The notes beneath the pieces were generated by a model, which saw only the letters and a list, made by a program, of their open reading frames with translations, ran no database searches and was not told where the DNA came from. The translations under genes were made by a program, and so were the position numbers. 64,000 nucleotides of DNA, taken from an uncultured Gemmatimonas sp. Its GTDB lineage: Bacteria > Gemmatimonadota > Gemmatimonadetes > Gemmatimonadales > Gemmatimonadaceae. The DNA is taken from NCBI GenBank assembly GCA_964355025.1, contig CAYHCW010000001.1:8488-72487 (forward strand). Reading direction: 5' to 3'. Of the stretch, positions 1 through 64,000 are shown one piece after another (the stretch's first letter is position 1; each line of letters begins with the position of its first letter).

Positions 1-1
1 C

Positions 2-316
2 GTGTCGAAGACGGGCCACGAGCGGCCGCGCGAGACGTTCTCGGGGAGCGAGCTCTTCCGTGTCGACCTCGCGCTCGCCATCGCCATCGGGCAAGCGCTC
101 GGCGCCGGCGAGTCGTTCATCTTCACGGACGAGGGCTTCGCCGCGTGCAAGGGCACCGTCATCGATGACGTGGTCCGCGCGCTCGGCGACCTCTTGGAGC
201 ACGTGGGCGCCCTGTGGGCCATCGAGCACACGCGGCAAGTGATTGACGTCTTCCCGGCACGGCTCGAGGTGCGGGCGGGCGCCGGGGGATGGTCCGAGGT
301 GGTCGTGCATGGGTAG
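2..316 (+). CDS. SbcC/Rad50-like ABC-type ATPase, C-terminal fragment (5' end outside window)
   Basis: ORF runs off the left edge. C-terminal ABC/SMC motifs are visible: signature-like FSGSE, Walker B FIFTDEGF, His-switch AIEHT. Confidence 0.55.
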   Translation: MSKTGHERPRETFSGSELFRVDLALAIAIGQALGAGESFIFTDEGFAACKGTVIDDVVRALGDLLEHVGALWAIEHTRQVIDVFPARLEVRAGAGGWSEVVVHG

Positions 317-334
317 CGGATGGGAGGTGTTGGG

Positions 335-1222
335 ATGACGAGAGATGAGCTTTTGTCGGCATTCGCGGAGCCGATTCCCGTGCTCGACGATGGGCACGTG
401 CTCCTCGTGGACGTCATGGGCGACGAGCAGGCCATCGTGGACGCAGCGCGCGTGTCGTACGGGACGGGGACGCGACGGGTGAGCGAGGACAGAGCGCTCT
501 TGCGCTACCTCATGCGGCATCGGCACACGACGCCGTTCGAGATGGTCGAGATGAAGTTCCGCGTGCGCGTGCCGATGGACTGCTGGCGGCAGTGGATTCG
601 GCACCGGACGGCGAGCGTCAACGAGTACAGCACACGCTACTCGGAGGCCATCGACTCGCGGCAGACGACGCACCCGACATCGTGGCGGGCGCAAGCGGCA
701 TCGAACAAGCAAGGCTCGGCGGGCTTCGTCGCGGTGTGGCCGGATGGATTCGACAGGAGCGACGCGCGACTCTTGGATTCGATTGACGCAACTCCCGGAG
801 ATTACCTCACCGACCGTGAGCGGCTCCTGCACGAGTACGCCGACCGCGTCTACAAGGAACGCCTAGACTTCGGCGTCGCACGTGAGCAGGCACGCAAGGA
901 TCTGCCGCTTTCGACCTACACCGAAGCCTACTGGAAGTGCGACCTCCACAACCTACTGCACTTCCTCGCACTTCGACTCGACGCGCACGCGCAGTTGGAG
1001 ATTCGGCAGTACGCACAGGCTATCGCCAGCATCGTCAAGGAGTGGGTGCCGACGGTGTGGGACGCATTCGAGGACTACCGACTCAACGCGGTCACGCTGA
1101 GCGGTTCTGAGGCGCTCGCGCTCCAACGGTTCATCGCCGGCGAGAGCTTCTCGCTCGACGCACTGTCAAGCCGCGAGCAGGTAGAGTTCAAATCTCGTTT
1201 CGGACTTGGGGGTGGACGATGA
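335..1222 (+). CDS. thyX: FAD-dependent thymidylate synthase ThyX
   Basis: ThyX signature RHRTASVNEYSTRY (RHRxxSxxxxSxRY) plus HTTPFEMVEMKF. ATG 335 is preceded by GGGAGGTG; the ORF-track start at 320 is 5 codons upstream. Confidence 0.85.
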   Translation: MTRDELLSAFAEPIPVLDDGHVLLVDVMGDEQAIVDAARVSYGTGTRRVSEDRALLRYLMRHRHTTPFEMVEMKFRVRVPMDCWRQWIRHRTASVNEYSTRYSEAIDSRQTTHPTSWRAQAASNKQGSAGFVAVWPDGFDRSDARLLDSIDATPGDYLTDRERLLHEYADRVYKERLDFGVAREQARKDLPLSTYTEAYWKCDLHNLLHFLALRLDAHAQLEIRQYAQAIASIVKEWVPTVWDAFEDYRLNAVTLSGSEALALQRFIAGESFSLDALSSREQVEFKSRFGLGGGR

Positions 1223-1458
1223 CCGAAGAACACGTGACCGCCGAGGCCGTCGACCATCCGCAGCACTATGGCGGAGCCGACAACCCCTACGAAGCCATTC
1301 GGGTCATAGAGGCGTGGCGTCTCGACTTCTGCACGGGCAACGCCGTGAAGTACATCGCTCGCGCCGGCAAGAAAGACCTACGCAAGGAAGTGGAAGACCT
1401 ACGTAAAGCGGCGTGGTACATCGAACGAAGAATCAAGCAACTCACGAGCGCGCGATGA
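1219..1458 (+). CDS. DUF3310-like small phage protein
   Basis: 79 aa. HPQHYGG..AIRVIEAW..GNAVKYIARAGKK..EDLRKAAWYI matches the pattern I associate with DUF3310. ATGA overlap with the thyX stop. Confidence 0.5.
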   Translation: MTEEHVTAEAVDHPQHYGGADNPYEAIRVIEAWRLDFCTGNAVKYIARAGKKDLRKEVEDLRKAAWYIERRIKQLTSAR

Positions 1459-1940
1459 GCCACGAGTACAAGGCGGTGCACATCCACCGCGTGAACTTCG
1501 AGTCGGAGTTGAACTGCCTCGGTCGAGAGGGGTGGGAGCCCATCGACTTCGAGTCGACGTTCAACGGCAGCGGCTACCGTCTCGTCGTGCTCAAGCGTTC
1601 CACGCGGACGGCCACGGCGACGGACGTCAGCTACCGCCACGACGTCCCGTGCGCCGAGGGGTGCGGCGTCTCCGAGTTCCGATGTCAGAGCGACCGCGAC
1701 GCCGCCGACAGTCGGGCGCCGTGCTTTGAACGGCGCCTCGCGTTGGCCGAAGACAAACACGCCCGCTGCCTCCTCGCCCTTCAGTTGTGGGGCGCCGACC
1801 TCGCACTTGCCGTAGCGCGCGAGGACTGGCCCACGGTGCGCGCACTCGTGAATGACCGGCCCGCGTGGGTTCTCACGGGCGAGGCCGCAGCGCGAGCCGT
1901 GGAGCGAGTTGTAGAGCGCTTCGCGCGAGGTGAAACGTGA
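1455..1940 (+). CDS. Hypothetical protein with DUF4177-like N-terminus
   Basis: ATG 1455 overlaps the upstream stop (ATGA). The N-terminus HEYKAV..LNCLGREGWEPI resembles DUF4177. The Cys-containing C-terminal half is unassigned. Confidence 0.4.
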   Translation: MSHEYKAVHIHRVNFESELNCLGREGWEPIDFESTFNGSGYRLVVLKRSTRTATATDVSYRHDVPCAEGCGVSEFRCQSDRDAADSRAPCFERRLALAEDKHARCLLALQLWGADLALAVAREDWPTVRALVNDRPAWVLTGEAAARAVERVVERFARGET

Positions 1941-2143
1941 AGCCACCCGACCTCTCGCTCATTCAACGGAAGGCGCTGACACTCATCGGCGACCTCGGAG
2001 AAGGGGCGGCCGACCTCGTGCACACGAGCACGATACGGTCCTTGCGCCGAAAGGGCCTGGTATCCGGGTGTTTCGACCGTCTGGCGCTCACGCCGAGCGG
2101 CGAGCTTGCCGTCGCTGGCGAGGCTACTCCGCTTCGGCCGTGA
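1937..2143 (+). CDS. Small hypothetical protein, possible winged helix
   Basis: 68 aa with a GTG start overlapping the upstream stop (GTGA). LIQRKALTLIG..IRSLRRKGLV looks wHTH-like. The 3' end overlaps the convergent ORF 2124..2318 by 20 nt. Confidence 0.3.
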   Translation: MKPPDLSLIQRKALTLIGDLGEGAADLVHTSTIRSLRRKGLVSGCFDRLALTPSGELAVAGEATPLRP

Positions 2144-2318
2144 CCACGGTGTCGGCGCTAGCCTCGATGACCACGAGGTCCGGCCGCAGCATCTTCGTGG
2201 TCACCCGTATCGCCGTCACGACGGCCGACCGATAGGGCTCGGGCAGGAATCCGGCGACCACGCCGGCCGCGTCAAGCGCGGCGTCCTCAATATCGCCGTA
2301 CGTCACCTCGGCGGGCAT
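2124..2318 (-). CDS. Hypothetical 64-aa protein, last gene of the late block
   Basis: Only the distal part of ORF 2124..2540 looks protein-like (MPAEVTYGDIEDAALDAAGVV..). ATG at 2318. The upstream part of that ORF is Arg/Pro-rich junk. Confidence 0.3.
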   Translation of the reverse strand: MPAEVTYGDIEDAALDAAGVVAGFLPEPYRSAVVTAIRVTTKMLRPDLVVIEASADTVVTAEAE

Positions 2319-2569
2319 GGCAGCACCTCGGGCACCTCGCCGGGGAAGTTGAGCTTGAGGCGCTCCGTGCCGTCGACTACGACGCGCCAGTGCCCCGGCG
2401 CGGCCTTGTGGCACTTGACCGCGACGAGCGACGGGGCGTCGATGGTGAGCGTGCGGCAGCCGCAGTTGCGGAGCACGAAGGCGAGGCACGCGAGGACGAG
2501 GAGCGGGCGGCCAATCGCCCGCCACGGGTCTATCCAGCACGCGATGAGGATGCGCTCGACGCTCTTCAC
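2303..2569 (-). CDS. Small membrane protein, spanin-like position
   Basis: GTG 2569 overlaps the upstream stop (GTGA). Hydrophobic segment RPLLVLACLAFVL is followed by Cys residues. It lies in the lysis cassette downstream of the holin-like gene. Confidence 0.35.
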   Translation of the reverse strand: MKSVERILIACWIDPWRAIGRPLLVLACLAFVLRNCGCRTLTIDAPSLVAVKCHKAAPGHWRVVVDGTERLKLNFPGEVPEVLPCPPR

Positions 2570-2904
2570 AGCTTCACCTTCGCGCCCTTGGCCTTGGCGA
2601 CGGCCTTGAACTTGTCGTGGAACAACACGGCACATGCGCCCGCGAAGAGCCCCATGAGCATCGACGGGCCGGGGCCGGGCGCGTGCTTTGGCATGTAGCC
2701 GAGCAGATCCATCAGCCACGGGAGGTTGCCGGGGTAGCCGCAGATGACGACGCCCATGGACAGTGGCAGCGCGTGAAGCACGCCCTGCGCCCACGCGAGC
2801 TTGCGTCGGTCGCCGAGCCCGGAGGCCACGACCTCGGTCACACCCCAGATGATGCCGGCGAGCGCGAGGAGTACGTAGCCGAGCGCGGCGGTGGACTCGC
2901 TCAT
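2566..2904 (-). CDS. Holin-like membrane protein
   Basis: 112 aa from ATG 2904 (ATGA overlap). About three hydrophobic helices (AALGYVLLALAGIIWGV, GVLHALPLSMGVVICGY, MLMGLFAGACAVLF) and a Lys-rich tail KFKAVAKAKGAKVKL. Confidence 0.45.
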   Translation of the reverse strand: MSESTAALGYVLLALAGIIWGVTEVVASGLGDRRKLAWAQGVLHALPLSMGVVICGYPGNLPWLMDLLGYMPKHAPGPGPSMLMGLFAGACAVLFHDKFKAVAKAKGAKVKL

Positions 2905-3104
2905 GGGCGCAGCGCCCAATTTAGAAGCACGACGAGGAACGCCGTCGCGACCGGGACGAGCACGAGCACGGCCTTGAGGAGCGCACGGCTACCGATCATG
3001 TGCTCGTGGTGCAGCTCGACGCGCGACGTCAGCTTGTCCATGCCACCCTCCAGGGATCTGATTCGGTGCTCGTGAGTCGAGCAATCCAGTCCTCGGTCGG
3101 CCAT
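2901..3104 (-). CDS. Small C-terminally anchored membrane protein (lysis cassette)
   Basis: 67 aa. Polar, His-rich N-terminus and a C-terminal TM segment LLKAVLVLVPVATAFLVVLL. GGAGGTGA RBS upstream of the ATG. Confidence 0.4.
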   Translation of the reverse strand: MADRGLDCSTHEHRIRSLEGGMDKLTSRVELHHEHMIGSRALLKAVLVLVPVATAFLVVLLNWALRP

Positions 3105-3167
3105 CGCCTCACCTCCGAACTCTGAGGGAGCGCCGGCCGTCTAGCAGGTCGGTAGCGCGGTGGGTTG

Positions 3168-3926
3168 TCATGACCAGAACTCGGCGCCGGAGCGCCAGTC
3201 GATACCGGGGGCGCCGCTCAGCGCGTGCAACTCTACAAAGCCGTCGACTCGCTCGCCGGGTCCAGAGACCTGAGCGTGCGCGAGGATGCCCGTCACGTTC
3301 GTTGCAGGATCTGCGAGCCCAAGGCCGCCAACGCGGAAGGTACGGTAGTCGGCGCATGCCCGCGACGGGATGCCGCGGAGCGCGCACCACCACGGGAGGA
3401 AGACGCGGAGCGTCGCCGCCTGCGCCGGCGTGAGCGACCACTGCGTCAAATCGACGGCCTTGCGCGCGAGGATGGCCGCGCGGCGCGCGTCGGGCGATGT
3501 CGCCTTCGACGGCGCATCGCCCTTGCGGCCGATGGCCGCTCGCAGGGTCACGAGCGACTGCCCTACGGCGGGCGCGAGGCTCTTCGAGAGCGGACCTTGC
3601 ACGTCGAGGCTATCGCTCTGCACGTTGTGGTGCAGCGCATGGGCGCCACGGTGTAGCGCCGGGTCGAAGTGCTGAGCGAGGTGACCGTCTGGGGTGAGCG
3701 TGAAGAGCGATGAGAGGCCGTTCGGCTTGCGCGTGTCGAGAATGCGCTTCGTTCGCATCGGGTCGTTCGACGGCGCTTCGACGCCGCGGTGCAAGATGAA
3801 CTGTGTCACGGGCCGCTTGCGCGGCGCGGTGAACTTCGAGAGGAGCTCCGGGTCATCGGCCCACGTCCGGATGACGACGCCATCGGGTGCTCCGAAGTTC
3901 TGACCGCCGATGAGGGCTCCGCTCAT
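3168..3926 (-). CDS. Putative endolysin, N-acetylmuramoyl-L-alanine amidase (amidase_2/PGRP-like)
   Basis: ATG 3926 with an AAGGAG RBS. FILHRGVE, GAHALHHNVQSDSLDVQG, LTPAQAATLRVFL and GILAHAQV fit the spacing of T7-lysozyme-type amidase motifs. It sits directly upstream of the small membrane proteins. Confidence 0.55.
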   Translation of the reverse strand: MSGALIGGQNFGAPDGVVIRTWADDPELLSKFTAPRKRPVTQFILHRGVEAPSNDPMRTKRILDTRKPNGLSSLFTLTPDGHLAQHFDPALHRGAHALHHNVQSDSLDVQGPLSKSLAPAVGQSLVTLRAAIGRKGDAPSKATSPDARRAAILARKAVDLTQWSLTPAQAATLRVFLPWWCALRGIPSRACADYRTFRVGGLGLADPATNVTGILAHAQVSGPGERVDGFVELHALSGAPGIDWRSGAEFWS

Positions 3927-3927
3927 G

Positions 3928-4830
3928 TCAATTCTCCTTACCACGAATGGCCTCAGCGTGACAACCGGCAGCGAGCAGCGCTTTGAGCACGGCCATGGCT
4001 TCGCCGATGGCCTCGACGCCGATGACGTACACGGGGTTGGGCCCCTTGCCGGCCGGGAAGCCCGCGAACGGGCCGCCACCGATGGGGTCGCCGACCTCGA
4101 ACGCCGCGTCACCGCTGCCCGTCGGCACGCCCTCGGGCAAGTCGCCGGGCGTGGGGCCGCCCCAGCCGAGCTCCGACTGCACTTCGCCGCCGAAGGGCTC
4201 GCCCACGGGTCGCGCGAGCCCGCCAGCGCCCTGAAGGTACGTCGGCGGCACGCCGGTCCAGTCGTCGAGCCACACGATGACGCGGACCGTGCAGCGCTTG
4301 CCCGCCGACTGCGGGGTGCCGGGGCCCGGCGTCGGCTCTTGGAGGATGAACGGGAGGAGCACGGCGTTGACGGCGTCGGGCGCGGCGAGCGTCGTCCAGT
4401 CGGCGCCGACCGTGTAGGCCGTCGTCACGGGCACGAGGTCGAGGTAGTCCACGAGCGACGGGTCGGACGGGCCCTGCGACATGTAGAGCACGCCGCCGAT
4501 GCGCCACCATCGGTCGAGGTGCTCGGCGGTCCACGTGCCCACGCCGCCCACGGCCGTGATGCGCCGGGGCACGAGCGGAGTGCGCGTGATGGGGTAGGTC
4601 ACCTCGGCGAAGCTGAGGATGCCCTCGACGAAGCCAAACGTTCCCCCGGGGAAACCGCGCGGTCCGACGGCCACGGCGCGCAGGCCTTGGCGCCACGCGG
4701 CCTCGTTCCAGGTGTCGGGCATCGGGGCGCCGTAGAAGCGCGCGAGCCGTCGCAGCGCCACGCCCTCGGCGTGCGCAACGATGGTGTCGCGCTGCGCCTG
4801 GTCAAGCTGGCTGGACAGCCCGGGAATCAA
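3928..4830 (-). CDS. Hypothetical tail-fibre-region protein
   Basis: 300 aa. TTG start preceded by GGAGGTG. Gly/Pro-rich C-terminal part. Position is between the fibre genes and the endolysin. Confidence 0.4.
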   Translation of the reverse strand: MIPGLSSQLDQAQRDTIVAHAEGVALRRLARFYGAPMPDTWNEAAWRQGLRAVAVGPRGFPGGTFGFVEGILSFAEVTYPITRTPLVPRRITAVGGVGTWTAEHLDRWWRIGGVLYMSQGPSDPSLVDYLDLVPVTTAYTVGADWTTLAAPDAVNAVLLPFILQEPTPGPGTPQSAGKRCTVRVIVWLDDWTGVPPTYLQGAGGLARPVGEPFGGEVQSELGWGGPTPGDLPEGVPTGSGDAAFEVGDPIGGGPFAGFPAGKGPNPVYVIGVEAIGEAMAVLKALLAAGCHAEAIRGKEN

Positions 4831-5668
4831 GGGTCACCTCCATGCCAGCGGGAATCGTGAGTACGCGCGCCACGGCGGCCACGAGGCCCGTGAGCGTTGA
4901 CGCGGTCTTGCCTGTGTAGGTGTGCCGCGCGCCATGGATGTAGACGGCGCCGGAGCTCGGCAGCTCGAGCGTCGATTCGACGTTGGCCACGGCGTCCGTC
5001 AACACGAGCGGCGCCGTGAGCCGCGTCATCGGTACGCCCGAGGTCTCCCGGAACATCTCGCCCGCCGCGTGCAACAGGGCGTCGAGGTTGCCGTGCGGCC
5101 ACTCGCTGGCAACGGGCAGCGTGGGCTCTGCGCGGAGCTGCCGCGCGCCGGTCAGGTAGTTCTTCGGCAGACGCAGCCGCATCCGGTAGACCGACTCAGA
5201 ACGCATGCGGTTCTGAATGACGATGGCGCTCGGGATGATGACCTCCGTCTCGACGCCGAAGCGGAGGCGGATGTCGTAGGTGTCGGGCGGCGCGGGCGGT
5301 AGCACGAAGCGGAGCGAGGTCATCGCGCCGTCGGGAGTGCACTTGTCGCGCTGCCCCACCACGCCGCTGTAGCAGTTGTCGTCGGCCGGGTAGAGCGTCG
5401 CGCCCTTCTTGAGCCGCACGTAGTAGGGACCGGGGTGCGCCCATGCCGCGAGGAGCACGATGAACACGCCGCCGTCGTCGGGCCACGCGCCGACCTCGGC
5501 GGCCTTGACGACGGGCGCGATGATGGACGCGGCGGCGCCAAAGCCCGCGTCCGCCAACTCCGGCGTCCACGCGAAGCTCGGCGTTGGCGACCCGTAGCCC
5601 CAGTCGTTCGGCGTGCCCGCCGGCACGTACGGAACGCCGATGCCCGGATTGCCCCAGCCCCAGTCCAC
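4802..5668 (-). CDS. Hypothetical tail fibre/baseplate-distal protein
   Basis: 288 aa. GTG start abuts the upstream stop. Balanced amino-acid composition. Assigned by position in the fibre region. Confidence 0.4.
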   Translation of the reverse strand: MDWGWGNPGIGVPYVPAGTPNDWGYGSPTPSFAWTPELADAGFGAAASIIAPVVKAAEVGAWPDDGGVFIVLLAAWAHPGPYYVRLKKGATLYPADDNCYSGVVGQRDKCTPDGAMTSLRFVLPPAPPDTYDIRLRFGVETEVIIPSAIVIQNRMRSESVYRMRLRLPKNYLTGARQLRAEPTLPVASEWPHGNLDALLHAAGEMFRETSGVPMTRLTAPLVLTDAVANVESTLELPSSGAVYIHGARHTYTGKTASTLTGLVAAVARVLTIPAGMEVTLDSRAVQPA

Positions 5669-6691
5669 CTAGAGCCTCCGACACGCCACGAGGTACGTCA
5701 CGTCGCGCGCATCCGCGCCAGCGGACCCGCCGTTGAACTGGAAGTACACATCCGCCGAGGCCGATATCGAAAGCCCGGTAACGAGCTTGAATGTCGGGCC
5801 GGTGTCGATGCCAGGCACCGGGACTGTGAGCGTTGCCGTGCCACCGTTGCCAACCACGTCAAGCACGTAAGTACCGCCCACAATAGTACCGCCGTTTGCG
5901 AGGTATACGCTGGCCGCGATGATCGTGACCGGGTAGGGCAGCTTCCAGCGGGGCTTGACGCCGGTATCGAGACTGCCGACGATTGTGGCGGTGAGCCACA
6001 TATCGTCATGCGCCACCGCGACCGGATTCGCCGGGTCGCCCGGGGCCTCTGCGAGGAGCACGCCGCCGAGGACCGTCGTTGTCGCGGGACCAACCGAACC
6101 GGCCGGATGAAGGTGCATCGGTACGCCGGTCGCAAGGCCGTCGTCCGTCGCGTAGCCCGTGCCGTCGCAGAGCCGGTCGAGCGCTGGGCCGTCGGTGAGC
6201 GGTGACGCCACGTCCGTGAGGTCGGGCACGGCGATGTCGTCGACCTGCCCCTTGAGGTCGTCAACGACCTGCGTCTCGGCGCGCTCAAGGACGTGCGTGT
6301 TGCGCTCGCCCTTGGCGGGCTTCTGGAGGCCCGTATTCGTCGCGGTGACTCGAAGGTGGACGAAGGCGCCGTCGACTGCGAGGAGGGGGTTATCCGTGGT
6401 CGTGTTGCCGTCGCCGAGGCTCTTGGCGCCGAGGTCGTCCGTGACCACCAACATGAGGCGGTAGTTGCCCCACGTCTCAGCGTTCTGGAGCGTGACGACC
6501 TGCGCCGTGGCGTTGAGCAGCGACGCTGCCGAGCCCACGGGCTTGTCCATGAGCGTCCACGAGTAGCCCGTGATGGCGGCGGCGCCCGTGCCAGGGATGG
6601 ACGCGCTGCCGTCGAACGTCTGCGCGGCGACGGGAAGGGCGCCTTGGGCGACGGTGACGTCGGCGCCGCCGTTGGGGACGGGAAGGGCCAT
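5669..6691 (-). CDS. Fibre/receptor-binding candidate with PKD/Ig-like segment
   Basis: ITGYSWTLMDKPVGS..VVTLQNAETWGNYRLMLVVTDDLGAKS resembles a PKD-type Ig fold. Located downstream of the baseplate genes. Confidence 0.45.
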   Translation of the reverse strand: MALPVPNGGADVTVAQGALPVAAQTFDGSASIPGTGAAAITGYSWTLMDKPVGSAASLLNATAQVVTLQNAETWGNYRLMLVVTDDLGAKSLGDGNTTTDNPLLAVDGAFVHLRVTATNTGLQKPAKGERNTHVLERAETQVVDDLKGQVDDIAVPDLTDVASPLTDGPALDRLCDGTGYATDDGLATGVPMHLHPAGSVGPATTTVLGGVLLAEAPGDPANPVAVAHDDMWLTATIVGSLDTGVKPRWKLPYPVTIIAASVYLANGGTIVGGTYVLDVVGNGGTATLTVPVPGIDTGPTFKLVTGLSISASADVYFQFNGGSAGADARDVTYLVACRRL

Positions 6692-6694
6692 CGG

Positions 6695-7849
6695 CTACAC
6701 CTTCTTCGCGATGATGGTGAGGAAGAAGGACTGCCGCTCGGCCGTGTGACCTGGGCCCATCGGCCGCACTCGGATGTGAGGCCCCGCCGCCGTTGGATTT
6801 GACGTGATTATTTCGGCGACGCAGTGATAGGCGTTTGTGCCAAGCAGCCCAGTGGCCGTGACGGCGATGATCGTCCACGTGCCGACGAGGCCCTGCACGG
6901 TGGGCGACTGCACTGTGATGGTGCAGGCATCGGCCTCGGTCGCCACCGACGCCACGCCGTCGGTTTCGTTGAAGGGAATCTCGAACGCGACGCCCGTCCA
7001 GCCGATGCGACCCGCTGCAAAAACGCGACCTCGCGCGGCGTCTGCGGTGACCTTGAGCTGCTTGACGCCGGTCCCGGTGCCAGCGCCCGTGAGCCAGTTG
7101 GTTGCGCCCGTGCTGTCCTTGAGCGCCGCAATCTGCGTCCGCATCTTGAGGAGCAGATACGCGAGCGTCGCCTGCCCGTCATTGAGCAACACGGCCGACG
7201 ATTCGACGCTCTCCGTACCGTCGGGCGTCTTCGTAAGGTCGGTGACGTCCCATGCGGGCTTGGCGTAGAAGGTGGGCACCTCGGCACCTGCGGCCCCGCT
7301 CCATGCACCGAGGCGCGCGACCGCAGTCCATGCCACGCCGTTCATCGCAGCGGGCCTCGTAAGCGCGAGCGTGAAGACCGTTACCTGCCGTCGGCGCGTC
7401 TTCGGCGAGAACCCGATTTCCGTCGCGCCGCCGACATCCCACTTGCGGCGCGCGTCCACGTCCTGGTCGGAGGTCTGCCGCACGACCCAGAGCCACGGCA
7501 AGCTCAGCGCGGGACGGAAGGCGCCGACGTTGATGCCCGTGGCGCGCGTGCGGACGATACGCGCCTGGAAGGTCGAGGCGTCGCTGCCGTCAAGGAACTC
7601 CTCGTAGAGGAACGCGTTGACCGTGCACTGCGTCAAAGCCGCAGTGACCGCGCTCGTGTCGATGCCGCCCCACGTGAGCGCGCCCCCGGCGCCGCCCGTC
7701 GCTCCGACAGGGAAGGGGGCGCCGAGCATCGCGCCGAACGCCCTCAACTCCTGCGCCGCGCGGAGCTTGCCGATGTCGAGGAGGTCGGGCGCGTCTGCGC
7801 GCTCGTCGTCGTAGAAGAGGACCTCGTCGCCAGTGCCTTCAAGTGCCAC
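6695..7849 (-). CDS. Baseplate/tail protein (gpI-like position)
   Basis: 384 aa. GTG start with an AGGAGG RBS. It follows the baseplate-J-like gene, as gpI does in P2/Mu-type baseplate modules. The call rests on position only. Confidence 0.4.
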   Translation of the reverse strand: MALEGTGDEVLFYDDERADAPDLLDIGKLRAAQELRAFGAMLGAPFPVGATGGAGGALTWGGIDTSAVTAALTQCTVNAFLYEEFLDGSDASTFQARIVRTRATGINVGAFRPALSLPWLWVVRQTSDQDVDARRKWDVGGATEIGFSPKTRRRQVTVFTLALTRPAAMNGVAWTAVARLGAWSGAAGAEVPTFYAKPAWDVTDLTKTPDGTESVESSAVLLNDGQATLAYLLLKMRTQIAALKDSTGATNWLTGAGTGTGVKQLKVTADAARGRVFAAGRIGWTGVAFEIPFNETDGVASVATEADACTITVQSPTVQGLVGTWTIIAVTATGLLGTNAYHCVAEIITSNPTAAGPHIRVRPMGPGHTAERQSFFLTIIAKKV

Positions 7850-7858
7850 GTCCGCCTC

Positions 7859-9271
7859 CTACACCACGGTGACCTGGTCCGGGTCCGCGCGAATGGCCCC
7901 GGGCGGCGAACTGTTGATGACGTAGATGTCGCGCGCGAGGAGCGTATCGTCGCCCGTGTCCACGAAGATGACGTTGATGAGGCCGTCGACCACCGTCAAG
8001 AGGTGCTTCTGGAGGACGGCGATGAAGCACGGGTCACCGGGCGGAATCGACTGACAGAAGGCGATGATTTCGCTCTTGACCGCCGCCTGCGCGGTGACGA
8101 GGTCGGTGCCCGTCGCGACCGCGATGTTGCACTTGAACGCCACCAACTCGGGCAGCGGCGGCCGCACCTTGACGCGGTTACCCGAAGCGCGCTTGCCGAA
8201 CTTGAGCCCCGGCAGCGAGTTGTCGCCCTCGATGAGCCGTTGGAGCTCGGCGAGCGGCCCCGTGAAGACTTCGTAGTTGGAAATCTGCCACGTATTGCCC
8301 GCCGCGAAGAGCCCCGCCTTCGGGTAGAGGATGCCGCGCTCCTCGATGGAGGCCCACTGCACCTCGAAGTTCGCGTCGAGCGGCGCCGCCAGCCCGTTGA
8401 TGAGGAACGACGCTTGCCCGATGGGTTCGACGGCGGGCATTTCGTGGTGGACCTCGAGCACGCCGAGGAGCCCGACCACGCCGTTCGTCGGCAAGCCCGT
8501 CTTGATGTAGCCCGCGAAGAGGTTGCCGTCATCGACGATGAGCTCGGAGTAACCGCGGTTGAACGGGTCTTCCCACACGAAGGCGTGCCGGATGCCCGAT
8601 CCGAGCGAGCTCCGGAACGTCAGCGCGGCGTAGAGGAGCGCCGCGTTCTGCGTGCCGACGAGCGAGGCCACGTAGAGCTCGATGCGCCGACGGAACGACG
8701 CATCCGCCTCGCGGTCGAGGCCTCCGGACGCGGGCGCGGTGTTACGCACGACGCGGAGGTTCTTCGGGCCCTTGAGCACCACATTGATGGCGCCGATGGG
8801 GACGTTGCCCTTCACGCCCGAGATGGCGCACACGTAGGGCACAGCGCCCGTGTAGGTGTCCGTGCCGATAGGGCTCGTCACGTCGGCGGTCTGCACGTAC
8901 TGCACCGTCGGGTCATCGGCGCGGCCGTAGATGGTGCCGGCAGGGATGAGCGTCTCGGCCGCTGAACTGACGACGGTGAGCGCCAGCTTGGAGCCCGCCG
9001 CGCTGGCGGCGCCGAGCCGGGTCACCCCGCCGAGCGGCAGTGATTTGGCACGCTCGTCGAGGTTCGCGCCGACGCACGTGTCTCCGACCCAGAACGCTTC
9101 GCGGTCGCCCCATGCGCGGTGCTCGATGGCCGCGACCTCGGCGGACATCGTCCCGAGGATGCTGGCCTCGACGGAGCCCTCCGTGATGTCCGTGAGCTTG
9201 CTGCGGGCGACGAAGCGGGCGACGGCCTGCTCGTAGACCTCGGCCTCGGTGCGCGGCTCGTAGACGGCCAT
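7859..9271 (-). CDS. Baseplate J-like protein
   Basis: 470 aa. The N-terminal pattern TDITEGSVEASILGTMSAEVAAIE..AFWVGDT..GANLDERAKSL is typical of gpJ/gp47-type wedge proteins. It follows the gp25-like gene. Confidence 0.55.
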   Translation of the reverse strand: MAVYEPRTEAEVYEQAVARFVARSKLTDITEGSVEASILGTMSAEVAAIEHRAWGDREAFWVGDTCVGANLDERAKSLPLGGVTRLGAASAAGSKLALTVVSSAAETLIPAGTIYGRADDPTVQYVQTADVTSPIGTDTYTGAVPYVCAISGVKGNVPIGAINVVLKGPKNLRVVRNTAPASGGLDREADASFRRRIELYVASLVGTQNAALLYAALTFRSSLGSGIRHAFVWEDPFNRGYSELIVDDGNLFAGYIKTGLPTNGVVGLLGVLEVHHEMPAVEPIGQASFLINGLAAPLDANFEVQWASIEERGILYPKAGLFAAGNTWQISNYEVFTGPLAELQRLIEGDNSLPGLKFGKRASGNRVKVRPPLPELVAFKCNIAVATGTDLVTAQAAVKSEIIAFCQSIPPGDPCFIAVLQKHLLTVVDGLINVIFVDTGDDTLLARDIYVINSSPPGAIRADPDQVTVV

Positions 9272-10914
9272 CAGGCCACCGCCAGCGTCGGAATGGGCAC
9301 GACGACGTTGAAGCGCGGACCCGAGCGCGGGCGAAGGCCCACGTCGACCGCGAAGGCGTCGCCGTCCTCGTGCACGGACAGCGCGTCCACGCGCAGAATG
9401 CGCGGGTCGCGAAGCGACTGCGCTCGCACGGCGCCGGCGAGGGTTCCCGCCGTGCCCGAGGTCGCCACCTCGCCGGGGCCCGGCGTGATGCCGTAGGCAC
9501 CGAACACGCCGTGCTCGCCTTGGATGGTCGTCAGCCGAAGACGCATCGCCTGCTCGATGAGCGGGCGGCCCGAGACGACGGCGAGCTGCTGCGGGTCGTC
9601 GCCGACGGCGGGGATGTCGCCGGCCGGCGAGAGCACGAAGTCGGTGCCGTAGATGTCGGAGTACGGCACGTCGCCCGACGCGTCGGCCACGAGCGCGAGG
9701 CCGCGGTCGTCGGGCACGACGAGCACGATACCGGGGCGCAGTGGCGAGCCGTCGCCGAGCGTCCAGAAGTCGCTCATGCCGTTGAGCGTCGCAATCTCAG
9801 TCGCCGTCGTCGGGTCGCCCGTCGACTTCGCCGCGATGGATTGCAGCGTGTCCCCGGGCCGCACCGTGTAGGTCGTGCAGACCTGACGCAGCGTCGCCTT
9901 CGTGGATGGCGATGCCGGCGCGGGCGGCGACGCCGCGGGCGCCAGCGCGGCGGCGATGCGGTGTTGCCCCAGAACGAGGTCGGCGGCGTAGCGCATCGAA
10001 TCGAGGTAGGCGCGCACGCGAAAGTACGTCTCGCGGGCGGCAGCGGGCCGGTCGACGAAGGGGATGAGCATGTAGGCGCCGAAGACGGCGGCCGATGCGT
10101 TGCCGATGGTGGCGATGACGGCGTGCATGACGTCCACGGGCACGCGCTCGGCCTGGTCAATGGCCGCCTCCACGCCGAGCACGGAGCGGACCACGCGGTC
10201 GACGGCGAAGACGGGCGCCAGAAGGGCGACCTCGGCGGCCGTGGCGGCGACCGCGACCGTCGTCGCGAAGCCGTCGAGGAACGCCACGGCTGCGTCGAGC
10301 CACGATTGCTCGGCCTCGATGCGTTCCTTGGCCGCAGGCTCCTTGACGGCGGGTACGGCGAGGTGCCGCGCCAGCCCGTAGCCACGGAAGGTCAGCGCGT
10401 AGCGCCACGAGAAGCGCGTCGTCTGCGCGTCGCGGTCGAACTCGGGACGCATCGGCTCGACGTAGAGCTCGTCACCCTCGGCGACGGCGCGGAGCACGAG
10501 CCGCACCTCGCGCTTGCGCCGGCCGCGCTGGGCGTCCTCGTAGTAGGACGTGAGGAACTCGCGGAGGTCGTCGATGAAGGCCGGGCCGGGCTGCGTCACG
10601 ATGGACTTGCCCGTGCGGTCGCGCCCCGTGACGGGGCCGACGCCGGTGCGACCGGACAACGCGACCATCGTCTGCCGCACGCCCTGATGGTCGCGGATGG
10701 GCGACTCGCCGAGCGTCCACTCGAAGTCGAGCGCGGGAATCGGCGTCACGCGGTAGGCGGCCACGCGCGGGATGACGAAGCTCCGGTCGTACTTCTCGTC
10801 AATCTCCACGTCGAGGAGGTACAGGCAATCGACGAGCGGAACCGTCAAGCTCCGGTCGGTGAACTTCGTCGACGGGGCGTTGGCTACGTGGTCGCTGGGC
10901 GCGAGGTTCGGCAA
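9271..10914 (-). CDS. LysM-containing baseplate protein with C-terminal gp25/GPW-like domain
   Basis: LysM motif YTVRPGDTLQSIAAKS..IATLNG..LRPGIVLVVP (about 9740-9880). The C-terminus LIEQAMRLRLTTIQGEHGVFGAYG..LRDPRI fits gp25/W wedge proteins. The TTG start at 10914 is uncertain. Confidence 0.55.
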   Translation of the reverse strand: MPNLAPSDHVANAPSTKFTDRSLTVPLVDCLYLLDVEIDEKYDRSFVIPRVAAYRVTPIPALDFEWTLGESPIRDHQGVRQTMVALSGRTGVGPVTGRDRTGKSIVTQPGPAFIDDLREFLTSYYEDAQRGRRKREVRLVLRAVAEGDELYVEPMRPEFDRDAQTTRFSWRYALTFRGYGLARHLAVPAVKEPAAKERIEAEQSWLDAAVAFLDGFATTVAVAATAAEVALLAPVFAVDRVVRSVLGVEAAIDQAERVPVDVMHAVIATIGNASAAVFGAYMLIPFVDRPAAARETYFRVRAYLDSMRYAADLVLGQHRIAAALAPAASPPAPASPSTKATLRQVCTTYTVRPGDTLQSIAAKSTGDPTTATEIATLNGMSDFWTLGDGSPLRPGIVLVVPDDRGLALVADASGDVPYSDIYGTDFVLSPAGDIPAVGDDPQQLAVVSGRPLIEQAMRLRLTTIQGEHGVFGAYGITPGPGEVATSGTAGTLAGAVRAQSLRDPRILRVDALSVHEDGDAFAVDVGLRPRSGPRFNVVVPIPTLAVA

Positions 10915-10966
10915 GGCGTGGCGAGTGTACCGCTAGCCGCTGTCTTTCGACAAGCCTCCTGTGGAG

Positions 10967-11713
10967 TTACTCGCCCTCGGAAGAGAGCTTGAGCACGGCC
11001 GACGCGAGCTTGGCCGTGGACGCCATCGGCATCGGCACGAGCTCGTAGGTGACGAGCGCCGGCGCGGACGGCGGTATCGTCTTCACGAGCGCTTCGAGGG
11101 CGAGGAACTTCGTCTCGAGCTTGAGGCAGTAGGCGAGGAGCGCCTTCGTGAGCACGGCGGCATCGCCCGCCTCGCCCTCGCGGGAGATGCGCTCCACGGC
11201 GCCCTTGCGGAGCTGGTGGCGGATGTTGCCCGCGCCCTCGGTGGGTACGCGGGTCGTGTCGTCGATGAGGTTGCCGTCCTTGTCGATGATGCGCGCGGCG
11301 CCGCCGTAGGTGGTGGCATGGTCCGTCTCGGCCACGTCGGGCGAGGCGTCCTCGGCGCCGTCGCCGGTGTTACGTGCGGGCTGCACGACGCCGGCCGCCG
11401 CGAGGAAGCCGACGCACACGGGCTGGAGGTGCGAGTCGATGAAGAAGAGCACGGCTTGCGCAGCGCCGTTCGGAGTCGCGGAGAGCGCCGTCTGGCCCGC
11501 CCCGTCCGCGCCGACGGGGCGATGCTCGGCGCCGGCGCCGAAGTAGCCGAGGACAGGGACGCCGCGCCATTGGTTCGGCGTGAGCGGCTGAAAGCAGTCG
11601 ATGCGCGCCTGATGGCCCGTCACGTAGTAGCGCGACACCTGGGCGACGACGCCGTTGCGGAGAAGGCCTTTGGTGTGCTTGCCGGTGACCGTGGAGCCGT
11701 CGCGCGGATTCAT
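10967..11713 (-). CDS. Baseplate central spike (gpV-like OB-fold)
   Basis: GVVAQV..ARIDCFQPL..WRGVPVLG and AQAVLFFIDSHLQPVCVGFL fit the gpV/VgrG-type spike pattern. ATGA overlap with the upstream gene. Confidence 0.45.
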   Translation of the reverse strand: MNPRDGSTVTGKHTKGLLRNGVVAQVSRYYVTGHQARIDCFQPLTPNQWRGVPVLGYFGAGAEHRPVGADGAGQTALSATPNGAAQAVLFFIDSHLQPVCVGFLAAAGVVQPARNTGDGAEDASPDVAETDHATTYGGAARIIDKDGNLIDDTTRVPTEGAGNIRHQLRKGAVERISREGEAGDAAVLTKALLAYCLKLETKFLALEALVKTIPPSAPALVTYELVPMPMASTAKLASAVLKLSSEGE

Positions 11714-12000
11714 CGCTCGTCCTCGTCGAAGAGGCCGCGACTAAAGGTGATGTGCGTGCGGCGCTTCACCGTCCCGTCCTCAGCGACCTCGATGACGTGC
11801 TCGTAGCCTTCGATGTAGGCCGTCAGCACGGGGCCGAGCTCGAATCCGTCGGGCATCGTGACCTGCATGATTTCGCCGTGCCGCACGTGCGGCGAGTAGC
11901 GGCACGTGACCGGGCCCGAGTAGAAGCGCTCAGCGTGCCAGAGGAACTGGAACGCCTGCGCCGCCACGGCGTAGAGCATGTCGAGGATGGCGTCGCTCAT
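11710..12000 (-). CDS. Hypothetical small baseplate-region protein
   Basis: ATG 12000 overlaps the upstream stop (ATGA). The ORF-track start at 12009 is a GTG 3 codons upstream. Confidence 0.35.
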   Translation of the reverse strand: MSDAILDMLYAVAAQAFQFLWHAERFYSGPVTCRYSPHVRHGEIMQVTMPDGFELGPVLTAYIEGYEHVIEVAEDGTVKRRTHITFSRGLFDEDER

Positions 12001-14096
12001 GGGGTCCACACGTCGAAGCTGGCGAGCCCGAGGCCCGTCCGGAGGAACTCGACGGCCTGCCGGCCGTCGTTGTGCGCGTCAATCTGGCCGTGCGAGATGA
12101 CGCCGCCGAAGGTGAGCGGCGTCACGCCGTCGGCCGCAGCGGTGTGCAGCTTCGGTGGGTAGTAGACCTCAAGCGGAATGCCGAACGTTTCGTGAAGCTC
12201 GTTGAGGAGCGTCACGAGCGCATCCTTCTGCGCCTGCGTGTAGTCGACCACCCACGACTTACCCGCGTCGGGCGGATGCCCGAGGTTCACGTAGAGGTTG
12301 TAGCTCGCGTTCTGATTCGGGTCGCCCCACGACCACGGCACGACGCGGCCCGACGCTTGCGAGTCGTTGAGGTGCCACGGCCGCACGACGAGGTCGATGC
12401 CGATGGCGACCTCGTTCCATCCGCCGCCCGTGTGCCGCGCGCAGTAGAGCGCCGGGTCGAGGAGCTTGTGCGTCACGCCGTTCTCGTCAATCATGTAGTT
12501 CGTGCTCGCGCGGTCGGGATTGCGCGGGCTGCGCCACCATGAGATGGCGCCGTCCATTGTCCACCCGTCCGTGTCGTGCAGCACGATGGCCGTCGGCGGC
12601 TTCTGGCGTGGCCACGAGACGAGGTCTGACATCGCGCCGGGGTCGTCGGCGTCGCCGAGCTGCCCGAAGAAGGGCCAGTTGACCTCGTAGAGCTTCGCTC
12701 CGAAGCGGGCCACCTCGTGCGCATCGTAGATGGGGAGTCCCGCTTGCCAGAGGTAGCCGAGCGGCGTCCCGGGCGCGAGCGCGAAGTTGCACGTCGCGGC
12801 GTTGTAGTGGTTGTCGAGGCTGCGCCGGTACTCGACGACGGTCCCGTCCGACGCGCGGAGCGCGATGGCGCGGTCGGGGCGCCAGGTGACCTTCTTGAAC
12901 GGCTTGGGTTCGATGGTTTTGAAGCCGAGCGCCTTGAGGCCCTGATTGAGCAGCTTGTCGGCGGCCTCCTCTTGCGTTTCGGTGAGCGGCGCTGCCGCGT
13001 CGGCATCGGGGCGACGGAGCTTGATGGGCTTCGTTCGCCAGGGGCGCATGCGGAAGATGAGCACCGGGAGTCGCTTGCCGAGTTTCTGATAGAGCACGAG
13101 GTTCGGCGGCATGGCCTCGCCGCCTGTGCCGACGTCCTCCATCGAAGCGAACATCTCCACGAGGTTCGGGTCGGCGCCGAAGGTGCCGTTGAGGATGTCG
13201 AGCGCCGAGACGCCCTGCGCTCCGGTGAGCGATTGAATGTCGGGGAGACGGTTACCCGGCACCTCGTCGGCCTCGCGCCCCGGCGCCCCGACGCGCTCGC
13301 GCTTGCCGGGGCCGGACAACGCCGCTGCCGTCGGCGCGTCAAAGATAATGCCGACGGTGTTCGCGAGGTAAGTGTCGACGAGGTACACGTGCACCTGGCC
13401 GTCGAGCACGTTGGGCGGGGGCGTCTCACCGAGCGCGATGGGTTGCTTGAACACGGTGATGTCGCCGACGTTGACGCGCTCCACGGGCGCCACCGACGGC
13501 GGCGCCACGTCCGAGGCCGACCACGTGGGCGTGCGCCAGAGCTCCGTGAAGCGCCCTCCGAGCGACGGCGGCATCGGCACGTAGGCGACGGCGCGGAAGA
13601 TGGCCTCCAGCGCGCGGCCGACGTGCCCATCGAAGCGGTCAATCGCAGTGACGAGCGCCCACCGCTGGTCCATCGAGTAGATGGTGCCCACCGAGGTCGA
13701 GGGGTCATGCGTCACGTAGAGGAGCGCTCGGTGCAGCGCCGCGAGCCAGCTCTCGGCGTGCACGGCGATGTCCCCCTGTACGATGGCGGCGTCGTCGGGA
13801 CGCACTGAGACGCGCCCGGCGTCGTCGGCGACGTGCCCGAAGGCCATCGCGGGCCCGTTCGGGTCGACGCCGTCGCGGATGACGACCCAGTCCCCTGGCC
13901 TCGGATGCGCCGCGCGTGACAGCTTGTTCGGTTTGAGCGCGAGCATGATGCCGCCCCACGGTGGCGCGACGGCCTCGCCCCACGACACGCGACGAACGGC
14001 GTGGGCGACGTTGTGGACGATGGGCTTGTCCGGGTCGCGGTAGTCGCGCCGGTGGAGCTCCACGCGGATGCCGATGACCGTTCCGTCGTCGCTCAC
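11997..14096 (-). CDS. Tail hub/tail-associated lysin with amidase_2 domain
   Basis: 699 aa immediately after the tape measure (GTGA overlap). The C-terminal region IVLHDTDGWT..WWRS..STNYMIDENG..CARHTGGGWNEVAIGIDL..YTQAQKDALVTLL..ISHGQID matches the PGRP/amidase_2 motif order. Confidence 0.55.
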   Translation of the reverse strand: MSDDGTVIGIRVELHRRDYRDPDKPIVHNVAHAVRRVSWGEAVAPPWGGIMLALKPNKLSRAAHPRPGDWVVIRDGVDPNGPAMAFGHVADDAGRVSVRPDDAAIVQGDIAVHAESWLAALHRALLYVTHDPSTSVGTIYSMDQRWALVTAIDRFDGHVGRALEAIFRAVAYVPMPPSLGGRFTELWRTPTWSASDVAPPSVAPVERVNVGDITVFKQPIALGETPPPNVLDGQVHVYLVDTYLANTVGIIFDAPTAAALSGPGKRERVGAPGREADEVPGNRLPDIQSLTGAQGVSALDILNGTFGADPNLVEMFASMEDVGTGGEAMPPNLVLYQKLGKRLPVLIFRMRPWRTKPIKLRRPDADAAAPLTETQEEAADKLLNQGLKALGFKTIEPKPFKKVTWRPDRAIALRASDGTVVEYRRSLDNHYNAATCNFALAPGTPLGYLWQAGLPIYDAHEVARFGAKLYEVNWPFFGQLGDADDPGAMSDLVSWPRQKPPTAIVLHDTDGWTMDGAISWWRSPRNPDRASTNYMIDENGVTHKLLDPALYCARHTGGGWNEVAIGIDLVVRPWHLNDSQASGRVVPWSWGDPNQNASYNLYVNLGHPPDAGKSWVVDYTQAQKDALVTLLNELHETFGIPLEVYYPPKLHTAAADGVTPLTFGGVISHGQIDAHNDGRQAVEFLRTGLGLASFDVWTP

Positions 14097-15739
14097 CGGA
14101 GCGACCCGTAGAGCTTGTCCAGCCCGTCGCGCATGATGCCGTTGCCCTTCTGTAGCTCGCCGATGAGCGACTTGCCGAGCTTGTCGAGCGCCATGATGAG
14201 CGGCGCGTTCTCGCCTTCCTTGGTGGTCCGCTCGGCGTCGCTGACGGTGCGCGTCTGCATGGCGCCGAAGGACGGGCCGCCGAGCCCAGCGCCGAGCGCG
14301 CCCGCCTCGCCCGTCCGAAGCGCCGGCGCGACGGACATGAGCATCATCGACAGGGCGTCGCCCTTGAGCCCGGTGCCCTGCAACGCATCAACCGTCGCCA
14401 TGGGGCCCTGTTCGGCCATCCCTTCGAGCTCGCGAAGCCCGCCCATCATCGACCCGCCGCGCTTGAGCGCGCGGGCGAGCACAGCGGCTTGGCCGACTTG
14501 CCGGAACGGCGAGAGAAGTTGGTCGCGAGCGCCGCCGAGCGGCTGCATGAGCTGCGAGGCGACCTCGGGGCCGCGAAGCCCCATGTTCTGCATGCCCGGG
14601 GTGCCCGCCATGCGTCCGAGGAACATCTCGACGTTGCCGACGTTCGGCGCAAGGCCCTGCATCGCCATGCGCTCGGTATTGCTGGCGATGGCACTGAGGT
14701 AGCGGTCGAGGTTCGCGCCGCGGAGGCCCTCGGCCATCGCGAGCCCAAGGGCGCGTCCCGTGTCGCCGCGTCCACCGGGGCGAGCGAAGGCCGCCTGGCC
14801 CTCGTAGCCGCCGATGGCGCCACCGCTCGCGCCCGTCGACAGGAGCGCCATCGCCCGCTGCGCGTTCATGCGGCTGCCGGCGAAGCCCGCGCCGTGCGTG
14901 ATTTGAGCGTAGCCGCCGACGGCCTCGTCAAGGCTCATGCCGCGCTCGGCGGCTTGCTGCGCGAGGCCTCGGATGTCGCCCATACCGCTGCCGGTCGTGC
15001 CGCCCGCGAGGTTGGCGGTGAGGAGCTGCCGTTGCAGGCCCGCGAAGTGCTGGCCCTGTGCGACGGCGCTCTCACGCGCCTTCGCTCGCCGCTCCGAGGG
15101 CGCCGCCAGCGCGTTACCGAGGCTTCCGCCGATGAACGGAATCCAACCGACCGAGGACCGGATACCGAGCGCGTCCATCCGCTCTTGCGAGCCCGCGCCC
15201 GTCTCCGTCTCCAGCGCCGAGCGCTGCGCGTAGTAGTTGAGGCCCGTGTTGACGACGTTCGCGGCCGTCTGCGCCTTCATGTAGGTCTTGAAGGTGCGCA
15301 TGAGGTCGAACGGCGGCGGCTGCCCCGGTGCGGGCCCGGGTCCACCGCCCGGTGGCGGCGGTGATGGCGGGGTGGGCCGACCCATGCCCGGCGACCACGG
15401 CGGGGGCGCGTTCGGGCTCCCTGCGGGCCACGCGGCGCCCGGAGCGTGCGGCGAGAAGGGCGATGGATGCTGCGACGGCGCGGCGGGAGCGCCCGGCGCC
15501 GACGGTCGGCCAGGGGCCGCTGGCGCGGGTCCGTGCGGCAGCGCTGGCGCGGGGTGGCCTGCGGGAACGGCGCGGCCGCCTGGAATGGGACCTGCCGCGC
15601 CGCCATGCCCGCCGATGCTGATGCCGCCCGCGAGCGCTTCGATGCGCTCGAGCAGCGCCATGAGCGCGCGGCCCCGCTGCTCCGCGTGGAGCGTCTCCAT
15701 GGTGAGGTCGATGGAGACGGTGTGCTTGACGTTACCCAT
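14093..15739 (-). CDS. Tape measure protein (short, with Pro-rich N-terminal segment)
   Basis: Position between chaperone and hub. Gly/Ala/Met-rich repetitive body. ATG 15739 overlaps the stop of the +1-frame ORF (ATGGGTAA). Confidence 0.55.
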   Translation of the reverse strand: MGNVKHTVSIDLTMETLHAEQRGRALMALLERIEALAGGISIGGHGGAAGPIPGGRAVPAGHPAPALPHGPAPAAPGRPSAPGAPAAPSQHPSPFSPHAPGAAWPAGSPNAPPPWSPGMGRPTPPSPPPPGGGPGPAPGQPPPFDLMRTFKTYMKAQTAANVVNTGLNYYAQRSALETETGAGSQERMDALGIRSSVGWIPFIGGSLGNALAAPSERRAKARESAVAQGQHFAGLQRQLLTANLAGGTTGSGMGDIRGLAQQAAERGMSLDEAVGGYAQITHGAGFAGSRMNAQRAMALLSTGASGGAIGGYEGQAAFARPGGRGDTGRALGLAMAEGLRGANLDRYLSAIASNTERMAMQGLAPNVGNVEMFLGRMAGTPGMQNMGLRGPEVASQLMQPLGGARDQLLSPFRQVGQAAVLARALKRGGSMMGGLRELEGMAEQGPMATVDALQGTGLKGDALSMMLMSVAPALRTGEAGALGAGLGGPSFGAMQTRTVSDAERTTKEGENAPLIMALDKLGKSLIGELQKGNGIMRDGLDKLYGSLR

Positions 15740-15962
15740 CGCCGTCCTCGTCCGCCGCGCACTCCGCGAGCCACTCGTCAAGCCACGGATCGCCGCTCTT
15801 GCCGGTCCGGACCGCTTCCGCGGCCGCTCGCCGCTTCCACTCCTCGTCGGCGAGGCTCAATAGGCCGTACTCGACGATGTCGAGCGGCGTCAGCGTCGTC
15901 GCAAGGTCGAGCGAGCGGTCGCTACCCGCGGGCAGGAGCTGCGCCGGCACGAGTCGCCGCAA
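15732..15962 (-). CDS. ORF in +1 frame relative to the chaperone gene; candidate frameshift extension (gpGT-like)
   Basis: It overlaps the 3' end of 15922..16437. The product looks protein-like (..LDIVEYGLLSLADEEWKRRAAAEAV..DEWLAECAADEDGDG). Its stop overlaps the tape-measure start. The listed start is TTG with no clear RBS. Confidence 0.35.
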   Translation of the reverse strand: MRRLVPAQLLPAGSDRSLDLATTLTPLDIVEYGLLSLADEEWKRRAAAEAVRTGKSGDPWLDEWLAECAADEDGDG

Positions 15963-16437
15963 GAGCAGCGACCACTCGGGGCGTGAACGTGTCCGCCGTA
16001 CCCGGTGGAAGGTATCGGCGGCGAAACCTGCCCTCGTGGTCGACGAGTACCTCCTCGACGGTGTGCAAGAGGAAGTCGTCGGCTTCGATGGCGGCGATGA
16101 AGGAATCGGGGAGCTTCGCGAACTCCTTGACCTGGAACATGAGCCGGCCGATGGCCCGCCAGCGGGCGAAGCGGTCGCCCGGGATGCTCTGCGCGGGACG
16201 CCCCGCGCAGCGGTCGGCGATGTAGAGCGCCACCGCGTCGTGCCCCTGCGACCGCATGACGACCGAGGTGAACTGCACGACCTTGACCTCGCCCGTGTCG
16301 ATGTCGCGGTAGGTCGCTTCGATGGGGAGCTCGCGCGGCACGTCCTCGGTCGGCAGCTCGCCCCGCGGCGCGAGCGAGTCCTCGACGACGGCGCGCTGCG
16401 CGCGGAGGTCCAGGGTCGGTGATGCGGCAGCGCTCAC
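15922..16437 (-). CDS. Tail assembly chaperone (gpG-like position)
   Basis: 171-aa ORF between tube and tape measure. GTG start with GAGG upstream. The last ~30 codons have poor G/C at third positions. Confidence 0.45.
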   Translation of the reverse strand: MSAAASPTLDLRAQRAVVEDSLAPRGELPTEDVPRELPIEATYRDIDTGEVKVVQFTSVVMRSQGHDAVALYIADRCAGRPAQSIPGDRFARWRAIGRLMFQVKEFAKLPDSFIAAIEADDFLLHTVEEVLVDHEGRFRRRYLPPGTADTFTPRVVAALAATRAGAAPARG

Positions 16438-16440
16438 GGG

Positions 16441-16875
16441 CTACGCCTCAGCGTCCATGAACATCTCCGTGCCCTCCCACGAGCCCGAGTAGGTGATGAG
16501 CCCCTTGCCCGGCGAGTCGAAGTCTTCCTGTTGCGGCTTGAGCCCCACGATGCGCGCGATGAGGGCGTCGCCCACCTCGTCGTAGACGAGCGCGGTCATC
16601 GCGGGCCACGTGACGCACGCCTTCGTGTCCTTCGCGGGCGGCGTGATGCCGAGCGTCCGGAGGCTCTTGAGCCGGAGGTACACCGTCGAGCACGAGAGAT
16701 TCACGGTGTAGCCGATGGGCTCGATTTCGTAGGAGGCCATCTTGCCGTGGGCGTCCACGCGCGCGTTCTGCCACTGCCGCGACCATCGGATGTTCGTCGA
16801 ACGCGAGACCGTGATGCCCTCGATGGAAAGCTCCATCCGGGCACCGGACATGACCTGGTCGGCTCCCTCAGCCAT
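16441..16875 (-). CDS. Tail tube protein
   Basis: 144 aa directly downstream of the sheath gene, with an AGGAGG RBS. Size and position are typical of contractile-tail tube proteins. Confidence 0.5.
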   Translation of the reverse strand: MAEGADQVMSGARMELSIEGITVSRSTNIRWSRQWQNARVDAHGKMASYEIEPIGYTVNLSCSTVYLRLKSLRTLGITPPAKDTKACVTWPAMTALVYDEVGDALIARIVGLKPQQEDFDSPGKGLITYSGSWEGTEMFMDAEA

Positions 16876-16885
16876 CGGAGACCTC

Positions 16886-18868
16886 CTACGCGGCCACCTT
16901 CACGGCGGACGGGTTGAGCAGGATGAACTTGACCGGCAGCGACGGTCCGACCTCGTACTCGACGACGAACGTGTCGCCGTCCTCGACGACGTCGAGCGAC
17001 GCGGCGATGAAGGCCCGAATCATGCCCTCGTCGACCTGCCGCTCGAGTCGGGTCTTCGCCTGCGACTTGATCCAGGTGGACGTGCGCGCCGTCGTCCCGT
17101 CGCCGAGGATGGTCTTGAGGTGCGTCCGGAGGTCGCGAATCGAGGTGTTGAAGCTCTCGTTCGCGCTGATTTCGGTCTGCACCGGGTCACCCGGGTTCGT
17201 GCGGTAGGTCGTCAGGCCGTCTTCGATGCGGAGCCCGAGGTTGTCGTGCGCCGAGAAGAGGAGCCCGCGGTCGAGCAGCGTATCGGCGTCGTCATCGACG
17301 TCGATGGCCGTGTTGACGATGGTCCGGTTGAAGTTCGGGCGGCGGTGGATGAGCGACTGTGCGACGGGCATGCCCGAGTGCATCGCCGCGTAGGCGAGCG
17401 CGACGTAGGGCGGGTCGATGATGCGCGTCGTGCCCGCGTAGTCGTCGATTTCCGCTTGCTCGAAGGCGAGCGCGAGGTGCCGCGTGTTGAGCGCCGCCGA
17501 GCGCACGTCGAGCGCCGACAGAGCCTCTAGCTCCGTGCCGCCCACGAAGCCGCACGCCTCCGAGGAGCCGACGCCCGCCCGCCACTGAATGTGCGCGCGT
17601 AGGAGCTTGTGGCGGCTCGCTTCCTTGGCGAGGAGCACGAAGACCTGCGCGTCCTTGAACTTCATCGAGTCGAGCGCGGCGGTCCAGTCGGTGTCATCGT
17701 ACGTCTCGACGGCGCTGCCCTCGTTGCCGCCGGCGAGGAACGTCTGCGACCCGAGCACGGCCGGGGGCTTGCCCGCCCAGTTCGCGTGCTGCGTGGCGGT
17801 CACGATGCCGCTCTGGTTGAGCGCCGCGATGAACGCCGCCGTCTCGCCGATGAGGTTGAGCGTCACGCCCTTGATCGTGGTGGCCGACTTGATGTCGAGT
17901 TGGATGGCCGGGATGTTGGCCCACTTCGGCGAGAGCACTTCGGCCACGAAGCCCTGCGCCGCGAAGGCGTTGATGCGGTCGACGGCCGCCGAGAGCTTTG
18001 TGTACTGCGCCGACGCGAGGTCGATGTAGAACGCGAAGCCGCTGATGGCGAACGTCTGCCCGGCGTCGACCGTGAAGGTGATCGTCGTGATGGCCGACCA
18101 CGTCTTCGTCGAGGTCTTGCTCGCCACCGATGCGGCCCACGAGACGGTCTCGGTGTCCGCGAGGCCCGTCGCCTTGTTCGTGCCGACGATGACCGCGCTG
18201 CCGGTGACGAGCGCTGACGGCGTGAACTGGATGGCGCCATCGAAGGCCATCTTCGTCGGCGTGTAGACGCCGGCCGCGATGAGCGTCTTCGTGTAGGTGA
18301 TGGTCAGCGTCTTGCCGATGGGGTCGAGGGCGAGTTGCATCGTCGTCGCCTCGGTCTCGCCGTAGGTGAACGAGGCGATGTTGCCCGACTCGACGTCGAT
18401 GAAGTCCTCGGTCACGCCGTCACGGGAGGCCTGCGCGGTGAGCTGCGGCGGGTTGGTCGTGCCGGCGATGAGCTTGAAGAGCACCTTGTTGCCGGCCGCG
18501 CCCCAGAGCTTCGACTTGATGGTGATGGCGCTCACACCGTCGGCGTCCACGAGCACGAGCTGCGCCTGCGCGGTCGGCTTGGCGTTGACGAGGTAGACGG
18601 TGCCCGGTGCCTTCACGCGGTCGTCGTTCGCGGCGTTGCCGAGGAGGTGCGCAACGAGTTGGAGCTCGTCACTCGACGGGTAGACCTTACGCATCGCGCT
18701 CAGCGTCGCGTACTCGGCGGGCGTGGCCTTCTGGAGCCACGGAAACTCGCCGATGACGCACATGCGGTGGACGGTGATTTGCTGGCCGCCGAGCTTGGCG
18801 AAGCTGGGGTTCGCGTAGACGCCGGGCCGACCCGTCGTGACGCCTTGGACGTTGACTTTGGTGCCCAT
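16886..18868 (-). CDS. Tail sheath protein
   Basis: 660 aa. N-terminal GRPGVYANP resembles the conserved sheath PGVY motif. AAGGAG RBS. Followed by tube, chaperone and tape measure. Confidence 0.65.
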   Translation of the reverse strand: MGTKVNVQGVTTGRPGVYANPSFAKLGGQQITVHRMCVIGEFPWLQKATPAEYATLSAMRKVYPSSDELQLVAHLLGNAANDDRVKAPGTVYLVNAKPTAQAQLVLVDADGVSAITIKSKLWGAAGNKVLFKLIAGTTNPPQLTAQASRDGVTEDFIDVESGNIASFTYGETEATTMQLALDPIGKTLTITYTKTLIAAGVYTPTKMAFDGAIQFTPSALVTGSAVIVGTNKATGLADTETVSWAASVASKTSTKTWSAITTITFTVDAGQTFAISGFAFYIDLASAQYTKLSAAVDRINAFAAQGFVAEVLSPKWANIPAIQLDIKSATTIKGVTLNLIGETAAFIAALNQSGIVTATQHANWAGKPPAVLGSQTFLAGGNEGSAVETYDDTDWTAALDSMKFKDAQVFVLLAKEASRHKLLRAHIQWRAGVGSSEACGFVGGTELEALSALDVRSAALNTRHLALAFEQAEIDDYAGTTRIIDPPYVALAYAAMHSGMPVAQSLIHRRPNFNRTIVNTAIDVDDDADTLLDRGLLFSAHDNLGLRIEDGLTTYRTNPGDPVQTEISANESFNTSIRDLRTHLKTILGDGTTARTSTWIKSQAKTRLERQVDEGMIRAFIAASLDVVEDGDTFVVEYEVGPSLPVKFILLNPSAVKVAA

Positions 18869-19516
18869 CTACTCAACTCCTTCGTGCGTGACGCCGCCGA
18901 TGTGACCGTCGACCGTCGTGTCCCACGCGGACACGAGCAGCTTGCGCACGACGGGGCTGCCCGGAACGATACCGAGCGCCGAGGACGATGCGGTCCATCG
19001 CTGATCGCGTGCGTAGATGCCGGCTGGTAGCATTCTCTCCTCGGGCCTGACGTCGCCGCCGCCAGCGTAACCGAAATCGCTGTAGCCCGCATCTATGAAA
19101 TCAGCGATTTTCGAGAGGAGCGACCGATGGATGGCGACGTGGAGCGCGCGGACGAGCGCCTTGTTCGGGCCCATGACCGTCACGGTGCACGTCTCACGGA
19201 GCTCGATGACGGGCCGCTTCGTTCGGCTGGCAACTCCGTGATAGTCCTGGTCCACGGGCTCGTCGGCGAGCGTGGTGATGACCTGCGTCGACTCCGGAAA
19301 GTCGAGGTCCCACGCCGTCGTGAAGAGCACGTGCGTCGCGTCGCCGCTCGGCGCGAGCTGCCCGTGCCACGCGATGACGTCGGCCTCCGGCGCGAGATAG
19401 AGCGTCGGGTCCTGCGTATGCTGGAAGAGTGACTTGAATCCGGCCACGTCGCCGGCGAGGTCCGCCCACGTCGTCGCGGCCGAGACAAGCACGTGCTGGT
19501 CGAGGAGCCCCGCCAC
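18869..19516 (-). CDS. Neck/tail-completion protein (hypothetical)
   Basis: GTG 19516 lies just after the upstream stop (19518). The upstream 70 codons of ORF 18869..19735 are Arg/Ser/Pro-rich junk that overlaps the preceding gene. Confidence 0.4.
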   Translation of the reverse strand: MAGLLDQHVLVSAATTWADLAGDVAGFKSLFQHTQDPTLYLAPEADVIAWHGQLAPSGDATHVLFTTAWDLDFPESTQVITTLADEPVDQDYHGVASRTKRPVIELRETCTVTVMGPNKALVRALHVAIHRSLLSKIADFIDAGYSDFGYAGGGDVRPEERMLPAGIYARDQRWTASSSALGIVPGSPVVRKLLVSAWDTTVDGHIGGVTHEGVE

Positions 19517-19517
19517 G

Positions 19518-20312
19518 TCAGAGCCCGAGCACGCGGCCGAGGATGGTTGGCAGCCGTGCGACGACGGCGTCTGCGAGGCGTCGCGCCCGCTGGCCCGGTG
19601 ACCACCACGGCTTGCCGTTCTCGGAGATGGTCCGGAAGGTGCGGTACTCGCTCTGCGGCGACGTGGAGCCCTGGTACTGCGTCTGCACGCGCACAAGGCC
19701 GTGGAGCGGGTCCGTGGCGTGCGCGTGGAGCGCACCTGGAACGCGCATCGCGCCGCGGTGCGGGTCGAAGAGCGTTGCCCCCGACGGCGTGCCCGTGGGC
19801 CGAAGGTTCGGCGCGAGGCCTGCGCCGAGACGGGCGCCCCACGACGTGCTGCGACCGTTCGGGCCCATGGTCGTTGTCGTCGGCGCGAGTTGCCGCGCGG
19901 CGTTCAGAGCTGCGCTGCCGCCGAGCGCCTTGATGGCGGCCGCGCTGTGCGAGAACGGCACGGACAGGTAGCGGTTGCCCGCCTTGGAGACGCGCACATG
20001 GCGCGTCGTGTCGCGGAGGAGGAAGACGCGGAGGTCGTAGACGCCTTCGGTGCCGATACCCCCGGGGCCCATGCCCTGCTCGAACATGTTGGGCAGCATG
20101 CCCTCGATCTGCACGCGCTGCGTGGCCTCGTTGGGCCCGGCCACGACCTTGACGGCCCGCTGGTAGGCCGCGATGTTCTTGCCGCTCACGCCGAGTCGCG
20201 CTCGCGCCTCCATGCGCCAATCGTTCGCGACCGCGCTGGCGACGCCCATGAGGCGGCGGCGCGCGTCGTTGATGATGTGCGGCACGATGCCGGCGATGGA
20301 GATGCGCGCCAC
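19518..20312 (-). CDS. Head-tail connector region protein (hypothetical)
   Basis: 264 aa with a GTG start next to the upstream stop. Assigned by position between the head and sheath genes. Confidence 0.4.
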   Translation of the reverse strand: MARISIAGIVPHIINDARRRLMGVASAVANDWRMEARARLGVSGKNIAAYQRAVKVVAGPNEATQRVQIEGMLPNMFEQGMGPGGIGTEGVYDLRVFLLRDTTRHVRVSKAGNRYLSVPFSHSAAAIKALGGSAALNAARQLAPTTTTMGPNGRSTSWGARLGAGLAPNLRPTGTPSGATLFDPHRGAMRVPGALHAHATDPLHGLVRVQTQYQGSTSPQSEYRTFRTISENGKPWWSPGQRARRLADAVVARLPTILGRVLGL

Positions 20313-20313
20313 G

Positions 20314-21135
20314 TCAGTCCCCCAGCCATTCGAGCCAACAGTCTACCGAAACGGGCAGCGAGATTTGGTAGGGCGCCGGGGCCTTCTTGGCAATCATCGT
20401 GTCGCGCACCGGGTGCGGCAGGCTCTTGATGAGGTACACCGGGTTGGCGTAGTAGCTGATGCCGTAGCGAGCGCCGACGACGGGCGCTTTGCCGTTGGCG
20501 ATGCCCTTCGTCCAATCGATGTTGCCGCTGACGACGTCGAAGTCGGTGCCCTCAGCGAGCTCGCCGGAGATGAAGACGCCGTTAAGGTCGGCGCGAACGC
20601 AGCGGAGCACGCCGAAGGTCTGCGTGACCGGCGTCTTGGCACTCCCAGGCGGCGCCGTGCCCGTCACGACGGGTCGCACGAAGACGGGGTAGCGCAGCTC
20701 GTCGACGGTGGCCTTGCGCGTCCGCACGTCGTGGAAGACCATGCCCGAGCCGGTCATCGTGTAGCGGTCGAGGTAGCCCGGCGAGTCCTCGGGCAGGATG
20801 GTGATGGACACGTAGCCCGCGCCGAGGATGCCGGCCGGGCTGAATCGGTCGGGCGACTTCACGGCGCGTTGGACGATGCCCCGGATGGGCTGGCCTGCGG
20901 AGTAGTTGAGCCCGGTCCCCTTGCACCCAGGGCAGTCCGCGCGCTTCTCGCGCGTCTTGAGCTGCAACGGCGCCCCGGGCACGGGCAACGTCGCCAGCGC
21001 GCCGCACGGGCAGGGCGTCCACGTTTGCCAGGTGAGCGGCAAGGCCTTGGCGAAGAACGCCTTGCGAATCTCCGTCTCGTAGATGTCGCCGCGCGGGTTG
21101 AGCTTCGGCGGTTCGAGCGGGGTGAGCGTCCTCAT
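20314..21135 (-). CDS. Head-tail region protein with one CxxCxGxG zinc knuckle
   Basis: ATG 21135 (ATGA overlap). Contains CPCG..CPGCKGTG. Confidence 0.4.
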   Translation of the reverse strand: MRTLTPLEPPKLNPRGDIYETEIRKAFFAKALPLTWQTWTPCPCGALATLPVPGAPLQLKTREKRADCPGCKGTGLNYSAGQPIRGIVQRAVKSPDRFSPAGILGAGYVSITILPEDSPGYLDRYTMTGSGMVFHDVRTRKATVDELRYPVFVRPVVTGTAPPGSAKTPVTQTFGVLRCVRADLNGVFISGELAEGTDFDVVSGNIDWTKGIANGKAPVVGARYGISYYANPVYLIKSLPHPVRDTMIAKKAPAPYQISLPVSVDCWLEWLGD

Positions 21136-22163
21136 ACGGCGAAGAACTCCACGGCTCGCCACTTGCGCCGGAGGCCGTCCAAGAGGTCGCTGAGCTGCTT
21201 CTGGTAGCTGATGATGCGAGCGCCATAGCCCGCGTTGGTCGCGCTCGAGGTCGTGCCGATGCTCGTGCTCAGCCCGTCGATGCCCGTTGAGACGCTGGCG
21301 ATGCCCGCGCCAGCGATGAGGTCACCGGCCGTGTCGAGCGCGAGCAGCGCGGCCGTGAGAGAGACGGCCTTCAGTGCCGTCGCCGGCAGCGGGTAGGTCG
21401 GGATGGCCTCAACGTAGAACTCGGGCGTTCCCGCCGTCGCTACGCACGTGAGCGTGTCGACCGTGTCGAAGTCGATGGCGCCCGTCTTCGTGCTGGCATC
21501 GCCGGCGAGCCACGTGAGGACCTCGCTGGCTGCAAGGCCCGCCTTGGAGGTGCCAGCGATGGTGACCGTGAACTGCTGGCCCGCTGCGGGGGCGACGGAC
21601 GGCCGAATCTTCTGCTTCCCGACGAGGGGCGGCGATTGGTCGACGCCGAGATCGGCCACGCGGACGATGTTCGCGACGCCGTCGAAGCCTGCCTTGTAGT
21701 CGTAGACGTACCACCCGGGCGTGTATCCGAGGCCACCCATTGGGCTCAGGTAGGGTATCGCCATGGAGACGGACGTGAACGACTGCGGGCCCGGAAGGAT
21801 TTGCACTTGCCCCGCCACGTCGTTGGTCACGACGGCCCATTCCTTCGGCACGTCCGTCGCGGGGAAGCTCCCCGCCTGGAGTTGCAGCCGCGTGACCTCG
21901 CGGACCGGGCGATTGTGGAGCTGCTTGAGGTGGAACGTCTCGGGGTCCCAATCGACCCGGTCGTGCCGCTCGTTCTCGAACTTGACGAGCCCAGAGAGAA
22001 CGACATTGAGCTCGGCCTCGATGGTTTCGATGGCCGCGTCGATGGCGGCCTCGAAGAGCGAGTCCGGGTACGGCTGGCCGTTGTCGATGGTGAGGTCGAT
22101 ACCCTGAAGGTACTGCGCCTTGAGGTAGGCGACGGTGAGCGTGTCGCGGATGCCCCGTCCCAT
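21132..22163 (-). CDS. Head-tail region protein (hypothetical)
   Basis: 343 aa. ATG with a GGGAGA RBS. Balanced amino-acid composition. Confidence 0.4.
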   Translation of the reverse strand: MGRGIRDTLTVAYLKAQYLQGIDLTIDNGQPYPDSLFEAAIDAAIETIEAELNVVLSGLVKFENERHDRVDWDPETFHLKQLHNRPVREVTRLQLQAGSFPATDVPKEWAVVTNDVAGQVQILPGPQSFTSVSMAIPYLSPMGGLGYTPGWYVYDYKAGFDGVANIVRVADLGVDQSPPLVGKQKIRPSVAPAAGQQFTVTIAGTSKAGLAASEVLTWLAGDASTKTGAIDFDTVDTLTCVATAGTPEFYVEAIPTYPLPATALKAVSLTAALLALDTAGDLIAGAGIASVSTGIDGLSTSIGTTSSATNAGYGARIISYQKQLSDLLDGLRRKWRAVEFFAV

Positions 22164-22246
22164 GGGCTATCTCCCGGTCGCGGCGCACCCCTGCGACGGC
22201 GCCGGGGTGGCGCGCAAGAGAGCGACGGACCGAGAGGTGCGCGGCA

Positions 22247-24685
22247 TTACGTCGGCAGCGTCTCGTAGTAGAGGTTGATGGTGATGTCGCCAGCCGTCGG
22301 CGCGGCGCCGTCGTACTCGATGTTGATGTTCGGCGTCTCCGCGGCGACCCAGCCGAGAAGCGTGCCGTTGCTCCCGCGAAGCGTCGTGCCGTTGCCGTAG
22401 CCTTGAGCGCTCTCGACGTTCATCTGGCCCATGATCGTGGAGATTGCGGGATTGCCCACGCCACCGTCGCCGCCGACGCTGATTTTGATGTAGCTGCCGC
22501 CTCCGCCGACCGTACCCTTGGTGGTCACGAGGAGCGTCGCGAACTTGGGCACGGCGTTCGCCGGCAGCGCGGCGTCGAAGGCCACGTTGACGGGCGAGGC
22601 GCCCAGGCCGGCGAGCGAGGTCTGCTTCGTGACCTTCTGCACGCGGTTCGTCTGGAGGGCGTCGTGGTTCAGCTTGTCCGTGCCGGTCATGAGGCCAGCG
22701 GCGCCTCCGGACACGGCGTTGGCGATGGCATCGGCGGCGCCGCCGATGTGACTCGCCGCGTGCGCGGCGGGCGTCGGCGTCGCGTTGCCGGCCATGGCCT
22801 GCTGAGCGCCGCCGCCGATGGTGCGCATCGAGGCGGTGCCCGCGAGGCCGTCCTTGTTCGCGGCGGCGACCTGCGTGTCCGTGATGGTCGCGTTGGCGAT
22901 CTTGGCCGCCGTGACCGCCTGGTCGTCGAGCTCGGCCGTGCCGACCGACTTGGGACCGAGCGCCGCCGCCGCCTGACCCGCGACGAACGGCGTCCCGAGG
23001 CCCGCCGCGACCGGCAGGTTCGAGAGGGTGAACACCTCCGGGATGGCGATGGTCGCGTTCGTGACGGCGATGTCCGGCGTGAACGACACCTCGAGGCCAT
23101 CGGCCTCGCGCCGGTAGTAGAACCAGAGGCGCCACTTCGCGTCCACGCCGAGGTCCGCGCGGTAGCTGAGGTAGCCGTAGATCTTGGCGTCGCGGTCGGC
23201 GGGGATGGCCGTCGACAGCATGTCGATGAGCTCGATCTGGTCGCCCTGCGCGTCGGCGAGTTCCACGACGATGCCGCGCTGCCCCGGGAAGTCCGCGACG
23301 GGGTAGGGCCGGTCGGCCGCTGCCGCCCCGCTGAGTCCCGCTTGGCCCGCGCCGGTCAGCGTCTCGTCGTTCACGTTCCCGAAGCTGGCGGCGACCGTGC
23401 CGACCGTGCCGTTGCCGTTGATCGCACCGCCCGCCGTCTTGCCCGCCATGGTGGCGTCCGCGAGGGAGAGGGGCTGCGCCGTCCCGAGCGCCTGCGCCGT
23501 GGTGACGACGACACGCGCCGAGCCCTTCTTGGCGATCGTCGGGTTCGGGTAGCTCCCGCCGAGGTCACCGCTCGCCGCGCCGTTGGGCGCGCGCGAGTTC
23601 GTGTTGCGCGCGTCCGCGTCGGTGACGTAGCGGTTGCCGTTCGCCGGCGCCCCGCTCGTGCCCTGGAGCGCGTCGTTCTCGTCCTGCGTCGGCAGCCGCG
23701 GCGTCGTGGCCAGCTTGAGCGCGGTGACGATGCGCAGGTCGTCCGTGCCCGTGTCCGTCTCGACCTGCGTGGCGAGTTCGGCGGCGCCGACGACCGTCTC
23801 GGACGCGGCGACCATCATGGTCGTGTCGACGAGTCCGGAGGCGTTGAGCTTGACGAGCTTGCCCGAGTCCCCAGCGCCGGCCGACGTCGACTTGGCGTCT
23901 TCGAGCACGTGGCCCGCGGCCTTGCCGCTCGCGTCGAGGAGGAAGGGCTTGCCGCTGTTGCCCGCGCCGCCGTTCGTCGCATTCACGCCGCCGTGTGCGT
24001 GCACGTGGTCGGAGCGCGCGGCGTCCAGGCCCACGCCGACGGCGCCAGCTGCGGCGACGGCGGCCGGCGTGACCGCCGAGAGGCCGGGCGCGGACATCGT
24101 CCACGAGGTCCCCGGCGAGTCGTAGATGAAGCTCTTGTTCTCGTTGACCGAGCCCTCGCCCTTGACAACGCGGGCATCGCCGTCGGCGGGCGTCGCGAGC
24201 GCGGGGGTGAGCGAGGTGCCGTCGAAGGTCGCGACCTTGCCCTTGTCGGTGCCGGTGACGAGCGGGCCGTAGAGCGTGCCCGGCGCCTGAATGACGAGCA
24301 CCGTGGCGGCCGGGGGCTTGTTCGCCACGTGGCCGACGATCTTCTTCCACGCGCCCGCCGCATTCTGCTCGGCGATGTCGCCGATGACGAGCGCGTCCGA
24401 GCCGACCGTGGCCGGCGTGCCCGCGTCACCCGCGACGATGACCTGGCCCGTCACGGGTGCGATGGGCGCGTCGAGCTGTGCGATGGTGCGCGTGCCGATG
24501 TAGCCGATAGCCGCCGCGGGCAGGGCAGCGGTCGACGTGCCTTCGAGCGTAACGATGCGCGTCTCGTGGTCGTCGCGCGTGCCCTCGATGTCGCGGATGC
24601 GCGTGCCGAGCTTCGTGGTGCGTGCGAGGGAGCTGGACCCGTCGACACGGGCGGCTTCGGTCGTCGTGAGCTTCGTGAGAGCCAT
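22247..24685 (-). CDS. Fibre-like protein encoded within the head module
   Basis: 812 aa with fibre-type motifs: VVGAAELATQVETDTGTDDLRIVTALKL, GNSGKPFLLDASGK / GDSGKLVKLNASGL, SDHVHAHGG, AAHAASHIGGAADAI. Confidence 0.5.
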   Translation of the reverse strand: MALTKLTTTEAARVDGSSSLARTTKLGTRIRDIEGTRDDHETRIVTLEGTSTAALPAAAIGYIGTRTIAQLDAPIAPVTGQVIVAGDAGTPATVGSDALVIGDIAEQNAAGAWKKIVGHVANKPPAATVLVIQAPGTLYGPLVTGTDKGKVATFDGTSLTPALATPADGDARVVKGEGSVNENKSFIYDSPGTSWTMSAPGLSAVTPAAVAAAGAVGVGLDAARSDHVHAHGGVNATNGGAGNSGKPFLLDASGKAAGHVLEDAKSTSAGAGDSGKLVKLNASGLVDTTMMVAASETVVGAAELATQVETDTGTDDLRIVTALKLATTPRLPTQDENDALQGTSGAPANGNRYVTDADARNTNSRAPNGAASGDLGGSYPNPTIAKKGSARVVVTTAQALGTAQPLSLADATMAGKTAGGAINGNGTVGTVAASFGNVNDETLTGAGQAGLSGAAAADRPYPVADFPGQRGIVVELADAQGDQIELIDMLSTAIPADRDAKIYGYLSYRADLGVDAKWRLWFYYRREADGLEVSFTPDIAVTNATIAIPEVFTLSNLPVAAGLGTPFVAGQAAAALGPKSVGTAELDDQAVTAAKIANATITDTQVAAANKDGLAGTASMRTIGGGAQQAMAGNATPTPAAHAASHIGGAADAIANAVSGGAAGLMTGTDKLNHDALQTNRVQKVTKQTSLAGLGASPVNVAFDAALPANAVPKFATLLVTTKGTVGGGGSYIKISVGGDGGVGNPAISTIMGQMNVESAQGYGNGTTLRGSNGTLLGWVAAETPNINIEYDGAAPTAGDITINLYYETLPT

Positions 24686-24688
24686 GGT

Positions 24689-24997
24689 CTACGCTCCTGC
24701 CTTCTTCTTACGTGGCGTCGCCGCCTTCGGTTTCGGTTCGGGGGTCGGCTCGGGAGCCGACCATGCCGGGGTCCATGGCGGAGCGGGCGGCTCCGTATCG
24801 GTCTGCGGCGCGACGTCGTCTTGCGGCGCGGGCGGTGGCGCCGGGTCCGCCACGGCGATGCGCACGTAGTTCGGGTGCCCTTCAATGCGTGCGGCGTCGG
24901 GCTGCGGCGAGAGGATGCCATCGGCACCGATGCGACATTCCGTCGCACCGATGACCGTGCTTCCTTCCCGCCGCGTCCTATGCGCCCACACGATCAC
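24689..24997 (-). CDS. Small protein with Pro-rich C-terminus (possible head decoration/accessory)
   Basis: 102 aa. GTG start with an AGGAGG RBS. Immediately downstream of the capsid gene. Confidence 0.35.
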   Translation of the reverse strand: MIVWAHRTRREGSTVIGATECRIGADGILSPQPDAARIEGHPNYVRIAVADPAPPPAPQDDVAPQTDTEPPAPPWTPAWSAPEPTPEPKPKAATPRKKKAGA

Positions 24998-25010
24998 GAA
25001 GATGCGCCTC

Positions 25011-26576
25011 CTACAGCGACAGCGCGCAGTTGTCGAGGAGGAACTGCTTGGTCGGCGCCTTGACGCGCGGCGACCCGAACTTGAGGAGGAGGAACGGCAG
25101 CGTCGTGTCGACGGCCGGGAGCGGCCGACGGTACACGGGCAGGAGGTCCGCCCAGTACATGTACTGCGGCTCCATCGCCATCAGGTAGATGGGCGCCGTG
25201 CTCGGGAGGTGGAGGTTGGCGTCGATGATGCGGGTCGTGCCGCCGGCGCCCGAGGCGTTAACCGGGTACTCCCACACGAACTTCGACGTGCCGACCGCGC
25301 CGCCCTTGGTCGAGCGCTCGAGGATGTAGCTCTTGACCTTGGTCTTGCCGGCGCCGTGGCCCGGGGTGACCGTGTCGGGGAGGTCGAAGGTGGCCACGTC
25401 GCCGGCCGCGATGGTGATGGTCGCCGCGTTGGTCGGGACCTGGAGCGGCGCCGAGATGCCGTACTCGCCGATGGCGATGATGCGGTAGATGTACTCGCCC
25501 GCGTCGGCCTCGACGAACTTGCTGGCCGCGTTCGCGCCGACGGTGATCTGACCGCCACCGGCCGTGACGGTGAACGCCGAGATGACCGGGGGCGCCTCGC
25601 CGAGGTTGGTCGTGTGCGACGCGCGGTCCTGCTCGCCCGTCATGAGCGGCGCGGCTTCGATCATGACCTGCCCACCGGGGCCGGTGACCCAGATTTCCTT
25701 GGCGCCGAACGAGAAGCGCTCGATGACGCGGGGCGAGTTCGCGTCCACGTTGTGGCGCACGCTGTCCTGGCCGAGTTGTTCGAGCACGCCGTAGACGCGC
25801 GGGTGCACGACGCACTTGCCCGGGTAGGTGAACGTCGGGCCGCCCGCGAGGTTGGCGAGGATCTGGACGAGCTCGGGGCCCGTCACGGTGCCGCCGCGCT
25901 TGTCGAGGTAGTTGTTGTCCGACGCGCCGATGGTGGGCAGACCGGCCGTGAAGCCGTGCTTGGCGATCTGCTTGTACATGCCGTCGAACGAGAGGTCGTC
26001 GTTCGCGCTGTCCGAGAGCCACAGGTTCCGCTCGTGGCGCACCATGAGCGCCTGCATGCCGAGGTACTCCTCGTTCGCGAGCGCGTTCTTGTCGACCATG
26101 GGCGCGTTGTAGCCGAGCATGTTGACGAACGTGGCGAGGTCGGTGACCTGGCGGCGCTCGGCCTGCATCTTGATCTGCACGATGCCGCGGCTGTGCTGCG
26201 ACTGATTGAGCGTCCCGCCGCCGCCTTCGCCGATGAACCCCTTGAGGTACGGGATGCCGATGGAGTCGGTCGTCACGTCCTCGAAGAGCGTCGAATGGAC
26301 GTCGACCTTCGTGAGCTTGCCTTCGAGCCAGAGCTGCTTCATGGTCGCGCCGAGCACGGTCATGGTGTTGCTCATGGACTGCGGCACCATGGGGGCCATC
26401 TCACCGGAGGCGCCCGTGAAGGCCACGCCCTGTTGGATGGTGCCGATGGTCGCCTTCGCGATGGCGTCCTGCTGCGCGTGCAGGGCCTTGTTGAGCTCCC
26501 GGAGGCGGCCGACCTCGATGTGGCCGCCGCTCTGAAGCTGACCCAGCGTGGCGATGGTCTGCGCGATTGAAATCAT
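25011..26576 (-). CDS. Major capsid protein
   Basis: 521 aa directly after protease and scaffold. Strong AAGGAG RBS. Composition is typical of capsid proteins. The call rests on position and size, not on a named motif. Confidence 0.65.
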   Translation of the reverse strand: MISIAQTIATLGQLQSGGHIEVGRLRELNKALHAQQDAIAKATIGTIQQGVAFTGASGEMAPMVPQSMSNTMTVLGATMKQLWLEGKLTKVDVHSTLFEDVTTDSIGIPYLKGFIGEGGGGTLNQSQHSRGIVQIKMQAERRQVTDLATFVNMLGYNAPMVDKNALANEEYLGMQALMVRHERNLWLSDSANDDLSFDGMYKQIAKHGFTAGLPTIGASDNNYLDKRGGTVTGPELVQILANLAGGPTFTYPGKCVVHPRVYGVLEQLGQDSVRHNVDANSPRVIERFSFGAKEIWVTGPGGQVMIEAAPLMTGEQDRASHTTNLGEAPPVISAFTVTAGGGQITVGANAASKFVEADAGEYIYRIIAIGEYGISAPLQVPTNAATITIAAGDVATFDLPDTVTPGHGAGKTKVKSYILERSTKGGAVGTSKFVWEYPVNASGAGGTTRIIDANLHLPSTAPIYLMAMEPQYMYWADLLPVYRRPLPAVDTTLPFLLLKFGSPRVKAPTKQFLLDNCALSL

Positions 26577-26610
26577 GGTCGTCGTCTCCTTGGTCCTTCG
26601 TGTCGTCGGC

Positions 26611-27450
26611 TCAGTTGCCCAGGGTGATGCCGCACGACGCGGCGACCGCGCTTGCGGGCGTGAGGTTCGCTTCGACCTCGTACATGGCCTTGGCGAGCGC
26701 GTCGCGGCGCTCGCTGGAGAGGCCGCCCTTCACGAGCTCGCTCCGGCCCTTGTCGAGAAACTCGGCGCGCTGGCGCATGATGGCGTCGTTGCCGTTCGCG
26801 CCGGCCTCGCCCGGGTGCTTGAGCGGCTCGAAGCCACGGAGCGAGCGCGGGGCGAGCGGCAGCTCAAGCGCCTTGGCGATGGCGTCGACGTGGTTGCGCA
26901 GCGTGGCGGCCTCAGCCTTCTGCGCGACGAACGCCTTGCAGAGCAGCCGATTCGTCTCGGCGACGGCCGAGAACGCCTCGGTGAGCTTCACGGCGTGGTC
27001 GGTCGCAGCGGCGATGACCTCGTCCGACTTGGCGACGACGGCGGCGGTGCCGATCTGGAAGCCCTTGTAGATGCGGTCGGGATCGTCCTCGGCGGGCATC
27101 TCGGGCGGCTCGCCCGGTTCGGCGGCGTCGCTGAGCGCATCGGCCGCCTTGTGGAGCTCGTCCATGGCGTCGTCCATGGCTTTGAGGAGGTCGTCCGACT
27201 CGGTCTCGTCCACGTCGGCCGTGACTTCGCCGCGCGTGATGGCGCCCTTGACGATGTCGTCGACCATCGTCTCGGTGAGGCCCTTGGCGAGGAGCTCGCC
27301 GCGCAGCGCCATCGAGGTCTTCGGGCCGATGCCGAGGTCGTCCTCGCACTCGCCCTTCTGGATGGCCGTCGCCGCTGCCGCCTTGGCGTTGTCCTCGGAG
27401 AGGCCGTTGCTCTTGAGGAGGTCGATGAGCGCGGTCGCCTTGATCTTCAT
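26611..27450 (-). CDS. Scaffolding protein
   Basis: ATG 27450 (ATGA overlap with the protease stop). 279 aa, acidic, Ala/Glu/Asp/Lys-rich and helical in character. Lies between protease and capsid. The N-terminal extension of the ORF-track entry was rejected. Confidence 0.55.
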   Translation of the reverse strand: MKIKATALIDLLKSNGLSEDNAKAAAATAIQKGECEDDLGIGPKTSMALRGELLAKGLTETMVDDIVKGAITRGEVTADVDETESDDLLKAMDDAMDELHKAADALSDAAEPGEPPEMPAEDDPDRIYKGFQIGTAAVVAKSDEVIAAATDHAVKLTEAFSAVAETNRLLCKAFVAQKAEAATLRNHVDAIAKALELPLAPRSLRGFEPLKHPGEAGANGNDAIMRQRAEFLDKGRSELVKGGLSSERRDALAKAMYEVEANLTPASAVAASCGITLGN

Positions 27451-28238
27451 GCAGCCCTCTTCTTCGTCAGTGCGCCGAATAGGCGCTCCGTTGCTTCTTT
27501 CCAGGTGAGGTTGGGGAACTGACGGCACATCGCAGCGACCGCGCAGTCCTCGTCGGTCATGTCCTTGAGGAGCTTTCGGCGCGCGGGCGAGCCCGACGTC
27601 TGCGTCATGAGCGGCGCGAGCTCGCCGGAGGCGCCGTCGCCGCCCGTGTACGCCTGGCCGTGGAGCGGCACGCCGACGGCGCCCGCCATGAGCGAGGCCA
27701 TGATGGGGTCGAAGGTGCAGCCGAGGTTGCGCGGCGCCGAGGTCACGGCGAGGTTGTGGACCGTCCACCGGAGGATGCGCTTCGCGTTCTCCGGGTCGCG
27801 CTCGTCGGCGTTGCCCTCGATGCTGACGCCGAGGCGCGTGCGCGCGCCCGACTTCTTGAGCGCGACGGCCTTCTCGTAGGCGCGGCGACCGGCAATGTCA
27901 GCGAGGAAGAGGTCGGCGATGACCTTCGTCGCGGGCTTGCCCTTCTCGATGCACGGCTCGATGCCGACGGGCTCGCCGACGATGTTGAAGACGCCGGCCG
28001 GGTGCTCGATGGTGAGCTTGCCGTGCGAGAGGAAGGGCGCCCAGTTGCCGCCCTTCTGCACGAGCGTCTCGCCGTCCTGGTCTTCATGCTCCGTCGACCC
28101 GATGGCGATGACGCGTCCGAGGCCCTTACCGCTCGCGAGCTTCTGCGCGGCCTTGGCGAGGTCGTCGCCAAGGTCGAACTCCAGCCATCGCCAGCAGGGC
28201 GCGGCGAGTCCGAACGGATTTGCGAGCACGTCGGGCAC
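27447..28238 (-). CDS. Prohead protease (HK97-type serine protease-like)
   Basis: 263 aa. GTG start with a GGGAGG RBS. TIEHPAGVFNIVGEP..ADLFLADIAGRRAYEKAVALKKSG..LGVSIEGNA fits the prohead-protease pattern. Position is upstream of the scaffold. Confidence 0.55.
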   Translation of the reverse strand: MPDVLANPFGLAAPCWRWLEFDLGDDLAKAAQKLASGKGLGRVIAIGSTEHEDQDGETLVQKGGNWAPFLSHGKLTIEHPAGVFNIVGEPVGIEPCIEKGKPATKVIADLFLADIAGRRAYEKAVALKKSGARTRLGVSIEGNADERDPENAKRILRWTVHNLAVTSAPRNLGCTFDPIMASLMAGAVGVPLHGQAYTGGDGASGELAPLMTQTSGSPARRKLLKDMTDEDCAVAAMCRQFPNLTWKEATERLFGALTKKRAA

Positions 28239-28261
28239 GCGACCTCCCGGTTTCCGGAAGC

Positions 28262-28305
28262 CAAAAACGCAAAAAGGGCACGAGCTGCGGGGGCGCTCGT
28301 GCCCT
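28262..28305 (-). terminator. Intrinsic terminator (minus strand) inside the head module
   Basis: 11-bp perfect stem AGGGCACGAGC (28275-28285) / GCTCGTGCCCT (28295-28305) with a 9-nt loop. On the minus strand it is followed by TTTTTGCGTTTTTG (28262-28275). Confidence 0.6.
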
Positions 28306-28342
28306 TTATGGGCTTCAACTCACGGGTAACCTGTCGGACGCC

Positions 28343-28372
28343 AGCGTAAATCCGCTACGCGGCCGTTGTCAA
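28343..28372 (-). promoter_or_regulatory. Sigma70-like promoter candidate TTGACA-N18-TACGCT
   Basis: Minus strand: TTGACA (28367-28372, overlapping the Zn-ribbon stop codon) and TACGCT (28343-28348). It lies about 40 nt upstream of the terminator hairpin. Confidence 0.3.
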
Positions 28373-28581
28373 GCCGAAATGAGGGTTGCCAACAGGGGGA
28401 GGGTGGAGATTTCGCGGCAGTGGTGGCAACGGAGCTGCACGCGGTCGACGTAGACGAAGAGCGCACGACCTTGCACGTGGAGCCGAATACTGCCGTCGGG
28501 CGCGGCCACGCCGAGCGGTCCGTCGCACGCGGTGCAACGGATGAGCACGAGCTGCGCAGCGTCGGCCACCGCAGCACTCAC
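28369..28581 (-). CDS. Small zinc-ribbon protein
   Basis: 70 aa from a GTG overlapping the MuF stop (GTGA). Two CxxC pairs (RCTACDG .. RCHHCRE). Confidence 0.4.
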   Translation of the reverse strand: MSAAVADAAQLVLIRCTACDGPLGVAAPDGSIRLHVQGRALFVYVDRVQLRCHHCREISTLPLLATLISA

Positions 28582-29597
28582 GCGGCGAGCTCCAAGCCCC
28601 AGTCGTCGGCGAAGCGCATGCCGGGAGGTATGCTTTGCGTTGTACAGTTGCAATTGGGATGTACCGGCCACAGTGAAGCGACCCAATCTCGCCGCGCGCG
28701 CCCGACGTTCACGCCGTTGCCCACGAGCTCGGCCACGGTGAAGATGCGCGGCTTGCCGTCGTCGCCGAGGAAGAGGCGCCGGCAGTCGGGGCACGCGTCG
28801 GCGTTCGGAATGCGGGCCACGCGCGCTTCGGCGCCGTAGGTGCGGAGTGCTTCGATGGCCGCGCCGTCGTTCGCAACGCCTTGAAGCTCCGTGCGGGCGA
28901 TGCGCCGCCAGTTGCGGGCGTAGTCGCCGGTGCGGTTGGCGAGGTTCGAGGCGAGCTTCTCGGAGCTGAGGCCGCCCGCGACGGCGTCGGCCGTCTCCTC
29001 GCGGATGATGCGGGCGCCGGCCGCGCGCTGCTCGGCGCTGGCCTCGGTCGCGATGTGCTCGCCATCCCATTCCTCGGCGACGAGCTGCCCGATGTCCTCG
29101 GCGACGTAGTTACCGAGGCCGCGCGCGTACTCGCCAGCGCGGGTGCGCGCCTGAATCCACGCCTCACGCGTCGCCTCGTCGAGGCCCGGGGGCGGCGCCG
29201 GTATCGGGAGCCCGCCGATGGGCGGTCCCGGCGGAAGCGCCGGAGGTGGCGGCGCACCGGGCGGCGGAAGCTCGGGCGGCTCGAGGTCGATGTGCGGCCC
29301 GACGATGGTGGGCCGCATGACGGCGATGGGCGCCACGGCCGTGGACGTCGTTGCAGCCGTTGCCATCGCCTGCACGACGGCGTTGACGCGCGGCACCCAT
29401 GCAGCGAGAGGTGCGGCGCGGAGCGCGGGAAGCTCAGGGGGCGGCGCGGCGGCGAGTATCTGCCCGGCGATGAGCGCGAAGAGGAGCGGGTCGATGGTCG
29501 TGCCAGTCACGTGCGCCGCAAGGAGCGCGGGCACGAGCGCGGCGTGCGCGCGGTCCGCAGCGTCCATGGCCGCGCTGACGGCCAGCTCCACCGTCAT
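28578..29597 (-). CDS. MuF / SPP1 gp7-like minor head (head morphogenesis) protein
   Basis: WRRIARTELQGVANDGA and WPVHPNCNCT are hallmark MuF-family motifs. There is a long Pro-rich linker in the N-terminal half. Confidence 0.7.
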   Translation of the reverse strand: MTVELAVSAAMDAADRAHAALVPALLAAHVTGTTIDPLLFALIAGQILAAAPPPELPALRAAPLAAWVPRVNAVVQAMATAATTSTAVAPIAVMRPTIVGPHIDLEPPELPPPGAPPPPALPPGPPIGGLPIPAPPPGLDEATREAWIQARTRAGEYARGLGNYVAEDIGQLVAEEWDGEHIATEASAEQRAAGARIIREETADAVAGGLSSEKLASNLANRTGDYARNWRRIARTELQGVANDGAAIEALRTYGAEARVARIPNADACPDCRRLFLGDDGKPRIFTVAELVGNGVNVGRARRDWVASLWPVHPNCNCTTQSIPPGMRFADDWGLELAA

Positions 29598-29875
29598 CGC
29601 GTCACGGCGGCGATGACCTCGCGCTGGAGCGCGGCGAGTCGCTCGCGGTAGAGGTCTGCCATGTGGTCCGCGAGGTCGTCAAACACGCGAGCGGCGCCGT
29701 CGGCGGGGAGTAGTGGCAGCGGCGCGTGCACGTGCGCCTTGACGAGGGCGGCTTCGGCCTCGGGCAAGTCGCGCGCGGCGACCTCGGCCAGCCCGCAGAG
29801 CGCCTTGGCGAGCTTGCCGCCTGCGCCAGGAGCTCGGGCCTCGCCGGGGTAGCTCTCGACGAGGTGGAGCTTCAC
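29594..29875 (-). CDS. Hypothetical 93-aa protein
   Basis: GTGA/ATGA coupling on both sides. No motif recognised. Confidence 0.35.
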   Translation of the reverse strand: MKLHLVESYPGEARAPGAGGKLAKALCGLAEVAARDLPEAEAALVKAHVHAPLPLLPADGAARVFDDLADHMADLYRERLAALQREVIAAVTR

Positions 29876-32724
29876 GCGGCCTCGCGACGGTAGAGGTAGC
29901 TGCGGGCGCCCGACTTCGCGAGCGCGGCGCTCGGCGCTTGCCCGCGTCGGATGATGAAGCGCGGCGTGCCGAGTTGCGCCGACTTCACTGCGTCGCGAAT
30001 CGGCGCGATGAGGTGCCGCTCGCCGTCGGCGCGCTTGACCACGATGGGCTTGCCGGGCCCGGCGTGGTGAATCTGGACGTCGCCCTTGGCGCCGGCGAGC
30101 GCGGCGTGGAGGAGGTGCTTGTCGACGCGGATGGTCGACGGCTCCTGCGTGTGGTCCTCGGCGGCGTACATGGCCGGGGACGTGCCCTCGCCCTGGATGT
30201 ACATGCCGTCCTTGCCCGAGACGAGCGATGCGTACTTGCCCTCGTTGAGCTTCGACACGGCGTGCAGTTGCTTGGCGTCGAACGTGTGGCCCGGTTGCGC
30301 CTCGGCCTCGGCCGCCATCTCCAGGACGGCTTTGCCGTAGTTCTTGCCGTCGGCCTCGCCGCCCGAGGTCGCGTGCAGCCCTTCGCGCGCTCCCGGTGCA
30401 GGCACGATGACCGCGCGCGAGCCGTTGGTTGCGACGGCGTGGCCGCCGGCGACGTGGAGGTGCTTGAGGTTCGCCCGGTCGTCGTCCGCGCCAGCCACGA
30501 ACGCCGAGAGGCGCTTGCGCGTCTCGGCGGGGAGGTCGCCCTCTTTCGTCGTAGCCGTCGGCTTCGCCTTGCCCGCCACCTTCGCTGCGGCGATGCTCGC
30601 CGCGACGGCTTCAGGCGTGACGTTCTTCGCCTTGCCGGAGACGACGTCGGGCGCGTGCGCCTTGAGCGCTTCGAGGGTCTTCGCGTGCTCGCGATGGCCC
30701 GCAAGCGCTGCGATGTAGCTCGCCATGGCCGCGTCGGCGTCCTTCGGGACGTTGCCTGCGGCCTGCCGGTGCTTCGCGGCGGCGCTCCGGAGGGCCTGCG
30801 TGGCAGGCTCCGCGCCCGCGGCCTCGCTGACGGCGTCGAACTCGTCGGCCTGCACATCGAGCTTGTCGGCGGTCTTGTGCTGCGTCGCTGCCCACTCGGT
30901 ATCGCCCTTGTGCTGGCCCGTCGCGCGCTCGCGAATCGCGTCCACGACCTCGTGCAGGTTGCCGTGGAGCGAGCGGTCCTTCCCGGTCGTGAGGAACTTG
31001 ACGCGCTGCGCGAGGCCCTTGGCGTCCGATGTCGGCATGCCACCGACGGGCGTTTTTAGCGCGGTATCGGCGCCGTACGTGGCCGACCGAGCGGCGTTCT
31101 GCGCCGCAGCGGTGGCGGCGGCGCCGATGTGGTCCATGGTCGTGTCGCTGCTCTGATGCGGCCCGTAGCCGTCGGCGGCGAGGTGGGCGGCTTCGAGCCG
31201 TCGCGAAAGGCCGTCGGCCTTGACGTCCTTGCCGGTCCGCTTCTTGACGCGGTCCGCGATGGCCGCGTCGAGCCTCTTCACGACTTCGCCGTGATTCGGC
31301 GTGTGCGCGTAGACGCCCTTGCGGTCCTCTTTCGGCAGGAGGATGTCGGAGCCACGGTCCTCGGACTCAGCGGGCTTCGGCGGCTCCTCTTTGGCAACCT
31401 TGGTTCCACCGGGCTCAACGGCGGTTGCGGGCTTGCTTGCCCCGAGCTTCGCGATGACCTTCGCCGCCGTGTCCGTTCGGTCCATGTGCAGATTGCGATG
31501 CTGAATCTTCTGGCCGACCATCGCTTCGACGGCGCGCTTGCCGTTCGCGCCGTCGCCGTACAGCTCGACGTGCTCCGCGCCGTACTCGCCCATCTCGCCG
31601 GCGATGTCGTCGATGGCCTTCGCCTTCTCGCCTTCGCTCGGAATCTTCACGAGGTCGAAGTGCTTGGCGTCCTCGTCGCTGAGCGCGTGCGGATACGTCA
31701 CGGTTCCGTGCGCGGCGAAGTCAGCATGCTTCCCGAACTCGGTGAAGCCCTTGGGGACGGTTGCGAATCCAGGAGGCCGGAGCGTTGCGCCGTAGGTGTG
31801 GCTTTCGGCCAGTGCTTTCGGCGCTGGCTTCTCGGGCGCCGCTTCGGCAGCGGGCTTTGCCGCATCGCCGCTCGTGAGTTTTGCGAGCTCTTCCTTCTTC
31901 CCGTCGACCTGCTTCTGCATCCACGATGCGTTGCCGGCGCCGACCGACTTCGCGCGCTTGACGGCGGCCTCGCCGCGCTCGATGTCGCCCTTGAGCTTGG
32001 CGATGTGGTCGGTGTCGGCAGATTGCGCCGCAGCGCCCGCGACGGCTTCAATCTGCCGCGCGAAGTCCTGTTCATCGGCGTGCGTACCCGACGTACCGCG
32101 AATCTTCTGCGCCAGCGCGTGAAGCGCCGTCTTCTCGGCGGGCGTGAATGGGGCGCCGTCCATGAGGTCGTCGATGCGCTTCGGGGTCAGCGCCGCTTCC
32201 TTGACACGGTAGCGGTCGGCCATCTCCGCGATGGAGGCGATGTCCAGTCCGCCGTGCGGCGACTTCTTCGTCTCGTGCTCCTTCGCTGCCGCAGCTCGAG
32301 CGTCGGGCGCCATCCGCCGCACCGTGAGCGGCAGCTTGGCGTTCTTCGCGTGGGCCGCGATGGCCTTCTCATGGTGCGCTCGGAGCTTCGCCGCCAGCTC
32401 GTGCTTGTGCAGCGTCTCGGTCTTGCCCGTCTCGTCGTGCTTGACCGTCACGCGGCCGTCGCCGTGGTCGTGCGTGATTTCAAGGTGTCCGCCCTCGTGC
32501 TTGAACTTCGAGCCGACCTGCATGTGCTCTTCGTGCTCGACGCCGTGCCCGTGCTGCACCTGGTAGAAGTAGCGCCAGCGCCCATTCGCTCCGCGCACGC
32601 GCTTGATGTACTTGTGGGAAAGGCCTTTGAAGATGGGCCCGAACGTCCCGCCGAGCATGCGCTCTTGAGCCTTCCACAGGGTCCAGCCGTAGCGCTCGGG
32701 AAGCTCCCACTCGATGAGCATCAC
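29872..32724 (-). CDS. Giant virion-module protein P950 (shared N-terminal module; C-terminal clamp-like segment)
   Basis: 950 aa with ATGA overlap to the upstream gene. N-terminal module HKYIKRV..RYFYQVQHG..GGHLEITH..VKHDETGKT..AHHEKAIAAHAK is shared with the next two ORFs. The Ala/Lys-rich helical middle is unassigned. Confidence 0.6.
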   Translation of the reverse strand: MMLIEWELPERYGWTLWKAQERMLGGTFGPIFKGLSHKYIKRVRGANGRWRYFYQVQHGHGVEHEEHMQVGSKFKHEGGHLEITHDHGDGRVTVKHDETGKTETLHKHELAAKLRAHHEKAIAAHAKNAKLPLTVRRMAPDARAAAAKEHETKKSPHGGLDIASIAEMADRYRVKEAALTPKRIDDLMDGAPFTPAEKTALHALAQKIRGTSGTHADEQDFARQIEAVAGAAAQSADTDHIAKLKGDIERGEAAVKRAKSVGAGNASWMQKQVDGKKEELAKLTSGDAAKPAAEAAPEKPAPKALAESHTYGATLRPPGFATVPKGFTEFGKHADFAAHGTVTYPHALSDEDAKHFDLVKIPSEGEKAKAIDDIAGEMGEYGAEHVELYGDGANGKRAVEAMVGQKIQHRNLHMDRTDTAAKVIAKLGASKPATAVEPGGTKVAKEEPPKPAESEDRGSDILLPKEDRKGVYAHTPNHGEVVKRLDAAIADRVKKRTGKDVKADGLSRRLEAAHLAADGYGPHQSSDTTMDHIGAAATAAAQNAARSATYGADTALKTPVGGMPTSDAKGLAQRVKFLTTGKDRSLHGNLHEVVDAIRERATGQHKGDTEWAATQHKTADKLDVQADEFDAVSEAAGAEPATQALRSAAAKHRQAAGNVPKDADAAMASYIAALAGHREHAKTLEALKAHAPDVVSGKAKNVTPEAVAASIAAAKVAGKAKPTATTKEGDLPAETRKRLSAFVAGADDDRANLKHLHVAGGHAVATNGSRAVIVPAPGAREGLHATSGGEADGKNYGKAVLEMAAEAEAQPGHTFDAKQLHAVSKLNEGKYASLVSGKDGMYIQGEGTSPAMYAAEDHTQEPSTIRVDKHLLHAALAGAKGDVQIHHAGPGKPIVVKRADGERHLIAPIRDAVKSAQLGTPRFIIRRGQAPSAALAKSGARSYLYRREAA

Positions 32725-35700
32725 GCCACCTTGCGCGGCTGCGCCGCCGACTTGAGGAGGTCGCCGATGATGGCGCCGAAGGGCCCGCGGTAGAGGCCCG
32801 GCGAGGTCCCGCCGCCGAAGACGGCGTTGAGGTGCTCGTTGCCGATGCGCCAGCCCTTGCCGTGTTGGGCGTGGTCATCGAAGCGCGCGCCAGGCGCCTT
32901 GCGCTTGATGTCCTCGTAGTGCTGGCGCGTGTTGCCGGTGATGAAGGTGTGCGTCGTGCCCATCGGGTGCAGACGCAGGCCCTTGTCAGCGGCGCTCTGA
33001 TGATGCGCGGGCGACGGCGCGGTGGGCGGTAGCTGCGGCTTGCCGACCGTCGAAATGGGCGGCACCACGGGTGGCGGCTGCGTCGCGCCAGCGGCCGCCT
33101 CGAGGTGCTTCGGCCGGAGCGGAACCGTGGCCTTCGCGCCCGTGTCCGGGTGCGTGTACTCGACGTGGTGCTTCTCGCCGTCGTGCCCCGTGACCGTACC
33201 CGTCCAGTTGCCGCCGTGGCCCATGTCTTCGAGGAGCTCTTGCGCGGCGGGCGTCGGCTTCACCTTGGCGCCGACGGCGTGGTGACCTGCGGGCAGCGCG
33301 GGCGCCGACGGCGCGGTGGTCTTCGGTGTGGGCGGCGGTGCGACGGGCGCGGAAGGCGTCGGCTGCTGGCCGAACGCCGTGCCGAGCGGACCGGGCTTTG
33401 GCGCGGGCGCTTCCGCCCCGGCAGCGGGCTTCGCCGTGCCCGCGACCTCGATGTCATCGACGTGGGCCGAGTGTCGAATCGGGCCGTAGTAGTAGCCGCC
33501 CGTGCTGGGTCGCTCGACGGTGACCTCGCCGCTGCCATCATGCGACACGATGGATGCTTCGCCGTTCCACCGGCCACCCGTATGCGTCACCTTCGTTCCG
33601 ATGGGCGGCGGGTCGGGAGGGATGTAGCCCGGGATGTCTCGCGGGCGCACGCTGCCACCGATTTCGTCGACCGTCAGCGGCGTGACCTTGACGTCGTGCA
33701 CGGCGAGCTTCTCGGCGAGCTTGACGACCTGGTCGTGCCCGTCGGCCGTGGCGCCTCGGATGCCCGCGATGCGGCCCGCGCTGGCCTTGTGGTGCTTGCG
33801 CATGCCGTAGAGGTTGTACTGACCGTTGCTGCGGCGGCGGACATCGATACCGACGGTCGCGAGCTGCGCGGCGGCACGGCGCACGCCCGTGTCGGCTGCG
33901 GCGGCCTTCTTCTTCATGCGCTCGCGATGGCCCTCGCCGATGACGTCGCGACCCGCCTTGCGGGCTTCGGCGACGCGGCGAAAGTGCGCGTAGGCGTCGG
34001 CGGCGGCGGCCTGGATGGCGGCCTTCTTGATCTGACCCGCCGTCATCGGCTCGTCGTCGCCTTCCTCGCCGGCGGGCCCGTCGCCCTCGGCGCCGTCGAG
34101 CGCGCCTTCGAGCCCCTTGTCGATGTCCTCGGCGTCGTCGTCGCCGCCGAACTCGAACGCGGCGAGGGACGCCGCCGAGTCGTTTGCGCCGGGGTTGCCG
34201 TCCACGAGCGAGCCCATGCGCTGCGCCCGCTCGGCGACGCGCGAAGCGTTCTTCCGCTCGACGGGATGGTCGCCGACGATGTAGGTGATGTTGGCCCGCG
34301 ACTTCGAGCCGACGCGGTACATGCGGCCGTTGACCTGCTCCATCTTCGCGGCCGACCACGGCAGCGAGAGGTTGATCATCTCGCGCTGCGCGTCGCCACG
34401 GATGTCGTGGAGCGAGAATCCCGTGCCCGCCTTGTCCATCGTGCAGACGACGACCTTCTTGGTTCCCGCCTGAAAGGCCTTCTGCTCCTCGACGGGGTCC
34501 TTGTTCGTGCCGCCGTGGATTTCCGCGACCGCGCCGACGCCGCCGAAGGTCTCGACGAGCTTCTTGACCGGGTTGATGACGGGCGGAAGGTTCTTGAGCT
34601 TCTCGTCGATGCGGCCCGCGGCCATCTCGAAGGCGTGCGCCTGCGCGTGGTTCTCTTTCGCGCGCATCTTGGCCGCGCGGCGACGGAGCGAGCGGGCGAA
34701 GCCGAAGAGCTGCGAGTTCTTGTATTCCTTGTAGGACGTGAAGAATCCGACCTGCTTGCCCTCGGCGAGCGCCTTCTTGCCGCGCTCGATGGCCTCGTCC
34801 GCCTTGAGCGTCTCCCAATAGGCCTTGGCCCAGTTGGTCATGTGCGCCGAGAGGAGCGTCGGGTCCATGCCCGCGTCCTTGGCGATGGCGTGGACCTCGT
34901 CGGCGATCCGGAAGGTCGTTTGCGCGTGCTCGGGCAGGGCGTCGTCGCCGCCCGACATGACGTGGAAGCCCGTCTTGACGCCGCTCATGTCGATGCCCCG
35001 CTTGAGCGCGCGGCCGTCCACGAGGAGCGTGGCCGCGATGGCGGTCATCGGCTCGGCGCTCGACGGGTTCTCGATTTTCGCGGGCACGTCGCCGTAGCCG
35101 CTCGCGCCGGGCTTGACGACGGCGCCCGCCTTGGCGGCCCAATCGGCGAACTCGGGCCCCGTGCGGTAGAGGCCGAGGTGACGAAGGTAGTGCATGTCCA
35201 CGATGTTCGTGAACGGGGTCGCCGAGAGGTAGGCGACGTGCTGGCCGTGCGCCTGGAGCTGGACGCCGGCCTGCGCGCGCGCCGTGTCCGGGTTCGCCAT
35301 GTTGTGCGATTCGTCGAAGATGATGGTGTCGAAGTTGCGGAACTCGGGCTTGAGCCGCGCTTCGGTGACGGGCTTGCCGTCCTTCTTGTAGCCGATGACG
35401 ACGTTGTCGTAGAGCTCGCCGTAGCTCGCGATGAACGTGCCGTCGTCGGACGGGTGCACCTTGCGCTGCGCCTTGATGTTGAAGAGGTCGGCGGCATCGA
35501 CCCACTGCACTGAGAGGTTCTTCTTGCCGCCCTCGGGAATGACGATGAGGTTGCGCTTTCCGCCCTGCGCCACCATCGCCGTCAGCCCGAGAACGGTCTT
35601 GCCGAGCCCGGGGGAGTCCTGAATGGCGATGCCGTGGCCGCGCGCCCACGCGGAAAGCATCTGGCCGGCGCCGTACATCTGGTCATCGTTGACCTGCTGG

Positions 35701-36797
35701 TACTGCGCGTTGCCGTTCTGGAACGTGCGTAGGTGCTCGGGGATGGGGTGCGTGATGTCGGGCGCGAGGTCGACGTTGTCTTGCTTCGCCCACCGCTCGG
35801 GCGGCTTCCACTTCTCCGGGCCGTCCGCCGAGTCCTCGGTGAAGGTGGGCGCCTGGCCTTGCGCGGCGGCGACCTCCTCAGCGGGCGGCGGCTCTACGTT
35901 CGGGAGCCCGGGGATGCTTTCGCTTTCGCCTCCCGCGCCGCTCTTTCCTTCTTCTTGTCCTTGACGAGCTGGTCGATTCGAGCGCGGGCGCTCGGTGGCA
36001 GGGCCCAATAGCCCGGAATCTCCACCGCTCCCAGCGCCTTGACCTCGCCGCTTGCCTTGTCCGCCATCGCCGCCATCCTTCCCCGGCGCCGCGCCGGCCT
36101 TGGGTCCGCTCTCGCCCGGGGTCTTCTTGCCGCCCTCACCGGGCTTCGCCGTGCCACCGCTCGAGGTCTTCTTGCCGTCGCCGGTGCCCGCACCTGCCGT
36201 TGTGCCACTCGCGGGCGCGGCGGGCTTCGCCGTCTTGCCCGCGGCGGCCTTCTTCTTGCGCTCCTCGTCCTCGACGGCCTTCTTCGCAGCGGCCTGCTCG
36301 GCGAGGTGCTGCTTCATGGCCTCTTCGCGCTTGCCGGGGGCGAGACGGCGCACCTTGAGCGGCATGGCCGCGTGCTTGGCGTGCGCGGCGATGGCGCCCT
36401 TGTGGTGCTCGCGGAGCATGGCCGAGAGCTCGGCCTTCGTGACCTTCTTCGTCTCGCCGGTCTCGTCGTGCTTGATGGTGAGCGTGCCGTCCTCGGCGAC
36501 GTGGGTGATGTGGAAGTGCCCGCCCTCGTGCATGAAGGCCGCGTGAAGGACGAAGTGGTCCTCGTGGGCAACGCCACGGCCGTGCTGCACCTGGTAGAAG
36601 TAGCGCCACGGCCGCTTCGGGTTCCCCGTCGGCACGCGCTTGAGGTACTTGTGCCCGAGGCCTTTTTGCAGGCCCCACAGTCGCTCGCCGTAGTCGGAGG
36701 GGAGCTCGAGCCACGCCGCAACATCGGGCGTCTCGACGGCGCCGAAGAGGCTCTTGAAGATGGCGCTGATGGGTCCGGAGCGTGGCAGCGTACTCAT
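32721..36797 (-). CDS. Giant virion-module protein P1358 with SNF2-type helicase core
   Basis: Contains the shared N-terminal module. Helicase motifs: I SPGLGKT (35595-35609), II FDESH (35304-35318), III YLSATP, and a late QVNGRMYRVGS. A K/G/A-rich low-complexity linker spans aa 170-300. Confidence 0.7.
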   Translation of the reverse strand: MSTLPRSGPISAIFKSLFGAVETPDVAAWLELPSDYGERLWGLQKGLGHKYLKRVPTGNPKRPWRYFYQVQHGRGVAHEDHFVLHAAFMHEGGHFHITHVAEDGTLTIKHDETGETKKVTKAELSAMLREHHKGAIAAHAKHAAMPLKVRRLAPGKREEAMKQHLAEQAAAKKAVEDEERKKKAAAGKTAKPAAPASGTTAGAGTGDGKKTSSGGTAKPGEGGKKTPGESGPKAGAAPGKDGGDGGQGKRRGQGAGSGGDSGLLGPATERPRSNRPARQGQEEGKSGAGGESESIPGLPNVEPPPAEEVAAAQGQAPTFTEDSADGPEKWKPPERWAKQDNVDLAPDITHPIPEHLRTFQNGNAQYQQVNDDQMYGAGQMLSAWARGHGIAIQDSPGLGKTVLGLTAMVAQGGKRNLIVIPEGGKKNLSVQWVDAADLFNIKAQRKVHPSDDGTFIASYGELYDNVVIGYKKDGKPVTEARLKPEFRNFDTIIFDESHNMANPDTARAQAGVQLQAHGQHVAYLSATPFTNIVDMHYLRHLGLYRTGPEFADWAAKAGAVVKPGASGYGDVPAKIENPSSAEPMTAIAATLLVDGRALKRGIDMSGVKTGFHVMSGGDDALPEHAQTTFRIADEVHAIAKDAGMDPTLLSAHMTNWAKAYWETLKADEAIERGKKALAEGKQVGFFTSYKEYKNSQLFGFARSLRRRAAKMRAKENHAQAHAFEMAAGRIDEKLKNLPPVINPVKKLVETFGGVGAVAEIHGGTNKDPVEEQKAFQAGTKKVVVCTMDKAGTGFSLHDIRGDAQREMINLSLPWSAAKMEQVNGRMYRVGSKSRANITYIVGDHPVERKNASRVAERAQRMGSLVDGNPGANDSAASLAAFEFGGDDDAEDIDKGLEGALDGAEGDGPAGEEGDDEPMTAGQIKKAAIQAAAADAYAHFRRVAEARKAGRDVIGEGHRERMKKKAAAADTGVRRAAAQLATVGIDVRRRSNGQYNLYGMRKHHKASAGRIAGIRGATADGHDQVVKLAEKLAVHDVKVTPLTVDEIGGSVRPRDIPGYIPPDPPPIGTKVTHTGGRWNGEASIVSHDGSGEVTVERPSTGGYYYGPIRHSAHVDDIEVAGTAKPAAGAEAPAPKPGPLGTAFGQQPTPSAPVAPPPTPKTTAPSAPALPAGHHAVGAKVKPTPAAQELLEDMGHGGNWTGTVTGHDGEKHHVEYTHPDTGAKATVPLRPKHLEAAAGATQPPPVVPPISTVGKPQLPPTAPSPAHHQSAADKGLRLHPMGTTHTFITGNTRQHYEDIKRKAPGARFDDHAQHGKGWRIGNEHLNAVFGGGTSPGLYRGPFGAIIGDLLKSAAQPRKVA

Positions 36798-36831
36798 GGT
36801 CGTCTCTCCCGTGGCCTCGCGCGCGAATGTA

Positions 36832-39800
36832 TCACGTCCATAACCTGTTGCACACGCCGAAAGCGGTGGCGAGCGGCCCGGCTTTGGCGACGGTGCCCGC
36901 GCCCGCGTGCGCTCGGCGCCCGATGCGCTTACCCTCGCGCGCCGGGTCCATCGCGAGGCGCTTGAACCGCCCGATGCTCATGGTGACGTGCCCGCCGTAG
37001 AAGCCGGGCGCGTCGTACTGCCGCTTGTAGGCGGCCACGGCGGCCACGGCCGTGCGCCATCCGAGGAAGACCTTGTCCTCGTCGGGCTTCCCGGTCGCCG
37101 GGTCCTTCTGATGGACAACGACAACGAGCGGCGAGTCGTGGTCCGGACCGATGTAGGCGTCGAGTGCGTCGCCGTCCATGCCGCCCGCGCCGCGAATCTC
37201 GCCGTAGTCCCAGCGCATGAGTGTGCGCCATGCGGTGCCGTCCTCGGCGACGCCTTCGCGGTAGGAGCCGCGCGCGTTCTCGACGTCGACCGTGAGCCCT
37301 TGGAAGTCGACGGTCCCGACGAAGGGGCACTTGCGTCGGCGCTTCGTCGCCGGCCCCATCGGCGGCCGGTGCGGTGCGTAGTGCGGAACCTGCGCGAGGC
37401 CTGCCTTGACGAGCGTCGCAAGGAGACGCGCGCCCTTCGTGAGGTTGTCGCCGAAGACGGCGAGCACGGCCTTGACGTGCGGCGCAATCTTTTCACGGAA
37501 CTCGGTCGGGTCGAAGTACGCCGATTGCGCCCCACCACTGTAGCTGACGTGCGTGAGGGTGGGGGCGACGACGCCGGTGTCGGCGAGCTGCTGATGAAGG
37601 TACTGCTCGACGCCGCGCGCGAGCACCTCGGTCCCCATCTGGTAGTAGGCGTTGCGCTCGTCGCTCGCGTCGTACGTGTCGCCGCCGAGCTCGGTCATGA
37701 GCTTACGCAGCACGTCGCCTTGCGCGTCCTTGTCCTTGAACCGCTCGTAGCCGCCTGTCGCCTTGACGGCGCGGTGGAACGAAAGGAGCTCTTTGCCGCC
37801 CGCGACACCGGCGACTTCGGCCTCAGTGGCATCGTGCAGGCGACGGCCATCGGGCGTCTGGAACTCCGCGTCGCCCGCGTGGCGCACGAGCCACGACGCC
37901 ATGTTGCCGATGTACTGATGGTTGCGTGTCTCGGTCGAGGCCTTTATCATCGCGTGCTCCGCCGCGAGGAGGTCGGGCGTGCTGCCTGCGGGACCATGGG
38001 GCAACCCGAGGTCGCGATGCACCTTCGCGCTCGCGCGAACGTGCGGCGGCGAAAGTCGCGTCATGGTGCCGCTGACGTTGCCGACCTGCTGATGCTGGAC
38101 GCGCACGGCGATGCGATTCTCGATGTAGTGCAGGAGCTCGTGGCCGAGCGACTTCTCGAAGCCCATGTTGATGGCGATGTGCGGCCCGATGCTACTCCGC
38201 GTGTCCGCTTGGAGCTTGCGCTTGCCCATCGTCTCGCGGTCCACGTCGGTCGGGCTGTTGGTCGGTTGGTAGTGCGCGTTGGCGCCGGCCGTGACCCATC
38301 GGTCGCTGATGACGAGCGGGAGCCCGGAGAGGTCGAGCTTCGTGAAGCCTGCGGCCTTCTCGAAGTGTTCGAGCGCGTGCCAGACGCCGCGAAGCGTGGC
38401 GGTGCGCGCCTCAGTGGACGACTGCGACGCTTCGTTGAGCTCGTTGAACGCGGCCTTGGCGGCGGGCGATGCCTTCTTGTCCACGGTCGGGACGATGTTC
38501 ACGCTGTCGGCGCCGAAGTTGACCTTCGAGAGGCGATTCCAGCGCGCGGACTGCTCTTTGTCGCTGTCGCGGGAGCCGCCCATGCGGACGCCGACGGCGG
38601 GCGTCGCGAACGCGGCATAGGCGTCGTCGTCAAGCACGACCTGGACGCCGAAACGCTCCGAGAAGAGCTGCTTGACCTTGGAGTGCTCGGCCTTGAGCGC
38701 GGTGAAGTGATGGTCGATGATGCCCGTCTGCGCCTCGAAGGGCTGCGCGTCGCGCCCGAGGTAGAGCGGCTGCAACAGAGCGTTGACGGCGGAGGTCGCC
38801 TCGGCGACGCGATGGTCCCAGTGATGGCGCTCCATCGCCGTGACCTGCGTCGTGCGGATGAGCTGCTTGTCCGCCTCGATGGCGCGCTCGAGCACGCCGA
38901 CGGGCTCGGTGCCGACGATGCGGAGGTGTGCCGCGGCCTCGTCGCCCTTCTCGGCGCGCGTGAGGTTCGTGTAGCCGAGGAGCTCCGAGATAGCCGCGGC
39001 GGGCACGAGGCCCGACTTGTAGGACGTCGAGGTGAGCGTCTTCAGGGCCACGAGGCCCGCTTGCGTGCGCACCTGCGGCAGGTTGTTCTTGAGGAACTCC
39101 CACGCGGTGCGCGTGCCGCGCGCGTCCTTGTAGTAGGCCGTGCGGGCGTCGGCGATGATACGCTCAATGGCGAGCGCGGCGCGGCCTTCGAGCGGGCGCT
39201 GGCGGTCGATGGCGAGGTCGTCGCGGGCGAGGTCGAAGTCGACGAACGAGCGAAGCGCTCGGACGGCGCGGCTGATGCTGCGCGCGGCCCATCGGTCCAC
39301 GGGGCCATCGAACGCGCCGGCGCCTTCCTTCCAGAGTCCCGTGGCGTCGTCGGCGCCATCGGTTCCGAGCGTCTTGGTGAAGAGCGACTTGAGCCACGCG
39401 CGCGCGTCTGCGTCGTGCTCGGTCCAGTTGGCGCCAACGGCGAAGCCGGCGAGGTCGCCGTAGTGGCGCTGGACGATATGCAGCGCGGCGAGGTCGCTCG
39501 GTGAGAGGTTCAGTCTCCCCTTATCGTCGTAGCTTCCCGCCCCCTCCAGCGTGCGGCTGCCCTCGAGGAGCGCCAGCGCGTCGCGCACGCGGCGGCGCTG
39601 CGCGTGGCCCTTCGGCGCGTGCGCTTCGTGGAACGCGTCACCGCCAGCGGGAATCTTCGCGAACCACTCCATCATGCCGCCGAAGGCGCGCACGATGTTC
39701 GCGTGGTAGGCCTCGGCTCGAGCTCGTTGCTTGGCCGTGCCGTGCAACCGCGCGGCATGCACGTCCTGTGCGGCGCGGTGGCCGACCTCTTTGAGCGCGT

Positions 39801-40137
39801 CGCGGTGGTGCTCGTGGACCACGTCGCGGAGCTGCGCGAGGGTCATCGTCCGCGTCTCGCCGCCCTCGTCGTGCTTGACCTTCACGGTGGCGCCGTTGCG
39901 CGCGATGACGTGGTAGTGGCCGCCGTCCACGCGGAAGGCGGCGCCGACCTGCATATCGTCGTCGTGCGCGAGGCCGCGCCCGAGACGCGCGGTGGCGCGG
40001 TAGATGTAGCGGTAGCGCGTCTTCCCTGTGCGCGTCGTGTGCCCCGTCGGTACTTTTGAAAGGTACTTATGGGCGAGGCCCTTGAGGAGAGCGAGGAGCG
40101 GGCCGGGGCGACGCCAGAATGGGACGGCGGCACTCAT
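36832..40137 (-). CDS. Giant virion-module protein P1101 with HExxH zincin-like motif
   Basis: Contains the shared N-terminal module. HELLH at 38128-38142, preceded by AHYQP..IAINMG and followed by TEVLARGVEQYL. The C-terminal segment WDYGEIRG..DGDALDAYIG resembles a pyrophosphatase-type core. ATGA overlap with the portal stop. Confidence 0.6.
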   Translation of the reverse strand: MSAAVPFWRRPGPLLALLKGLAHKYLSKVPTGHTTRTGKTRYRYIYRATARLGRGLAHDDDMQVGAAFRVDGGHYHVIARNGATVKVKHDEGGETRTMTLAQLRDVVHEHHRDALKEVGHRAAQDVHAARLHGTAKQRARAEAYHANIVRAFGGMMEWFAKIPAGGDAFHEAHAPKGHAQRRRVRDALALLEGSRTLEGAGSYDDKGRLNLSPSDLAALHIVQRHYGDLAGFAVGANWTEHDADARAWLKSLFTKTLGTDGADDATGLWKEGAGAFDGPVDRWAARSISRAVRALRSFVDFDLARDDLAIDRQRPLEGRAALAIERIIADARTAYYKDARGTRTAWEFLKNNLPQVRTQAGLVALKTLTSTSYKSGLVPAAAISELLGYTNLTRAEKGDEAAAHLRIVGTEPVGVLERAIEADKQLIRTTQVTAMERHHWDHRVAEATSAVNALLQPLYLGRDAQPFEAQTGIIDHHFTALKAEHSKVKQLFSERFGVQVVLDDDAYAAFATPAVGVRMGGSRDSDKEQSARWNRLSKVNFGADSVNIVPTVDKKASPAAKAAFNELNEASQSSTEARTATLRGVWHALEHFEKAAGFTKLDLSGLPLVISDRWVTAGANAHYQPTNSPTDVDRETMGKRKLQADTRSSIGPHIAINMGFEKSLGHELLHYIENRIAVRVQHQQVGNVSGTMTRLSPPHVRASAKVHRDLGLPHGPAGSTPDLLAAEHAMIKASTETRNHQYIGNMASWLVRHAGDAEFQTPDGRRLHDATEAEVAGVAGGKELLSFHRAVKATGGYERFKDKDAQGDVLRKLMTELGGDTYDASDERNAYYQMGTEVLARGVEQYLHQQLADTGVVAPTLTHVSYSGGAQSAYFDPTEFREKIAPHVKAVLAVFGDNLTKGARLLATLVKAGLAQVPHYAPHRPPMGPATKRRRKCPFVGTVDFQGLTVDVENARGSYREGVAEDGTAWRTLMRWDYGEIRGAGGMDGDALDAYIGPDHDSPLVVVVHQKDPATGKPDEDKVFLGWRTAVAAVAAYKRQYDAPGFYGGHVTMSIGRFKRLAMDPAREGKRIGRRAHAGAGTVAKAGPLATAFGVCNRLWT

Positions 40138-41819
40138 GCCGCTTCGACTATCCAGGCCCTTACGCCGCTATGGTGGCTCGGCGCCGGCACCATCGCGCGC
40201 CGAGCGCCGGGGCGACGCGGGCCCTTGCGCACGAGGCGGCCGTCGGCGAGCGCTTGCTCGCCCGACTTGACGAGCTGGCGCGTCCAGTCATCGACGCTGT
40301 TCCACCGCGTGCCCTTGATGGTGTCTGCATCCATGAAGCCGCTCTGCTGGTCGTCGGGCGGCATCGCGCCGTCGAACGGCTCGTCGTCCTCGCCCTCGCC
40401 GGGGGCGCCGCCTGGAGGCGCCGCGCCGTCACGCGCGCTCATAGCGGCCGACGCGAACTCCTGCGAGAGCGGGAGGTCGGCAATCTCGGAGTCGAGGCGC
40501 TCGAGGTCGTGCTCGTCGCGGAGCTCGTTCGGCGTCTTGTAGGTCTTGACCGCCTCCATCGCGAGCTTGTGGCGCTCAATCTCGGACATCGCGCCGAAGC
40601 CGCCGAACTCCATCATGAAGTCGGGGTCGAGCGGCTGGACAATCCACGTCGTGAACCACCATCCGAGCGAGCGAAGGATGGGGCGTAGCCCGCGCTCTTT
40701 GGAGGCGACGATGCGGTCGCCGGGACCTTGCGTGCTCAGCGCGGAGGTCTGGCCTTCGTTGCCGTAGATGAGGCCGTTTTCGGCCGGGTCCATGCCGTAG
40801 ACGAGGTGGGCGAGCTTGACGCGCCAGTTAATCCACTGGCTGTATTCCATATCCTTGTTCGTTTCGGACAGGGAGACGGCCTTGATGTCCTCGTGCATGC
40901 GCGGGTCGAGCTGAATGAAGGGCGTCCGCGCGGCGTTGCGCGGGCCCGTGAGCATGGCGGTGACGCTGCGCCGGAAGGCGCCCCAGACCTTACCGTCCAT
41001 GGTCGACATGACGGCGATGATGTGGTTCGCGTGCACGCCGTTGGTAAAGTTTACCGAATTGAACGTCTCGGCGTTCACGAGGTCGGTAATCACTACCACC
41101 AACTCGTCGAGCTCCGGAAAGCCGTACCGACCGATGGCCTGCAACGTGCGCGGGCGCCGGATGCCCCAAATCATCTCGTCGCGGGTGAACTCGGCGACGA
41201 CGCGGCCCGTGGAGTCGCGCTGCACCATCTCGGGCTCGCCGGGCTCGGGCCACGCCTGCCCACGCGCTCGGGCGGCGTCCTTGGGCTTGGCGAGGCGGAT
41301 GGTCGTCGCGTCGGAGGGCACGTAGCCGCAGGGCTTGCCGAGGCGGTTGTGCAGCACCTCGGCGTTGAGCTGGTCGTAGGTGAGCGAGTCGCGCATCATG
41401 GCCCGCACGGCGAGCTCCATGTTGCCGGGGCCCCATCGCCCGCCAGCGACCATGAGGACGTTCTCGATTTCGGTGGAGCGCCGCTCGGCGGCGGCCGTCA
41501 TCTTCGCCTTGCGGTCGCGCAGGGCCACACGGAAGCCGAGCTCGTAGGGCGACGACTGCGGCATGCAGAAGTCGGCCACCTGGTTGATGCGCGTGTTGAT
41601 GATGCCGCTGATGACGGGGACGCGGCTCATGGCGATGAGCTGGCGGTAGTCGAGGCCGAGCGCGCCGGGGTGGAAGGCGCTGTAGAGCGGGCTGGAGGTG
41701 TCCTCGAAGCCGAGGATGAGCGGGTCGACGTTGTGGACCTTGGGCTCGGCGCGGTTCGCTTCGATGAGCGCGGCGTCGCCGGGCTTTACGCCCTTGTCCT
41801 TGCGTCTGCGTCGGGCCAC
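40134..41819 (-). CDS. Portal protein
   Basis: 561 aa from GTG 41819, just after the upstream stop at 41828. Size, acidic C-terminus and position at the head of the late block next to MuF-associated genes support the call. The N-terminal 44 codons of the ORF-track entry were rejected. Confidence 0.6.
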   Translation of the reverse strand: MARRRRKDKGVKPGDAALIEANRAEPKVHNVDPLILGFEDTSSPLYSAFHPGALGLDYRQLIAMSRVPVISGIINTRINQVADFCMPQSSPYELGFRVALRDRKAKMTAAAERRSTEIENVLMVAGGRWGPGNMELAVRAMMRDSLTYDQLNAEVLHNRLGKPCGYVPSDATTIRLAKPKDAARARGQAWPEPGEPEMVQRDSTGRVVAEFTRDEMIWGIRRPRTLQAIGRYGFPELDELVVVITDLVNAETFNSVNFTNGVHANHIIAVMSTMDGKVWGAFRRSVTAMLTGPRNAARTPFIQLDPRMHEDIKAVSLSETNKDMEYSQWINWRVKLAHLVYGMDPAENGLIYGNEGQTSALSTQGPGDRIVASKERGLRPILRSLGWWFTTWIVQPLDPDFMMEFGGFGAMSEIERHKLAMEAVKTYKTPNELRDEHDLERLDSEIADLPLSQEFASAAMSARDGAAPPGGAPGEGEDDEPFDGAMPPDDQQSGFMDADTIKGTRWNSVDDWTRQLVKSGEQALADGRLVRKGPRRPGARRAMVPAPSHHSGVRAWIVEAA

Positions 41820-41827
41820 GTGCGGAC

Positions 41828-42181
41828 CTACCCGTGCGTCGCGACGCCGTAGGACTCGATGCCCACGACCGAATTGCCGGTCGTGCCGACGAGCACGATG
41901 CGGATGGCGCGGAAGCGCTGGCGCGGCAGGAGCGTGCCGAGCGCGGACCACGAGCCGTCGGGGCCGAGCGTGACGACGCTGCCCTCGCCGAGGCCGACGT
42001 CAATTTGCTCCCACTTGTCGGCCGGGCCGAGGACCCAGACGTTCCACGTGCCGCCGCCGAGGTCGATGCACTGCACTGTGTGCTGCGCGTAGCGCTCTTC
42101 GGTGGCGTAGCCGAGCGTGGACCTGTCGAGGTCGATGGTCGTGCCGAGGTCGGCTTCGAGGAGTCGTTTGGCCTTGTACAT
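41828..42181 (-). CDS. Small beta-rich protein, first gene of the late block
   Basis: 117 aa from ATG 42181 with a GGAGG RBS. RFRAIRIVLVGTTGN is weakly reminiscent of discoidin/galactose-binding-like folds. Confidence 0.4.
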   Translation of the reverse strand: MYKAKRLLEADLGTTIDLDRSTLGYATEERYAQHTVQCIDLGGGTWNVWVLGPADKWEQIDVGLGEGSVVTLGPDGSWSALGTLLPRQRFRAIRIVLVGTTGNSVVGIESYGVATHG

Positions 42182-42205
42182 GCGCGCCTCCGGCAGACGG
42201 GCACG

Positions 42206-42234
42206 AGCGTACGCGCACGCGGAACGGGGGTCAA
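42206..42234 (-). promoter_or_regulatory. Sigma70-like promoter candidate TTGACC-N17-TACGCT for the late block
   Basis: Minus strand: TTGACC (42229-42234), a 17-nt spacer, TACGCT (42206-42211). A GGAGG RBS and ATG 42181 follow. Confidence 0.4.
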
Positions 42235-42547
42235 GCGAAAGACGGGGCTTTGAATGCGCGAGGGCGGCTCCCTCGCGGGAACCGCCCCAACGCTCCACCT
42301 GACATCGCGTCACGGCAGTCAGGGCCGCGCCCTCGTCGCCGGCCAGCGCGAGAGAGCCACCGCGCTTTCCCGTTCTGCCGAGGGGAGGATGCGCGGGACG
42401 CTGCCGCATTCCCGGGGTCGCAGCGGCGCGAGTCGGACGTCGTACGGCGCCCACGAGGCTTGTCCCGACGAGGTCCCGGAGACTGGCGCGTCCGCCAGCG
42501 TCGGGCAGTTTCGCACGACTGCGGGGTTGCGTGTTTTATTTGTTTAG

Positions 42548-42590
42548 TAGCGCTAATTATTTCCTTGCGTGATTAGCGCTGCGCTAATAG
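42548..42590 (+). promoter_or_regulatory. Operator/promoter: 17-bp palindrome ATTAGCGCTGCGCTAAT plus upstream half-site
   Basis: Perfect palindrome at 42572-42588 overlapping a -10-like TAATAG (42585-42590). Half-site TAGCGCTAAT at 42548-42557. AT-rich context, 45 nt upstream of ATG 42634. Confidence 0.5.
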
Positions 42591-42633
42591 TCTTCGAGGT
42601 GCAAGGGGCGAGGCCCCGGAAGGAACGTGAACC

Positions 42634-42807
42634 ATGAAGACGCAAAAGCTCCTGACCGCCGACATCGGCGTGCACATCCGCACGGTGCGCGACCACTACA
42701 CGACGCCGCGCGGCGCCGAGTACCTGCGGGCGATGGGCGCCGCCTCCCCGGCGACCGAAATCACCCGATACGACGCGCTCCTCGCGCGGCTGGCGAAGGA
42801 GGGTTGA
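42634..42807 (+). CDS. 57-aa HTH-like protein (below the ORF-track size cutoff)
   Basis: Read from the sequence: MKTQKLLTADIGVHIRTVRDHYTTPRGAEYLRAMGAASPATEITRYDALLARLAKEG. GGAAGGA RBS. The stop is 3 nt before the next ATG. Confidence 0.45.
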   Translation: MKTQKLLTADIGVHIRTVRDHYTTPRGAEYLRAMGAASPATEITRYDALLARLAKEG

Positions 42808-42810
42808 GCC

Positions 42811-43209
42811 ATGAGCCGCGTTCGCTACGGCCAATCCGGTTACTCTGGCCTTTCGCGCTCCAACCGCGCCGTCGAGGCCGAGTCCAACGACCGCCTCCCC
42901 ATGACGCGAGCCGTCGCCGCCATCCGCAAGCGCGCCGGCTGCACGGCGCGGCAAGCCCGCGAGGCGTGCGCGGCCGTCGGTGCCGCCGAATGGCACCACG
43001 TGGGGAAGTACGCGGCTCGCGTCAACTACTACGACGTCGGCGCGGCGTGCAACTGGCTCGCCGCGAAAGACGCCATCGCACGGCTTCCGGGCGACGCCCG
43101 CGAGCGCTTCCGACGCAAGGAAGCGACGCTCGCCGACCTCGCCCGCGAAGCCGACACGGACGAGCGCACTGTCGAGCGCTTCCTGTATCGCGACTGGACC
43201 GGCGAGTAG
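42811..43209 (+). CDS. Hypothetical 132-aa protein
   Basis: Tightly follows the small HTH gene. SNRAVEAESNDRLPMTRAV at the N-terminus. Family not recognised. Confidence 0.4.
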   Translation: MSRVRYGQSGYSGLSRSNRAVEAESNDRLPMTRAVAAIRKRAGCTARQAREACAAVGAAEWHHVGKYAARVNYYDVGAACNWLAAKDAIARLPGDARERFRRKEATLADLAREADTDERTVERFLYRDWTGE

Positions 43210-43259
43210 TCCGACGTCGCGCCCAACCTCCGAGCCCGCGCTCGGGGGAACGGCGCGGC
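43205..43259 (+). repeat. Intergenic repeat copy 1 (AGTAGTCCGACGTCGCGCCC .. hairpin .. GGAACGGCGCGGC)
   Basis: Starts in the last sense codon and stop codon of 42811..43209. Hairpin CCGAGC/GCTCGG. Shares a 20-nt identical head and a 13-nt tail with copy 2. Confidence 0.6.
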
Positions 43260-43291
43260 ACCGGACGCCGCCCACGACCTGAGAGGACACC

Positions 43292-43732
43292 ATGAGCGAC
43301 TACGACGTGCGACTTGAGACCGACGCCGACTACCTCAACCTGCTGACGCGCAAGCTCTTCCATGCGGGCTTCGCGCAACGCGCGGTGAACGCCAAGTGGC
43401 CCGCCTTCGAGGCGGCCTTCATCGGCTTCGAGCCCATCCAGGTCGCGTGCATGGACGAAGACGACCTCGAGCGACTCGGGCGCAACCCGAACATCGTGCG
43501 CAACCGCCGCAAGCTGCGGGCGACCGTGAACAACGCGCGCCGGTTCTGTGAGGTGGCGGCCACGCACGGAAGCTGGCGGGCGTGGTTCATCGCGTCGCGC
43601 AATCAGCCCTACGAGTTGCGTGCCGAGGCGCTCCGGCAGAGCCTCGACCTCATCGGCCCGACGACGGCGTTCTACTTCATGCTCGAAGCGGGCGAAGCGA
43701 CGCTCGCTGACAAGCCGGAAGGCGTGCAGTAG
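43292..43732 (+). CDS. DNA-3-methyladenine glycosylase I (Tag)-like protein, N- and C-terminally reduced
   Basis: LFHAGFAQRAVNAKW.. FEPIQVACMDEDDLERL..NPNIVRNRRKLRATVNNARRF..GSWRAWF follows the Tag family core order (compare IIRHRGKIQA..NAR in E. coli Tag). Confidence 0.6.
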   Translation: MSDYDVRLETDADYLNLLTRKLFHAGFAQRAVNAKWPAFEAAFIGFEPIQVACMDEDDLERLGRNPNIVRNRRKLRATVNNARRFCEVAATHGSWRAWFIASRNQPYELRAEALRQSLDLIGPTTAFYFMLEAGEATLADKPEGVQ

Positions 43733-43787
43733 TCCGACGTCGCGCCCCACCGCCGAGGACCGTACATCCTCGACGGAACGGCGCGGC
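43728..43787 (+). repeat. Intergenic repeat copy 2
   Basis: Starts in the last sense codon and stop codon of the Tag-like gene. Same 20-nt head AGTAGTCCGACGTCGCGCCC, hairpin CGAGGA/TCCTCG, same tail GGAACGGCGCGGC. Confidence 0.6.
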
Positions 43788-43815
43788 GCCTGACTCGCCG
43801 CGAACGGAGGAACCT

Positions 43816-44436
43816 GTGAGCGACCGATTCCAAGAGACTGAGCGCGAGGGTGGCGAGTGCCCGTCGTGCGGTACGCCCGCCACATGGCGCGAGTGCTGCG
43901 AGTGCGACGAGGCGGCGTGGGTTATCGACTGCGGCCACTACGCGCAACCGCGACCGTTGGCGGCTGGACGGGTCGACGGATCCGAGGCGCATCGGACGTT
44001 CTGCGAGGCGCACGCCGAGCCGTTCGCCGACCCCGGCAAGGTCGATGTCCGCCCGACGCTCGCCAACTGCAAGGACTGCGGCGCCGAGCACGACGTGGAC
44101 ACGATGACGCTGCTCGCGGGCGACGTCGACACCTACCTCTGCAACGCCTGCGAGAACGAGCGCGAGCGGCCGAAGTACATCAACGTCTACAAGGTGACGC
44201 GGCACTACGGCGGCCCCGAAGAGGGCGGCTGGTGGTACGACGCCGGTGCTCCGCTCGCGAGCGTGCCCATCATGGACGGCATGGACACCGAGGCCACGCG
44301 CGAGCAACTCGCGGCGCACTTCGCCGGCGAGGCCTGCGGCGACATCGGCAGCGTGCTCGGCGGCGCCGAGGTGCACGTCACGCTCGAGCCGCACATGGCG
44401 ACGAGCTACCCGGCCACGCGGCCGCACTACGAGTAG
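43816..44436 (+). CDS. Cys-rich protein with conserved YGGPEEGGWWYD domain
   Basis: GTG start with a GGAGG RBS. N-terminal CxxC clusters (CPSCG, CCEC, CKDCG, CNAC). The C-terminal VYKVTRHYGGPEEGGWWYD motif is one I recall from uncharacterised phage proteins. Confidence 0.45.
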   Translation: MSDRFQETEREGGECPSCGTPATWRECCECDEAAWVIDCGHYAQPRPLAAGRVDGSEAHRTFCEAHAEPFADPGKVDVRPTLANCKDCGAEHDVDTMTLLAGDVDTYLCNACENERERPKYINVYKVTRHYGGPEEGGWWYDAGAPLASVPIMDGMDTEATREQLAAHFAGEACGDIGSVLGGAEVHVTLEPHMATSYPATRPHYE

Positions 44437-44439
44437 GAG

Positions 44440-44790
44440 ATGAGCGTGGACGACCTCGACCCGATGGACGCACTTCGGACGGTGCTCGCGGAGACCGACG
44501 ACCCGCCGACGCACTACCGCGGCAAGGTGCGCGCGGAGCCCTTCGTGCAGGGCGGCCACTACTGGCGCGAGCTCGACCCGGAAGAGGTGCTGCGCAAGCA
44601 CACGACGGAAGGCTCCGCGCACTTCGCTGGACTGGCCTACGTCGAGGACGAGCACGGCGAGCCGAAGCGCGGCTATCGCGAGCTACGCGGCGACCTCAAG
44701 GTATGGAAAGAGGGCGGGCGCATCTACCTCGGCCGCGACGCGGAGCGGTGGGAACTCGTGCCGCTTGACCTGTCCTTGGCGCGGCGCTAA
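44440..44790 (+). CDS. Hypothetical 116-aa protein
   Basis: The ATG is 3 nt after the upstream stop. Balanced composition. No motif recognised. Confidence 0.4.
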   Translation: MSVDDLDPMDALRTVLAETDDPPTHYRGKVRAEPFVQGGHYWRELDPEEVLRKHTTEGSAHFAGLAYVEDEHGEPKRGYRELRGDLKVWKEGGRIYLGRDAERWELVPLDLSLARR

Positions 44791-44813
44791 GTTCCCGTCT
44801 GGAGGTTCCACCG

Positions 44814-45071
44814 ATGGATGACACCCGTACCGAGGCGCAGCGCCTTCGTGACCTCGTCGAGGAGTTGCGCGGCCTCGGGCTCGACAAGGGCAAGGTTGCA
44901 AAGCGGCTCTGCGTGCACCCGACGACGCTGAGCCGCTACCTGGCGCGTGCTCGCGAGGACGACGGCGTCGAGCCCGTCGAGTCGCGCTACAGCATCGAGC
45001 CGAGCGCGCACGTCGTTGAGCTGGCGCGGCACGTCGTCGCCGAGGTCACGAGCGCGGCGGTGGCGACGTGA
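44814..45071 (+). CDS. HTH DNA-binding protein
   Basis: 85 aa. LDKGKVAKRLCVHPTTLSRYLARARE is a typical helix-turn-helix. Confidence 0.45.
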   Translation: MDDTRTEAQRLRDLVEELRGLGLDKGKVAKRLCVHPTTLSRYLARAREDDGVEPVESRYSIEPSAHVVELARHVVAEVTSAAVAT

Positions 45072-45310
45072 TGGCCCGCAAGCCATCGGGATGGACAGAG
45101 ACGCCGCCGACGGTGCCGGGGTGGTACTTCTTCGCTTGGCGCGTCACGCCGCCGCGAGATGCGGACGTTGATCCTGGGCCGTACTATCGCATCGCGCTCG
45201 TGGAGGCGTGGCGAAACGGTCGCAATGAGGTCGTCGCGCCGCCAACGCAAGGTGCGCCGTCGCGCGGCCTGTGGCACAAGGCCACGCTGCCACCCTTGCC
45301 GGCGCCCTGA
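45068..45310 (+). CDS. Hypothetical 80-aa protein
   Basis: ATGA-type overlap upstream. Trp/Pro-rich. No motif recognised. Confidence 0.35.
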   Translation: MMARKPSGWTETPPTVPGWYFFAWRVTPPRDADVDPGPYYRIALVEAWRNGRNEVVAPPTQGAPSRGLWHKATLPPLPAP

Positions 45311-45669
45311 TGGGCGTCGACTACGCCATCGCGTGCCTCGACTGCAAGCGGGCCGTCTACATCGACCGCATCGGGCGGGACATCGTGTACGCCCACGAGG
45401 CTCCCGACGGGACCGCCGACGAGCCGATGGTGCTTGCTGTGCCCGCCGACGAGCGCGAATGCGATGGCAGTCTCCTCAAGCCCGTGGTCACGCAGGGCTT
45501 GCTCGTCCTCGCCGAGGTGGACAGCGACCGAGACGCCGGCGAATGGGTCGCCATCTCCTCGTGGTGCAACGGCCACCCGTCGCCGTGCCGTCTCGTGCTC
45601 CTCGATGACGGGTGGGGCAATACGATGCACGCCGCTCGCGACGGGTGGCCGCCGATGGAGTCGTTGTGA
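45310..45669 (+). CDS. Hypothetical 119-aa protein
   Basis: ATG 45310 overlaps the upstream TGA by 1 nt. N-terminal CLDCK. Confidence 0.35.
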   Translation: MGVDYAIACLDCKRAVYIDRIGRDIVYAHEAPDGTADEPMVLAVPADERECDGSLLKPVVTQGLLVLAEVDSDRDAGEWVAISSWCNGHPSPCRLVLLDDGWGNTMHAARDGWPPMESL

Positions 45670-47291
45670 CCGACACTCCCCGCCGCATCGTCGCCGCGTT
45701 CCAAGGCTCCGAGCCGATGCCGTTCGACGGCACGATGGACTTGCCGCCCGAGACGCCGCTCTACGGCGACACGTTCGATGGCGAGGCGCTGACGCTCGGC
45801 GGCTATTGGCGGAGCATCGAGGAGGAGTACCGCACGCTCTTCGCCGTCGAAGATGCCATCGCCCGTGGGCATCTCGACGCGGCCACGCGAGAACGTCTAC
45901 AGGCCAAGGTCGCTGCGATTCGGGACCGTGACGACGGTGACCTAGGCGTCCTCCAATGGACCGTCGAGAACGCCGTGCCGCTCGCGAGGCACGCGAAGCT
46001 CGAGGCGCAGCTTTGGCGCATCCACGTCGCGACGCCGGGCGGCGAGGGCATCCCGCCCGAGGTCGTCGTGCTGCCGCCCGAAGCGCCGCCTGCGATGTCG
46101 GCGGCGAGCGCTGCCGTGCCAATGGTTGCGGTGACTTCGGATAATTCCGGCGAACGCCCACCCGCCGTGCGCGCCTGCGACGACCCCGGCCATCAACGCC
46201 GCGCCGTCCTTTCGCGCTGGGACAAGGACAACGAGCGCCCGACGCGCCAGGCCGTCGCCGCACTTGCGCGAGCGGGGCCGATGACGCCGCCCGAGGTGGC
46301 GCTCGCCGTCTGCATCAAGCTCCGCTACGCCTACAAGCTCTTGCGCCGGATGGTCGTGCGCGGCGAGGCCGTGAACCCGCGCTTCGGCGTGTACGCGCTC
46401 CCTGATACGCCCATGCCCGTCGAGAAGCTGCCGTCCGAGGTCGCGCGTGGGGCGGGACGGTCCGAGCGGCGCATGGCGACGATGCGCGCGGAGCGTGCGA
46501 CGACGGCAACCCCTGCAACAACGCCCAATGCGGACGCGTGCAACGGCAAGGACAACGACTGCGACGACGGCGACGCGTGCACGACGGACGCCTCGAATGA
46601 GGTCGTAAAACAGGAAACGCAGCCTCCCGGTGTCACGATTACCGAGGTGCCCACGTCCGCGTCCGACGACTCCGCTCCGAATGAGATTGAAAGGCCGCAA
46701 TCGCACGACGGCGACGCTGTAGCTCACTCCAACGCGCCGACGCCTGCGACGACGGCGACGAAGCGGCGCCGAGCCCGCCCGTGGACCACCGAGGACGACG
46801 CCGAGCTGCGACGCCTCGCGCCAACGAGTGCAACACGGAAGGTTGCCGCCACGCTCGAACGTGATTGGAAGGACGTCTCGCAACGGGCCGAGGTGCTCTG
46901 CGTATTCTTCAAGCGTGACCGCGATTTCTTCCGCCAGGAAGCGCAGAAGGATGAAGAGCGCGTCCACGACTTCGAGTCGGGCGAGTCGTCGCTCTGCGGT
47001 CTGGCAGAAGGGGACGTGTCCGCGCGCTTCGACTGCGTGCGACGAGGGCAACGCACGTCCGAGGCCGAGTGCATGGCGTGCTTCACGGACGCGCACCGGC
47101 GCGGGCATCTCTCGAAGCCCGCCGACCGCCAGCACGTCGCGTGGCGCTGCGCGCAGGGCGCAGCGCTGCGACTGCGCTACGCCTTCGAGTTGTCGCCGAC
47201 GCAGGGCACCATCGAGGCGCTGCTCGACTACTCGACGCTGAGCCCGGCGTGTCCAGAGCACAAGCGGGCGTGCCGGGCGCTCAGGGTGTGA
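45666..47291 (+). CDS. Multidomain DNA-binding candidate (wHTH + Cys/Asp motif + Myb/SANT-like)
   Basis: GTG 45666 (GTGA overlap). MTPPEVALAVCIKLRYAYKLLRRMVVRGEAV is wHTH-like. CNGKDNDCDDGDAC is MopE-type metal-motif-like. RPWTTEDDAELRRLA..VAATLERDWKDVSQRAEVL is Myb/SANT-like. Confidence 0.45.
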   Translation: MTDTPRRIVAAFQGSEPMPFDGTMDLPPETPLYGDTFDGEALTLGGYWRSIEEEYRTLFAVEDAIARGHLDAATRERLQAKVAAIRDRDDGDLGVLQWTVENAVPLARHAKLEAQLWRIHVATPGGEGIPPEVVVLPPEAPPAMSAASAAVPMVAVTSDNSGERPPAVRACDDPGHQRRAVLSRWDKDNERPTRQAVAALARAGPMTPPEVALAVCIKLRYAYKLLRRMVVRGEAVNPRFGVYALPDTPMPVEKLPSEVARGAGRSERRMATMRAERATTATPATTPNADACNGKDNDCDDGDACTTDASNEVVKQETQPPGVTITEVPTSASDDSAPNEIERPQSHDGDAVAHSNAPTPATTATKRRRARPWTTEDDAELRRLAPTSATRKVAATLERDWKDVSQRAEVLCVFFKRDRDFFRQEAQKDEERVHDFESGESSLCGLAEGDVSARFDCVRRGQRTSEAECMACFTDAHRRGHLSKPADRQHVAWRCAQGAALRLRYAFELSPTQGTIEALLDYSTLSPACPEHKRACRALRV

Positions 47292-47328
47292 CGGCCTCGC
47301 CCGTCATCGAATAAAACATTTATCACTA

Positions 47329-47374
47329 TCGCGCTAAAATACTTCGTGACAACGAATTAGCGCAGCGCTAATCT
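47329..47374 (+). promoter_or_regulatory. Operator/promoter: 17-bp palindrome ATTAGCGCAGCGCTAAT plus upstream half-site
   Basis: Palindrome at 47356-47372. GTGACA (47346-47351), a 17-nt spacer, TAATCT (47369-47374). Half-site TCGCGCTAAA at 47329-47338. 41 nt upstream of ATG 47414. Confidence 0.5.
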
Positions 47375-47413
47375 TAGGTCGTGGGTTGGAACTGCAACGG
47401 AACGGAGAACCGA

Positions 47414-47632
47414 ATGAGCCACTACCAGAAGACCATCGCCGAAGACCTCGCCAAGCTCGGCCGCGCCGACGTCGAGCCCAAGTTTGTCGAGGCCATCATG
47501 CGCGGCGAGTACGGCACGCTGGACCACCTCTCGCGGGCGAAGTTTGCCGCTGAGGCGCGCGTGGGCGTCGAGTGCTGGGACGAATGCGATGACGCGATGC
47601 GGCGCGAGATTCCCGCGTCCTACGGCCTGTAG
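47414..47632 (+). CDS. Hypothetical 72-aa protein
   Basis: ATG 47414 with a CGGAGAA RBS. MSHYQKTIAEDLAKLGR.. No motif recognised. Confidence 0.4.
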   Translation: MSHYQKTIAEDLAKLGRADVEPKFVEAIMRGEYGTLDHLSRAKFAAEARVGVECWDECDDAMRREIPASYGL

Positions 47633-47643
47633 AGGAGACGACG

Positions 47644-47868
47644 ATGAACCGCGATACGAAAATCAAGTGGTGGGACGTGGACGATATGGACGCGGGCGCC
47701 GTAGAAGAGGGCACGGCGGGCGACTTGCTCGACTACGACGAGACGGGCGAGATTGCCGATGCTCTCGCGGAACTCGACGCGGGCGCCGAGTACGCCCTCG
47801 TCGGCGGTGGCGCCGCGCCGTGCGTGCGTATCGAGTTGGCTGTCGACGACGGCGACGAGGAGGCGTGA
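47644..47868 (+). CDS. Small highly acidic protein
   Basis: 74 aa, rich in Asp/Glu (WWDVDDMDAGAVEEG..DDGDEEA). Confidence 0.35.
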   Translation: MNRDTKIKWWDVDDMDAGAVEEGTAGDLLDYDETGEIADALAELDAGAEYALVGGGAAPCVRIELAVDDGDEEA

Positions 47869-47870
47869 CC

Positions 47871-48464
47871 ATGGCCATCACGACCGGCTTCGCTGAGTTG
47901 GACCGCATCATCAACCCCACCGCGCCCGGACTGCCTACCGGGCTCATCTCCGAGGTCTACGGCGCGGACGCAGCGGCGCTCAATGCCGTGGCCGCCGCCA
48001 TCGTCAACCGTGGCGCCGTGGCCTTCGACTGCCGCGACTGGCCCGCTGAATCCGTCGCGCGTCGCGCCTCCGACGCCGTGCACGCTGGGCAGAGCGTCAT
48101 CATTGAGCACGTCGAGGCGTGGCGTGCGACGAGCTCCATTGAGCACGATGGGCCCGGTGACGCGCCCGACGTTTTACCAACCGACTGGTGCTACGCGAGC
48201 GAGCGCACGCTGTCGCGGTTTCTCCGCGCGCTCTCGCCACTCGCCACGCGGACGGGCGCCGCTGCGGTGTTCACGCGTTACGAGGTCGCCCGCCGACCCT
48301 ACACAACCGATGCGGCGGCCGCCGTCCTCGTGCGCCCGCTGCGCTTCTACGCGAGCGTTCGCGTCGAGTTGCGCCCGCTCGGCAAGCACTCGGTGCGAGC
48401 CTTCGTCAGCAAGAACAAGCTCGTAGCGCCGCACGAGACGCTCGACCTGCTCTACGTCAGCTAG
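47871..48464 (+). CDS. RecA-fold protein lacking the Walker A P-loop
   Basis: TTGFAELDRII..GLPTGLISEVYG aligns with RecA STGSLSLD..GGLPMGRIVEIYG. RFYASVRVELRP..FVSKNKLVAPHETLDLLY aligns with FYASVRLDIRR..VVKNKIAAPF..ILY. GPESSGKT is replaced by GADAAALN. Confidence 0.65.
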   Translation: MAITTGFAELDRIINPTAPGLPTGLISEVYGADAAALNAVAAAIVNRGAVAFDCRDWPAESVARRASDAVHAGQSVIIEHVEAWRATSSIEHDGPGDAPDVLPTDWCYASERTLSRFLRALSPLATRTGAAAVFTRYEVARRPYTTDAAAAVLVRPLRFYASVRVELRPLGKHSVRAFVSKNKLVAPHETLDLLYVS

Positions 48465-48541
48465 CGCGATTCCCGTTGACCCGCTACGCCAACCGCCGTA
48501 CCTTCAAGCCTTGCCATGGGCGCGCACATGGGCGCCTCTCC

Positions 48542-48823
48542 TCAGAGTTGTGGTTCTGCCTCGTCCTCTCGCGCTTCGCCCAATGACCGCTGCGAGAGGG
48601 CGAGGCCCCTTTCCTCCGTGATGGGCGTGTAGGGCGACCTCGGCTTGACGCGGCGCGGCAGCGGCGCCCCGGGAACGGCCAACTCGATGACCTCGTCGGC
48701 GCCGCACGTCGCGCAGTGATAGAGCGCGTGGCTTCCACTCGCGGTGACCTCGGCGCGGCCGACGGTGCAGCCGTTCGGGCACTTGGCGTTGACGTACCAC
48801 TCGCCTGAGTGCACCTCACTCAC
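48542..48823 (-). CDS. Small zinc-ribbon protein downstream of terminase
   Basis: 93 aa from GTG 48823 (GTGA overlap with the terminase stop). CPNGC .. CATCG. Confidence 0.4.
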   Translation of the reverse strand: MSEVHSGEWYVNAKCPNGCTVGRAEVTASGSHALYHCATCGADEVIELAVPGAPLPRRVKPRSPYTPITEERGLALSQRSLGEAREDEAEPQL

Positions 48824-50613
48824 CAGCGGTCGCGCCCGAGGTCCATGATGTCCTTGAGCTCCTCCCACATCTCCGACGTGTCCTCGAAGTTGCCCGCCCG
48901 GTGCACGGACGGCGACTCGCCGGCGTCGATGACCCGCTGAGCTTCGGCGGCGACCTCTTGCAGCGTCTCGATACCGCTGGACGAGCGGTGCTGACCTCGG
49001 ATGGCCATCTTGAGGTGGCGGACGGCCATCCAGAGCGACATCACCTCGTCGGCGGTGTGCACGCCCGGGGTGGGGTCGAAGAGCTGCAATCCTTCGACGA
49101 GTTGCGCCATGAGCGGATGCATCTCACCGTTCTCGTCGCAGGGAATCGCGAGGAGCCCGAGCATCATGTCCGAGGCCATGGAGTCGATGCCGTAGTCGGC
49201 GTCGTGCTTCTTGTCGAAGGTCGTGAAGCACGGCTCGACGTGCAGGCCCTTGGCGGCGGCTTGCTCGGCTATCCAGAGCTGCGCGGACACGGACTCGACG
49301 ACGAAGGTTGGCGGACGCGGATACTCCGGGTCGCGCTTGTCGGAGTAGCGTTCGTCGAGGTCACGGCACCGGGAGAAGAACTCGTGCGACGTCCACCGCG
49401 CGTCGGGCGCGTCGGTCTCGAGGTAGATGGGCGCCATGACGCCGTCGGGCGCTTGGAGGACGGGTACGAGCGCGTTCTTGTCGGCGTCGCGGACCTTGCT
49501 GAATGCGAGGTCGGCGCCGATGGCGATGCGCGCGCCTTCGGGCAAGCTGTCGACCTTGGAGCGGAGCTGCATGCCACGGCCCACGTCGAGCGCCTTCTCG
49601 ATGGCGCCGCGGAAGCGGTTGCCTTCCACGAGGCGGTTGCGGCGGCAGAAGAGCGCGCGCTTCCACGAGTTCGGTTGCTGCCGAATCCAGCGGCAGACGC
49701 GCTCAACGCTCCACCGCGCTGGCCAGTGCACCATGCCCGGCGCGGGCCCGGCGCCGCCCGAGTGCGCGTAGATTTGCCACGCCTCGATGCTGCCCGTGGC
49801 GACCGGCATCTCGTAGTGCGTCCATCCCTCGCGACTCGCCGACACGCTGGCCGCGTCGTTCTCCCACCATGCATTACAGAGGAACCAGATGCGGCCGTCG
49901 TCAGCGACGCGGCCCGCGAGCGTGTCCTCAATCTTGCCGAGCGTTTCCTTGCGCCGGTGGTCCGTGAGCGTGTTCTCGCGCGTGAGGATGTCGTCGAGGA
50001 TGAGGATGTCGAGGCGGGCACTGAGGATGCCCGAGTCGAGGCCGCACGCGCGGATGGACGGGTCCTTGCGGTTGAAGCCCGGCGCTTGGATGCGGTAGCC
50101 GTCGCGGCGGGACCACGGCTCGCCGGGCAGGATGGTTGGGAAGACCTCGTGGAAAGCGCGGTGGCCCTCAAACGGCGACGGCTCGATGTACTTTGACATC
50201 ATGGTCGCGATGTTCTGCGCGAGAATGGCCGTGCTGGAGAACGTGGCGATGGTCAACGACGGGTCGCGGCCGAGGAGCCACAAGGCGCAGATGGCGGCGA
50301 TGTTCGTCTTGCCGCACTCGACGGAGCCTGTCACGAGCACCTTGCGGAGGTCGGGCCGGTCGACCTGGAAGCCCGTCAGCTCGCGGATGAGCTGCGCGTG
50401 GTAGGGCTGGAGGTCGACGCGGGCGCCGGTGCGCTCGTCGCGCAGAACGTAATGCACGAAGGCGATGGGGTCGATGCGGCAGAGCTCGTGTCCGAGTGCG
50501 CGCCGCTTCGGGTCGTTATCGGAGAGGGCGAGGTCGAGCCGCAGGAGGTTGCGGCGGATGTCCTTCCACTCGGCGACGGCGGCGGGCGGGCCTCGGGGTG
50601 TTGCTGCGCTCAC
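48820..50613 (-). CDS. Terminase large subunit
   Basis: Walker A VTGSVECGKTN and Walker B LDILILDDI. The C-terminal half has acidic residues consistent with an RNaseH-like nuclease. 597 aa. Confidence 0.75.
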   Translation of the reverse strand: MSAATPRGPPAAVAEWKDIRRNLLRLDLALSDNDPKRRALGHELCRIDPIAFVHYVLRDERTGARVDLQPYHAQLIRELTGFQVDRPDLRKVLVTGSVECGKTNIAAICALWLLGRDPSLTIATFSSTAILAQNIATMMSKYIEPSPFEGHRAFHEVFPTILPGEPWSRRDGYRIQAPGFNRKDPSIRACGLDSGILSARLDILILDDILTRENTLTDHRRKETLGKIEDTLAGRVADDGRIWFLCNAWWENDAASVSASREGWTHYEMPVATGSIEAWQIYAHSGGAGPAPGMVHWPARWSVERVCRWIRQQPNSWKRALFCRRNRLVEGNRFRGAIEKALDVGRGMQLRSKVDSLPEGARIAIGADLAFSKVRDADKNALVPVLQAPDGVMAPIYLETDAPDARWTSHEFFSRCRDLDERYSDKRDPEYPRPPTFVVESVSAQLWIAEQAAAKGLHVEPCFTTFDKKHDADYGIDSMASDMMLGLLAIPCDENGEMHPLMAQLVEGLQLFDPTPGVHTADEVMSLWMAVRHLKMAIRGQHRSSSGIETLQEVAAEAQRVIDAGESPSVHRAGNFEDTSEMWEELKDIMDLGRDRW

Positions 50614-51008
50614 TCCGGGTCATCGGCGCCGTCGAGCGCCACGAGGTGAAGGCGGTCGGGTTCGGTCGCCAGTCGCATCGACTCGCCGCGGAGGTCGGCG
50701 AGCTCCGCGTAGAAGTCCTCGTAACGAAGGTGTCCGAGCATGCCCGGCGCAGCGCGGCGAACCACGAGCACGAGGCGCGCGGCCTGCACGTGCATCGTGG
50801 TCGGCTGCACGCCGCACCCCTTGCCGACGATGCCGTCGTCGCGGCGCGCTTGCGCCTTCCACCGCGTGAGCGTCTGCCGCGTGACGCCGAGCCACCATGC
50901 GAACTGCGCATCGGTCACGCCGAGACGGGCCTTGATGGCGCAAATCTCTTGCGCGGGTGTGACGCGCGGTGATTGCGTGGCGGCGCTTTCGCCAATGGCA
51001 GCGCTCAT
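50610..51008 (-). CDS. XRE-type HTH protein, small terminase candidate by position
   Basis: 132 aa with ATGA overlap to the large terminase. IKARLGVTDAQFAWWLGVTRQTLTRWK is an HTH. Confidence 0.4.
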   Translation of the reverse strand: MSAAIGESAATQSPRVTPAQEICAIKARLGVTDAQFAWWLGVTRQTLTRWKAQARRDDGIVGKGCGVQPTTMHVQAARLVLVVRRAAPGMLGHLRYEDFYAELADLRGESMRLATEPDRLHLVALDGADDPE

Positions 51009-51529
51009 GGTGCGTCAGGTGGCGCGGTGGGCACTTGGACGGCGAGGATGGGCGCCGAGTAGGGGTCGCGAAGCCGCGCGGCGAGCTCCTCCGGCGACAC
51101 GACCTCAATCAGCGGCAGCTTAGCTGTCGCCTCCGAGTAGTCTTTGAGCCGCCGCGCAGCCTCGGTGAGCAACTCGGCCGTGAGCGGCTGCGTCACGACA
51201 TCCACAAGGTTCGGCGCCGTAGCGGGCACATCTTCCACGTTCACCGTCGGCGTCGCCTTGACATCTGCCAGCACGCGCACGGCGATGGTGCAGTTGCGGC
51301 AGCGGCGCGCGCGCACGGAGATTCGTCCGCCCCGATGCCATCCACGCAGGCCGTCGGCTTTCGCCCCCGCGCAGACGAAGCCGCCGCCCGGTTGGTAGAA
51401 GTGGCATGGGCGACCGCGCATCTTCGGTTGGAGCCAGTAGCCCGCGTTGATGTCGACCTTCGGCGGGTCGCTCGCTACGCCGACGGGCAGGGCCACGGTC
51501 GTGCCATCGGTCCCGGTTTCGTCCATCAT
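51005..51529 (-). CDS. Hypothetical 174-aa protein
   Basis: ATG 51529 (ATGATGA junction with the upstream stop). Contains Cys residues (CHFY..C..CRNC). The N-terminal 156 codons of the ORF-track entry were rejected. Confidence 0.35.
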   Translation of the reverse strand: MMDETGTDGTTVALPVGVASDPPKVDINAGYWLQPKMRGRPCHFYQPGGGFVCAGAKADGLRGWHRGGRISVRARRCRNCTIAVRVLADVKATPTVNVEDVPATAPNLVDVVTQPLTAELLTEAARRLKDYSEATAKLPLIEVVSPEELAARLRDPYSAPILAVQVPTAPPDAP

Positions 51530-51849
51530 CGCCTCGCCATCTCCTGGAGTTGCCGCACGCTCGTCTTGCCGCCGCGCCAGAGCGGCCACGCCCGTTGCAG
51601 GAAGTCGACGGCCCACGCTTTGGCGTCTCGGCGGTCGTGCACGTCCAGCTCGCGGCGGAAGGCTTGCGCGTAGCCGTCGGGGTCGACGAGCTCGCCCTTG
51701 GCGACAATGGTCACGTGGCCTGGCGTCGTGCGCAGCACGCACCATAGCTGCCACGGCCGTCGCTCGTAGTTGCCGCCTGACCAGCGCTTCTTCTTGGGCG
51801 TGAGCGGCGACTGCGCGTCCTTGCCGGGCACGCGGGCGAGGTCGGTCAT
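51526..51849 (-). CDS. Hypothetical 107-aa protein
   Basis: Translationally coupled on both sides. Trp/Arg-rich. No motif recognised. Confidence 0.35.
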   Translation of the reverse strand: MTDLARVPGKDAQSPLTPKKKRWSGGNYERRPWQLWCVLRTTPGHVTIVAKGELVDPDGYAQAFRRELDVHDRRDAKAWAVDFLQRAWPLWRGGKTSVRQLQEMARR

Positions 51850-52112
51850 GGCGCCGATGCCGCTTCCCGCGCTCGATTCGCGCGGCGAAAGCCGTAGGCG
51901 CTGAGCGCGCTAATGAGGTGATGTTCGACCTCGTCGGCGCGGTCCTCGCGGAGCATTTCGACCAGCGCGACGCACGCCTTGCGGCCGAGGTCGTCACCGC
52001 GCACGAGGAAGTCGAAACCCGCAGTGACGAGCGCTTTGCGCGCGTCGTCTACACGGCCCGCCTTGAGCGCTTTGAGCGCAGCGACGGTCTGCTCGTGGGC
52101 TACGTCGGCCAT
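51846..52112 (-). CDS. Hypothetical 88-aa protein
   Basis: ATG 52112. Only the distal part of ORF 51846..52661 looks protein-like (MADVAHEQTVAALKALKAGRVDDARK..). Confidence 0.3.
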   Translation of the reverse strand: MADVAHEQTVAALKALKAGRVDDARKALVTAGFDFLVRGDDLGRKACVALVEMLREDRADEVEHHLISALSAYGFRRANRAREAASAP

Positions 52113-52435
52113 GGCACCCCGCACGCAGCGCCGCATCGCCCATTCTTCCACACGGAGCGCTTGCCGCACGCGCACGTCCTCGGCGGTTTGAGCCGCACGA
52201 CCCACGCGTTGCGGTGGCGGTCGACCTCGACGAGGCCCGCTTCGAGGGCGAGGCGCATCGTTCGCGTGTGCGGCGAGGCGTGCGTCAGCGCGCCGGCCGC
52301 CGTCAGTGCGGCGAGCGGGAACCACTCGGCGCCCGTGGCGTTGCCGAGCGCCGTCAGCGTGACGCGCAGAAGCTCGAGCGCCGCGTCGTCGGCGGTGGCG
52401 AGAGCTTCGTCGGCGTGGACGGCGGCGGAGCTCAT
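52100..52435 (-). CDS. Hypothetical 111-aa protein with C-terminal Cys cluster
   Basis: ATG 52435 (ATGA overlap). C-terminus CACGKRSVWKNGRCGAACG. Confidence 0.3.
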   Translation of the reverse strand: MSSAAVHADEALATADDAALELLRVTLTALGNATGAEWFPLAALTAAGALTHASPHTRTMRLALEAGLVEVDRHRNAWVVRLKPPRTCACGKRSVWKNGRCGAACGVPWPT

Positions 52436-52842
52436 GGCGTGCACTCGCGCAAGCCATGGACGGCAAGGGCGACCGTATCGAGCCCGCCTGTGACGGGTAT
52501 CGTGCGAGCGCCGTGGTAGAACGCGCACGTCTCTGGCGTCGCTCCGAAGTTCTCAGCGGCCCCGTGGAGCACGATGCGCTTGCCCGTTGCGAGCGCCATC
52601 CCGAGCTCGGCGTGCGTTCCGCGCCCGCCCGGGAGGAGCACGACAACGACATCCGCATCAACGACGCCCTGCAACTCCAGCGCCGCTACTTCGCGGATGC
52701 GCTCGACGCCAGAGCGCCAGACGGGGCCGTGAACGGTCCAGTCGTACGTGATCTCGTGACCCAGCGCGGCCAGATGGTCACGCACGGTGTTGTGGTCGGC
52801 GTGGCGTTCGAGCCGCGTCGCGATGTAGTATTTCAACTTCAC
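52432..52842 (-). CDS. Nucleoside 2-deoxyribosyltransferase-like protein
   Basis: GTG 52842 (GTGA overlap). KYYIATRL .. DADVVVVLLPGGRGTHAELGMALATGKRIVL follows the NDT-family pattern (Gly-Thr..Glu..Gly..Ala..Gly-Lys). Confidence 0.5.
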   Translation of the reverse strand: MKLKYYIATRLERHADHNTVRDHLAALGHEITYDWTVHGPVWRSGVERIREVAALELQGVVDADVVVVLLPGGRGTHAELGMALATGKRIVLHGAAENFGATPETCAFYHGARTIPVTGGLDTVALAVHGLRECTP

Positions 52843-53927
52843 AGGGCCCCCTTCGTCCGCTTCGCCCCAATGACCTCGGCGAGTTTGCAGTCGTAGGTGT
52901 GCTCGCCGTCGGCGTCGGTTCGGCTGCACCACGGGCACTCGCCGTGGTTGTGCGACCATTTGACGCCCCATTCGAGCGCCTTGAGCACGTTGACGGCCTT
53001 CATGCCGCCGAGGCCCACACGGTCGACGACCTGTTGCACGACGGGGATGCCGTAGCGCGCCGCGTCATCGTCGGGCACGAGCCGTGCGATGTCCGCGCTA
53101 TTGGGGAGTTGGATGATGAGCGCGGGCTTGGCGTCCATCTCGCACAGGAGCTTCGCCCATTCGGACCGGAAGCGCGCAAACTCCTGGGCGGTCACGTGGT
53201 CGGCGCGGAGCACGTAAACCGGGGCGCCGCCGACGATTGCCATGGCGAGACGGCCAGGCACGGACGACTTTGAGAGAATGACCGCGCCGTCGCCCGTTGG
53301 CGCGGTCATCAGCGACTCAAGGCGGTAGGTGCGAGCCCCCAGCGCGGCGACAACGTCCACCTTGAGTGAGCCGTTGGGCAGGCCCGTCAGGGCTAGGAGG
53401 CGTTGCCACATGGCATCGTCGACCGCTGTAGATGGCGGCGCATCGCCCGTCCCGCCGCAGAGCGGGCACGCCTCGTAGTTCGTCTCCGCAAAGGCGCAGC
53501 ACCACTGCCCATAGCCGTTCTGGTAGCCGACGCGCTTCCCCTCGCCTTCGGTCTTGTCGACGAAGCCGCGACACGCGGGGCACGGCGGCCGTGCGACATC
53601 GATGTCGCATCGCGGCGGCACGACCTCAACCCGCACGACCTCCGGCGCCGCCTCGCGCACGATGCGGTCGACGTCGGCGTTGGTCATGTGCTTGCCGCTC
53701 GGCCCGACGAGGTAGCCGTCGGCGTCGAGCGTGCAGTCCTTGAGCTCGACGGACATCGCGGCCTTCACGGCGGTGAGCGGCGGCACGTCGCCAATGAGCT
53801 CCTTCGTGTAGTCGCCGGCGCGCGGAAAAGCCTTTCCTATGCCACTGCATCGGGGGCACATGACGCCGAGACTGCTATAGCCGTCGCCCTTGCATTCAGG
53901 GCAGGTCACGCGTTGCGTGTCTACCAC
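52839..53927 (-). CDS. Multi-zinc-knuckle protein (DnaJ-type CxxCxGxG repeats)
   Basis: CPECKGDG, CPRCSGIG, CPACRGF, CPLCGGTG, CPWCSR. GTG 53927 has better RBS spacing (GAAGGA) than the ORF-track TTG at 53933. Confidence 0.45.
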   Translation of the reverse strand: MVDTQRVTCPECKGDGYSSLGVMCPRCSGIGKAFPRAGDYTKELIGDVPPLTAVKAAMSVELKDCTLDADGYLVGPSGKHMTNADVDRIVREAAPEVVRVEVVPPRCDIDVARPPCPACRGFVDKTEGEGKRVGYQNGYGQWCCAFAETNYEACPLCGGTGDAPPSTAVDDAMWQRLLALTGLPNGSLKVDVVAALGARTYRLESLMTAPTGDGAVILSKSSVPGRLAMAIVGGAPVYVLRADHVTAQEFARFRSEWAKLLCEMDAKPALIIQLPNSADIARLVPDDDAARYGIPVVQQVVDRVGLGGMKAVNVLKALEWGVKWSHNHGECPWCSRTDADGEHTYDCKLAEVIGAKRTKGAL

Positions 53928-54259
53928 GGGCAATCCTTCGGCATGGCTGGGTCACCAGCGACGACGTCATCGTCCCTGAACTCGTCATCGGCCGCCGCCC
54001 GATGCGCCGGAAGCTCCCACTGCTTCACCGGGGCGACCTCGCACGCCGCCGCGTAGGCGCGCGCCGTCTCCTCCGTGCACGGCGTCAGGCAGTAGAGCGC
54101 CGCCGGCGAGTAGAACTGCGTCGCGCGCTCACCTTCGGCGCCTGGTACGTCGATGCGAAGCATACCCGCGCCGGCGATTTGCACCTCGCGGACCTTGCCG
54201 GCGAGCTTGCGGTGTCCCATGAGCTCCATGATGGCCCACGTGTCGAATGCTTCGGCCAT
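53921..54259 (-). CDS. Hypothetical 112-aa protein
   Basis: ATG 54259. WAIMELMGHRKLAGKVREVQIAGAGMLRIDVP is a pattern I recall in uncharacterised phage proteins. Confidence 0.35.
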   Translation of the reverse strand: MAEAFDTWAIMELMGHRKLAGKVREVQIAGAGMLRIDVPGAEGERATQFYSPAALYCLTPCTEETARAYAAACEVAPVKQWELPAHRAAADDEFRDDDVVAGDPAMPKDCPW

Positions 54260-54858
54260 TACGCTGCCTCCTCCATCCCAACGTTCGTCCCGTCGTTCAA
54301 CGCTTCGACCGACGCGATAACCACCGCCAGCGCCGCCATTTCCTCGGACGTTGGCGGCGGTCTCGGGACGTCGATGATGTCGACATCGCGGCAGGGGAGG
54401 TCGTGCTTCTCCGGCGCCTTCGCCCGCCACCAATCCAGCGGCAGCTTGTGCATGCCTTCGAGGCCCACGGCGGCGGGCGCGCACTCGCCTTCACCGACGG
54501 CGCCGCAGCGGGCAGCGGGCCATGCGCAGGCGCCGTACTCGCAAGCACGACCGTACGGATACCGCTTGCACATGCTCGGCCGCGTCTCGTAGGCCGTGCA
54601 GTTGTTGCCATCGAAGTGCCGACACGTGTACCAGTGCGACAGAAGGTCCTTGTCCCTGTTGTCAGCCGCCCACGCCGGGCGAACGTCTGGCGCGAGGCCG
54701 AGGTCGTCGGCCGTGCCCGACCCGAGGTGAATCACCATGTCAGCGATGTACGGCCCGTCCACGACGCGGCCGGGCTCGTTGCAGACCTCCGCGAGCCCTG
54801 CCGGGTCGTACGGCAACGTGAAAACGCGGCAACAGTGCCCGGTGCAGCGCTCGCCCAC
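54259..54858 (-). CDS. YkgJ-family Cys-cluster (CxxCxxCC) protein
   Basis: CTGHCCRVF near the N-terminus and CTAYETRPSMCKRYPYG downstream fit the UPF0153/YkgJ pattern. GTG 54858 overlaps the upstream TAG by 1 nt. Confidence 0.55.
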   Translation of the reverse strand: MGERCTGHCCRVFTLPYDPAGLAEVCNEPGRVVDGPYIADMVIHLGSGTADDLGLAPDVRPAWAADNRDKDLLSHWYTCRHFDGNNCTAYETRPSMCKRYPYGRACEYGACAWPAARCGAVGEGECAPAAVGLEGMHKLPLDWWRAKAPEKHDLPCRDVDIIDVPRPPPTSEEMAALAVVIASVEALNDGTNVGMEEAA

Positions 54859-55208
54859 TACGTGTGCTTCACGTTCTTGCCGAGCACGCCCTGCGCTTGG
54901 CGCTTCGCCGCCCGGTCGGCCATCGCTTGCCGAGCTGCGCGGATGCCTTCGATCGCCGTGGCGTTCTCCGTGCACGCGAACGGACCGGACTCGAAGCACG
55001 ACATCCGGTGTTCGAGCACGGCGAGCAGCGCGTCCTCGAAAACGCCGGGCGTGCTCCCGGGCTCGCCACGGGGCCCGCGCTGGAACTGGACGTGCAGCGC
55101 GTCCTCGGGGCCGCCGTACTGGATGACGTAGTGGTGATGGGCGCCGCCCGGTCCCGGATCGTCCACAGCGGACACGGTCACGGGGCACGTCGTCGGGAGT
55201 GCTACCAC
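54858..55208 (-). CDS. Small conserved phage protein (FQxGP .. CxEN motif)
   Basis: Only the last ~115 codons of the 400-aa ORF 54858..56060 look coding: YVIQYGG..LHVQFQRGPRGEPGSTPGVFEDALLAVLEHRMSCFESGPFACTENATAIEGI. The start is GTG 55208 or 55181. Confidence 0.4.
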   Translation of the reverse strand: MVALPTTCPVTVSAVDDPGPGGAHHHYVIQYGGPEDALHVQFQRGPRGEPGSTPGVFEDALLAVLEHRMSCFESGPFACTENATAIEGIRAARQAMADRAAKRQAQGVLGKNVKHT

Positions 55209-55519
55209 GGGTGCATCTCCCCGGCGTGCACGTCGAGCACGCGCTGGCGCCCTTCGCGCACGAGGACGAGCGCCCACACGCTCATCAGCGCCGGCGCAGG
55301 GCCAGCGCCAGCCATGCGGAGCTGCGCGGCCCACAGGTTGCTGTCGACCGTCTCGCCGGGGCACGCGACGGCCTGTGAGCCCGCTTCGGCCATGTACGCT
55401 TGAAAGAGCAGCCGGTCGACGCTCCGAAGCTCGGCGCCGTGCGGATTGTTCGGGATACCCTCGGCCGTGAGGCGCTGCGCGACCTGCTTGGCGATGGTCG
55501 TGATGTCGAGGTCGTTCAT
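55202..55519 (-). CDS. Hypothetical 105-aa protein
   Basis: ATGA overlap upstream. No motif recognised. Confidence 0.35.
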   Translation of the reverse strand: MNDLDITTIAKQVAQRLTAEGIPNNPHGAELRSVDRLLFQAYMAEAGSQAVACPGETVDSNLWAAQLRMAGAGPAPALMSVWALVLVREGRQRVLDVHAGEMHPW

Positions 55520-56079
55520 GCGGTCTTCCTCTCCTTGCTGTCCGCGGACGCACTGCGCGCCCGCTCGATGGGTTCGGCGTCGCCAGCCGCGACGGCCTCT
55601 TGGCGCTTCTCGATTTCGATGCGCTCGAGCTCCGCGAGGATGTCCGAGCGCCGGCCGTCGTCGATGACGACCTTCGTGGTTTCGCTCGGGCGGCCGTCGA
55701 GCGCGGACTCGACGCCGTGGATGGACTTGACGAAGGCGCCGACCGATTCGTCGAAGAGCTCTGGCTTTTCGAGGCGTACCTCGATGACCTTGAGCGCGAG
55801 CTCTTTGCCCTTGTCGACGATGTCGCGCATCGTGATGGCCGAGCGCTTCGCGAGCTCCTTGATGACGATGCGGTCGGCTTCCTTGTTCGCGGCTTTGGTG
55901 ACACGTTCGAGCCGCTCCCGAATGGGCGGCAGGTTGCGCCTCGGGTCGCCCCGGTTGATGTAGCGCGACGCGAGCTGGCGCGACGCCCCGATGGCCTTAC
56001 CGGCTTCCGTGACGCTGTGCGTGCGAGCGTAAGCGTCGGCCAATTCCTTGTATTGTTCAACGGTTATCGCGTCGGCCAT
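55516..56079 (-). CDS. HTH plus coiled-coil protein
   Basis: 187 aa. SVTEAGKAIGASRQLASRYINRG is an HTH. The rest is charged and helical. This could be a regulator or a small-terminase-like protein. Confidence 0.4.
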   Translation of the reverse strand: MADAITVEQYKELADAYARTHSVTEAGKAIGASRQLASRYINRGDPRRNLPPIRERLERVTKAANKEADRIVIKELAKRSAITMRDIVDKGKELALKVIEVRLEKPELFDESVGAFVKSIHGVESALDGRPSETTKVVIDDGRRSDILAELERIEIEKRQEAVAAGDAEPIERARSASADSKERKTA

Positions 56080-56121
56080 CGCGACCCACCCGGCTCTCGT
56101 TATGACGCCGTGACGGATGCG

Positions 56122-56502
56122 TCATGACATTCCGCCGAGCATGGCCAGCGACGCGAAGTGCATCCACACGTCGCTGACCTCGCGGCCCTTGCGCGTGCCG
56201 ACGTGGATGACGCAGTCGGGCTCGGCGGCGCAGAATACGCGCCGACCTCGGCGTGTGTTCTCAAACACCGTCACCCACACGGCGTCAATGAAATGCGACT
56301 CCGCGCCGTCTTGTACGGCGATGACGCGGCCCGTGTATTCGGTGCCCGCGTGCATCCACGTGACCGTACGGCCAAGCATGGCCCGGCGCTTGACGGACTC
56401 GGACGGCGAGGGTTCTCCCGTCTTGGGCGGCTCCGGTGAGGCCGGCGTTGCCGGGGTCGGAGTCGTTGCCGCAGGGGGAACCATCGCCTTGTCCTTGCTC
56501 AT
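56122..56502 (-). CDS. Hypothetical 126-aa protein with Pro/Thr-rich N-terminus
   Basis: ATG 56502. No motif recognised. Confidence 0.35.
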   Translation of the reverse strand: MSKDKAMVPPAATTPTPATPASPEPPKTGEPSPSESVKRRAMLGRTVTWMHAGTEYTGRVIAVQDGAESHFIDAVWVTVFENTRRGRRVFCAAEPDCVIHVGTRKGREVSDVWMHFASLAMLGGMS

Positions 56503-56523
56503 CGTGACGCCTCACTCCCGAGT

Positions 56524-57423
56524 TTAGAACATTCCGTCGTCGTCGGGCGTTTCGAGGTTCCCGAAGAGGTCCTCTTCGTCTTCCTTGGGCGCGGCAGCGG
56601 GCTTCTTCGCCGTCGTCGCGGCCGCCTTGCCGCCATCGGCCGCCGCGACGCGCTCCTGAATCCATGACGGTGTCTGCATGCCCGACGCGGCGGCGGGAAG
56701 GTCGACGACGTTGCTCGGCGGCTCGACATCGGGCGACACGCGCTCGACGTTGTTCGCCTTGTGCACGTCCTCGGCCGGCGCGACGGGCGACGCGGGCACC
56801 TCGAGCTTCTCGGGCGCGGCCACGTCGCACTTCTGCCACGCGGCCAGCGTGTGCCACCATCCGGCCTTGTCGCGCTCGCCCCGGATGACGGTGCCCGCGT
56901 CCATCATGCGTTCGACCCAGGTGGCGGCGCGCGAGTAGCCGCCGAAGTCCTCTTGGAAGTCGCTGGCGAGCTGCTTGACGGTGAAGCGCTCGCTCTTGTA
57001 GCGGTCGGTAACGCGCTCGACGAGGTCAGCGGCGAAGACGACGGGGGTGCGCGTGCGCGGCGCGGCTTCGGTCGACGTGGCCTTCTCCGCAAGGTCGGCG
57101 GCCGTCTTGCCGTCGCACGGCGGTTCGGACGTGGACTTGGCGTCGGCTTGCGGTGGCGGCGCGTCCCCGTTGGTCGACGCCAGCACCAGCGCGGGCTCGC
57201 CGGCGACCCACCGCTTGACGCGCTCGATGTCGACCGCGGGCACGTCGGCGGGTTTCGGCACGAGCGAGGCGTTGCAGAGCGCCACGTACAGCGCGTTGCC
57301 GAAGTCGGGCACTGGCGAGGCGATGAGCACGCACGGCTCGGTTCCGCCCGGGTCGATTTCGGCGATGACAGCCCCGTTGTGCGTCTTGGCGATGCGAATC
57401 GTAACCTCTGCGTCCCACTTCAT
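56524..57423 (-). CDS. 299-aa protein with SSB-like acidic C-terminal tip
   Basis: ATG 57423 (ATGA overlap). Ends ..KEDEEDLFGNLETPDDDGMF. The N-terminal 104 codons of the ORF-track entry were rejected. Confidence 0.4.
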   Translation of the reverse strand: MKWDAEVTIRIAKTHNGAVIAEIDPGGTEPCVLIASPVPDFGNALYVALCNASLVPKPADVPAVDIERVKRWVAGEPALVLASTNGDAPPPQADAKSTSEPPCDGKTAADLAEKATSTEAAPRTRTPVVFAADLVERVTDRYKSERFTVKQLASDFQEDFGGYSRAATWVERMMDAGTVIRGERDKAGWWHTLAAWQKCDVAAPEKLEVPASPVAPAEDVHKANNVERVSPDVEPPSNVVDLPAAASGMQTPSWIQERVAAADGGKAAATTAKKPAAAPKEDEEDLFGNLETPDDDGMF

Positions 57424-57773
57424 CCTGCGATTTCCTTCCTCTTCTTCGAGCCAGCGCCCGCCGCCCCGCGCGGCAGTCGCTTCCTCGGTGATTGAGCCCA
57501 CGTCGGCACGTCGAAGCGCGCGGCCTCGGCGGCGGCTACGGCGACCGTCACGGGCACGCTGAGCCATCCGCTCGGGACGCCGAGGGCGTCTTCGAGGCGC
57601 GTGAGCGTGTACTGCATGGCGTTGTCGGCCTTGAGCAGCACTTGGAGCTGCTGGCGGTGCATGCCGACCGCTTGGGCGACGGCGGTGAGCGATGTGCCGA
57701 GCACGCCGACGCGGATGCGCGCCTTTTTGCTCCACGTAGTCAGCTCGCCGTCCGGTGCGTGTTTCACGGTCAT
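57420..57773 (-). CDS. XRE/Cro-CI-type HTH regulator
   Basis: 117 aa. RIRVGVLGTSLTAVAQAVGMHRQQLQVLLKADN is a classic XRE helix-turn-helix. Confidence 0.55.
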   Translation of the reverse strand: MTVKHAPDGELTTWSKKARIRVGVLGTSLTAVAQAVGMHRQQLQVLLKADNAMQYTLTRLEDALGVPSGWLSVPVTVAVAAAEAARFDVPTWAQSPRKRLPRGAAGAGSKKRKEIAG

Positions 57774-58291
57774 GGACTGGCCTCTACCATGGGCGCGTCG
57801 AACCTGTCAATAGCGTTGTTTACAGGACTTACCGCGGCCATCTTCCTAGCCCACCCCTGCACTCGACGTGCGAAGGATACGGCGCGCGTTGTCGAGTTCC
57901 ATGCCTGGAACGCGCACAGCCAGCGATTCGGTCCACGGCCGTCGCACCATTTCCACTTCACTTCGAGCACCCGGAGTGCCCACTTCGCGGCGAAGATGGG
58001 CTGTTCGAGTGCCCCGGCACGCGGGACCGTCACCTTGACGCCGCGCCACTGGAACGGGCGGCCGGGCTGGAGTTGCCAAGCGCCCACGCCCCAGCGACGA
58101 CCGGGCGCAGCCCGTAGGCTGGATTCGACGCGCGCCAGAGCGAGTAATGCCGGCAGGCACGTGGCGCCGGCCCACGCGCCGTCTTGCGCACAGGCATCGG
58201 ACGCAGCCCTCGCGACGGCCACGTGCTCGCCAGGTGTGCCGCGCGTCGGCTCCAGCGTGGCGATGAGGACGATGAGGAGGAGGTCGGTCAT
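57770..58291 (-). CDS. SLT/lysozyme-like protein with N-terminal hydrophobic segment
   Basis: LLLIVLIATL at the N-terminus. LLALARVESSLRAAPGRRWGVGAWQLQP resembles the SLT catalytic Glu-Ser .. G.Q motif. Confidence 0.4.
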   Translation of the reverse strand: MTDLLLIVLIATLEPTRGTPGEHVAVARAASDACAQDGAWAGATCLPALLALARVESSLRAAPGRRWGVGAWQLQPGRPFQWRGVKVTVPRAGALEQPIFAAKWALRVLEVKWKWCDGRGPNRWLCAFQAWNSTTRAVSFARRVQGWARKMAAVSPVNNAIDRFDAPMVEASP

Positions 58292-58428
58292 GGCGTGCGC
58301 TCGCGGGCGACTTCGCGAAGCTGCACGAGGGCGGCGTCGTACGCCTTCCGCTCTGCGATTTGTTCCTTGAGGGTCGCGCGGTTGGCCTTACGCACGTCGC
58401 GCGTGCGGACACGATGCTGCGGGAACAT
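58288..58428 (-). CDS. 46-aa basic coiled-coil peptide (hypothetical)
   Basis: ATG 58428 overlaps the upstream TGA by 1 nt. MFPQHRVRTRDVRKANRATLKEQIAERKAYDAALVQLREVARERTP. Confidence 0.25.
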   Translation of the reverse strand: MFPQHRVRTRDVRKANRATLKEQIAERKAYDAALVQLREVARERTP

Positions 58429-58769
58429 CAGTTGCTCTTCTTGAGTCGCGCGGCGCAGGCCGGGCACGTCGGGCAGTAGCCGATGCTGCCGTCGCCGTCG
58501 GCGGCGACGGGCACGAGGTGCAGGCAGTCGTTGTGATCGAGGCCGCACGCCTCGTGGCGCCAGCGGAGCGGGACGGCGCCGGCGATGTCCTTCGATGGGT
58601 CCTCCGTGTCGATGAGCACGTACGGCAGGTGGATGTGGGCGCGGATGTTCCACGCCTCCATCGCGCGGTTGAGCTCGACGACGACGCCTTGCGGACCGGA
58701 GTCGGGGCCAGCGACGGCGTGCAGACCGGGGAGAAGGAGCATGAGGTCGGCTTGGGTTCGGAAGCGCAT
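58428..58769 (-). CDS. Hypothetical 113-aa protein with C-terminal Cys cluster
   Basis: ATG 58769. First gene downstream of the promoter at 58801-58829. C-terminus HEACGLDHNDCLH..CPTCPAC. Confidence 0.35.
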   Translation of the reverse strand: MRFRTQADLMLLLPGLHAVAGPDSGPQGVVVELNRAMEAWNIRAHIHLPYVLIDTEDPSKDIAGAVPLRWRHEACGLDHNDCLHLVPVAADGDGSIGYCPTCPACAARLKKSN

Positions 58770-58800
58770 CAGGGGGCCTTTCGGAGCTTCATGGGGTGCG

Positions 58801-58829
58801 AGGATGCGCCCTGGGTGTAGCGCTGTCAA
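58801..58829 (-). promoter_or_regulatory. Sigma70-like promoter TTGACA-N17-CATCCT (minus strand)
   Basis: TTGACA at 58824-58829 lies inside the 15-mer TATTGACAGCGCTAC (58817-58831, minus strand), which is identical to 62192-62206 on the plus strand. Confidence 0.4.
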
Positions 58830-58870
58830 TAGGCTGTTGCGCCGAGGGGATGACACGGCCGTTTTTGGGT

Positions 58871-59149
58871 TGGTGTCTTCATGGTGTCTTATCTATCTCT
58901 CTAATATTATTAAAAAAAGTAGGTATACAGACACCGACACCACCGCAACCGACACCACCGTCACGGGAAGGGCGGCGACGAGGTACTGTTGCAAAATACA
59001 CACACAAGCCCATGGCGCAGAAACGTGGGGGAGGTTCCGCGGACGGTGCTTCGTGTCGAATGGCACATAACGCGACGTATTCATTCATATTTTTGCAGAC
59101 ACCGACGTGACACCAAACAGACACCGACACCTGCGAGACGGTGTCGTCG
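58871..59149. repeat. Iteron cluster with AT-rich tract (candidate origin/multi-site operator)
   Basis: CAGACACCGAC occurs three times (58928, 59096, 59118). CCGACACCACCG occurs twice (58934, 58949). TGGTGTCTT occurs twice in inverse orientation (58871, 58882). GACGGTGTC at 59137. AT-rich tract at 58891-58927. Confidence 0.55.
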
Positions 59150-59260
59150 CGGCTGCGGCGCCGTGGGGCCAGCTTGGGCCCATGTGGGGATTGCCAGCGT
59201 AGGCATCCCTCCTGTCGTACGTCAAGAGGGTCTCGGTCAACATTATCAACATCGGGGTTG

Positions 59261-59297
59261 TTGACAGCGTCGCGGCGGCATGTTCCGATAGCTATCG
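59261..59297 (+). promoter_or_regulatory. Promoter TTGACA plus 12-bp palindromic operator CGATAGCTATCG
   Basis: TTGACA at 59261-59266. The perfect palindrome at 59286-59297 sits where the -10/start region should be. Further GATAG repeats at 59303-59311. 24 nt upstream of ATG 59321. Confidence 0.4.
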
Positions 59298-59320
59298 CGT
59301 GAGATAGATACGGAGCGGGA

Positions 59321-59500
59321 ATGGACGAAAAAATCGTGTCGCGGCGCCGACTTGGAGCGCCGTTGGTTGCCATTATCGTGCGAATGACCCGGGCGCAGCG
59401 GCGGGCGCTGGCGGCCCGTGCGCGACGGCGCCGCTTGACCGTCTCGGCGCACGTCCGGGACCTCGTGCAGAAGGACTTCGAGTCGGCAGCCGAGCGGTAG
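59321..59500 (+). CDS. 59-aa ribbon-helix-helix (CopG/Arc-like) protein (below the ORF-track cutoff)
   Basis: Read from the sequence: MDEKIVSRRRLGAPLVAIIVRMTRAQRRALAARARRRRLTVSAHVRDLVQKDFESAAER. Beta-strand then helix-helix pattern. GGAGCGGGA RBS. Confidence 0.5.
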   Translation: MDEKIVSRRRLGAPLVAIIVRMTRAQRRALAARARRRRLTVSAHVRDLVQKDFESAAER

Positions 59501-59509
59501 GCGGCGCGC

Positions 59510-61870
59510 ATGCAATCGCCGGTCGATTTGGTGCTGTCGCGTCTCACGTCGCCTCGGGTTGAAGGTCGGGGTTGGCTCGCGCTCTGCCCAGTGCACGGGG
59601 ACAAAAGCCCGAGCTTGCGTATCGACGTGGGCGACAACGGCAACGCGCTGGTCGTATGCCGCAGCGCGGGGTGCGCAGCGGCCGACATCGTGGACGCCCT
59701 CGGCCTGACGCTCGCAGACCTCTTCGTTCGGACGGGCGACGCGCCGCCGAGGCGCAACGGGAGCCACGTGCCAGCACGTGCCGTTTCGGCGCAGCCGATG
59801 AAGGCCAGTGGACCGGAGGCGCCGAAGCTCGAGGTCAAGGCGTGGACGTGGGACACGCCGGGGCCCATCGGGTGGCGCTTCGTGTGCGCCTACGATTACA
59901 CGGACGTCGCGGGTCGCCTGGTACTGCAAGCGGGCCGTTTCGAGTTCGACGGTAACGTGGACGGCGCCCGCGTGCACGCCAAGACGTTCCGGCAGCGTCG
60001 CCCCGACCCGAAGCGTTCGGGCCGGTGGATAGGTGAAGTCAAGAGCATCACCCATCCGCTCTACCACGCGCCCGCCGTCGCTGAGGCCGCCGAGCGCGAG
60101 CGTCGCATCTACATCGTCGAAGGGGAGAAGGACGCGGACAACCTCTGCGCGCTCGGTGCCGTCGCGACGTGCAACCCCATGGGCGCGGGCAAGTGGAAGC
60201 CCGAGCACACGGCCGCGCTCGACCGGGCCCACGTCGTCGTCATTCCCGACAACGACGCGCCCGGCCGCAAGCACGCCGACTCCGTTGTCTCGGCGCTCCT
60301 CAGTAATGCCGCGAGCTTGCGACGGCTGGACCTCACGGGCCTCGCGTCGAAGGGCGACGTCTCCGACTGGATCGCCGTCGGCGGAACGCTCGCGGCGCTC
60401 GACGCGCTGGCCGATGCCGCCGTGGACCTCCGCAACGTGCCGACGATACCGCCCGAGGTCGACGCGCCGCCGTGGGTCAACGACGCGCCGCCTCCGGATG
60501 CGCCGCCGCCCGAGTTCCGCGACGACGAGGCGCCGCAGGCGATGGTCTTCGCGCTCGCAGCGCCGAAGTTCGTGGTCTGGACCGAGGACGGATGGACGGA
60601 GTATTCGCCATCGACGGTCGTCAACGCGCTCGTCGAGCGCGGGTGGACCGTCGATCAGGTGAAGGCGCACAAGTCGCACTTCCCGACGGCGGGCGGCTTC
60701 GTGTTTCGACCGGGCACCTTGTCACGCGTCGTACGGGCGTCGAGCGGCCGCGTCATGCTCAATACGTACCGCGGACTCCCGTTCGGGCCACGCGAGGGCG
60801 ATTGGTCTCTTGTGCGCTCGCTTCTCCTGCACCTCGTGCACGGCGACGAAGCGGGCCTCGACTACGCGCTAGATTGGTTCGCGGCGCCGCTGCAAGCGCT
60901 CGTCGCCGGCAAGGGCACGGAGCGCTGCCGCTCGGCGCTCCTCCTTCACGGCGTGCCAGGCGCCGGCAAAGGCCTCCTGCTGGAGTTCCTCCGCATGCTC
61001 TACGGCGAGAGCTTCCTTTGTATCTCGCAGCATCAGCTCGACGACGCCTTCGACCCGAAGCGCATCACGCGCTCGCTCCTCGTCATCGGCGACGAGGTCA
61101 CGCCGGGGACGAATGACCGGAGCGACAAGGCGTTCCAGCGCTTGAAGCTCTGGGTTACCGAGGACTACGTCAGCGTCCGCAACATGCAGACGCAGGCCGA
61201 CGAAGCGGAGCTCTGGTGCAACCTCCTCTTCTTCTCGAACAAGGGGCGGCCGTTCAAGCTCGACGCGGGCGACCGGCGCTTCTCGGTCTGGTGGCAAGAG
61301 CGCAAGCTCGCCGACGACCTCATCGACCGGCTGCTCGAGTGCAAGGCGGCGCGGTGGCCCGTCATCCCGGCGTTCCTGCACCACTTGGTCAACGAGCGGA
61401 CCATCACGCGCAAGCTCTGGAAGCCCTACGAGAACGAGGACCGACGGCGATTGCTCGCGGGGTCCGAGGACGCGTCGTCGGCCTTCGCAAAAGCGCTCGC
61501 TGACGAGGGCTGGCTGCAACTCGGCCGCGCATGGCAGCTCGAGCAGCTCGCGAAGCTCAAGCGCGCGGGTCGCGACCTCCGGGTCGAGATGCACCGGGGC
61601 GGACTCGTGCTCGATTCGATGCTCTATGAGGCGTTCGGCCTCTGGCGCGCGGCGCACGGCTACGACACGCACGAGCGTGTGAGCGAAGCCGAGCTCTCAC
61701 GGGCGCTGCACAAGCGGATGCCGTACCTGCGGCGAACGGCGGGCAACCACGTGGGCGAACGGCGCGGGCGCGGCTTCTACGAGGTGCCGCTCGGGGCGGA
61801 GATGGGCGTGCGCGGGGTCGTGTCGTCGGAGACAAGGGACGAGGACGAGTTAGAGGAGGTGCGGTTTTGA
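59510..61870 (+). CDS. Primase-helicase (Zn-finger + Toprim primase + SF3/P4-type helicase)
   Basis: CPVHGDKSPSLRI..VCRSAGC zinc finger. Toprim IYIVEGEKDADNL..VVIPDNDAPGRKHA. Walker A LLHGVPGAGKG and Walker B LLVIGDEV. Confidence 0.8.
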   Translation: MQSPVDLVLSRLTSPRVEGRGWLALCPVHGDKSPSLRIDVGDNGNALVVCRSAGCAAADIVDALGLTLADLFVRTGDAPPRRNGSHVPARAVSAQPMKASGPEAPKLEVKAWTWDTPGPIGWRFVCAYDYTDVAGRLVLQAGRFEFDGNVDGARVHAKTFRQRRPDPKRSGRWIGEVKSITHPLYHAPAVAEAAERERRIYIVEGEKDADNLCALGAVATCNPMGAGKWKPEHTAALDRAHVVVIPDNDAPGRKHADSVVSALLSNAASLRRLDLTGLASKGDVSDWIAVGGTLAALDALADAAVDLRNVPTIPPEVDAPPWVNDAPPPDAPPPEFRDDEAPQAMVFALAAPKFVVWTEDGWTEYSPSTVVNALVERGWTVDQVKAHKSHFPTAGGFVFRPGTLSRVVRASSGRVMLNTYRGLPFGPREGDWSLVRSLLLHLVHGDEAGLDYALDWFAAPLQALVAGKGTERCRSALLLHGVPGAGKGLLLEFLRMLYGESFLCISQHQLDDAFDPKRITRSLLVIGDEVTPGTNDRSDKAFQRLKLWVTEDYVSVRNMQTQADEAELWCNLLFFSNKGRPFKLDAGDRRFSVWWQERKLADDLIDRLLECKAARWPVIPAFLHHLVNERTITRKLWKPYENEDRRRLLAGSEDASSAFAKALADEGWLQLGRAWQLEQLAKLKRAGRDLRVEMHRGGLVLDSMLYEAFGLWRAAHGYDTHERVSEAELSRALHKRMPYLRRTAGNHVGERRGRGFYEVPLGAEMGVRGVVSSETRDEDELEEVRF

Positions 61871-62181
61871 GCGAAACGACGCCGCGGTTGGAGTCGGCCC
61901 TGTTGTGCCCTCGTTGCAGCGACAACTACTTGCATCACGTCGAGGTGATTTGCGCCTTTCGGGATACGGAGGACGGCGGGCCGGGGAACATCACGAAGAG
62001 CCGATGTGGCGAAACGGTCGTGCTGCGCTCCACGGCGATACCGGGTCGACGGGACGTGCTGACCGTGGAGTTTTGCTGCGAGTCGTGCGAGGCGCGGCCC
62101 GTGCTCGGTATTTGGCAGCACAAGGGGCAAACGTTCGTGGAATGGCAGGGCGGCACCGACGTGCGTTTCGAGAAGATATGA
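61867..62181 (+). CDS. Hypothetical 104-aa Cys-containing protein
   Basis: TTGA overlap with the primase stop. CPRC .. CCESC. Confidence 0.35.
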   Translation: MSETTPRLESALLCPRCSDNYLHHVEVICAFRDTEDGGPGNITKSRCGETVVLRSTAIPGRRDVLTVEFCCESCEARPVLGIWQHKGQTFVEWQGGTDVRFEKI

Positions 62182-62193
62182 GCAACAAAGTTA

Positions 62194-62222
62194 TTGACAG
62201 CGCTACGCAACGCGCGCAGGAT
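62194..62222 (+). promoter_or_regulatory. Sigma70-like promoter TTGACA-N17-CAGGAT
   Basis: TTGACA at 62194-62199 lies inside the 15-mer TATTGACAGCGCTAC (62192-62206). CAGGAT at 62217-62222. GAGG RBS and ATG 62247 follow. Confidence 0.4.
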
Positions 62223-62246
62223 ACCGAATCAAGTGAGGCGAGCCCA

Positions 62247-62726
62247 ATGATTCACACCGCACCGGCCACGGCCAGAAACCTCGTTACCCTCGCAGCCCAC
62301 GCTGCGGGGATGCGCGGTGCCGATCTCATTGGCGTGGTGCGCACGGCGCGCGTGACGCTCGCACGGCACCTCGCGATGCTGCTCGTGCGCGAGGCCACGG
62401 CGATGAGCTACCCGTCCATCGGACGCTTGTTCGGATTTCGGGACCACGCGACGGTCATCGCCGGCATTCGGCGCGCGCGGTTCCTGCTTAGCGTGGCCGA
62501 CCCGACGGCGACTGCGCTCATGGCGAAGATGCGCGAGGCGACGGCGGACGTGCGCGCGATGCTGCCCGCCGAGGACGACGACCTCGACGCGTGGGAGCGA
62601 CGGCTGGCGGTGGCGCGAGATGCTCAGGCCGATGCGCTGGCGGCGTGGCGGAAGACGCGATGTCTCGTGCGACGCGCCGAGCGTGAGGTGTCCCGCCGTC
62701 GGGCGGCCGAGGTGGTGACGGCGTGA
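62247..62726 (+). CDS. DnaA domain IV-like DNA-binding protein
   Basis: RTARVTLARHLAMLLVREATAMSYPSIGRLFGFRDHATVIAGIRRA matches the DnaA C-terminal HTH (R..R..AM.L..E.T..S...IG..FG.RDH.TV). An alternative in-frame ATG at 62178 overlaps the upstream stop. Confidence 0.65.
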   Translation: MIHTAPATARNLVTLAAHAAGMRGADLIGVVRTARVTLARHLAMLLVREATAMSYPSIGRLFGFRDHATVIAGIRRARFLLSVADPTATALMAKMREATADVRAMLPAEDDDLDAWERRLAVARDAQADALAAWRKTRCLVRRAEREVSRRRAAEVVTA

Positions 62727-62932
62727 TGGACGGCACCTACCTCCGTGTGTGGACGAATCGTGACGGCGTTGAGGTGCAGCGCATGTGCGTCGTGCGCGGC
62801 GACGTGGTCACCGACCTCCGCAAGGCCAAGACCTACCCGCTCTCGCGCTGGGACGCCATGGCGGGACGGTGGGTGCACGTTTCGGACGATACGAAGCGAG
62901 CGTCGATGACGCTCGTCGGAAAGGCGCTATGA
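62723..62932 (+). CDS. Hypothetical 69-aa protein
   Basis: GTGA overlap with the upstream stop. No motif recognised. Confidence 0.35.
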   Translation: MMDGTYLRVWTNRDGVEVQRMCVVRGDVVTDLRKAKTYPLSRWDAMAGRWVHVSDDTKRASMTLVGKAL

Positions 62933-63144
62933 GCTACCTCGGTACGGCGATGGGCCTCTGTCTCGTTTACGACTTGGTCGAGCGCTGGCGCGTCTGGCGC
63001 GAACGACGCGCGGCCGAGGTGGAGCTCCGCGAGGCGGCGGCGCTGCTCGCGACGGAGCGCCGGTGCGGGCGGTCCGTGGACCTCGCAGTCGACCTCGTGG
63101 TCGACGCGCGCGACCGGATGGAGCGGGCCACGTGGCCGGTCTGA
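62929..63144 (+). CDS. Hypothetical 71-aa protein with hydrophobic N-terminus
   Basis: ATG 62929 (ATGA overlap). MSYLGTAMGLCLVYDLV.. Confidence 0.3.
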   Translation: MSYLGTAMGLCLVYDLVERWRVWRERRAAEVELREAAALLATERRCGRSVDLAVDLVVDARDRMERATWPV

Positions 63145-63344
63145 CGCTCGGCGAAGTGGACGCGCTGCCCGAGGGGATGCGGATGGCCGCGCTCACGAAG
63201 TGGCTCTACGAGCACGGGGCGCCGGCGCTCGGGCTCATGGTCGCCGCTGCGGAGCGTGACGCCGCCCTGTCGCGGCAGTGCTCCCGGTGCGACGACACGC
63301 GCATCAACCACGACTACGCCAATCGCCGGAGGCGTCCATGCTAA
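63132..63344 (+). CDS. Hypothetical 70-aa protein (N-terminus paralogous to the next gene)
   Basis: GTG 63132. GLTLGEVDALPEGMRMAALTKWL resembles MLTLADIDLLPPEMRIDKLGDWL of 63338..63874. Confidence 0.3.
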   Translation: MAGLTLGEVDALPEGMRMAALTKWLYEHGAPALGLMVAAAERDAALSRQCSRCDDTRINHDYANRRRRPC

Positions 63345-63874
63345 CGCTCGCGGACATCGACCTCCTGCCGCCCGAGATGCGCATCGACAAGCTGGGCGAC
63401 TGGCTCCGCGCGAAGCGCCTCACGGGCTGCGCAGATGCTCTTGATACCTTCGTCGGCGAGGTCGCGCTACTCCAAGCCACGCTTGACCGCGAGGTCGCCG
63501 ACGCGGAAGGGTGCCGCGAAGAAGCTCGCAGCGCCGAGCGGCGCGCGGACGACATCGGCGAAGGCCTCGACGCCATCGCGGAAGCGCTGGATAAGGCGCT
63601 GCCCACGCTGGCGCCCGACGGGGCGCTCGTCGACCTCCTCGCGACCATCACCAACAAGACCGCCGACGGCGGCCATGCCACGTGGCGACTGCGAGAGCGA
63701 CACGTGGCCGTCGGCGAGTTGGCGATGCGTGCGAGCCGGTGGGCCGTCGCGGTGGCGCAATTCAAGACGGCGCTTTGGAGCTTCGCGGCGGAGTCGAAGG
63801 AACGGACGGCCGTCGCAGCGAAGCTGGCCGAGGCCGAGGCAAAACTTTCAACGGGGCACGGGGTGGCGAAGTGA
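63338..63874 (+). CDS. Hypothetical 178-aa coiled-coil protein
   Basis: ATG 63338. Charged and helical in character. No motif recognised. Confidence 0.35.
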   Translation: MLTLADIDLLPPEMRIDKLGDWLRAKRLTGCADALDTFVGEVALLQATLDREVADAEGCREEARSAERRADDIGEGLDAIAEALDKALPTLAPDGALVDLLATITNKTADGGHATWRLRERHVAVGELAMRASRWAVAVAQFKTALWSFAAESKERTAVAAKLAEAEAKLSTGHGVAK

Positions 63875-64000
63875 AGCTCTATCTCAAGTTGGCGGACGGC
63901 TCATGGTCGCTTTTCGAGGGCGAGGGCCTGCCGGAAGCGCTCAAGGCGCGCGGGATCGTGATCGCTCCGGGGGCGCGCGTCGGCGACCGGGCGAGCGTCG
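63871..64000 (+). CDS. Hypothetical protein, 5' fragment (runs off the right edge)
   Basis: GTG 63871 (GTGA overlap). VKLYLKLADGSWSLFEGEGLPEALKARG.. Confidence 0.3.
   Translation, partial: MKLYLKLADGSWSLFEGEGLPEALKARGIVIAPGARVGDRASV

What the first reader, a model, noticed from the sequence alone, without database searches (positions are those of the whole stretch)
29872..40137. Three consecutive giant ORFs (1101, 1358, 950 aa) between portal and MuF share a reiterated ~100-120-aa N-terminal module
Read side by side, the N-termini are clearly paralogous while the protein bodies differ.
- P950: GLSHKYIKRVRGANGRWRYFYQVQHGHGVEHEEHMQVGSKFKHEGGHLEITHDHGDGRVTVKHDETGKTETLHKHELAAKLRAHHEKAIAAHAKNAKLPLTVRRMAP
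- P1358: GLGHKYLKRVPTGNPKRPWRYFYQVQHGRGVAHEDHFVLHAAFMHEGGHFHITHVAEDGTLTIKHDETGETKKVTKAELSAMLREHHKGAIAAHAKHAAMPLKVRRLAP
- P1101: GLAHKYLSKVPTGHTTRTGKTRYRYIYRATARLGRGLAHDDDMQVGAAFRVDGGHYHVIARNGATVKVKHDEGGETRTMTLAQLRDVVHEHH
The DNA positions are about 32275-32622, 36333-36662 and 39802-40083. The 10.3-kb trio sits exactly between portal and a MuF/SPP1-gp7-like head protein, with ATGA coupling at 32721-32724 and 40134-40137. Large multidomain 'polyvalent' proteins next to MuF are known as head-packaged, injected cargo. I cannot assign the shared module to a named family. It could be a capsid-targeting or ejection address tag, a portal or DNA handle, or a protease-removed propeptide.
Basis: partly seen in the sequence, partly recalled or inferred. 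Interest (0 to 1): 0.8.

Follow-up and report, generated by a model that had tools for sequence, protein, structure and literature searches.

The report
Repeated header domain on phage cargo proteins
Three giant phage genes lying between the portal and head-assembly genes each begin with the same unnamed ~140-residue domain, which in related viruses recurs up to four times inside one giant protein, once before each enzyme block, and so probably acts as a label or anchor for loading that block into the virus head.

Summary
The 1101-, 1358- and 950-aa ORFs on the minus strand share one N-terminal module and nothing else (BLASTP E 3e-42 to 8e-16). They carry standard phage "polyvalent protein" cargo: a zincin-like motif with LPD1 and InPase, a Strawberry-notch/SNF2 helicase, and DarA_C. 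They sit in a translationally coupled run from portal to MuF to protease to capsid gene.

New here: the module is a real, widespread family with no curated name. A full HMMER search found 714 clusters. Pfam, PHROGs, NCBIfam and PDB have no match, and 50,697 cultured phage genomes have none either. In relatives it recurs two to four times inside single 2,000-3,600-aa proteins, once ahead of each cargo block. The window is the split form of such a polyprotein, because its ORF junctions align to continuous sequence in a relative.

A confident model (pLDDT 82) shows a very basic, tyrosine-rich β-hairpin, a histidine-rich SH3-like barrel and a helical hairpin. In 38 of 51 related loci the module genes lie beside the same head genes.

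The best reading is a per-cassette header that loads or anchors cargo inside the head. This is inferred, not shown. It is a new variant of a known kind.

The parts
40134..41951 (-). Portal protein gene. Its stop codon overlaps the P1101 start (ATGA at 40134-40137).
   Evidence: phrog_12 E 8.4e-24, phrog_15361 E 1e-23, PF04860 weak. Junction read.
36832..40137 (-). P1101 (1101 aa): header module, then a large uncharacterised region with an HELLH motif, then an LPD1-like stretch, then InPase.
   Evidence: Translation. PF18823 InPase E 9e-31 and PF18796 LPD1 at 19.5 bits, below cutoff. GC3 0.89.
39664..40137 (-). Header module of P1101 (residues 1-158), the canonical long form with the helical hairpin '...HGTAKQRARAEAY...'.
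   Evidence: Module HMM covers residues 1-140 at 158 bits. AF2 with a 48-sequence alignment gives pLDDT 82 and elements H13-21, E27-34, E40-45, E67-99, H100-110, H112-132, H135-156.
38128..38142 (-). HELLH (HExxH) motif in P1101, a possible zincin-like metallopeptidase site upstream of the LPD1-like stretch.
   Evidence: Motif position. Relatives carry HEWGH ahead of LPD1 (sequences). The link to the MPTase of Iyer et al. is inference.
37453..37659 (-). LPD1-like stretch of P1101 (residues 827-895).
   Evidence: PF18796 E 1e-3, 19.5 bits against a 27-bit cutoff. LPD1 is significant in 12 of 24 related giant proteins.
36961..37317 (-). InPase (polyvalent-protein type inorganic pyrophosphatase) domain of P1101 (residues 941-1059).
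   Evidence: PF18823 E 9e-31. phrog_4660 and phrog_10089 hits.
32721..36797 (-). P1358 (1358 aa): header module, a low-complexity linker, a Sbno/SNF2 helicase, two small barrel repeats and a C-terminal DUF5710-like tail.
   Evidence: Translation. PF13871 E 2.5e-11 and PF13872 E 2.3e-8. phrog_62 DNA helicase E 2.8e-33. A 34-nt spacer with GGGAGAG lies before the ATG.
36309..36713 (-). Header module of P1358 (residues 29-163), the short-tail variant ending in ...MPLKVRRLAP.
   Evidence: Module HMM covers residues 35-163 at 170 bits. Alignments A1 and A2.
34149..35681 (-). Strawberry-notch/SNF2-type helicase core of P1358 (residues 373-883).
   Evidence: Pfam AAA_34, Helicase_C_4, DEAD and ResIII. 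phrog_62 and phrog_16.
29872..32724 (-). P950 (950 aa from GTG, 949 from ATG): header module, DarA_C, then an uncharacterised C-terminal part.
   Evidence: Translation. PF18789 DarA_C E 1.1e-6, 29.5 bits, above the cutoff. The start overlaps the P1358 stop (GTGATG).
32284..32709 (-). Header module of P950 (residues 6-147), the short-tail variant ending in ...LPLTVRRMAP.
   Evidence: Module HMM at 160 bits. BLASTP against P1358 E 2.7e-42.
31639..31803 (-). DarA_C domain of P950 (residues 308-362).
   Evidence: PF18789 E 1.1e-6.
29594..29875 (-). Small coupled ORF (93 aa) between P950 and MuF, with no family assignment.
   Evidence: GTGA overlap with the P950 stop and ATGA overlap with the MuF start. 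No Pfam, PHROG or NCBIfam hit.
28578..29597 (-). MuF / SPP1 gp7-like minor head protein.
   Evidence: PF04233 E 4.5e-5, below the cutoff. phrog_115 minor head protein E 2.5e-6.
27447..28238 (-). Head maturation protease.
   Evidence: phrog_1028 E 1.2e-19.
25011..26576 (-). Major capsid protein.
   Evidence: phrog_752 E 1.6e-31. At most 26% identity to any cultured phage capsid protein.

Best explanation
The three ORFs are the split form of a reiterated polyvalent effector polyprotein of an uncultured myovirus lineage.

Each unit, or cassette, has three parts:
- a header module of about 130-160 residues;
- a flexible linker;
- anti-defence or takeover cargo. Here the cargo is a zincin-like motif with LPD1 and InPase, a Sbno/SNF2 helicase, and DarA_C.

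The cassettes are made late, together with portal, MuF, protease and capsid protein.

The header is the only element the cassettes share. Its most likely role is a cis-acting loading and anchoring domain. It would dock each cassette to a component of the assembling head interior (scaffold or core, the inner capsid surface, portal or MuF). Its highly basic, tyrosine-rich hairpin probably also contacts the packaged DNA. On this model the cargo is built into the procapsid, held there, and leaves with the DNA at infection.

Shown: the domain, its reiteration, its position at the start of each cassette, the fission/fusion relationship, the head-gene synteny and the fold.

Inferred: virion packaging, the docking partner and DNA contact.
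For: 1. The module is the only region shared by the three proteins. If all three are packaged, it is the only candidate for a common signal.

2. A full HMMER search found 714 cluster representatives, 598 of them at E <= 1e-10. Of the best 152, 33 carry 2-4 copies in one polypeptide. Modules lie 99-1824 residues apart (median about 800) with cargo between them. Example P0006: module, module, methyltransferase, module, SNF2 helicase, module, DUF5710.

3. The cargo census is purely phage-type polyvalent: LPD1 in 12 of 24 proteins, InPase in 6, ddrB-ParB in 6, Sbno/SNF2 in 4.

4. The first module starts within 50 residues of the N-terminus in 116 of 152 proteins.

5. The P1358 C-terminus joined to the P950 N-terminus aligns without interruption to residues 1650-1797 of the single protein P0033 (E 2e-34). 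The InPase-to-module transition, the counterpart of the P1101/P1358 junction, is likewise continuous in P0033, whose InPase end is homologous to P1101's by reading. The module is therefore kept whether cassettes are fused or separate, which argues that each cassette needs it in cis.

6. In 38 of 51 related loci (GC 43-71%) the fetched stretch holds portal, MuF, protease or capsid homologues. All 57 module ORFs in those loci run in the same direction as the head genes, with a median gap of 10 bp (PHROG confirmation).

7. The AF2 model is confident (pLDDT 82). The hairpin carries a net charge of +7.6 +/- 1.0 with three invariant tyrosines, and the barrel holds about 4.5 histidines.

8. Precedents. 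P1 DarA and Hdf bind the inner capsid surface and DNA, and leave with the DNA (PMC12810830). ArdC-N has been proposed as an N-terminal 'header' of conjugative polyvalent proteins (PMC5512222). Phage polyvalent proteins are typically encoded among virion genes.
Against: - No member has been shown to be in a virion, and the lineage has no cultured representative. There is no tblastn match in 50,697 phage records even at E <= 1.
- No partner has been identified.
- In some relatives MuF, itself a virion-association domain, appears by eye to be fused upstream of module-bearing cassettes (P0019, P0062; the Pfam census, which scanned P0019 but not P0062, reported no Phage_Mu_F). In such fusions one carrier might be expected to suffice.
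- Modules within one protein are old, diverged paralogues (31-70% identity). Only 14 of 66 have their nearest neighbour in the same protein. There is therefore no sign of co-adaptation to a genome-specific partner.
- The strong positive charge and the SH3/Tudor/PWWP-like barrel would also fit a plain nucleic-acid-binding role.
Confidence: 0.45

Rival explanations
1. DNA-riding tether only. The module is a nucleic-acid-binding domain that keeps each effector on the phage genome, in the capsid and on the entering DNA. Helicase, methylase and ParB-type cargo would then act where restriction strikes. Loading into the head would be mediated by something else, such as MuF or the portal.
For: The β-hairpin has a net charge of +7.6 +/- 1.0 with invariant Tyr, Lys and Arg. 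The only fold resemblances are to SH3-like barrels, many of which bind nucleic acids: a bacterial PWWP bound to ssDNA, KOW, and the integrase C-terminal domain. Most cargo acts on DNA. ArdC-N, an ssDNA-binding N-terminal header in conjugative polyvalent proteins, is a precedent. P1 DarA-Hdf contacts DNA.
Against: All fold matches are weak (E >= 0.03, low TM). InPase and zincin/LPD1 cargo do not act on DNA. Proteins above 100 kDa must be built into the procapsid before DNA enters, so DNA binding alone cannot load them (established for T4 internal proteins and P1 Dar proteins; general knowledge). This role is not exclusive of the best explanation.
Confidence: 0.22
2. Processing element or propeptide. 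The module, or its leader or tail, is the recognition or cleavage unit by which the prohead protease or the zincin-like peptidase cuts polyproteins into cassettes. It is then removed, like the DarA N-terminus or the T4 capsid-targeting sequence.
For: The module sits exactly at cassette boundaries. Iyer et al. predict that polyvalent proteins are processed by zincin-like peptidases. P1101 carries HELLH and relatives carry HEWGH. DarA residues 1-69 are cleaved by the P1 prohead protease. A head protease gene lies three genes downstream. Conserved leader and tail motifs flank the core, for example P..[VI]RR[LM]AP.
Against: The module is fully retained where cassettes are already separate ORFs, as in the window and most loci. 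A mere cut site would be dispensable there. A confidently folded domain of 130-160 residues with about 25 near-invariant positions is far more than a cleavage signal. No common cleavage motif was evident upstream of internal copies.
Confidence: 0.12
3. Host-phase function. The module acts after injection. It might localise cargo to a host structure, sense metal or pH through its histidines, oligomerise the cassettes, or neutralise a host defence protein itself.
For: There are invariant His, Asp and Glu positions (H23, H74, H89, D90, H111 in P1101 numbering) and about 4.5 histidines per barrel. Some LPD domains with conserved polar residues are suspected enzymes.
Against: A host-directed domain would not be expected once per cassette, nor tied so strictly to one head-gene set. 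No catalytic fold or known ligand-binding family matched.
Confidence: 0.1

Closest known systems
Phage-type polyvalent proteins (Iyer, Burroughs, Anand, de Souza & Aravind 2017, J Bacteriol; PMC5512222)
   Same: They are giant multidomain proteins encoded among late virion genes next to portal and MuF. They carry the same cargo repertoire (SNF2/Sbno helicase, methylases, DdrB-ParB, InPase, LPD1, DarA_C, zincin-like motifs) and are predicted to be packaged and injected.
   Different: A header domain recurring before every cargo block is not described in the text I could read, and the module matches none of the LPD models in Pfam. I could not check the LPDs that exist only in the paper's FTP supplement.
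Phage P1 Dar system: DarA, Hdf, DarB, DdrA and DdrB (Zheng et al. 2026, PMC12810830)
   Same: These are head-internal anti-restriction proteins. Two of them, DarA and Hdf, share a paralogous N-terminal domain followed by an α-helical domain that binds the inner capsid surface and DNA, and they are ejected with the DNA. P950 carries DarA_C, P1358 is a DarB-like helicase, and relatives carry DdrB-ParB.
   Different: The module shows no detectable homology to DarA_N or Hdf (hhalign probability about 0.1%; no Pfam hit). In P1 the shared domain occurs in two separate small and medium-sized proteins. It is not reiterated along polyproteins or placed on every effector.
ArdC-N 'header' domain of conjugative-element polyvalent proteins
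   Same: It is a non-catalytic domain with a marked preference for the N-terminus of polyvalent proteins. It has been proposed to couple the rest of the protein to delivery and to bind the transferred DNA.
   Different: It has a different fold (helices plus a nested β-hairpin related to XPC/Rad4 BHD) and no sequence or fold match to the module. It usually occurs once per protein, in T4SS elements, and is rare in phages.
T4 capsid targeting sequence on internal proteins and Alt; MuF/SPP1 gp7 carrier fusions
   Same: These are N-terminal elements that bring otherwise unrelated cargo into the phage head (general knowledge; MuF fusions).
   Different: The T4 sequence is a peptide of about 10 residues removed by the prohead protease. 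MuF is a different domain and here is encoded by a separate gene (28578-29597). The module is a folded domain of 130-160 residues that can occur internally and repeatedly.
SH3-like small β-barrels (Tudor, PWWP, KOW, integrase C-terminal domain)
   Same: The core of the module (residues 67-99 of P1101) is a four-stranded small barrel followed by a helix. The best PDB resemblances are to these folds.
   Different: Matches are partial and not significant (E >= 0.03, query-normalised TM <= 0.25). The basic hairpin, the helical hairpin and the sequence signature (KGxGHKY...RYxY...GHxH...HDE[TS]G) have no counterpart.

Membership tests
Phage-type polyvalent proteins (Iyer et al. 2017) | One polypeptide combines two or more domains of the polyvalent repertoire. 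| tested here: met
   P1101 has InPase (E 9e-31) plus an LPD1-like stretch and HELLH. P1358 has a Sbno/SNF2 helicase. P950 has DarA_C (29.5 bits against a 27-bit cutoff). For P950 only one known domain besides the module was recognised.
Phage-type polyvalent proteins (Iyer et al. 2017) | Encoded among late or virion genes, often next to or fused with MuF or portal. | tested here: met
   The order is portal, P1101, P1358, P950, orf93, MuF, protease, capsid protein, all on one strand and mostly with overlapping stop and start codons. The same holds in 38 of 51 related loci.
Phage-type polyvalent proteins (Iyer et al. 2017) | Physically packaged in the virion and delivered to the host. | not testable with these tools
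   There are no proteomic data and no cultured relative.
DarA_N / Hdf domain (PF18788) | Sequence match to the family profile or to P1 DarA or Hdf. | tested here: not met
   No Pfam hit even at E <= 10. hhalign of the 48-sequence module profile gives probability 0.06% against Hdf and 0.13% against DarA.
ArdC-N (ssDNA-binding header domain) | Sequence match to the ArdC-N model, or the fold of helices plus a nested β-hairpin. | tested here: not met
   No Pfam hit. No ArdC or XPC/Rad4 structure appears among the top 50 Foldseek PDB matches. Only the N-terminal 'header' position is analogous.
MuF / SPP1 gp7 (PF04233) | Match of the module to the MuF profile. | tested here: not met
   None of the three proteins or their modules hit PF04233. 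MuF is the separate ORF at 28578-29597.
SH3-like small β-barrel superfold (Tudor, PWWP, KOW) | A five-stranded, or four plus one, small barrel that superposes on known members with significant scores. | tested here: inconclusive
   The model contains a four-stranded barrel plus helix at pLDDT above 90. The best PDB matches are E 0.03-0.4 with query-normalised TM 0.15-0.25.
T4-type capsid targeting sequence or propeptide | Short N-terminal signal removed by the prohead protease at a defined motif. | not testable with these tools
   Cleavage cannot be computed. No common motif was seen upstream of 70 or more aligned copies. The module is a folded domain, unlike a targeting peptide.
Any curated protein family (Pfam-A 2025, PHROGs v4, NCBIfam 20, PDB sequences) | Significant profile match covering the module. 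| tested here: not met
   Pfam's best hit is E 0.087 and unrelated. The best PHROG hits are E about 1e-3 to 0.2, short and inconsistent. NCBIfam gave none. The PDB profile search gave 0 hits at E <= 1.

The most novel reading that the evidence does not exclude
The module is an autonomous, portable head-loading domain. Any polypeptide placed behind it is built into the procapsid of this phage lineage and delivered with the DNA. That would explain why evolution can freely fuse, split and shuffle cassettes, up to six module-bearing ORFs in a row in one viral contig. It would be a natural, modular cargo-loading system for tailed phages, comparable to encapsulin targeting peptides or T4 capsid targeting sequences but built on a folded domain. 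It could be reused to package chosen proteins.
Probability: 0.3. Interest if true: 0.8.

Novelty: new variant of a known kind. Interest (0 to 1): 0.6.

Why it matters
How very large effector proteins (100-400 kDa) are selected for and held inside phage heads is known for only a few model phages, namely T4 targeting peptides, P1 DarA/Hdf and the N4 virion polymerase.

This finding offers a conserved, easily recognised domain that marks the start of every cargo unit in a whole uncultured phage lineage. It gives a concrete candidate for the loading or anchoring signal and a clear unit of modular evolution. The hypothesis is directly testable with module-reporter fusions and procapsid co-expression.

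In practical terms, a new profile for this domain would annotate hundreds of currently hypothetical giant viral proteins and would help delimit effector cassettes in metagenomic phage genomes. If the loading role holds, the domain could be used to package chosen proteins into capsids.

Tried and rejected
- Megablast of 27000-42000 and tblastn of three different module sequences against 50,697 cultured phage records gave no match, even at E <= 1. This is explained by the lineage being uncultured: the capsid protein is at most 26% identical to any cultured phage. It therefore says nothing about function.
- The word-indexed protein searches found only 5 and 25 mostly fragmentary hits, with no names and no Pfam domains. 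The index is too insensitive for this family. The full HMMER scan was needed.
- The exact-sequence contig look-up for P1101 found nothing on record. The context of the small hit P0161 was a contig of many tiny ORFs and was uninformative.
- The search for related loci with alignment A3 failed because no stretch was conserved enough. It was redone with A2 and A4.
- The first AF2 run on 7 sequences was poor (pLDDT 62) and was replaced by a 48-sequence run.
- Homology to P1 DarA_N or Hdf was rejected.
- I tested for concerted evolution or co-adaptation of modules within a genome. The result was negative: only 14 of 66 modules have their nearest neighbour in the same protein.
- I looked by eye for a shared protease cleavage motif upstream of internal copies. 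Nothing convincing emerged.
- I tried to check whether the module equals one of the LPD1-40 domains that never reached Pfam. The paper's supplement is not held.

Full report
**What is in the window.** The window is 69% GC. From about 3.9 kb to 42 kb it carries a minus-strand block of phage structural genes. In transcription order they are:
- portal, 40134-41951
- three giant ORFs: 36832-40137 (1101 aa), 32721-36797 (1358 aa) and 29872-32724 (950 aa)
- a 93-aa ORF, 29594-29875
- a MuF-like minor head protein, 28578-29597
- a head maturation protease, 27447-28238
- the major capsid protein, 25011-26576
- further downstream, a tail sheath, 16886-18868

A large terminase gene lies upstream at 48820-50613. 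The element is therefore a myovirus-type phage or prophage.

The three giant ORFs have third-position GC of 0.86-0.89, typical of real genes at this composition.

The genes from portal to MuF are translationally coupled:
- portal/P1101: ATGA
- P1101/P1358: a 34-nt spacer containing GGGAGAG
- P1358/P950: GTGATG
- P950/orf93: GTGA
- orf93/MuF: ATGA

**Check of the observation.** The shared N-terminal module is real. All-against-all BLASTP gives E = 2.7e-42 (P950/P1358), 1.4e-22 (P1358/P1101) and 8e-16 (P950/P1101). Nothing else is shared at E below 1e-3.

With the conserved leader and the following helices, the modules span 39664-40137, 36309-36713 and 32284-32709. One detail was wrong: the junction at 32721-32724 is GTGA/TGATG, not ATGA.

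**What the proteins are.** Outside the module the proteins carry domains of the phage polyvalent protein repertoire.
- P1101 has InPase (E 9e-31), an LPD1-like stretch and an HELLH motif.
- P1358 has a Strawberry-notch/SNF2 helicase (PF13871 and PF13872; phrog_62 E 2.8e-33).
- P950 has DarA_C, above Pfam's cutoff.

Iyer et al. 2017 (PMC5512222) describe such proteins as encoded among virion genes, often fused or adjacent to MuF, and predict that they are packaged and injected.

**The module is an unnamed but widespread domain.** It matches nothing in any curated resource:
- Pfam, even at E <= 10
- PHROGs
- NCBIfam
- PDB sequences, searched by profile

A full HMMER scan of 1.84 billion cluster representatives, using a seven-sequence profile, found 714 proteins at E <= 1e-3. 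Of these, 598 were at E <= 1e-10 and 99 at E <= 1e-30. The window's own three proteins are among the hits (P0034, P0027, P0032).

The consensus signature is ΦP.WΦG..ΦW ... KGAGHKYΦ[KR]RΦP ... [KR]YRYΦY ... GAAF ... GHΦHΦ ... Φ.HDE[ST]G ... L..ΦL..EH ... HG[ST].KQ.

**Reiteration inside single proteins.** Of the best 152 hits:
- 33 carry two to four copies in one polypeptide of up to 3,608 residues;
- modules lie 99-1824 residues apart (median about 800) with cargo between them;
- in 116 the first copy starts within 50 residues of the N-terminus.

Examples of the layout:
- P0006: module, module, methyltransferase, module, SNF2 helicase, module, DUF5710.
- P0007: weak module, ddrB-ParB, module, LPD1, module, DUF5710, module.

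A Pfam census of 24 further giant members found only phage-type polyvalent cargo:

| Domain | Members (of 24) |
|---|---|
| LPD1 | 12 |
| InPase | 6 |
| ddrB-ParB | 6 |
| Sbno/SNF2 | 4 |
| DUF5710 | 2 |
| C5-methylase, ferritin-like, KTSC | 1 each |

The module therefore heads each cargo cassette.

**The window is a split polyprotein.** I joined the last 51 residues of P1358 to the first 150 of P950. This sequence aligns without a break across the stop/start junction to residues 1650-1797 of the single protein P0033 (E 2e-34). In P0033 the end of InPase also runs straight into the next module. That stretch matches the C-terminus of P1101 (read), so the transition corresponds to the window's P1101/P1358 junction.

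Fission or fusion at cassette boundaries thus leaves the module attached to the following cargo.

**Genomic context elsewhere.** Pattern scans recovered 48 distinct IMG/VR loci and 5 loci in GTDB species genomes. All five GTDB loci are MAGs, one of them a Myxococcales chromosome. GC content ranges from 43% to 71%.

I used profiles grown from the window's own head proteins. In 38 of the 51 loci with a module ORF, the fetched stretch of at most 20 kb holds a portal, MuF, protease or capsid homologue. In those loci:
- all 57 module ORFs run in the same direction as the head genes;
- the median gap to the nearest head gene is 10 bp;
- 53 of 57 lie within 5 kb.

PHROG scans of three loci confirmed the same families: portal phrog_12, protease phrog_1028 and capsid protein phrog_752.

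Gene order varies: portal-MuF-module genes-protease-capsid, or portal-module genes, or module gene-portal-MuF. Membership in the head gene block does not vary. One 89.6-kb contig carries six module-bearing ORFs around portal and MuF (L021 and L019).

The lineage is uncultured. The capsid protein is at most 26% identical to any of 50,697 deposited phages, and the module is absent from them.

**Structure.** With a 48-sequence alignment, AlphaFold2 gives a confident model of P1101 residues 1-170 (mean pLDDT 82, core above 90). Its elements, in order, are:
- a short helix;
- a β-hairpin carrying HKY...RYxY (27-34 and 40-45);
- a four-stranded small barrel (67-99);
- a helix (100-110);
- a helical hairpin (112-132 and 135-156).

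Foldseek against PDB finds nothing significant, only partial SH3, KOW, PWWP or Tudor barrels at E >= 0.03. Against predicted viral structures there is one clear match, itself a family member: a 'DdrB-like domain-containing protein' of an uncultured phage, at E 2.9e-7.

Across the family the hairpin has a net charge of +7.6 +/- 1.0 with three invariant tyrosines. The barrel is mildly acidic and holds about 4.5 histidines.

P950 and P1358 belong to a rare sub-variant in which the second helical element is replaced by P..[VI]RR[LM]AP.

**Mechanism, best reading (inference).** Large internal head proteins have to be co-assembled into the procapsid before DNA enters. This is established for T4 internal proteins and P1 Dar proteins. 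The module is the only element common to the three proteins. It is present once per cassette and is kept whether cassettes are fused or separate. It travels with a single set of head-assembly genes.

The most economical explanation is a cis-acting header that docks each cassette to a component of the head interior. The basic, aromatic hairpin probably also contacts DNA.

The nearest experimentally studied analogue is P1. There, 55 DarA-Hdf pairs bind the inner capsid surface through helical domains, touch the DNA through a positively charged face, and leave with the DNA (PMC12810830). The nearest conceptual analogue is the ArdC-N 'header' of conjugative polyvalent proteins.

The module is not homologous to either. 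hhalign probability against Hdf and DarA is about 0.1%, and there is no ArdC-N match.

**Rivals.**
- A DNA tether without a loading role fits the charge and the fold class. It cannot by itself explain loading, and it fits poorly with non-DNA cargo.
- A mere processing site or propeptide fits the boundary position, the nearby protease and the zincin-like motifs. It does not explain why a folded domain of 130-160 residues is kept on cassettes that are already separate ORFs.
- A host-phase role (metal or pH sensing, targeting, or an enzyme) is suggested by the invariant His, Asp and Glu. It does not explain the once-per-cassette pattern or the link to head genes.
- Modules within one protein are old paralogues (31-70% identity), and their nearest relatives are usually positional orthologues elsewhere (52 of 66). 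There is no signal of recent homogenisation that might have pointed to a genome-specific partner.

**Limits.**
- Nothing here shows that the proteins are in virions.
- The locus scans relied on two short peptide patterns and so under-sample the family.
- ORF starts in the fetched loci are over-extended by the mechanical ORF caller.
- I could not compare the module with the LPD alignments that exist only in the supplement of Iyer et al..

**Verdict.** The three ORFs are a split polyvalent effector polyprotein of an uncultured myovirus lineage. Their shared N-terminus is a new, unannotated header domain that recurs before every cargo cassette. The class of protein is known. The reiterated header, and what it implies for cargo loading, is a new variant worth experimental follow-up.

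Noticed in passing
window 33438-33602 and 33087-33275 (P1358 residues 1066-1120 and 1175-1237): Near the C-terminus of P1358 there are two small β-rich repeats. The first gives a weak BLAST match to the barrel part of the header module (P950 residues 70-100 vs P1358 1066-1100, E 0.05). A relative, P0042, has a barrel-only copy at its C-terminus (HMM positions 51-103, 31 bits). The barrel may therefore be an independent sub-domain that also occurs without the basic hairpin.
   Followed up: partly
window 38128-38142 (P1101 residues 666-670): An HELLH (HExxH) motif lies about 160 residues upstream of the LPD1-like stretch. Relatives carry AHEWGH ahead of LPD1. This may be the zincin-like peptidase that Iyer et al. 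propose processes polyvalent proteins. No Pfam peptidase model matched.
   Followed up: partly
window 32305-32322 and 36336-36353: The modules of P950 and P1358 end in a conserved tail, LP[LK].VRR[ML]AP, in place of the usual second helical element (HG[ST].KQ...). The same tail (P..[VI]RR[LM]AP) occurs in only two other cluster representatives (P0033/L025 and P0063). Its role as a docking peptide, a cleavage site or neither is unknown.
   Followed up: partly
window P1358 residues 8-19 and about 1335-1350; P1101 residues 11-20 and about 1083-1092; P950 residues 29-34: A short motif, GP[FLI]..ΦΦK or G, recurs at both the N- and C-terminal ends of the cassette proteins: SGPISAIFKSLFG, RGPFGAIIGDLLKSA, PGPLLALLKG, AGPLATAFG and FGPIFKG. 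It also recurs at cassette boundaries and termini of P0033 (GPFARLLKA appears twice there, and GPFSTMLALLEK at its N-terminus). It looks like a boundary mark whose meaning is unknown.
   Followed up: no
window 35808-36305 (P1358 residues about 165-330): A low-complexity linker of about 165 residues, rich in Gly, Ala, Lys, Pro and Glu, separates the header module from the helicase. Similar charged or Pro/Ala-rich linkers follow the module in many relatives.
   Followed up: no
window 29594-29875: A 93-aa ORF is coupled on both sides (GTGA with the P950 stop, ATGA with the MuF start). It has no family in Pfam, PHROGs or NCBIfam, and my iterative search found no homologue in the related loci.
   Followed up: partly
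L021 + L019 (IMGVR_UViG_3300028173_000007, 89.6 kb): One viral contig encodes six module-bearing ORFs in a row around portal and MuF (1126, 303, 1850, 835, 932 and 2114 aa). That is roughly 7,000 residues of putative cargo in a genome of about 90 kb.
   Followed up: partly
L007 (CP070713.1, Myxococcales MAG chromosome, 562881-583219): This is the only hit inside a multi-megabase chromosome. A 1715-aa module protein is followed by portal and MuF homologues, which suggests a prophage and points to a possible host group for this high-GC lineage. The other four GTDB hits are short MAG contigs.
   Followed up: no
relatives P0033, P0019, P0014, P0029, P0037, not the window: A second short conserved motif, GP[YF]IGPRGGKWADP.HT[IV].W, recurs in several giant relatives, sometimes more than once per protein. 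It lies outside the header module and also looks like a reiterated peptide element of these polyproteins.
   Followed up: no
window 25011-26576 and the whole structural block: The capsid protein's closest cultured relatives are Thermus phages, Pseudomonas phage Dolphis and SPO1-like phages, at only 22-26% identity. Megablast of 27000-42000 (the portal-to-protease stretch) finds nothing. The window therefore represents a phage lineage with no cultured member.
   Followed up: partly

Follow-up and report, generated by a model that had tools for sequence, protein, structure and literature searches.

The conserved inverted repeats of phiC31 and the stoperators of L5 and Bxb1 show how one repressor can act on many short sites, spread over several kilobases and located at early promoters or directly behind them; stoperators lack symmetry and interfere with elongation. 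In SPO1-like phages, the host-takeover module occupies the terminal redundancy; its early genes are small and numerous and are driven by strong promoters. Anti-CRISPR operons are limited by their own product, a small dimeric HTH protein (Aca1, Aca2 and others) that is encoded in the operon and acts on inverted repeats over its strong early promoter (PMC6765145, PMC9410906). Between the core blocks of T4-type genomes, the PeSL (promoter-early stem-loop) cassettes of hyperplastic regions hold small non-essential ORFs with repeated promoter motifs and stem-loops, and the indels that distinguish close relatives occur exactly at these motifs (PMC2839356, PMC4122927).

Here, we analyzed a stretch of 64 kb (the window) from the 72.5-kb genome of an uncultured, high-GC and lytic-looking phage. 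We interpret, with moderate confidence, an island of small genes in this genome as a hypervariable early accessory region, devoted to host takeover or counter-defence, in which one dimeric Xre-type repressor would control three promoters.

Layout and gene content of the island

Twelve small plus-strand genes, covering about 6 kb (42.5-48.5 kb), part the portal gene from the large terminase gene. This is the arrangement given in the original prediction; an independent gene call, in the ENA copy of the contig, has the same twelve genes, and PHROG matches agree with the assignment of the portal (40134-41819, minus strand) and the large terminase (48820-50613, minus strand). On the left, the portal gene is followed by a minus-strand gene of 117 aa (41828-42181); about 340 nt of non-coding DNA (42182-42520) then lead to the region of the first operator-like site. 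On the right, the island ends in a convergent 77-nt gap (48465-48541) between g12 and a minus-strand gene of 93 aa (48542-48823), and the same junction is present in an independent assembly (L137). A 132-aa HTH protein is encoded in the small-terminase position (50610-51008, minus strand). Transcription of the block from its three putative promoters would run rightward, in the direction opposite to that of the head and packaging genes on either side.

Comparison with a relative of about 90% identity (L135) identified the first gene, g1 (42634-42807, 57 aa), as what an in-frame deletion has left of a DUF2958/LPD25 protein; it corresponds to the first 11 and last 48 residues of a 275-aa homologue. 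The LPD25 match of this homologue, the first gene of L135, is weak and sub-threshold (0.0031, 18.6 bits against a cut-off of 27); LPD25 is a polyvalent-protein domain. g2 (42811-43209, 132 aa) carries a weak C-terminal winged-HTH (HTH_35, 0.0066), and g3 (43292-43732, 146 aa) is the reduced Tag-like protein that had been proposed, with a 3-methyladenine glycosylase I fold (PF03352, 1e-18) from which both termini are missing. The Cys-rich proteins are g4 (43816-44436, 206 aa, 12 Cys), whose C-terminal domain is phrog_30656, and g8 (45310-45669, 119 aa, 5 Cys). No family was found for g5 (44440-44790, 114-116 aa), g7 (45071-45310, 79 aa) or g10 (47414-47632, 72 aa). The near-orphan g9 (45666-47291, 541 aa) has weak winged-helix (residues ~190-255), Myb/Nrf1-like (~360-423) and Cys-rich C-terminal (~431-530) segments. 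Two further descriptions were also accurate: the 74-aa product of g11 (47644-47868) is very acidic (pI 4.05, 22 acidic and 4 basic residues), and g12 (47871-48464, 197 aa) has a RecA-core fold in which a degenerate Walker A, GADAAALN, stands in the position of the P-loop. None of the cargo proteins of the island, for which a role in takeover or counter-defence is putative, matches a known anti-defence family.

The accessory nature that had been proposed for the module is supported by comparison, as the relative keeps the operators but differs in gene content at five points within 3.7 kb. L135 encodes the full-length 275-aa homologue of g1, has an unrelated 77-aa gene in place of g2, is without g3 and g8, and has three added genes. 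Conservation of shared genes is uneven: g5 and g7 are 93% and 83% conserved, and 12 of 70 residues are changed in g7 compared with 4 of 48 in g9. The indel of g3 falls exactly at a duplicated stem-loop spacer. Copy 1 (43205-43291, plus strand) has an outer stem, GTCGCGCC/GGCGCGGC, around a variable inner hairpin; copy 2 (43728-43815, plus strand) is 81% identical to it, and an exact 20-mer, AGTAGTCCGACGTCGCGCCC, is common to both. L135/L136 have a single spacer, to which copy 1 is 100% identical, and the L135 spacer consists of the 5′ part of copy 1 and the 3′ end of copy 2. g3 is a cassette that is absent from L135. In this comparison the island is seen to gain and lose genes quickly, and the turnover would proceed by recombination at repeated regulatory spacers.

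Operator-like sites and the promoters around them

The palindrome ATTAGCGC-N-GCGCTAAT occurs in exactly two perfect copies in the window, at 42572-42588 and 47356-47372, as originally predicted and far above chance. When up to 3 mismatches are allowed, the 64 kb contain three sites compared with 0.15 expected, a number reached in 0 of 100 shuffles. These are the two perfect copies and a degenerate one with 3 mismatches, CTTGGCGCGGCGCTAAG (44775-44791), which precedes the HTH gene g6 and had previously been missed; within this mismatch limit, no further site exists in the 64 kb. The consensus is (A/C)TT(A/G)GCGC-N-GCGCTAA(T/G), a 17-bp dyad. The perfect palindromes end 45 nt before the ATG at 42634 and 41 nt before the ATG at 47414, within the 40-45 nt first given, and the half-sites reported upstream of them are real (GCGCTAAT at 42550 and GCGCTAA at 47331). 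Outside the palindrome arms, the two strands of the window together contain only five copies of the 7-mer GCGCTAA (42550, 44784, 47331, 51907 and 31056). The copy at 44784 is within the third operator-like site, while those at 42550 and 47331 take the matching position in promoters P1 and P2, 15 nt ahead of the start of the -35 hexamer.

All three putative promoters are on the plus strand. P1 (42565-42593) consists of TTGCGT (-35, 42565-42570), O1 ATTAGCGCTGCGCTAAT (42572-42588) and TAGTCT (-10, 42588-42593), preceded by an AT-rich upstream element (42541-42564) with an auxiliary half-site, GCGCTAAT (42550-42557). The -10 of P1 had been read as TAATAG; TAGTCT, 17 nt after TTGCGT, is the more likely hexamer, and the relative reads TAATCT at this position, identical to the -10 of P2. 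For P2 (47346-47374), the earlier reading of GTGACA (47346-47351), 17 nt and TAATCT (47369-47374) was correct; the spacer holds O2 ATTAGCGCAGCGCTAAT (47356-47372), and the upstream element (47329-47345), with the half-site GCGCTAA (47331-47337), includes GCGCTAAWWTAYTTC, the counterpart of the P1 element at equal distance to the -35. P3 (44765-44793) overlaps the stop codon of g5 and comprises TTGACC (44765-44770), O3 CTTGGCGCGGCGCTAAG (44775-44791) and TAAGTT (44788-44793). P2 and P3 have a common layout, in which the -35 is followed by 4 nt and the 17-mer, with TANNNT from base 14 of the latter; only 1 of 300 shuffles gives any such site. The register of P1 is 3 nt off. The -10 hexamers match TATAAT at only 3 of 6 positions, and the sigma-70-type reading of the promoters is an assumption. 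Since the third site lies before g6 in the register of site 2 relative to the -35 and -10, we divide the island into three predicted promoter-operator units: P1 (g1-g5), P3 (g6-g9) and P2 (g10-g12).

At each predicted promoter, the putative operator occupies the spacer between -35 and -10 and extends into the -10 hexamer; therefore, a bound dimer would be expected to exclude RNA polymerase. The auxiliary half-sites of P1 and P2 lie about three helical turns upstream. Both operators within the coverage of the relative, O1 and O3, are kept: O1 is identical in L135, and O3 differs in L135/L136 at the central base only. Each retains all 16 specified bases, and the sole change is in the central N although it alters a codon of g5. 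The absence of changes in 32 operator positions at ~6-7% divergence is only weakly significant (p ~0.1).

We find it hardly credible that the sites are products of chance or purely structural hairpins in DNA or RNA that no protein recognises, acting as a terminator or as a hotspot of recombination. The RNA could fold into a 6-bp stem closed by a 3-nt loop, site 2 lies 65 nt after the stop of g9, and repeats of the island do mediate recombination. However, the shuffles never reach the observed number of sites, no U-tract lies behind the hairpin, the sites are upstream of predicted starts with site 3 inside coding sequence, and they are kept in the relative except for the central base.

Prophage operators and candidate repressors

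Four unrelated prophages of proteobacteria have an identical 17-mer in the region between their divergent CI-like and Cro-like genes: L001, L002 (=L041, Nitrosomonas oligotropha Nm75), L004 and L042 (a Polaromonas MAG). Their CI N-terminal domains are 49-66% identical. The prophage 17-mers begin 3-5 nt after a TTGACA/T hexamer and extend into the -10, and, as these sequences indicate, the 17-mer serves there as the CI/Cro operator. Sequence and analogy strongly suggest that one palindrome-binding factor co-regulates the units of the island. We consider it improbable that the palindrome is a phage-specific promoter element or a site of positive control, from which an activator such as g9 or a protein of the host recruits RNA polymerase so that the units form a middle-class regulon. 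The -10 hexamers are weak and might depend on assistance, winged-helix and Myb-like segments are present in g9, and the shared upstream element (about -45 to -55) could serve as an UP site or bind an activator. However, a dyad between -35 and -10 that overlaps the -10 is in the classical position of a repressor, the same 17-mer has that position as a CI/Cro operator in the four prophages, and the 3-nt shift of P1 relative to P2 and P3 would be poorly tolerated by an activator that needs a fixed helix face.

The original prediction counted three HTH-type proteins in the island and listed the products of the genes at 42634, 44814, 45666 and 57420 as possible binders. g1 (42634) was removed from both groups: it has no family match, its AF2 model is a helical hairpin with no HTH among the Foldseek matches, and it is a remnant of the 275-aa DUF2958 protein. 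g2 was dropped as a binder of the palindrome because it is missing from the relative that keeps the operators. As the comparison with the relative shows g1 to be a remnant, g2 to be replaced, and both g3 and g8 to be absent, only g6 (44814) and g9 (45666) are left as conserved island proteins with DNA-binding features, the former Xre-type and the latter with weak winged-helix and Myb-like segments only. The fourth protein listed, a 117-aa HTH_3 protein outside the island (57420-57773, minus strand), remains as a candidate acting in trans.

We propose that a dimeric Xre-type HTH protein binds the three sites and that it is most likely g6 (44814-45071, plus strand, 85 aa; HTH_31, 3e-4), the alternative being the HTH_3 protein. 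The AF2 model of g6, predicted from a single sequence (pLDDT 77), has no matches other than small dimeric autoregulators that bind operators, namely C.BclI (probability 0.98), other C-proteins, CapH-N, ClgR, SinR and DNA-bound Aca1, with weak Foldseek E-values (0.26 or worse). The HTH half of g6 differs from that of the relative by 8 synonymous and 0 amino-acid changes, and its neighbours are less conserved. The HTH_3 protein is equally conserved, at 97% in a relative. Both proteins score ~81% hhalign probability against the CI N-terminal profile, and neither keeps the recognition-helix residues that are invariant in the CI family operating on the 17-mer. With g6, encoded behind the weakest operator, as the binder, the island would fire on entry and then throttle itself, as in Aca and C-protein systems; with the HTH_3 protein, shut-off in trans would come from the leftward operon.

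The prophages also raise the possibility of lysogenic immunity, which we regard as unlikely but worth weighing. The phage would be temperate, and a CI-type repressor, encoded in the rest of the genome or being the HTH_3 protein, would shut the three promoters in the lysogen; the island would be a first lytic or moron unit and not self-limited. The identical 17-mer, with equal promoter overlap, is consistent with such a switch, the alignment of the HTH_3 protein with the N-terminal domain of the prophage CI spans 50 columns and takes in the GW..P motif, and the ~8.5 kb of the 72,562-bp contig beyond the 64 kb might encode an integrase or a CI/Cro pair. Against this, the 64 kb encode no integrase, recombinase or S24 repressor/peptidase and no BLAST-level homologue of the prophage CI or Cro proteins, and neither candidate has the recognition-helix residues. 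Moreover, no divergent repressor gene flanks the sites, and the HTH_3 gene lies within a long operon with the terminase at its end.

The HTH domain of g6 is paralogous to that of the 132-aa protein directly upstream of the large terminase gene (E 6e-8). If that small-terminase-like protein bound the 17-mers, they might be packaging signals of a pac or cos region located between the terminase and portal genes, a reading to which we attach very little probability. The sites are less than 8 kb from the terminase genes, and the ~340-nt non-coding stretch adjoins site 1. Nevertheless, all three are in promoter register, 20-45 nt before gene starts and with -35 and -10 hexamers, they are spread unclustered over 4.8 kb, and in the prophages this sequence acts as an operator of transcription.

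Comparison with known systems

As in PeSL cassettes, g3 lies between two stem-loop spacers and the relative has one recombinant copy. However, the phage is not T4-type, the promoter-operators and stem-loop spacers of the island are separate rather than one composite, and the promoters carry a predicted repressor site. The g4 C-terminal domain has homologues in SPO1-like Bacillus phages, such as Mater and P59, and in 120-134-kb Streptomyces phages; in both groups they lie in terminal repeats, and in Streptomyces phages of about 131-134 kb, such as Coruscant, they are at both genome ends. These homologues, the weak LPD25 match, the gene-content differences, the position of the g3 indel and the lack of an integrase or S24 repressor in the 64 kb favour an accessory and early character of the island. 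In contrast to the SPO1-like module, the island is internal, between terminase and portal and on the opposite strand, and no other gene is in common. It resembles the actinophage regulons in repeating a short conserved site at putative early promoters under one presumed repressor; those phages are temperate, with identified repressor genes, whereas the island has only three sites.

The lambda-type CI/Cro regions of the four prophages share the identical palindrome, its 8-N-8 geometry, its placement and extra partial copies upstream. However, the sites of the window do not lie between divergent cI and cro genes, and the 64 kb are without a CI/Cro homologue, S24 domain or integrase. C-proteins (C.BclI, C.Esp1396I, C.EcoT38IS) are the best structural matches of the g6 model (probability up to 0.98) and likewise are Xre-type dimers; they act on dyad C-boxes that overlap the promoter of their own gene, so that expression is timed and limits itself. 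The island is without restriction or methylase genes, g6 shows no sequence-level membership of this family, and, to our knowledge, the operator sequence is unrelated to known C-boxes. With Aca anti-CRISPR operons, the island would share the character of a fast-evolving counter-defence operon, and the g6 model matches DNA-bound Aca1. It differs in having no known acr gene or Aca family match, in using one operator type at three promoters over 4.8 kb, and in the place of the HTH gene, which heads the middle unit, whereas the Aca gene ends its operon. Overall, no new mechanism is called for, and the island would clearly belong to a type of phage region that is already known, that of self-limited early accessory genes.

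Operator-like sites and predicted promoters

Independent gene calling on the ENA copy of the contig recovered the twelve plus-strand genes of the original prediction (g1-g12; 57, 132, 146, 206, 114, 85, 79, 119, 541, 72, 74 and 197 aa), a call with which the G+C content by codon position was consistent. PHROG profiles likewise bore out the minus-strand genes on either side, portal at 40134-41819 and large terminase (TerL) at 48820-50613. Both perfect palindromes are present, ATTAGCGCTGCGCTAAT at 42572-42588 (O1) and ATTAGCGCAGCGCTAAT at 47356-47372 (O2). They are mutually reverse-complementary, so their sole difference is the central, symmetry-neutral base. The window has a G+C content of 69%, and two of its five strongly AT-rich short stretches are the gaps that hold O1 and O2. 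When the window was searched for further copies of the 17-mer, allowing up to three mismatches, one more site was found at 44775-44791 (O3). Chance would give 0.15 sites at this threshold instead of three, a number not reached in any of 100 dinucleotide shuffles of the window. No additional 17-mer was found in the roughly 1.2 kb to the left and 0.8 kb to the right of the window within the 72.5-kb contig, which were read via end-proximal proteins.

The third site, CTTGGCGCGGCGCTAAG, retains the inner TT-GCGC-N-GCGCTAA core and overlaps the g5 stop codon, with the g6 ATG 23 nt downstream. Its predicted promoter, P3, consists of a -35 hexamer TTGACC (44765-44770), 4 nt, the 17-mer and a TAAGTT hexamer (TANNNT) that begins at base 14 of the 17-mer. 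P2 has the same layout (GTGACA, 4 nt, 17-mer, TAATCT), and a site with this combination occurred in only 1 of 300 shuffled windows. The promoter at O1, P1, is best read as TTGCGT (42565-42570) and TAGTCT (42588-42593) separated by 17 nt, a placement 3 nt off register relative to the other two sites; in a close relative the -10 hexamer of P1 is TAATCT, the same as that of P2. The discovery of a third site with the layout of the second, together with the P1 hexamers, suggests that the island consists of three promoter-operator units, in which P1 would drive g1-g5, P3 would drive g6-g9 and P2 would drive g10-g12. The half-sites predicted upstream of the palindromes proved to be genuine elements common to P1 and P2. 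Palindrome arms aside, the window has five copies of GCGCTAA, both strands counted; one copy lies within the third site, and two lie 15 nt ahead of the -35 hexamers of P1 and P2 in a similar GCGCTAAWWTAYTTC context. A lone GCGCTAAT half-site at 51907, lying without a partner half-site in the minus-strand gene 51846-52136, is probably due to chance.

Site 1 is flanked by a 117-aa head-region gene and g1, and sites 2 and 3 are co-directional with their neighbors and intergenic or intragenic. Between the head-region gene and P1 lie about 340 nt of GC-rich sequence (42182-42520) in which no frame shows a coding signature and Rfam gives no match; the fold of 42182-42560, at z -0.48, lacks significance. 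On the plus strand, a hairpin resembling a terminator, with a T-run behind it (42505-42539), stands just ahead of the AT-rich part of P1. Because composition and codon usage match the remaining genome (G+C 0.689 in the island versus 0.690 in the window; codon-usage correlation with structural genes 0.91), a recent foreign origin was rejected, and the island is resident rather than newly acquired. The original prediction had also held that portal and terminase are usually adjacent. Adjacency is common (L008 and L010) but not universal (L006 and L011) among our distant TerL relatives, L006-L012. These homologues, at most 30% identical, are too distant for synteny arguments, since homology of their portals to the window's portal could not be detected, and we dropped adjacency as evidence of insertion. 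The opposite-strand placement between terminase and portal is unusual and could not be shown to be derived. In L011, the interval from TerL to the likely portal (2242-4314) holds a Tad2-like gene of the anti-Thoeris family and five small genes, so the terminase-portal junction can host accessory genes in other lineages too.

Elsewhere in the window, the sole other strongly AT-rich intergenic region, 58859-59130, lies between the start of a leftward operon and a rightward operon and carries CAGACACCGACAC as two exact copies (58928 and 59118) and a near copy (59096); these repeats probably serve as iterons or as operators for a second regulator, and the region is possibly an origin. The rightward operon opens with a 59-aa ribbon-helix-helix-like gene (59321-59500), followed by a primase gene (59510-61870). 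On the minus strand at 29872-40137, three consecutive giant proteins (950, 1358 and 1101 aa) have a common repeated C-terminal module (D1, D6 and D11), and the 1101-aa protein matches InPase (PF18823) at 9e-31. Taken with the DarB-like helicase, DarA_C and Mu F domains found among the other window proteins scanned, the giants look like a packaged polyvalent set of the anti-restriction type. ThyX (335-1222), a nucleoside 2-deoxyribosyltransferase-like protein (52432-52971) and a DnaA C-terminal-domain protein (62178-62726) gave no pointer to the host; the ThyX is closest to that of a Rhodobacter phage (about 47%). Neither an integrase, a tyrosine recombinase nor an S24 repressor was found among the proteins scanned in the 64-kb window, and Rfam and tRNA scans returned no match.

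Gene turnover and the cassette joint

Neither DNA nor TerL protein had a match in GenBank phages, TerL had none in IMG/VR, and of 5.8 billion clustered proteins, the best TerL after the phage's own shares 30% identity. A profile built from g6 and its paralogue found no relatives in IMG/VR, and it retrieved an 81%-identical g6 homologue on two short contigs of a relative (ENA ERZ27247785 and ERZ27247837), L135 of 3661 bp and L136 of 1378 bp, which match the island as a mosaic at about 90% nucleotide identity. This comparison supports the description of the island as accessory: the relative keeps the O1/O3 core and gains, loses and replaces genes. O1 is identical; O3 is changed at the central base only, which turns a g5 codon from Arg to Pro, and the -35 and -10 hexamers of P3 are unchanged, with four changes in the 20 nt downstream. 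The g1 of the relative encodes a 275-aa protein with DUF2958 and a weak LPD25 (polyvalent-protein) domain. The window's g1 matches its first 11 residues and its last 48 and is therefore an in-frame deletion remnant. An unrelated 77-aa gene stands in place of g2, g3 and g8 are absent, the g4 C-terminus, g5, g6 and g7 are kept, and g9 follows g7 directly. In this relative, which retains the operators, g2, g3 and g8 are thus dispensable. The HTH half of g6 (43 codons) differs by eight synonymous and no amino-acid changes, compared with 12 of 70 residues changed in g7 and 4 of 48 in the g9 N-terminus. Three extra genes (88, 97 and 82 aa; L135 2409-3287) lie between g6 and g7 of the relative; the 71-nt gap ahead of them has a TTGACC hexamer and no 17-mer, and the 82-aa product has a CxxC...CxxC zinc ribbon.

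The indel at g3 lies between two paralogous spacers. The gaps before g3 and g4 (82-83 nt) are 81% identical over 112 columns, and both open with the exact 20-mer AGTAGTCCGACGTCGCGCCC, inside which lie the stop codons of g2 and g3. Both spacers (copy 1, 43205-43291; copy 2, 43728-43815) form nested hairpins in which the outer stem is conserved and the inner stem-loop differs, and neither contains promoter-like hexamers or the operator. L135 and L136 carry a single spacer whose hairpin is that of copy 1 and whose 3' end is that of copy 2; such a spacer is what recombination of copy 1 with copy 2 would be expected to yield, or else the target into which g3 and one spacer were inserted. Shuffling mediated by PeSL elements has been described in the hyperplastic regions of T4-type phages (PMC2839356, PMC4122927). 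Similarly, a repeated motif here flanks the variable g3, and an indel between close relatives maps to the motif. However, a PeSL unites a sigma-70 early promoter with a terminator stem-loop, whereas stem-loops and promoters are separate in the island. We also considered an integron gene cassette (IntI, attI, attC) and rejected it, since the window has no tyrosine recombinase and the repeat has only two copies.

The cargo is largely as predicted. The g3 product is indeed a reduced Tag-like protein, a Tag fold lacking both termini: it matches Adenine_glyco (PF03352) at 1.3e-18 over profile positions 23-119 of 177 and Tag structures in the PDB at 5e-14, and its 146 aa, against 183-188 aa, align from chain residue 33 to near 131. 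In E. coli Tag the Zn ligands lie in the terminal segments; g3 lacks these N- and C-terminal segments and is not a full-length Tag. The g4 product has 12 cysteines and a C-terminal domain (phrog_30656) with homologues in two phage groups: Bacillus phages Mater and P59 encode them within the terminal repeats, and large Streptomyces phages such as Coruscant carry them at either end. In SPO1-like phages, host-takeover genes lie in the terminal redundancy. The near-orphan g9 has weak winged-helix, Myb/Nrf1-like and Cys-rich segments, and a homologue search gave weak matches only, to its Cys-rich C-terminus. The 74-aa g11 product is very acidic (pI 4.05), and g12 is a RecA fold without a P-loop, having GADAAALN at the position of Walker A GxxxxGK[ST]; it matches the RecA structure 1xp8 at E 1.4e-7 and Pfam RecA at 9e-4, short of the family cut-off, and a homologue search finds g12 alone. 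The other island proteins had no family match.

Candidate repressors and the 17-mer in other genomes

The original prediction counted g1 (42634) among the HTH-type proteins. This was not borne out: the AF2 model (pLDDT 87.5) is a helical hairpin without an HTH match, and we rejected g1, a gene remnant, as a regulator. We also rejected g2, since the relative retains the operators but has another gene in place of g2. The only island proteins that are both conserved and equipped with DNA-binding features are g6 and g9. The AF2 model of g6 (pLDDT 77) matches almost exclusively small dimeric Xre-type autoregulators (C.BclI, C.EcoT38IS, C.Esp1396I, CapH-N, ClgR, SinR and Aca1-DNA; probability at most 0.98, with weak E-values), and the gene stands directly behind O3/P3. 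It has a paralogue, a 132-aa HTH protein (50610-51008, minus strand; 36% identity over 55 aa, E 6e-8), whose HTH is N-terminal and whose gene lies directly upstream of TerL and overlaps the TerL start; this protein has no match to a TerS family, and its candidacy as the small terminase is positional only.

Because g1 is a remnant, g2, g3 and g8 are dispensable in the relative, and g6 is conserved and has an autoregulator-like model, we favor g6 as the predicted repressor of all three promoters. The weakest operator would stand before g6's own gene, and g6 would act as a self-limiting repressor of P1, P2 and P3. The main alternative is that the repressor is instead the 117-aa HTH_3 protein encoded outside the island (57420-57773, minus strand). 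It too is conserved in a relative (97%), so conservation cannot separate the two candidates.

The exact 17-mer was scanned in IMG/VR, in one genome per GTDB species and in metagenomes. Most matches, for metagenomes among those listed, are either due to chance within coding sequence (ISAALI-type codons) or part of long REP-like hairpins, and no relative of this phage was found through the 17-mer in IMG/VR, in the GTDB genomes or among the metagenome matches listed. One coherent family emerged, in prophage contigs L001, L002 (the same as L041; Nitrosomonas oligotropha Nm75), L004 and L042 (a Polaromonas MAG), where the 17-mer lies between divergent CI-like and Cro-like genes. The CI-like proteins have Xre-type N-terminal domains that are mutually 49-66% identical, to which L001 adds a long C-terminal region, and the promoters combine a TTGACA/T hexamer, 3-5 nt and a 17-mer reaching into the -10, with partial copies upstream. 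Since the same 17-mer occupies the same promoter position in these prophages, it can, in this position, be regarded as a natural operator for dimeric HTH repressors. A different use, unrelated to the operator, is seen in the bacterial and metagenomic contigs L024, L048, L075 and L090, where the 17-mer is the tip of a far longer perfect hairpin that is REP- or terminator-like. We found no mention of the 17-mer or of the run accessions in the literature.

BLAST detected no homologue of the prophage CI or Cro proteins in the 64-kb window. Profile comparison to CI (hhalign) gave a generic Xre-HTH match, at about 81% probability, whether the query was g6 plus its paralogue or the HTH_3 protein, and nothing for g1 against the CI N-terminal domain; neither g6 nor the HTH_3 protein retains the invariant recognition-helix residues of the CI family. 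Convergence is the simplest explanation for the identical operators, unless the genome encodes a matching repressor outside the window. Because the operator is base-for-base identical to that of a CI/Cro family in prophages of Nitrosomonas, Polaromonas and other proteobacteria, and no repressor homologue is visible in the phage, we also considered that it serves as a shared "password", by which the island would be gated by the heterologous repressor of a resident prophage or by a CI/Cro pair outside the window. We regard this as very improbable; gating by a resident prophage, if true, would amount to inter-phage eavesdropping, with counter-defence genes silenced or licensed by the host's resident prophage.

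Significance and comparison with known systems

Overall, the association of the palindrome with the island is real and has more support than was available to the original prediction, and the island constitutes a testable predicted regulon in which three promoters share one operator and two candidate repressors are named. It belongs to a phage lineage without cultured or sequenced relatives, in which TerL is at most 30% identical to that of others and the island proteins are mostly orphans. Set against the 90% relative, the island emerges as the genome's fast-turnover compartment, and such compartments are the usual source of new host-takeover or anti-defence proteins in phages. Candidates for these roles are the P-loop-less RecA core beside the very acidic protein, the truncated Tag fold, and the conserved g4, g5, g7 and g9. 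The use of regulatory spacers as cassette-exchange joints, known from T4-type phages, is here extended to an unrelated high-GC phage. Current concepts are unchanged by the island, and its main value lies in a defined regulon and a pointer to candidate genes in an unknown lineage.

As in Aca-controlled systems, an HTH gene (g6) lies inside an operon whose predicted promoter bears an inverted repeat; scans of Pfam, PHROG and NCBIfam found neither a described Aca family nor a linked known acr gene. As in lambda-type operators, a dyad overlaps the -35 and -10 of a predicted promoter, with auxiliary sites nearby. In contrast to lambda-type CI/Cro regions, the island sites do not lie between divergent cI and cro genes, and neither an integrase nor an S24 autocleavage domain was found in the 64-kb window. 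The island is not a demonstrable member of the Aca, C-protein or lambda-type families. By analogy, it may work functionally like Aca-controlled anti-CRISPR operons and C-protein circuits, and it would resemble lambda-type operators in architecture.
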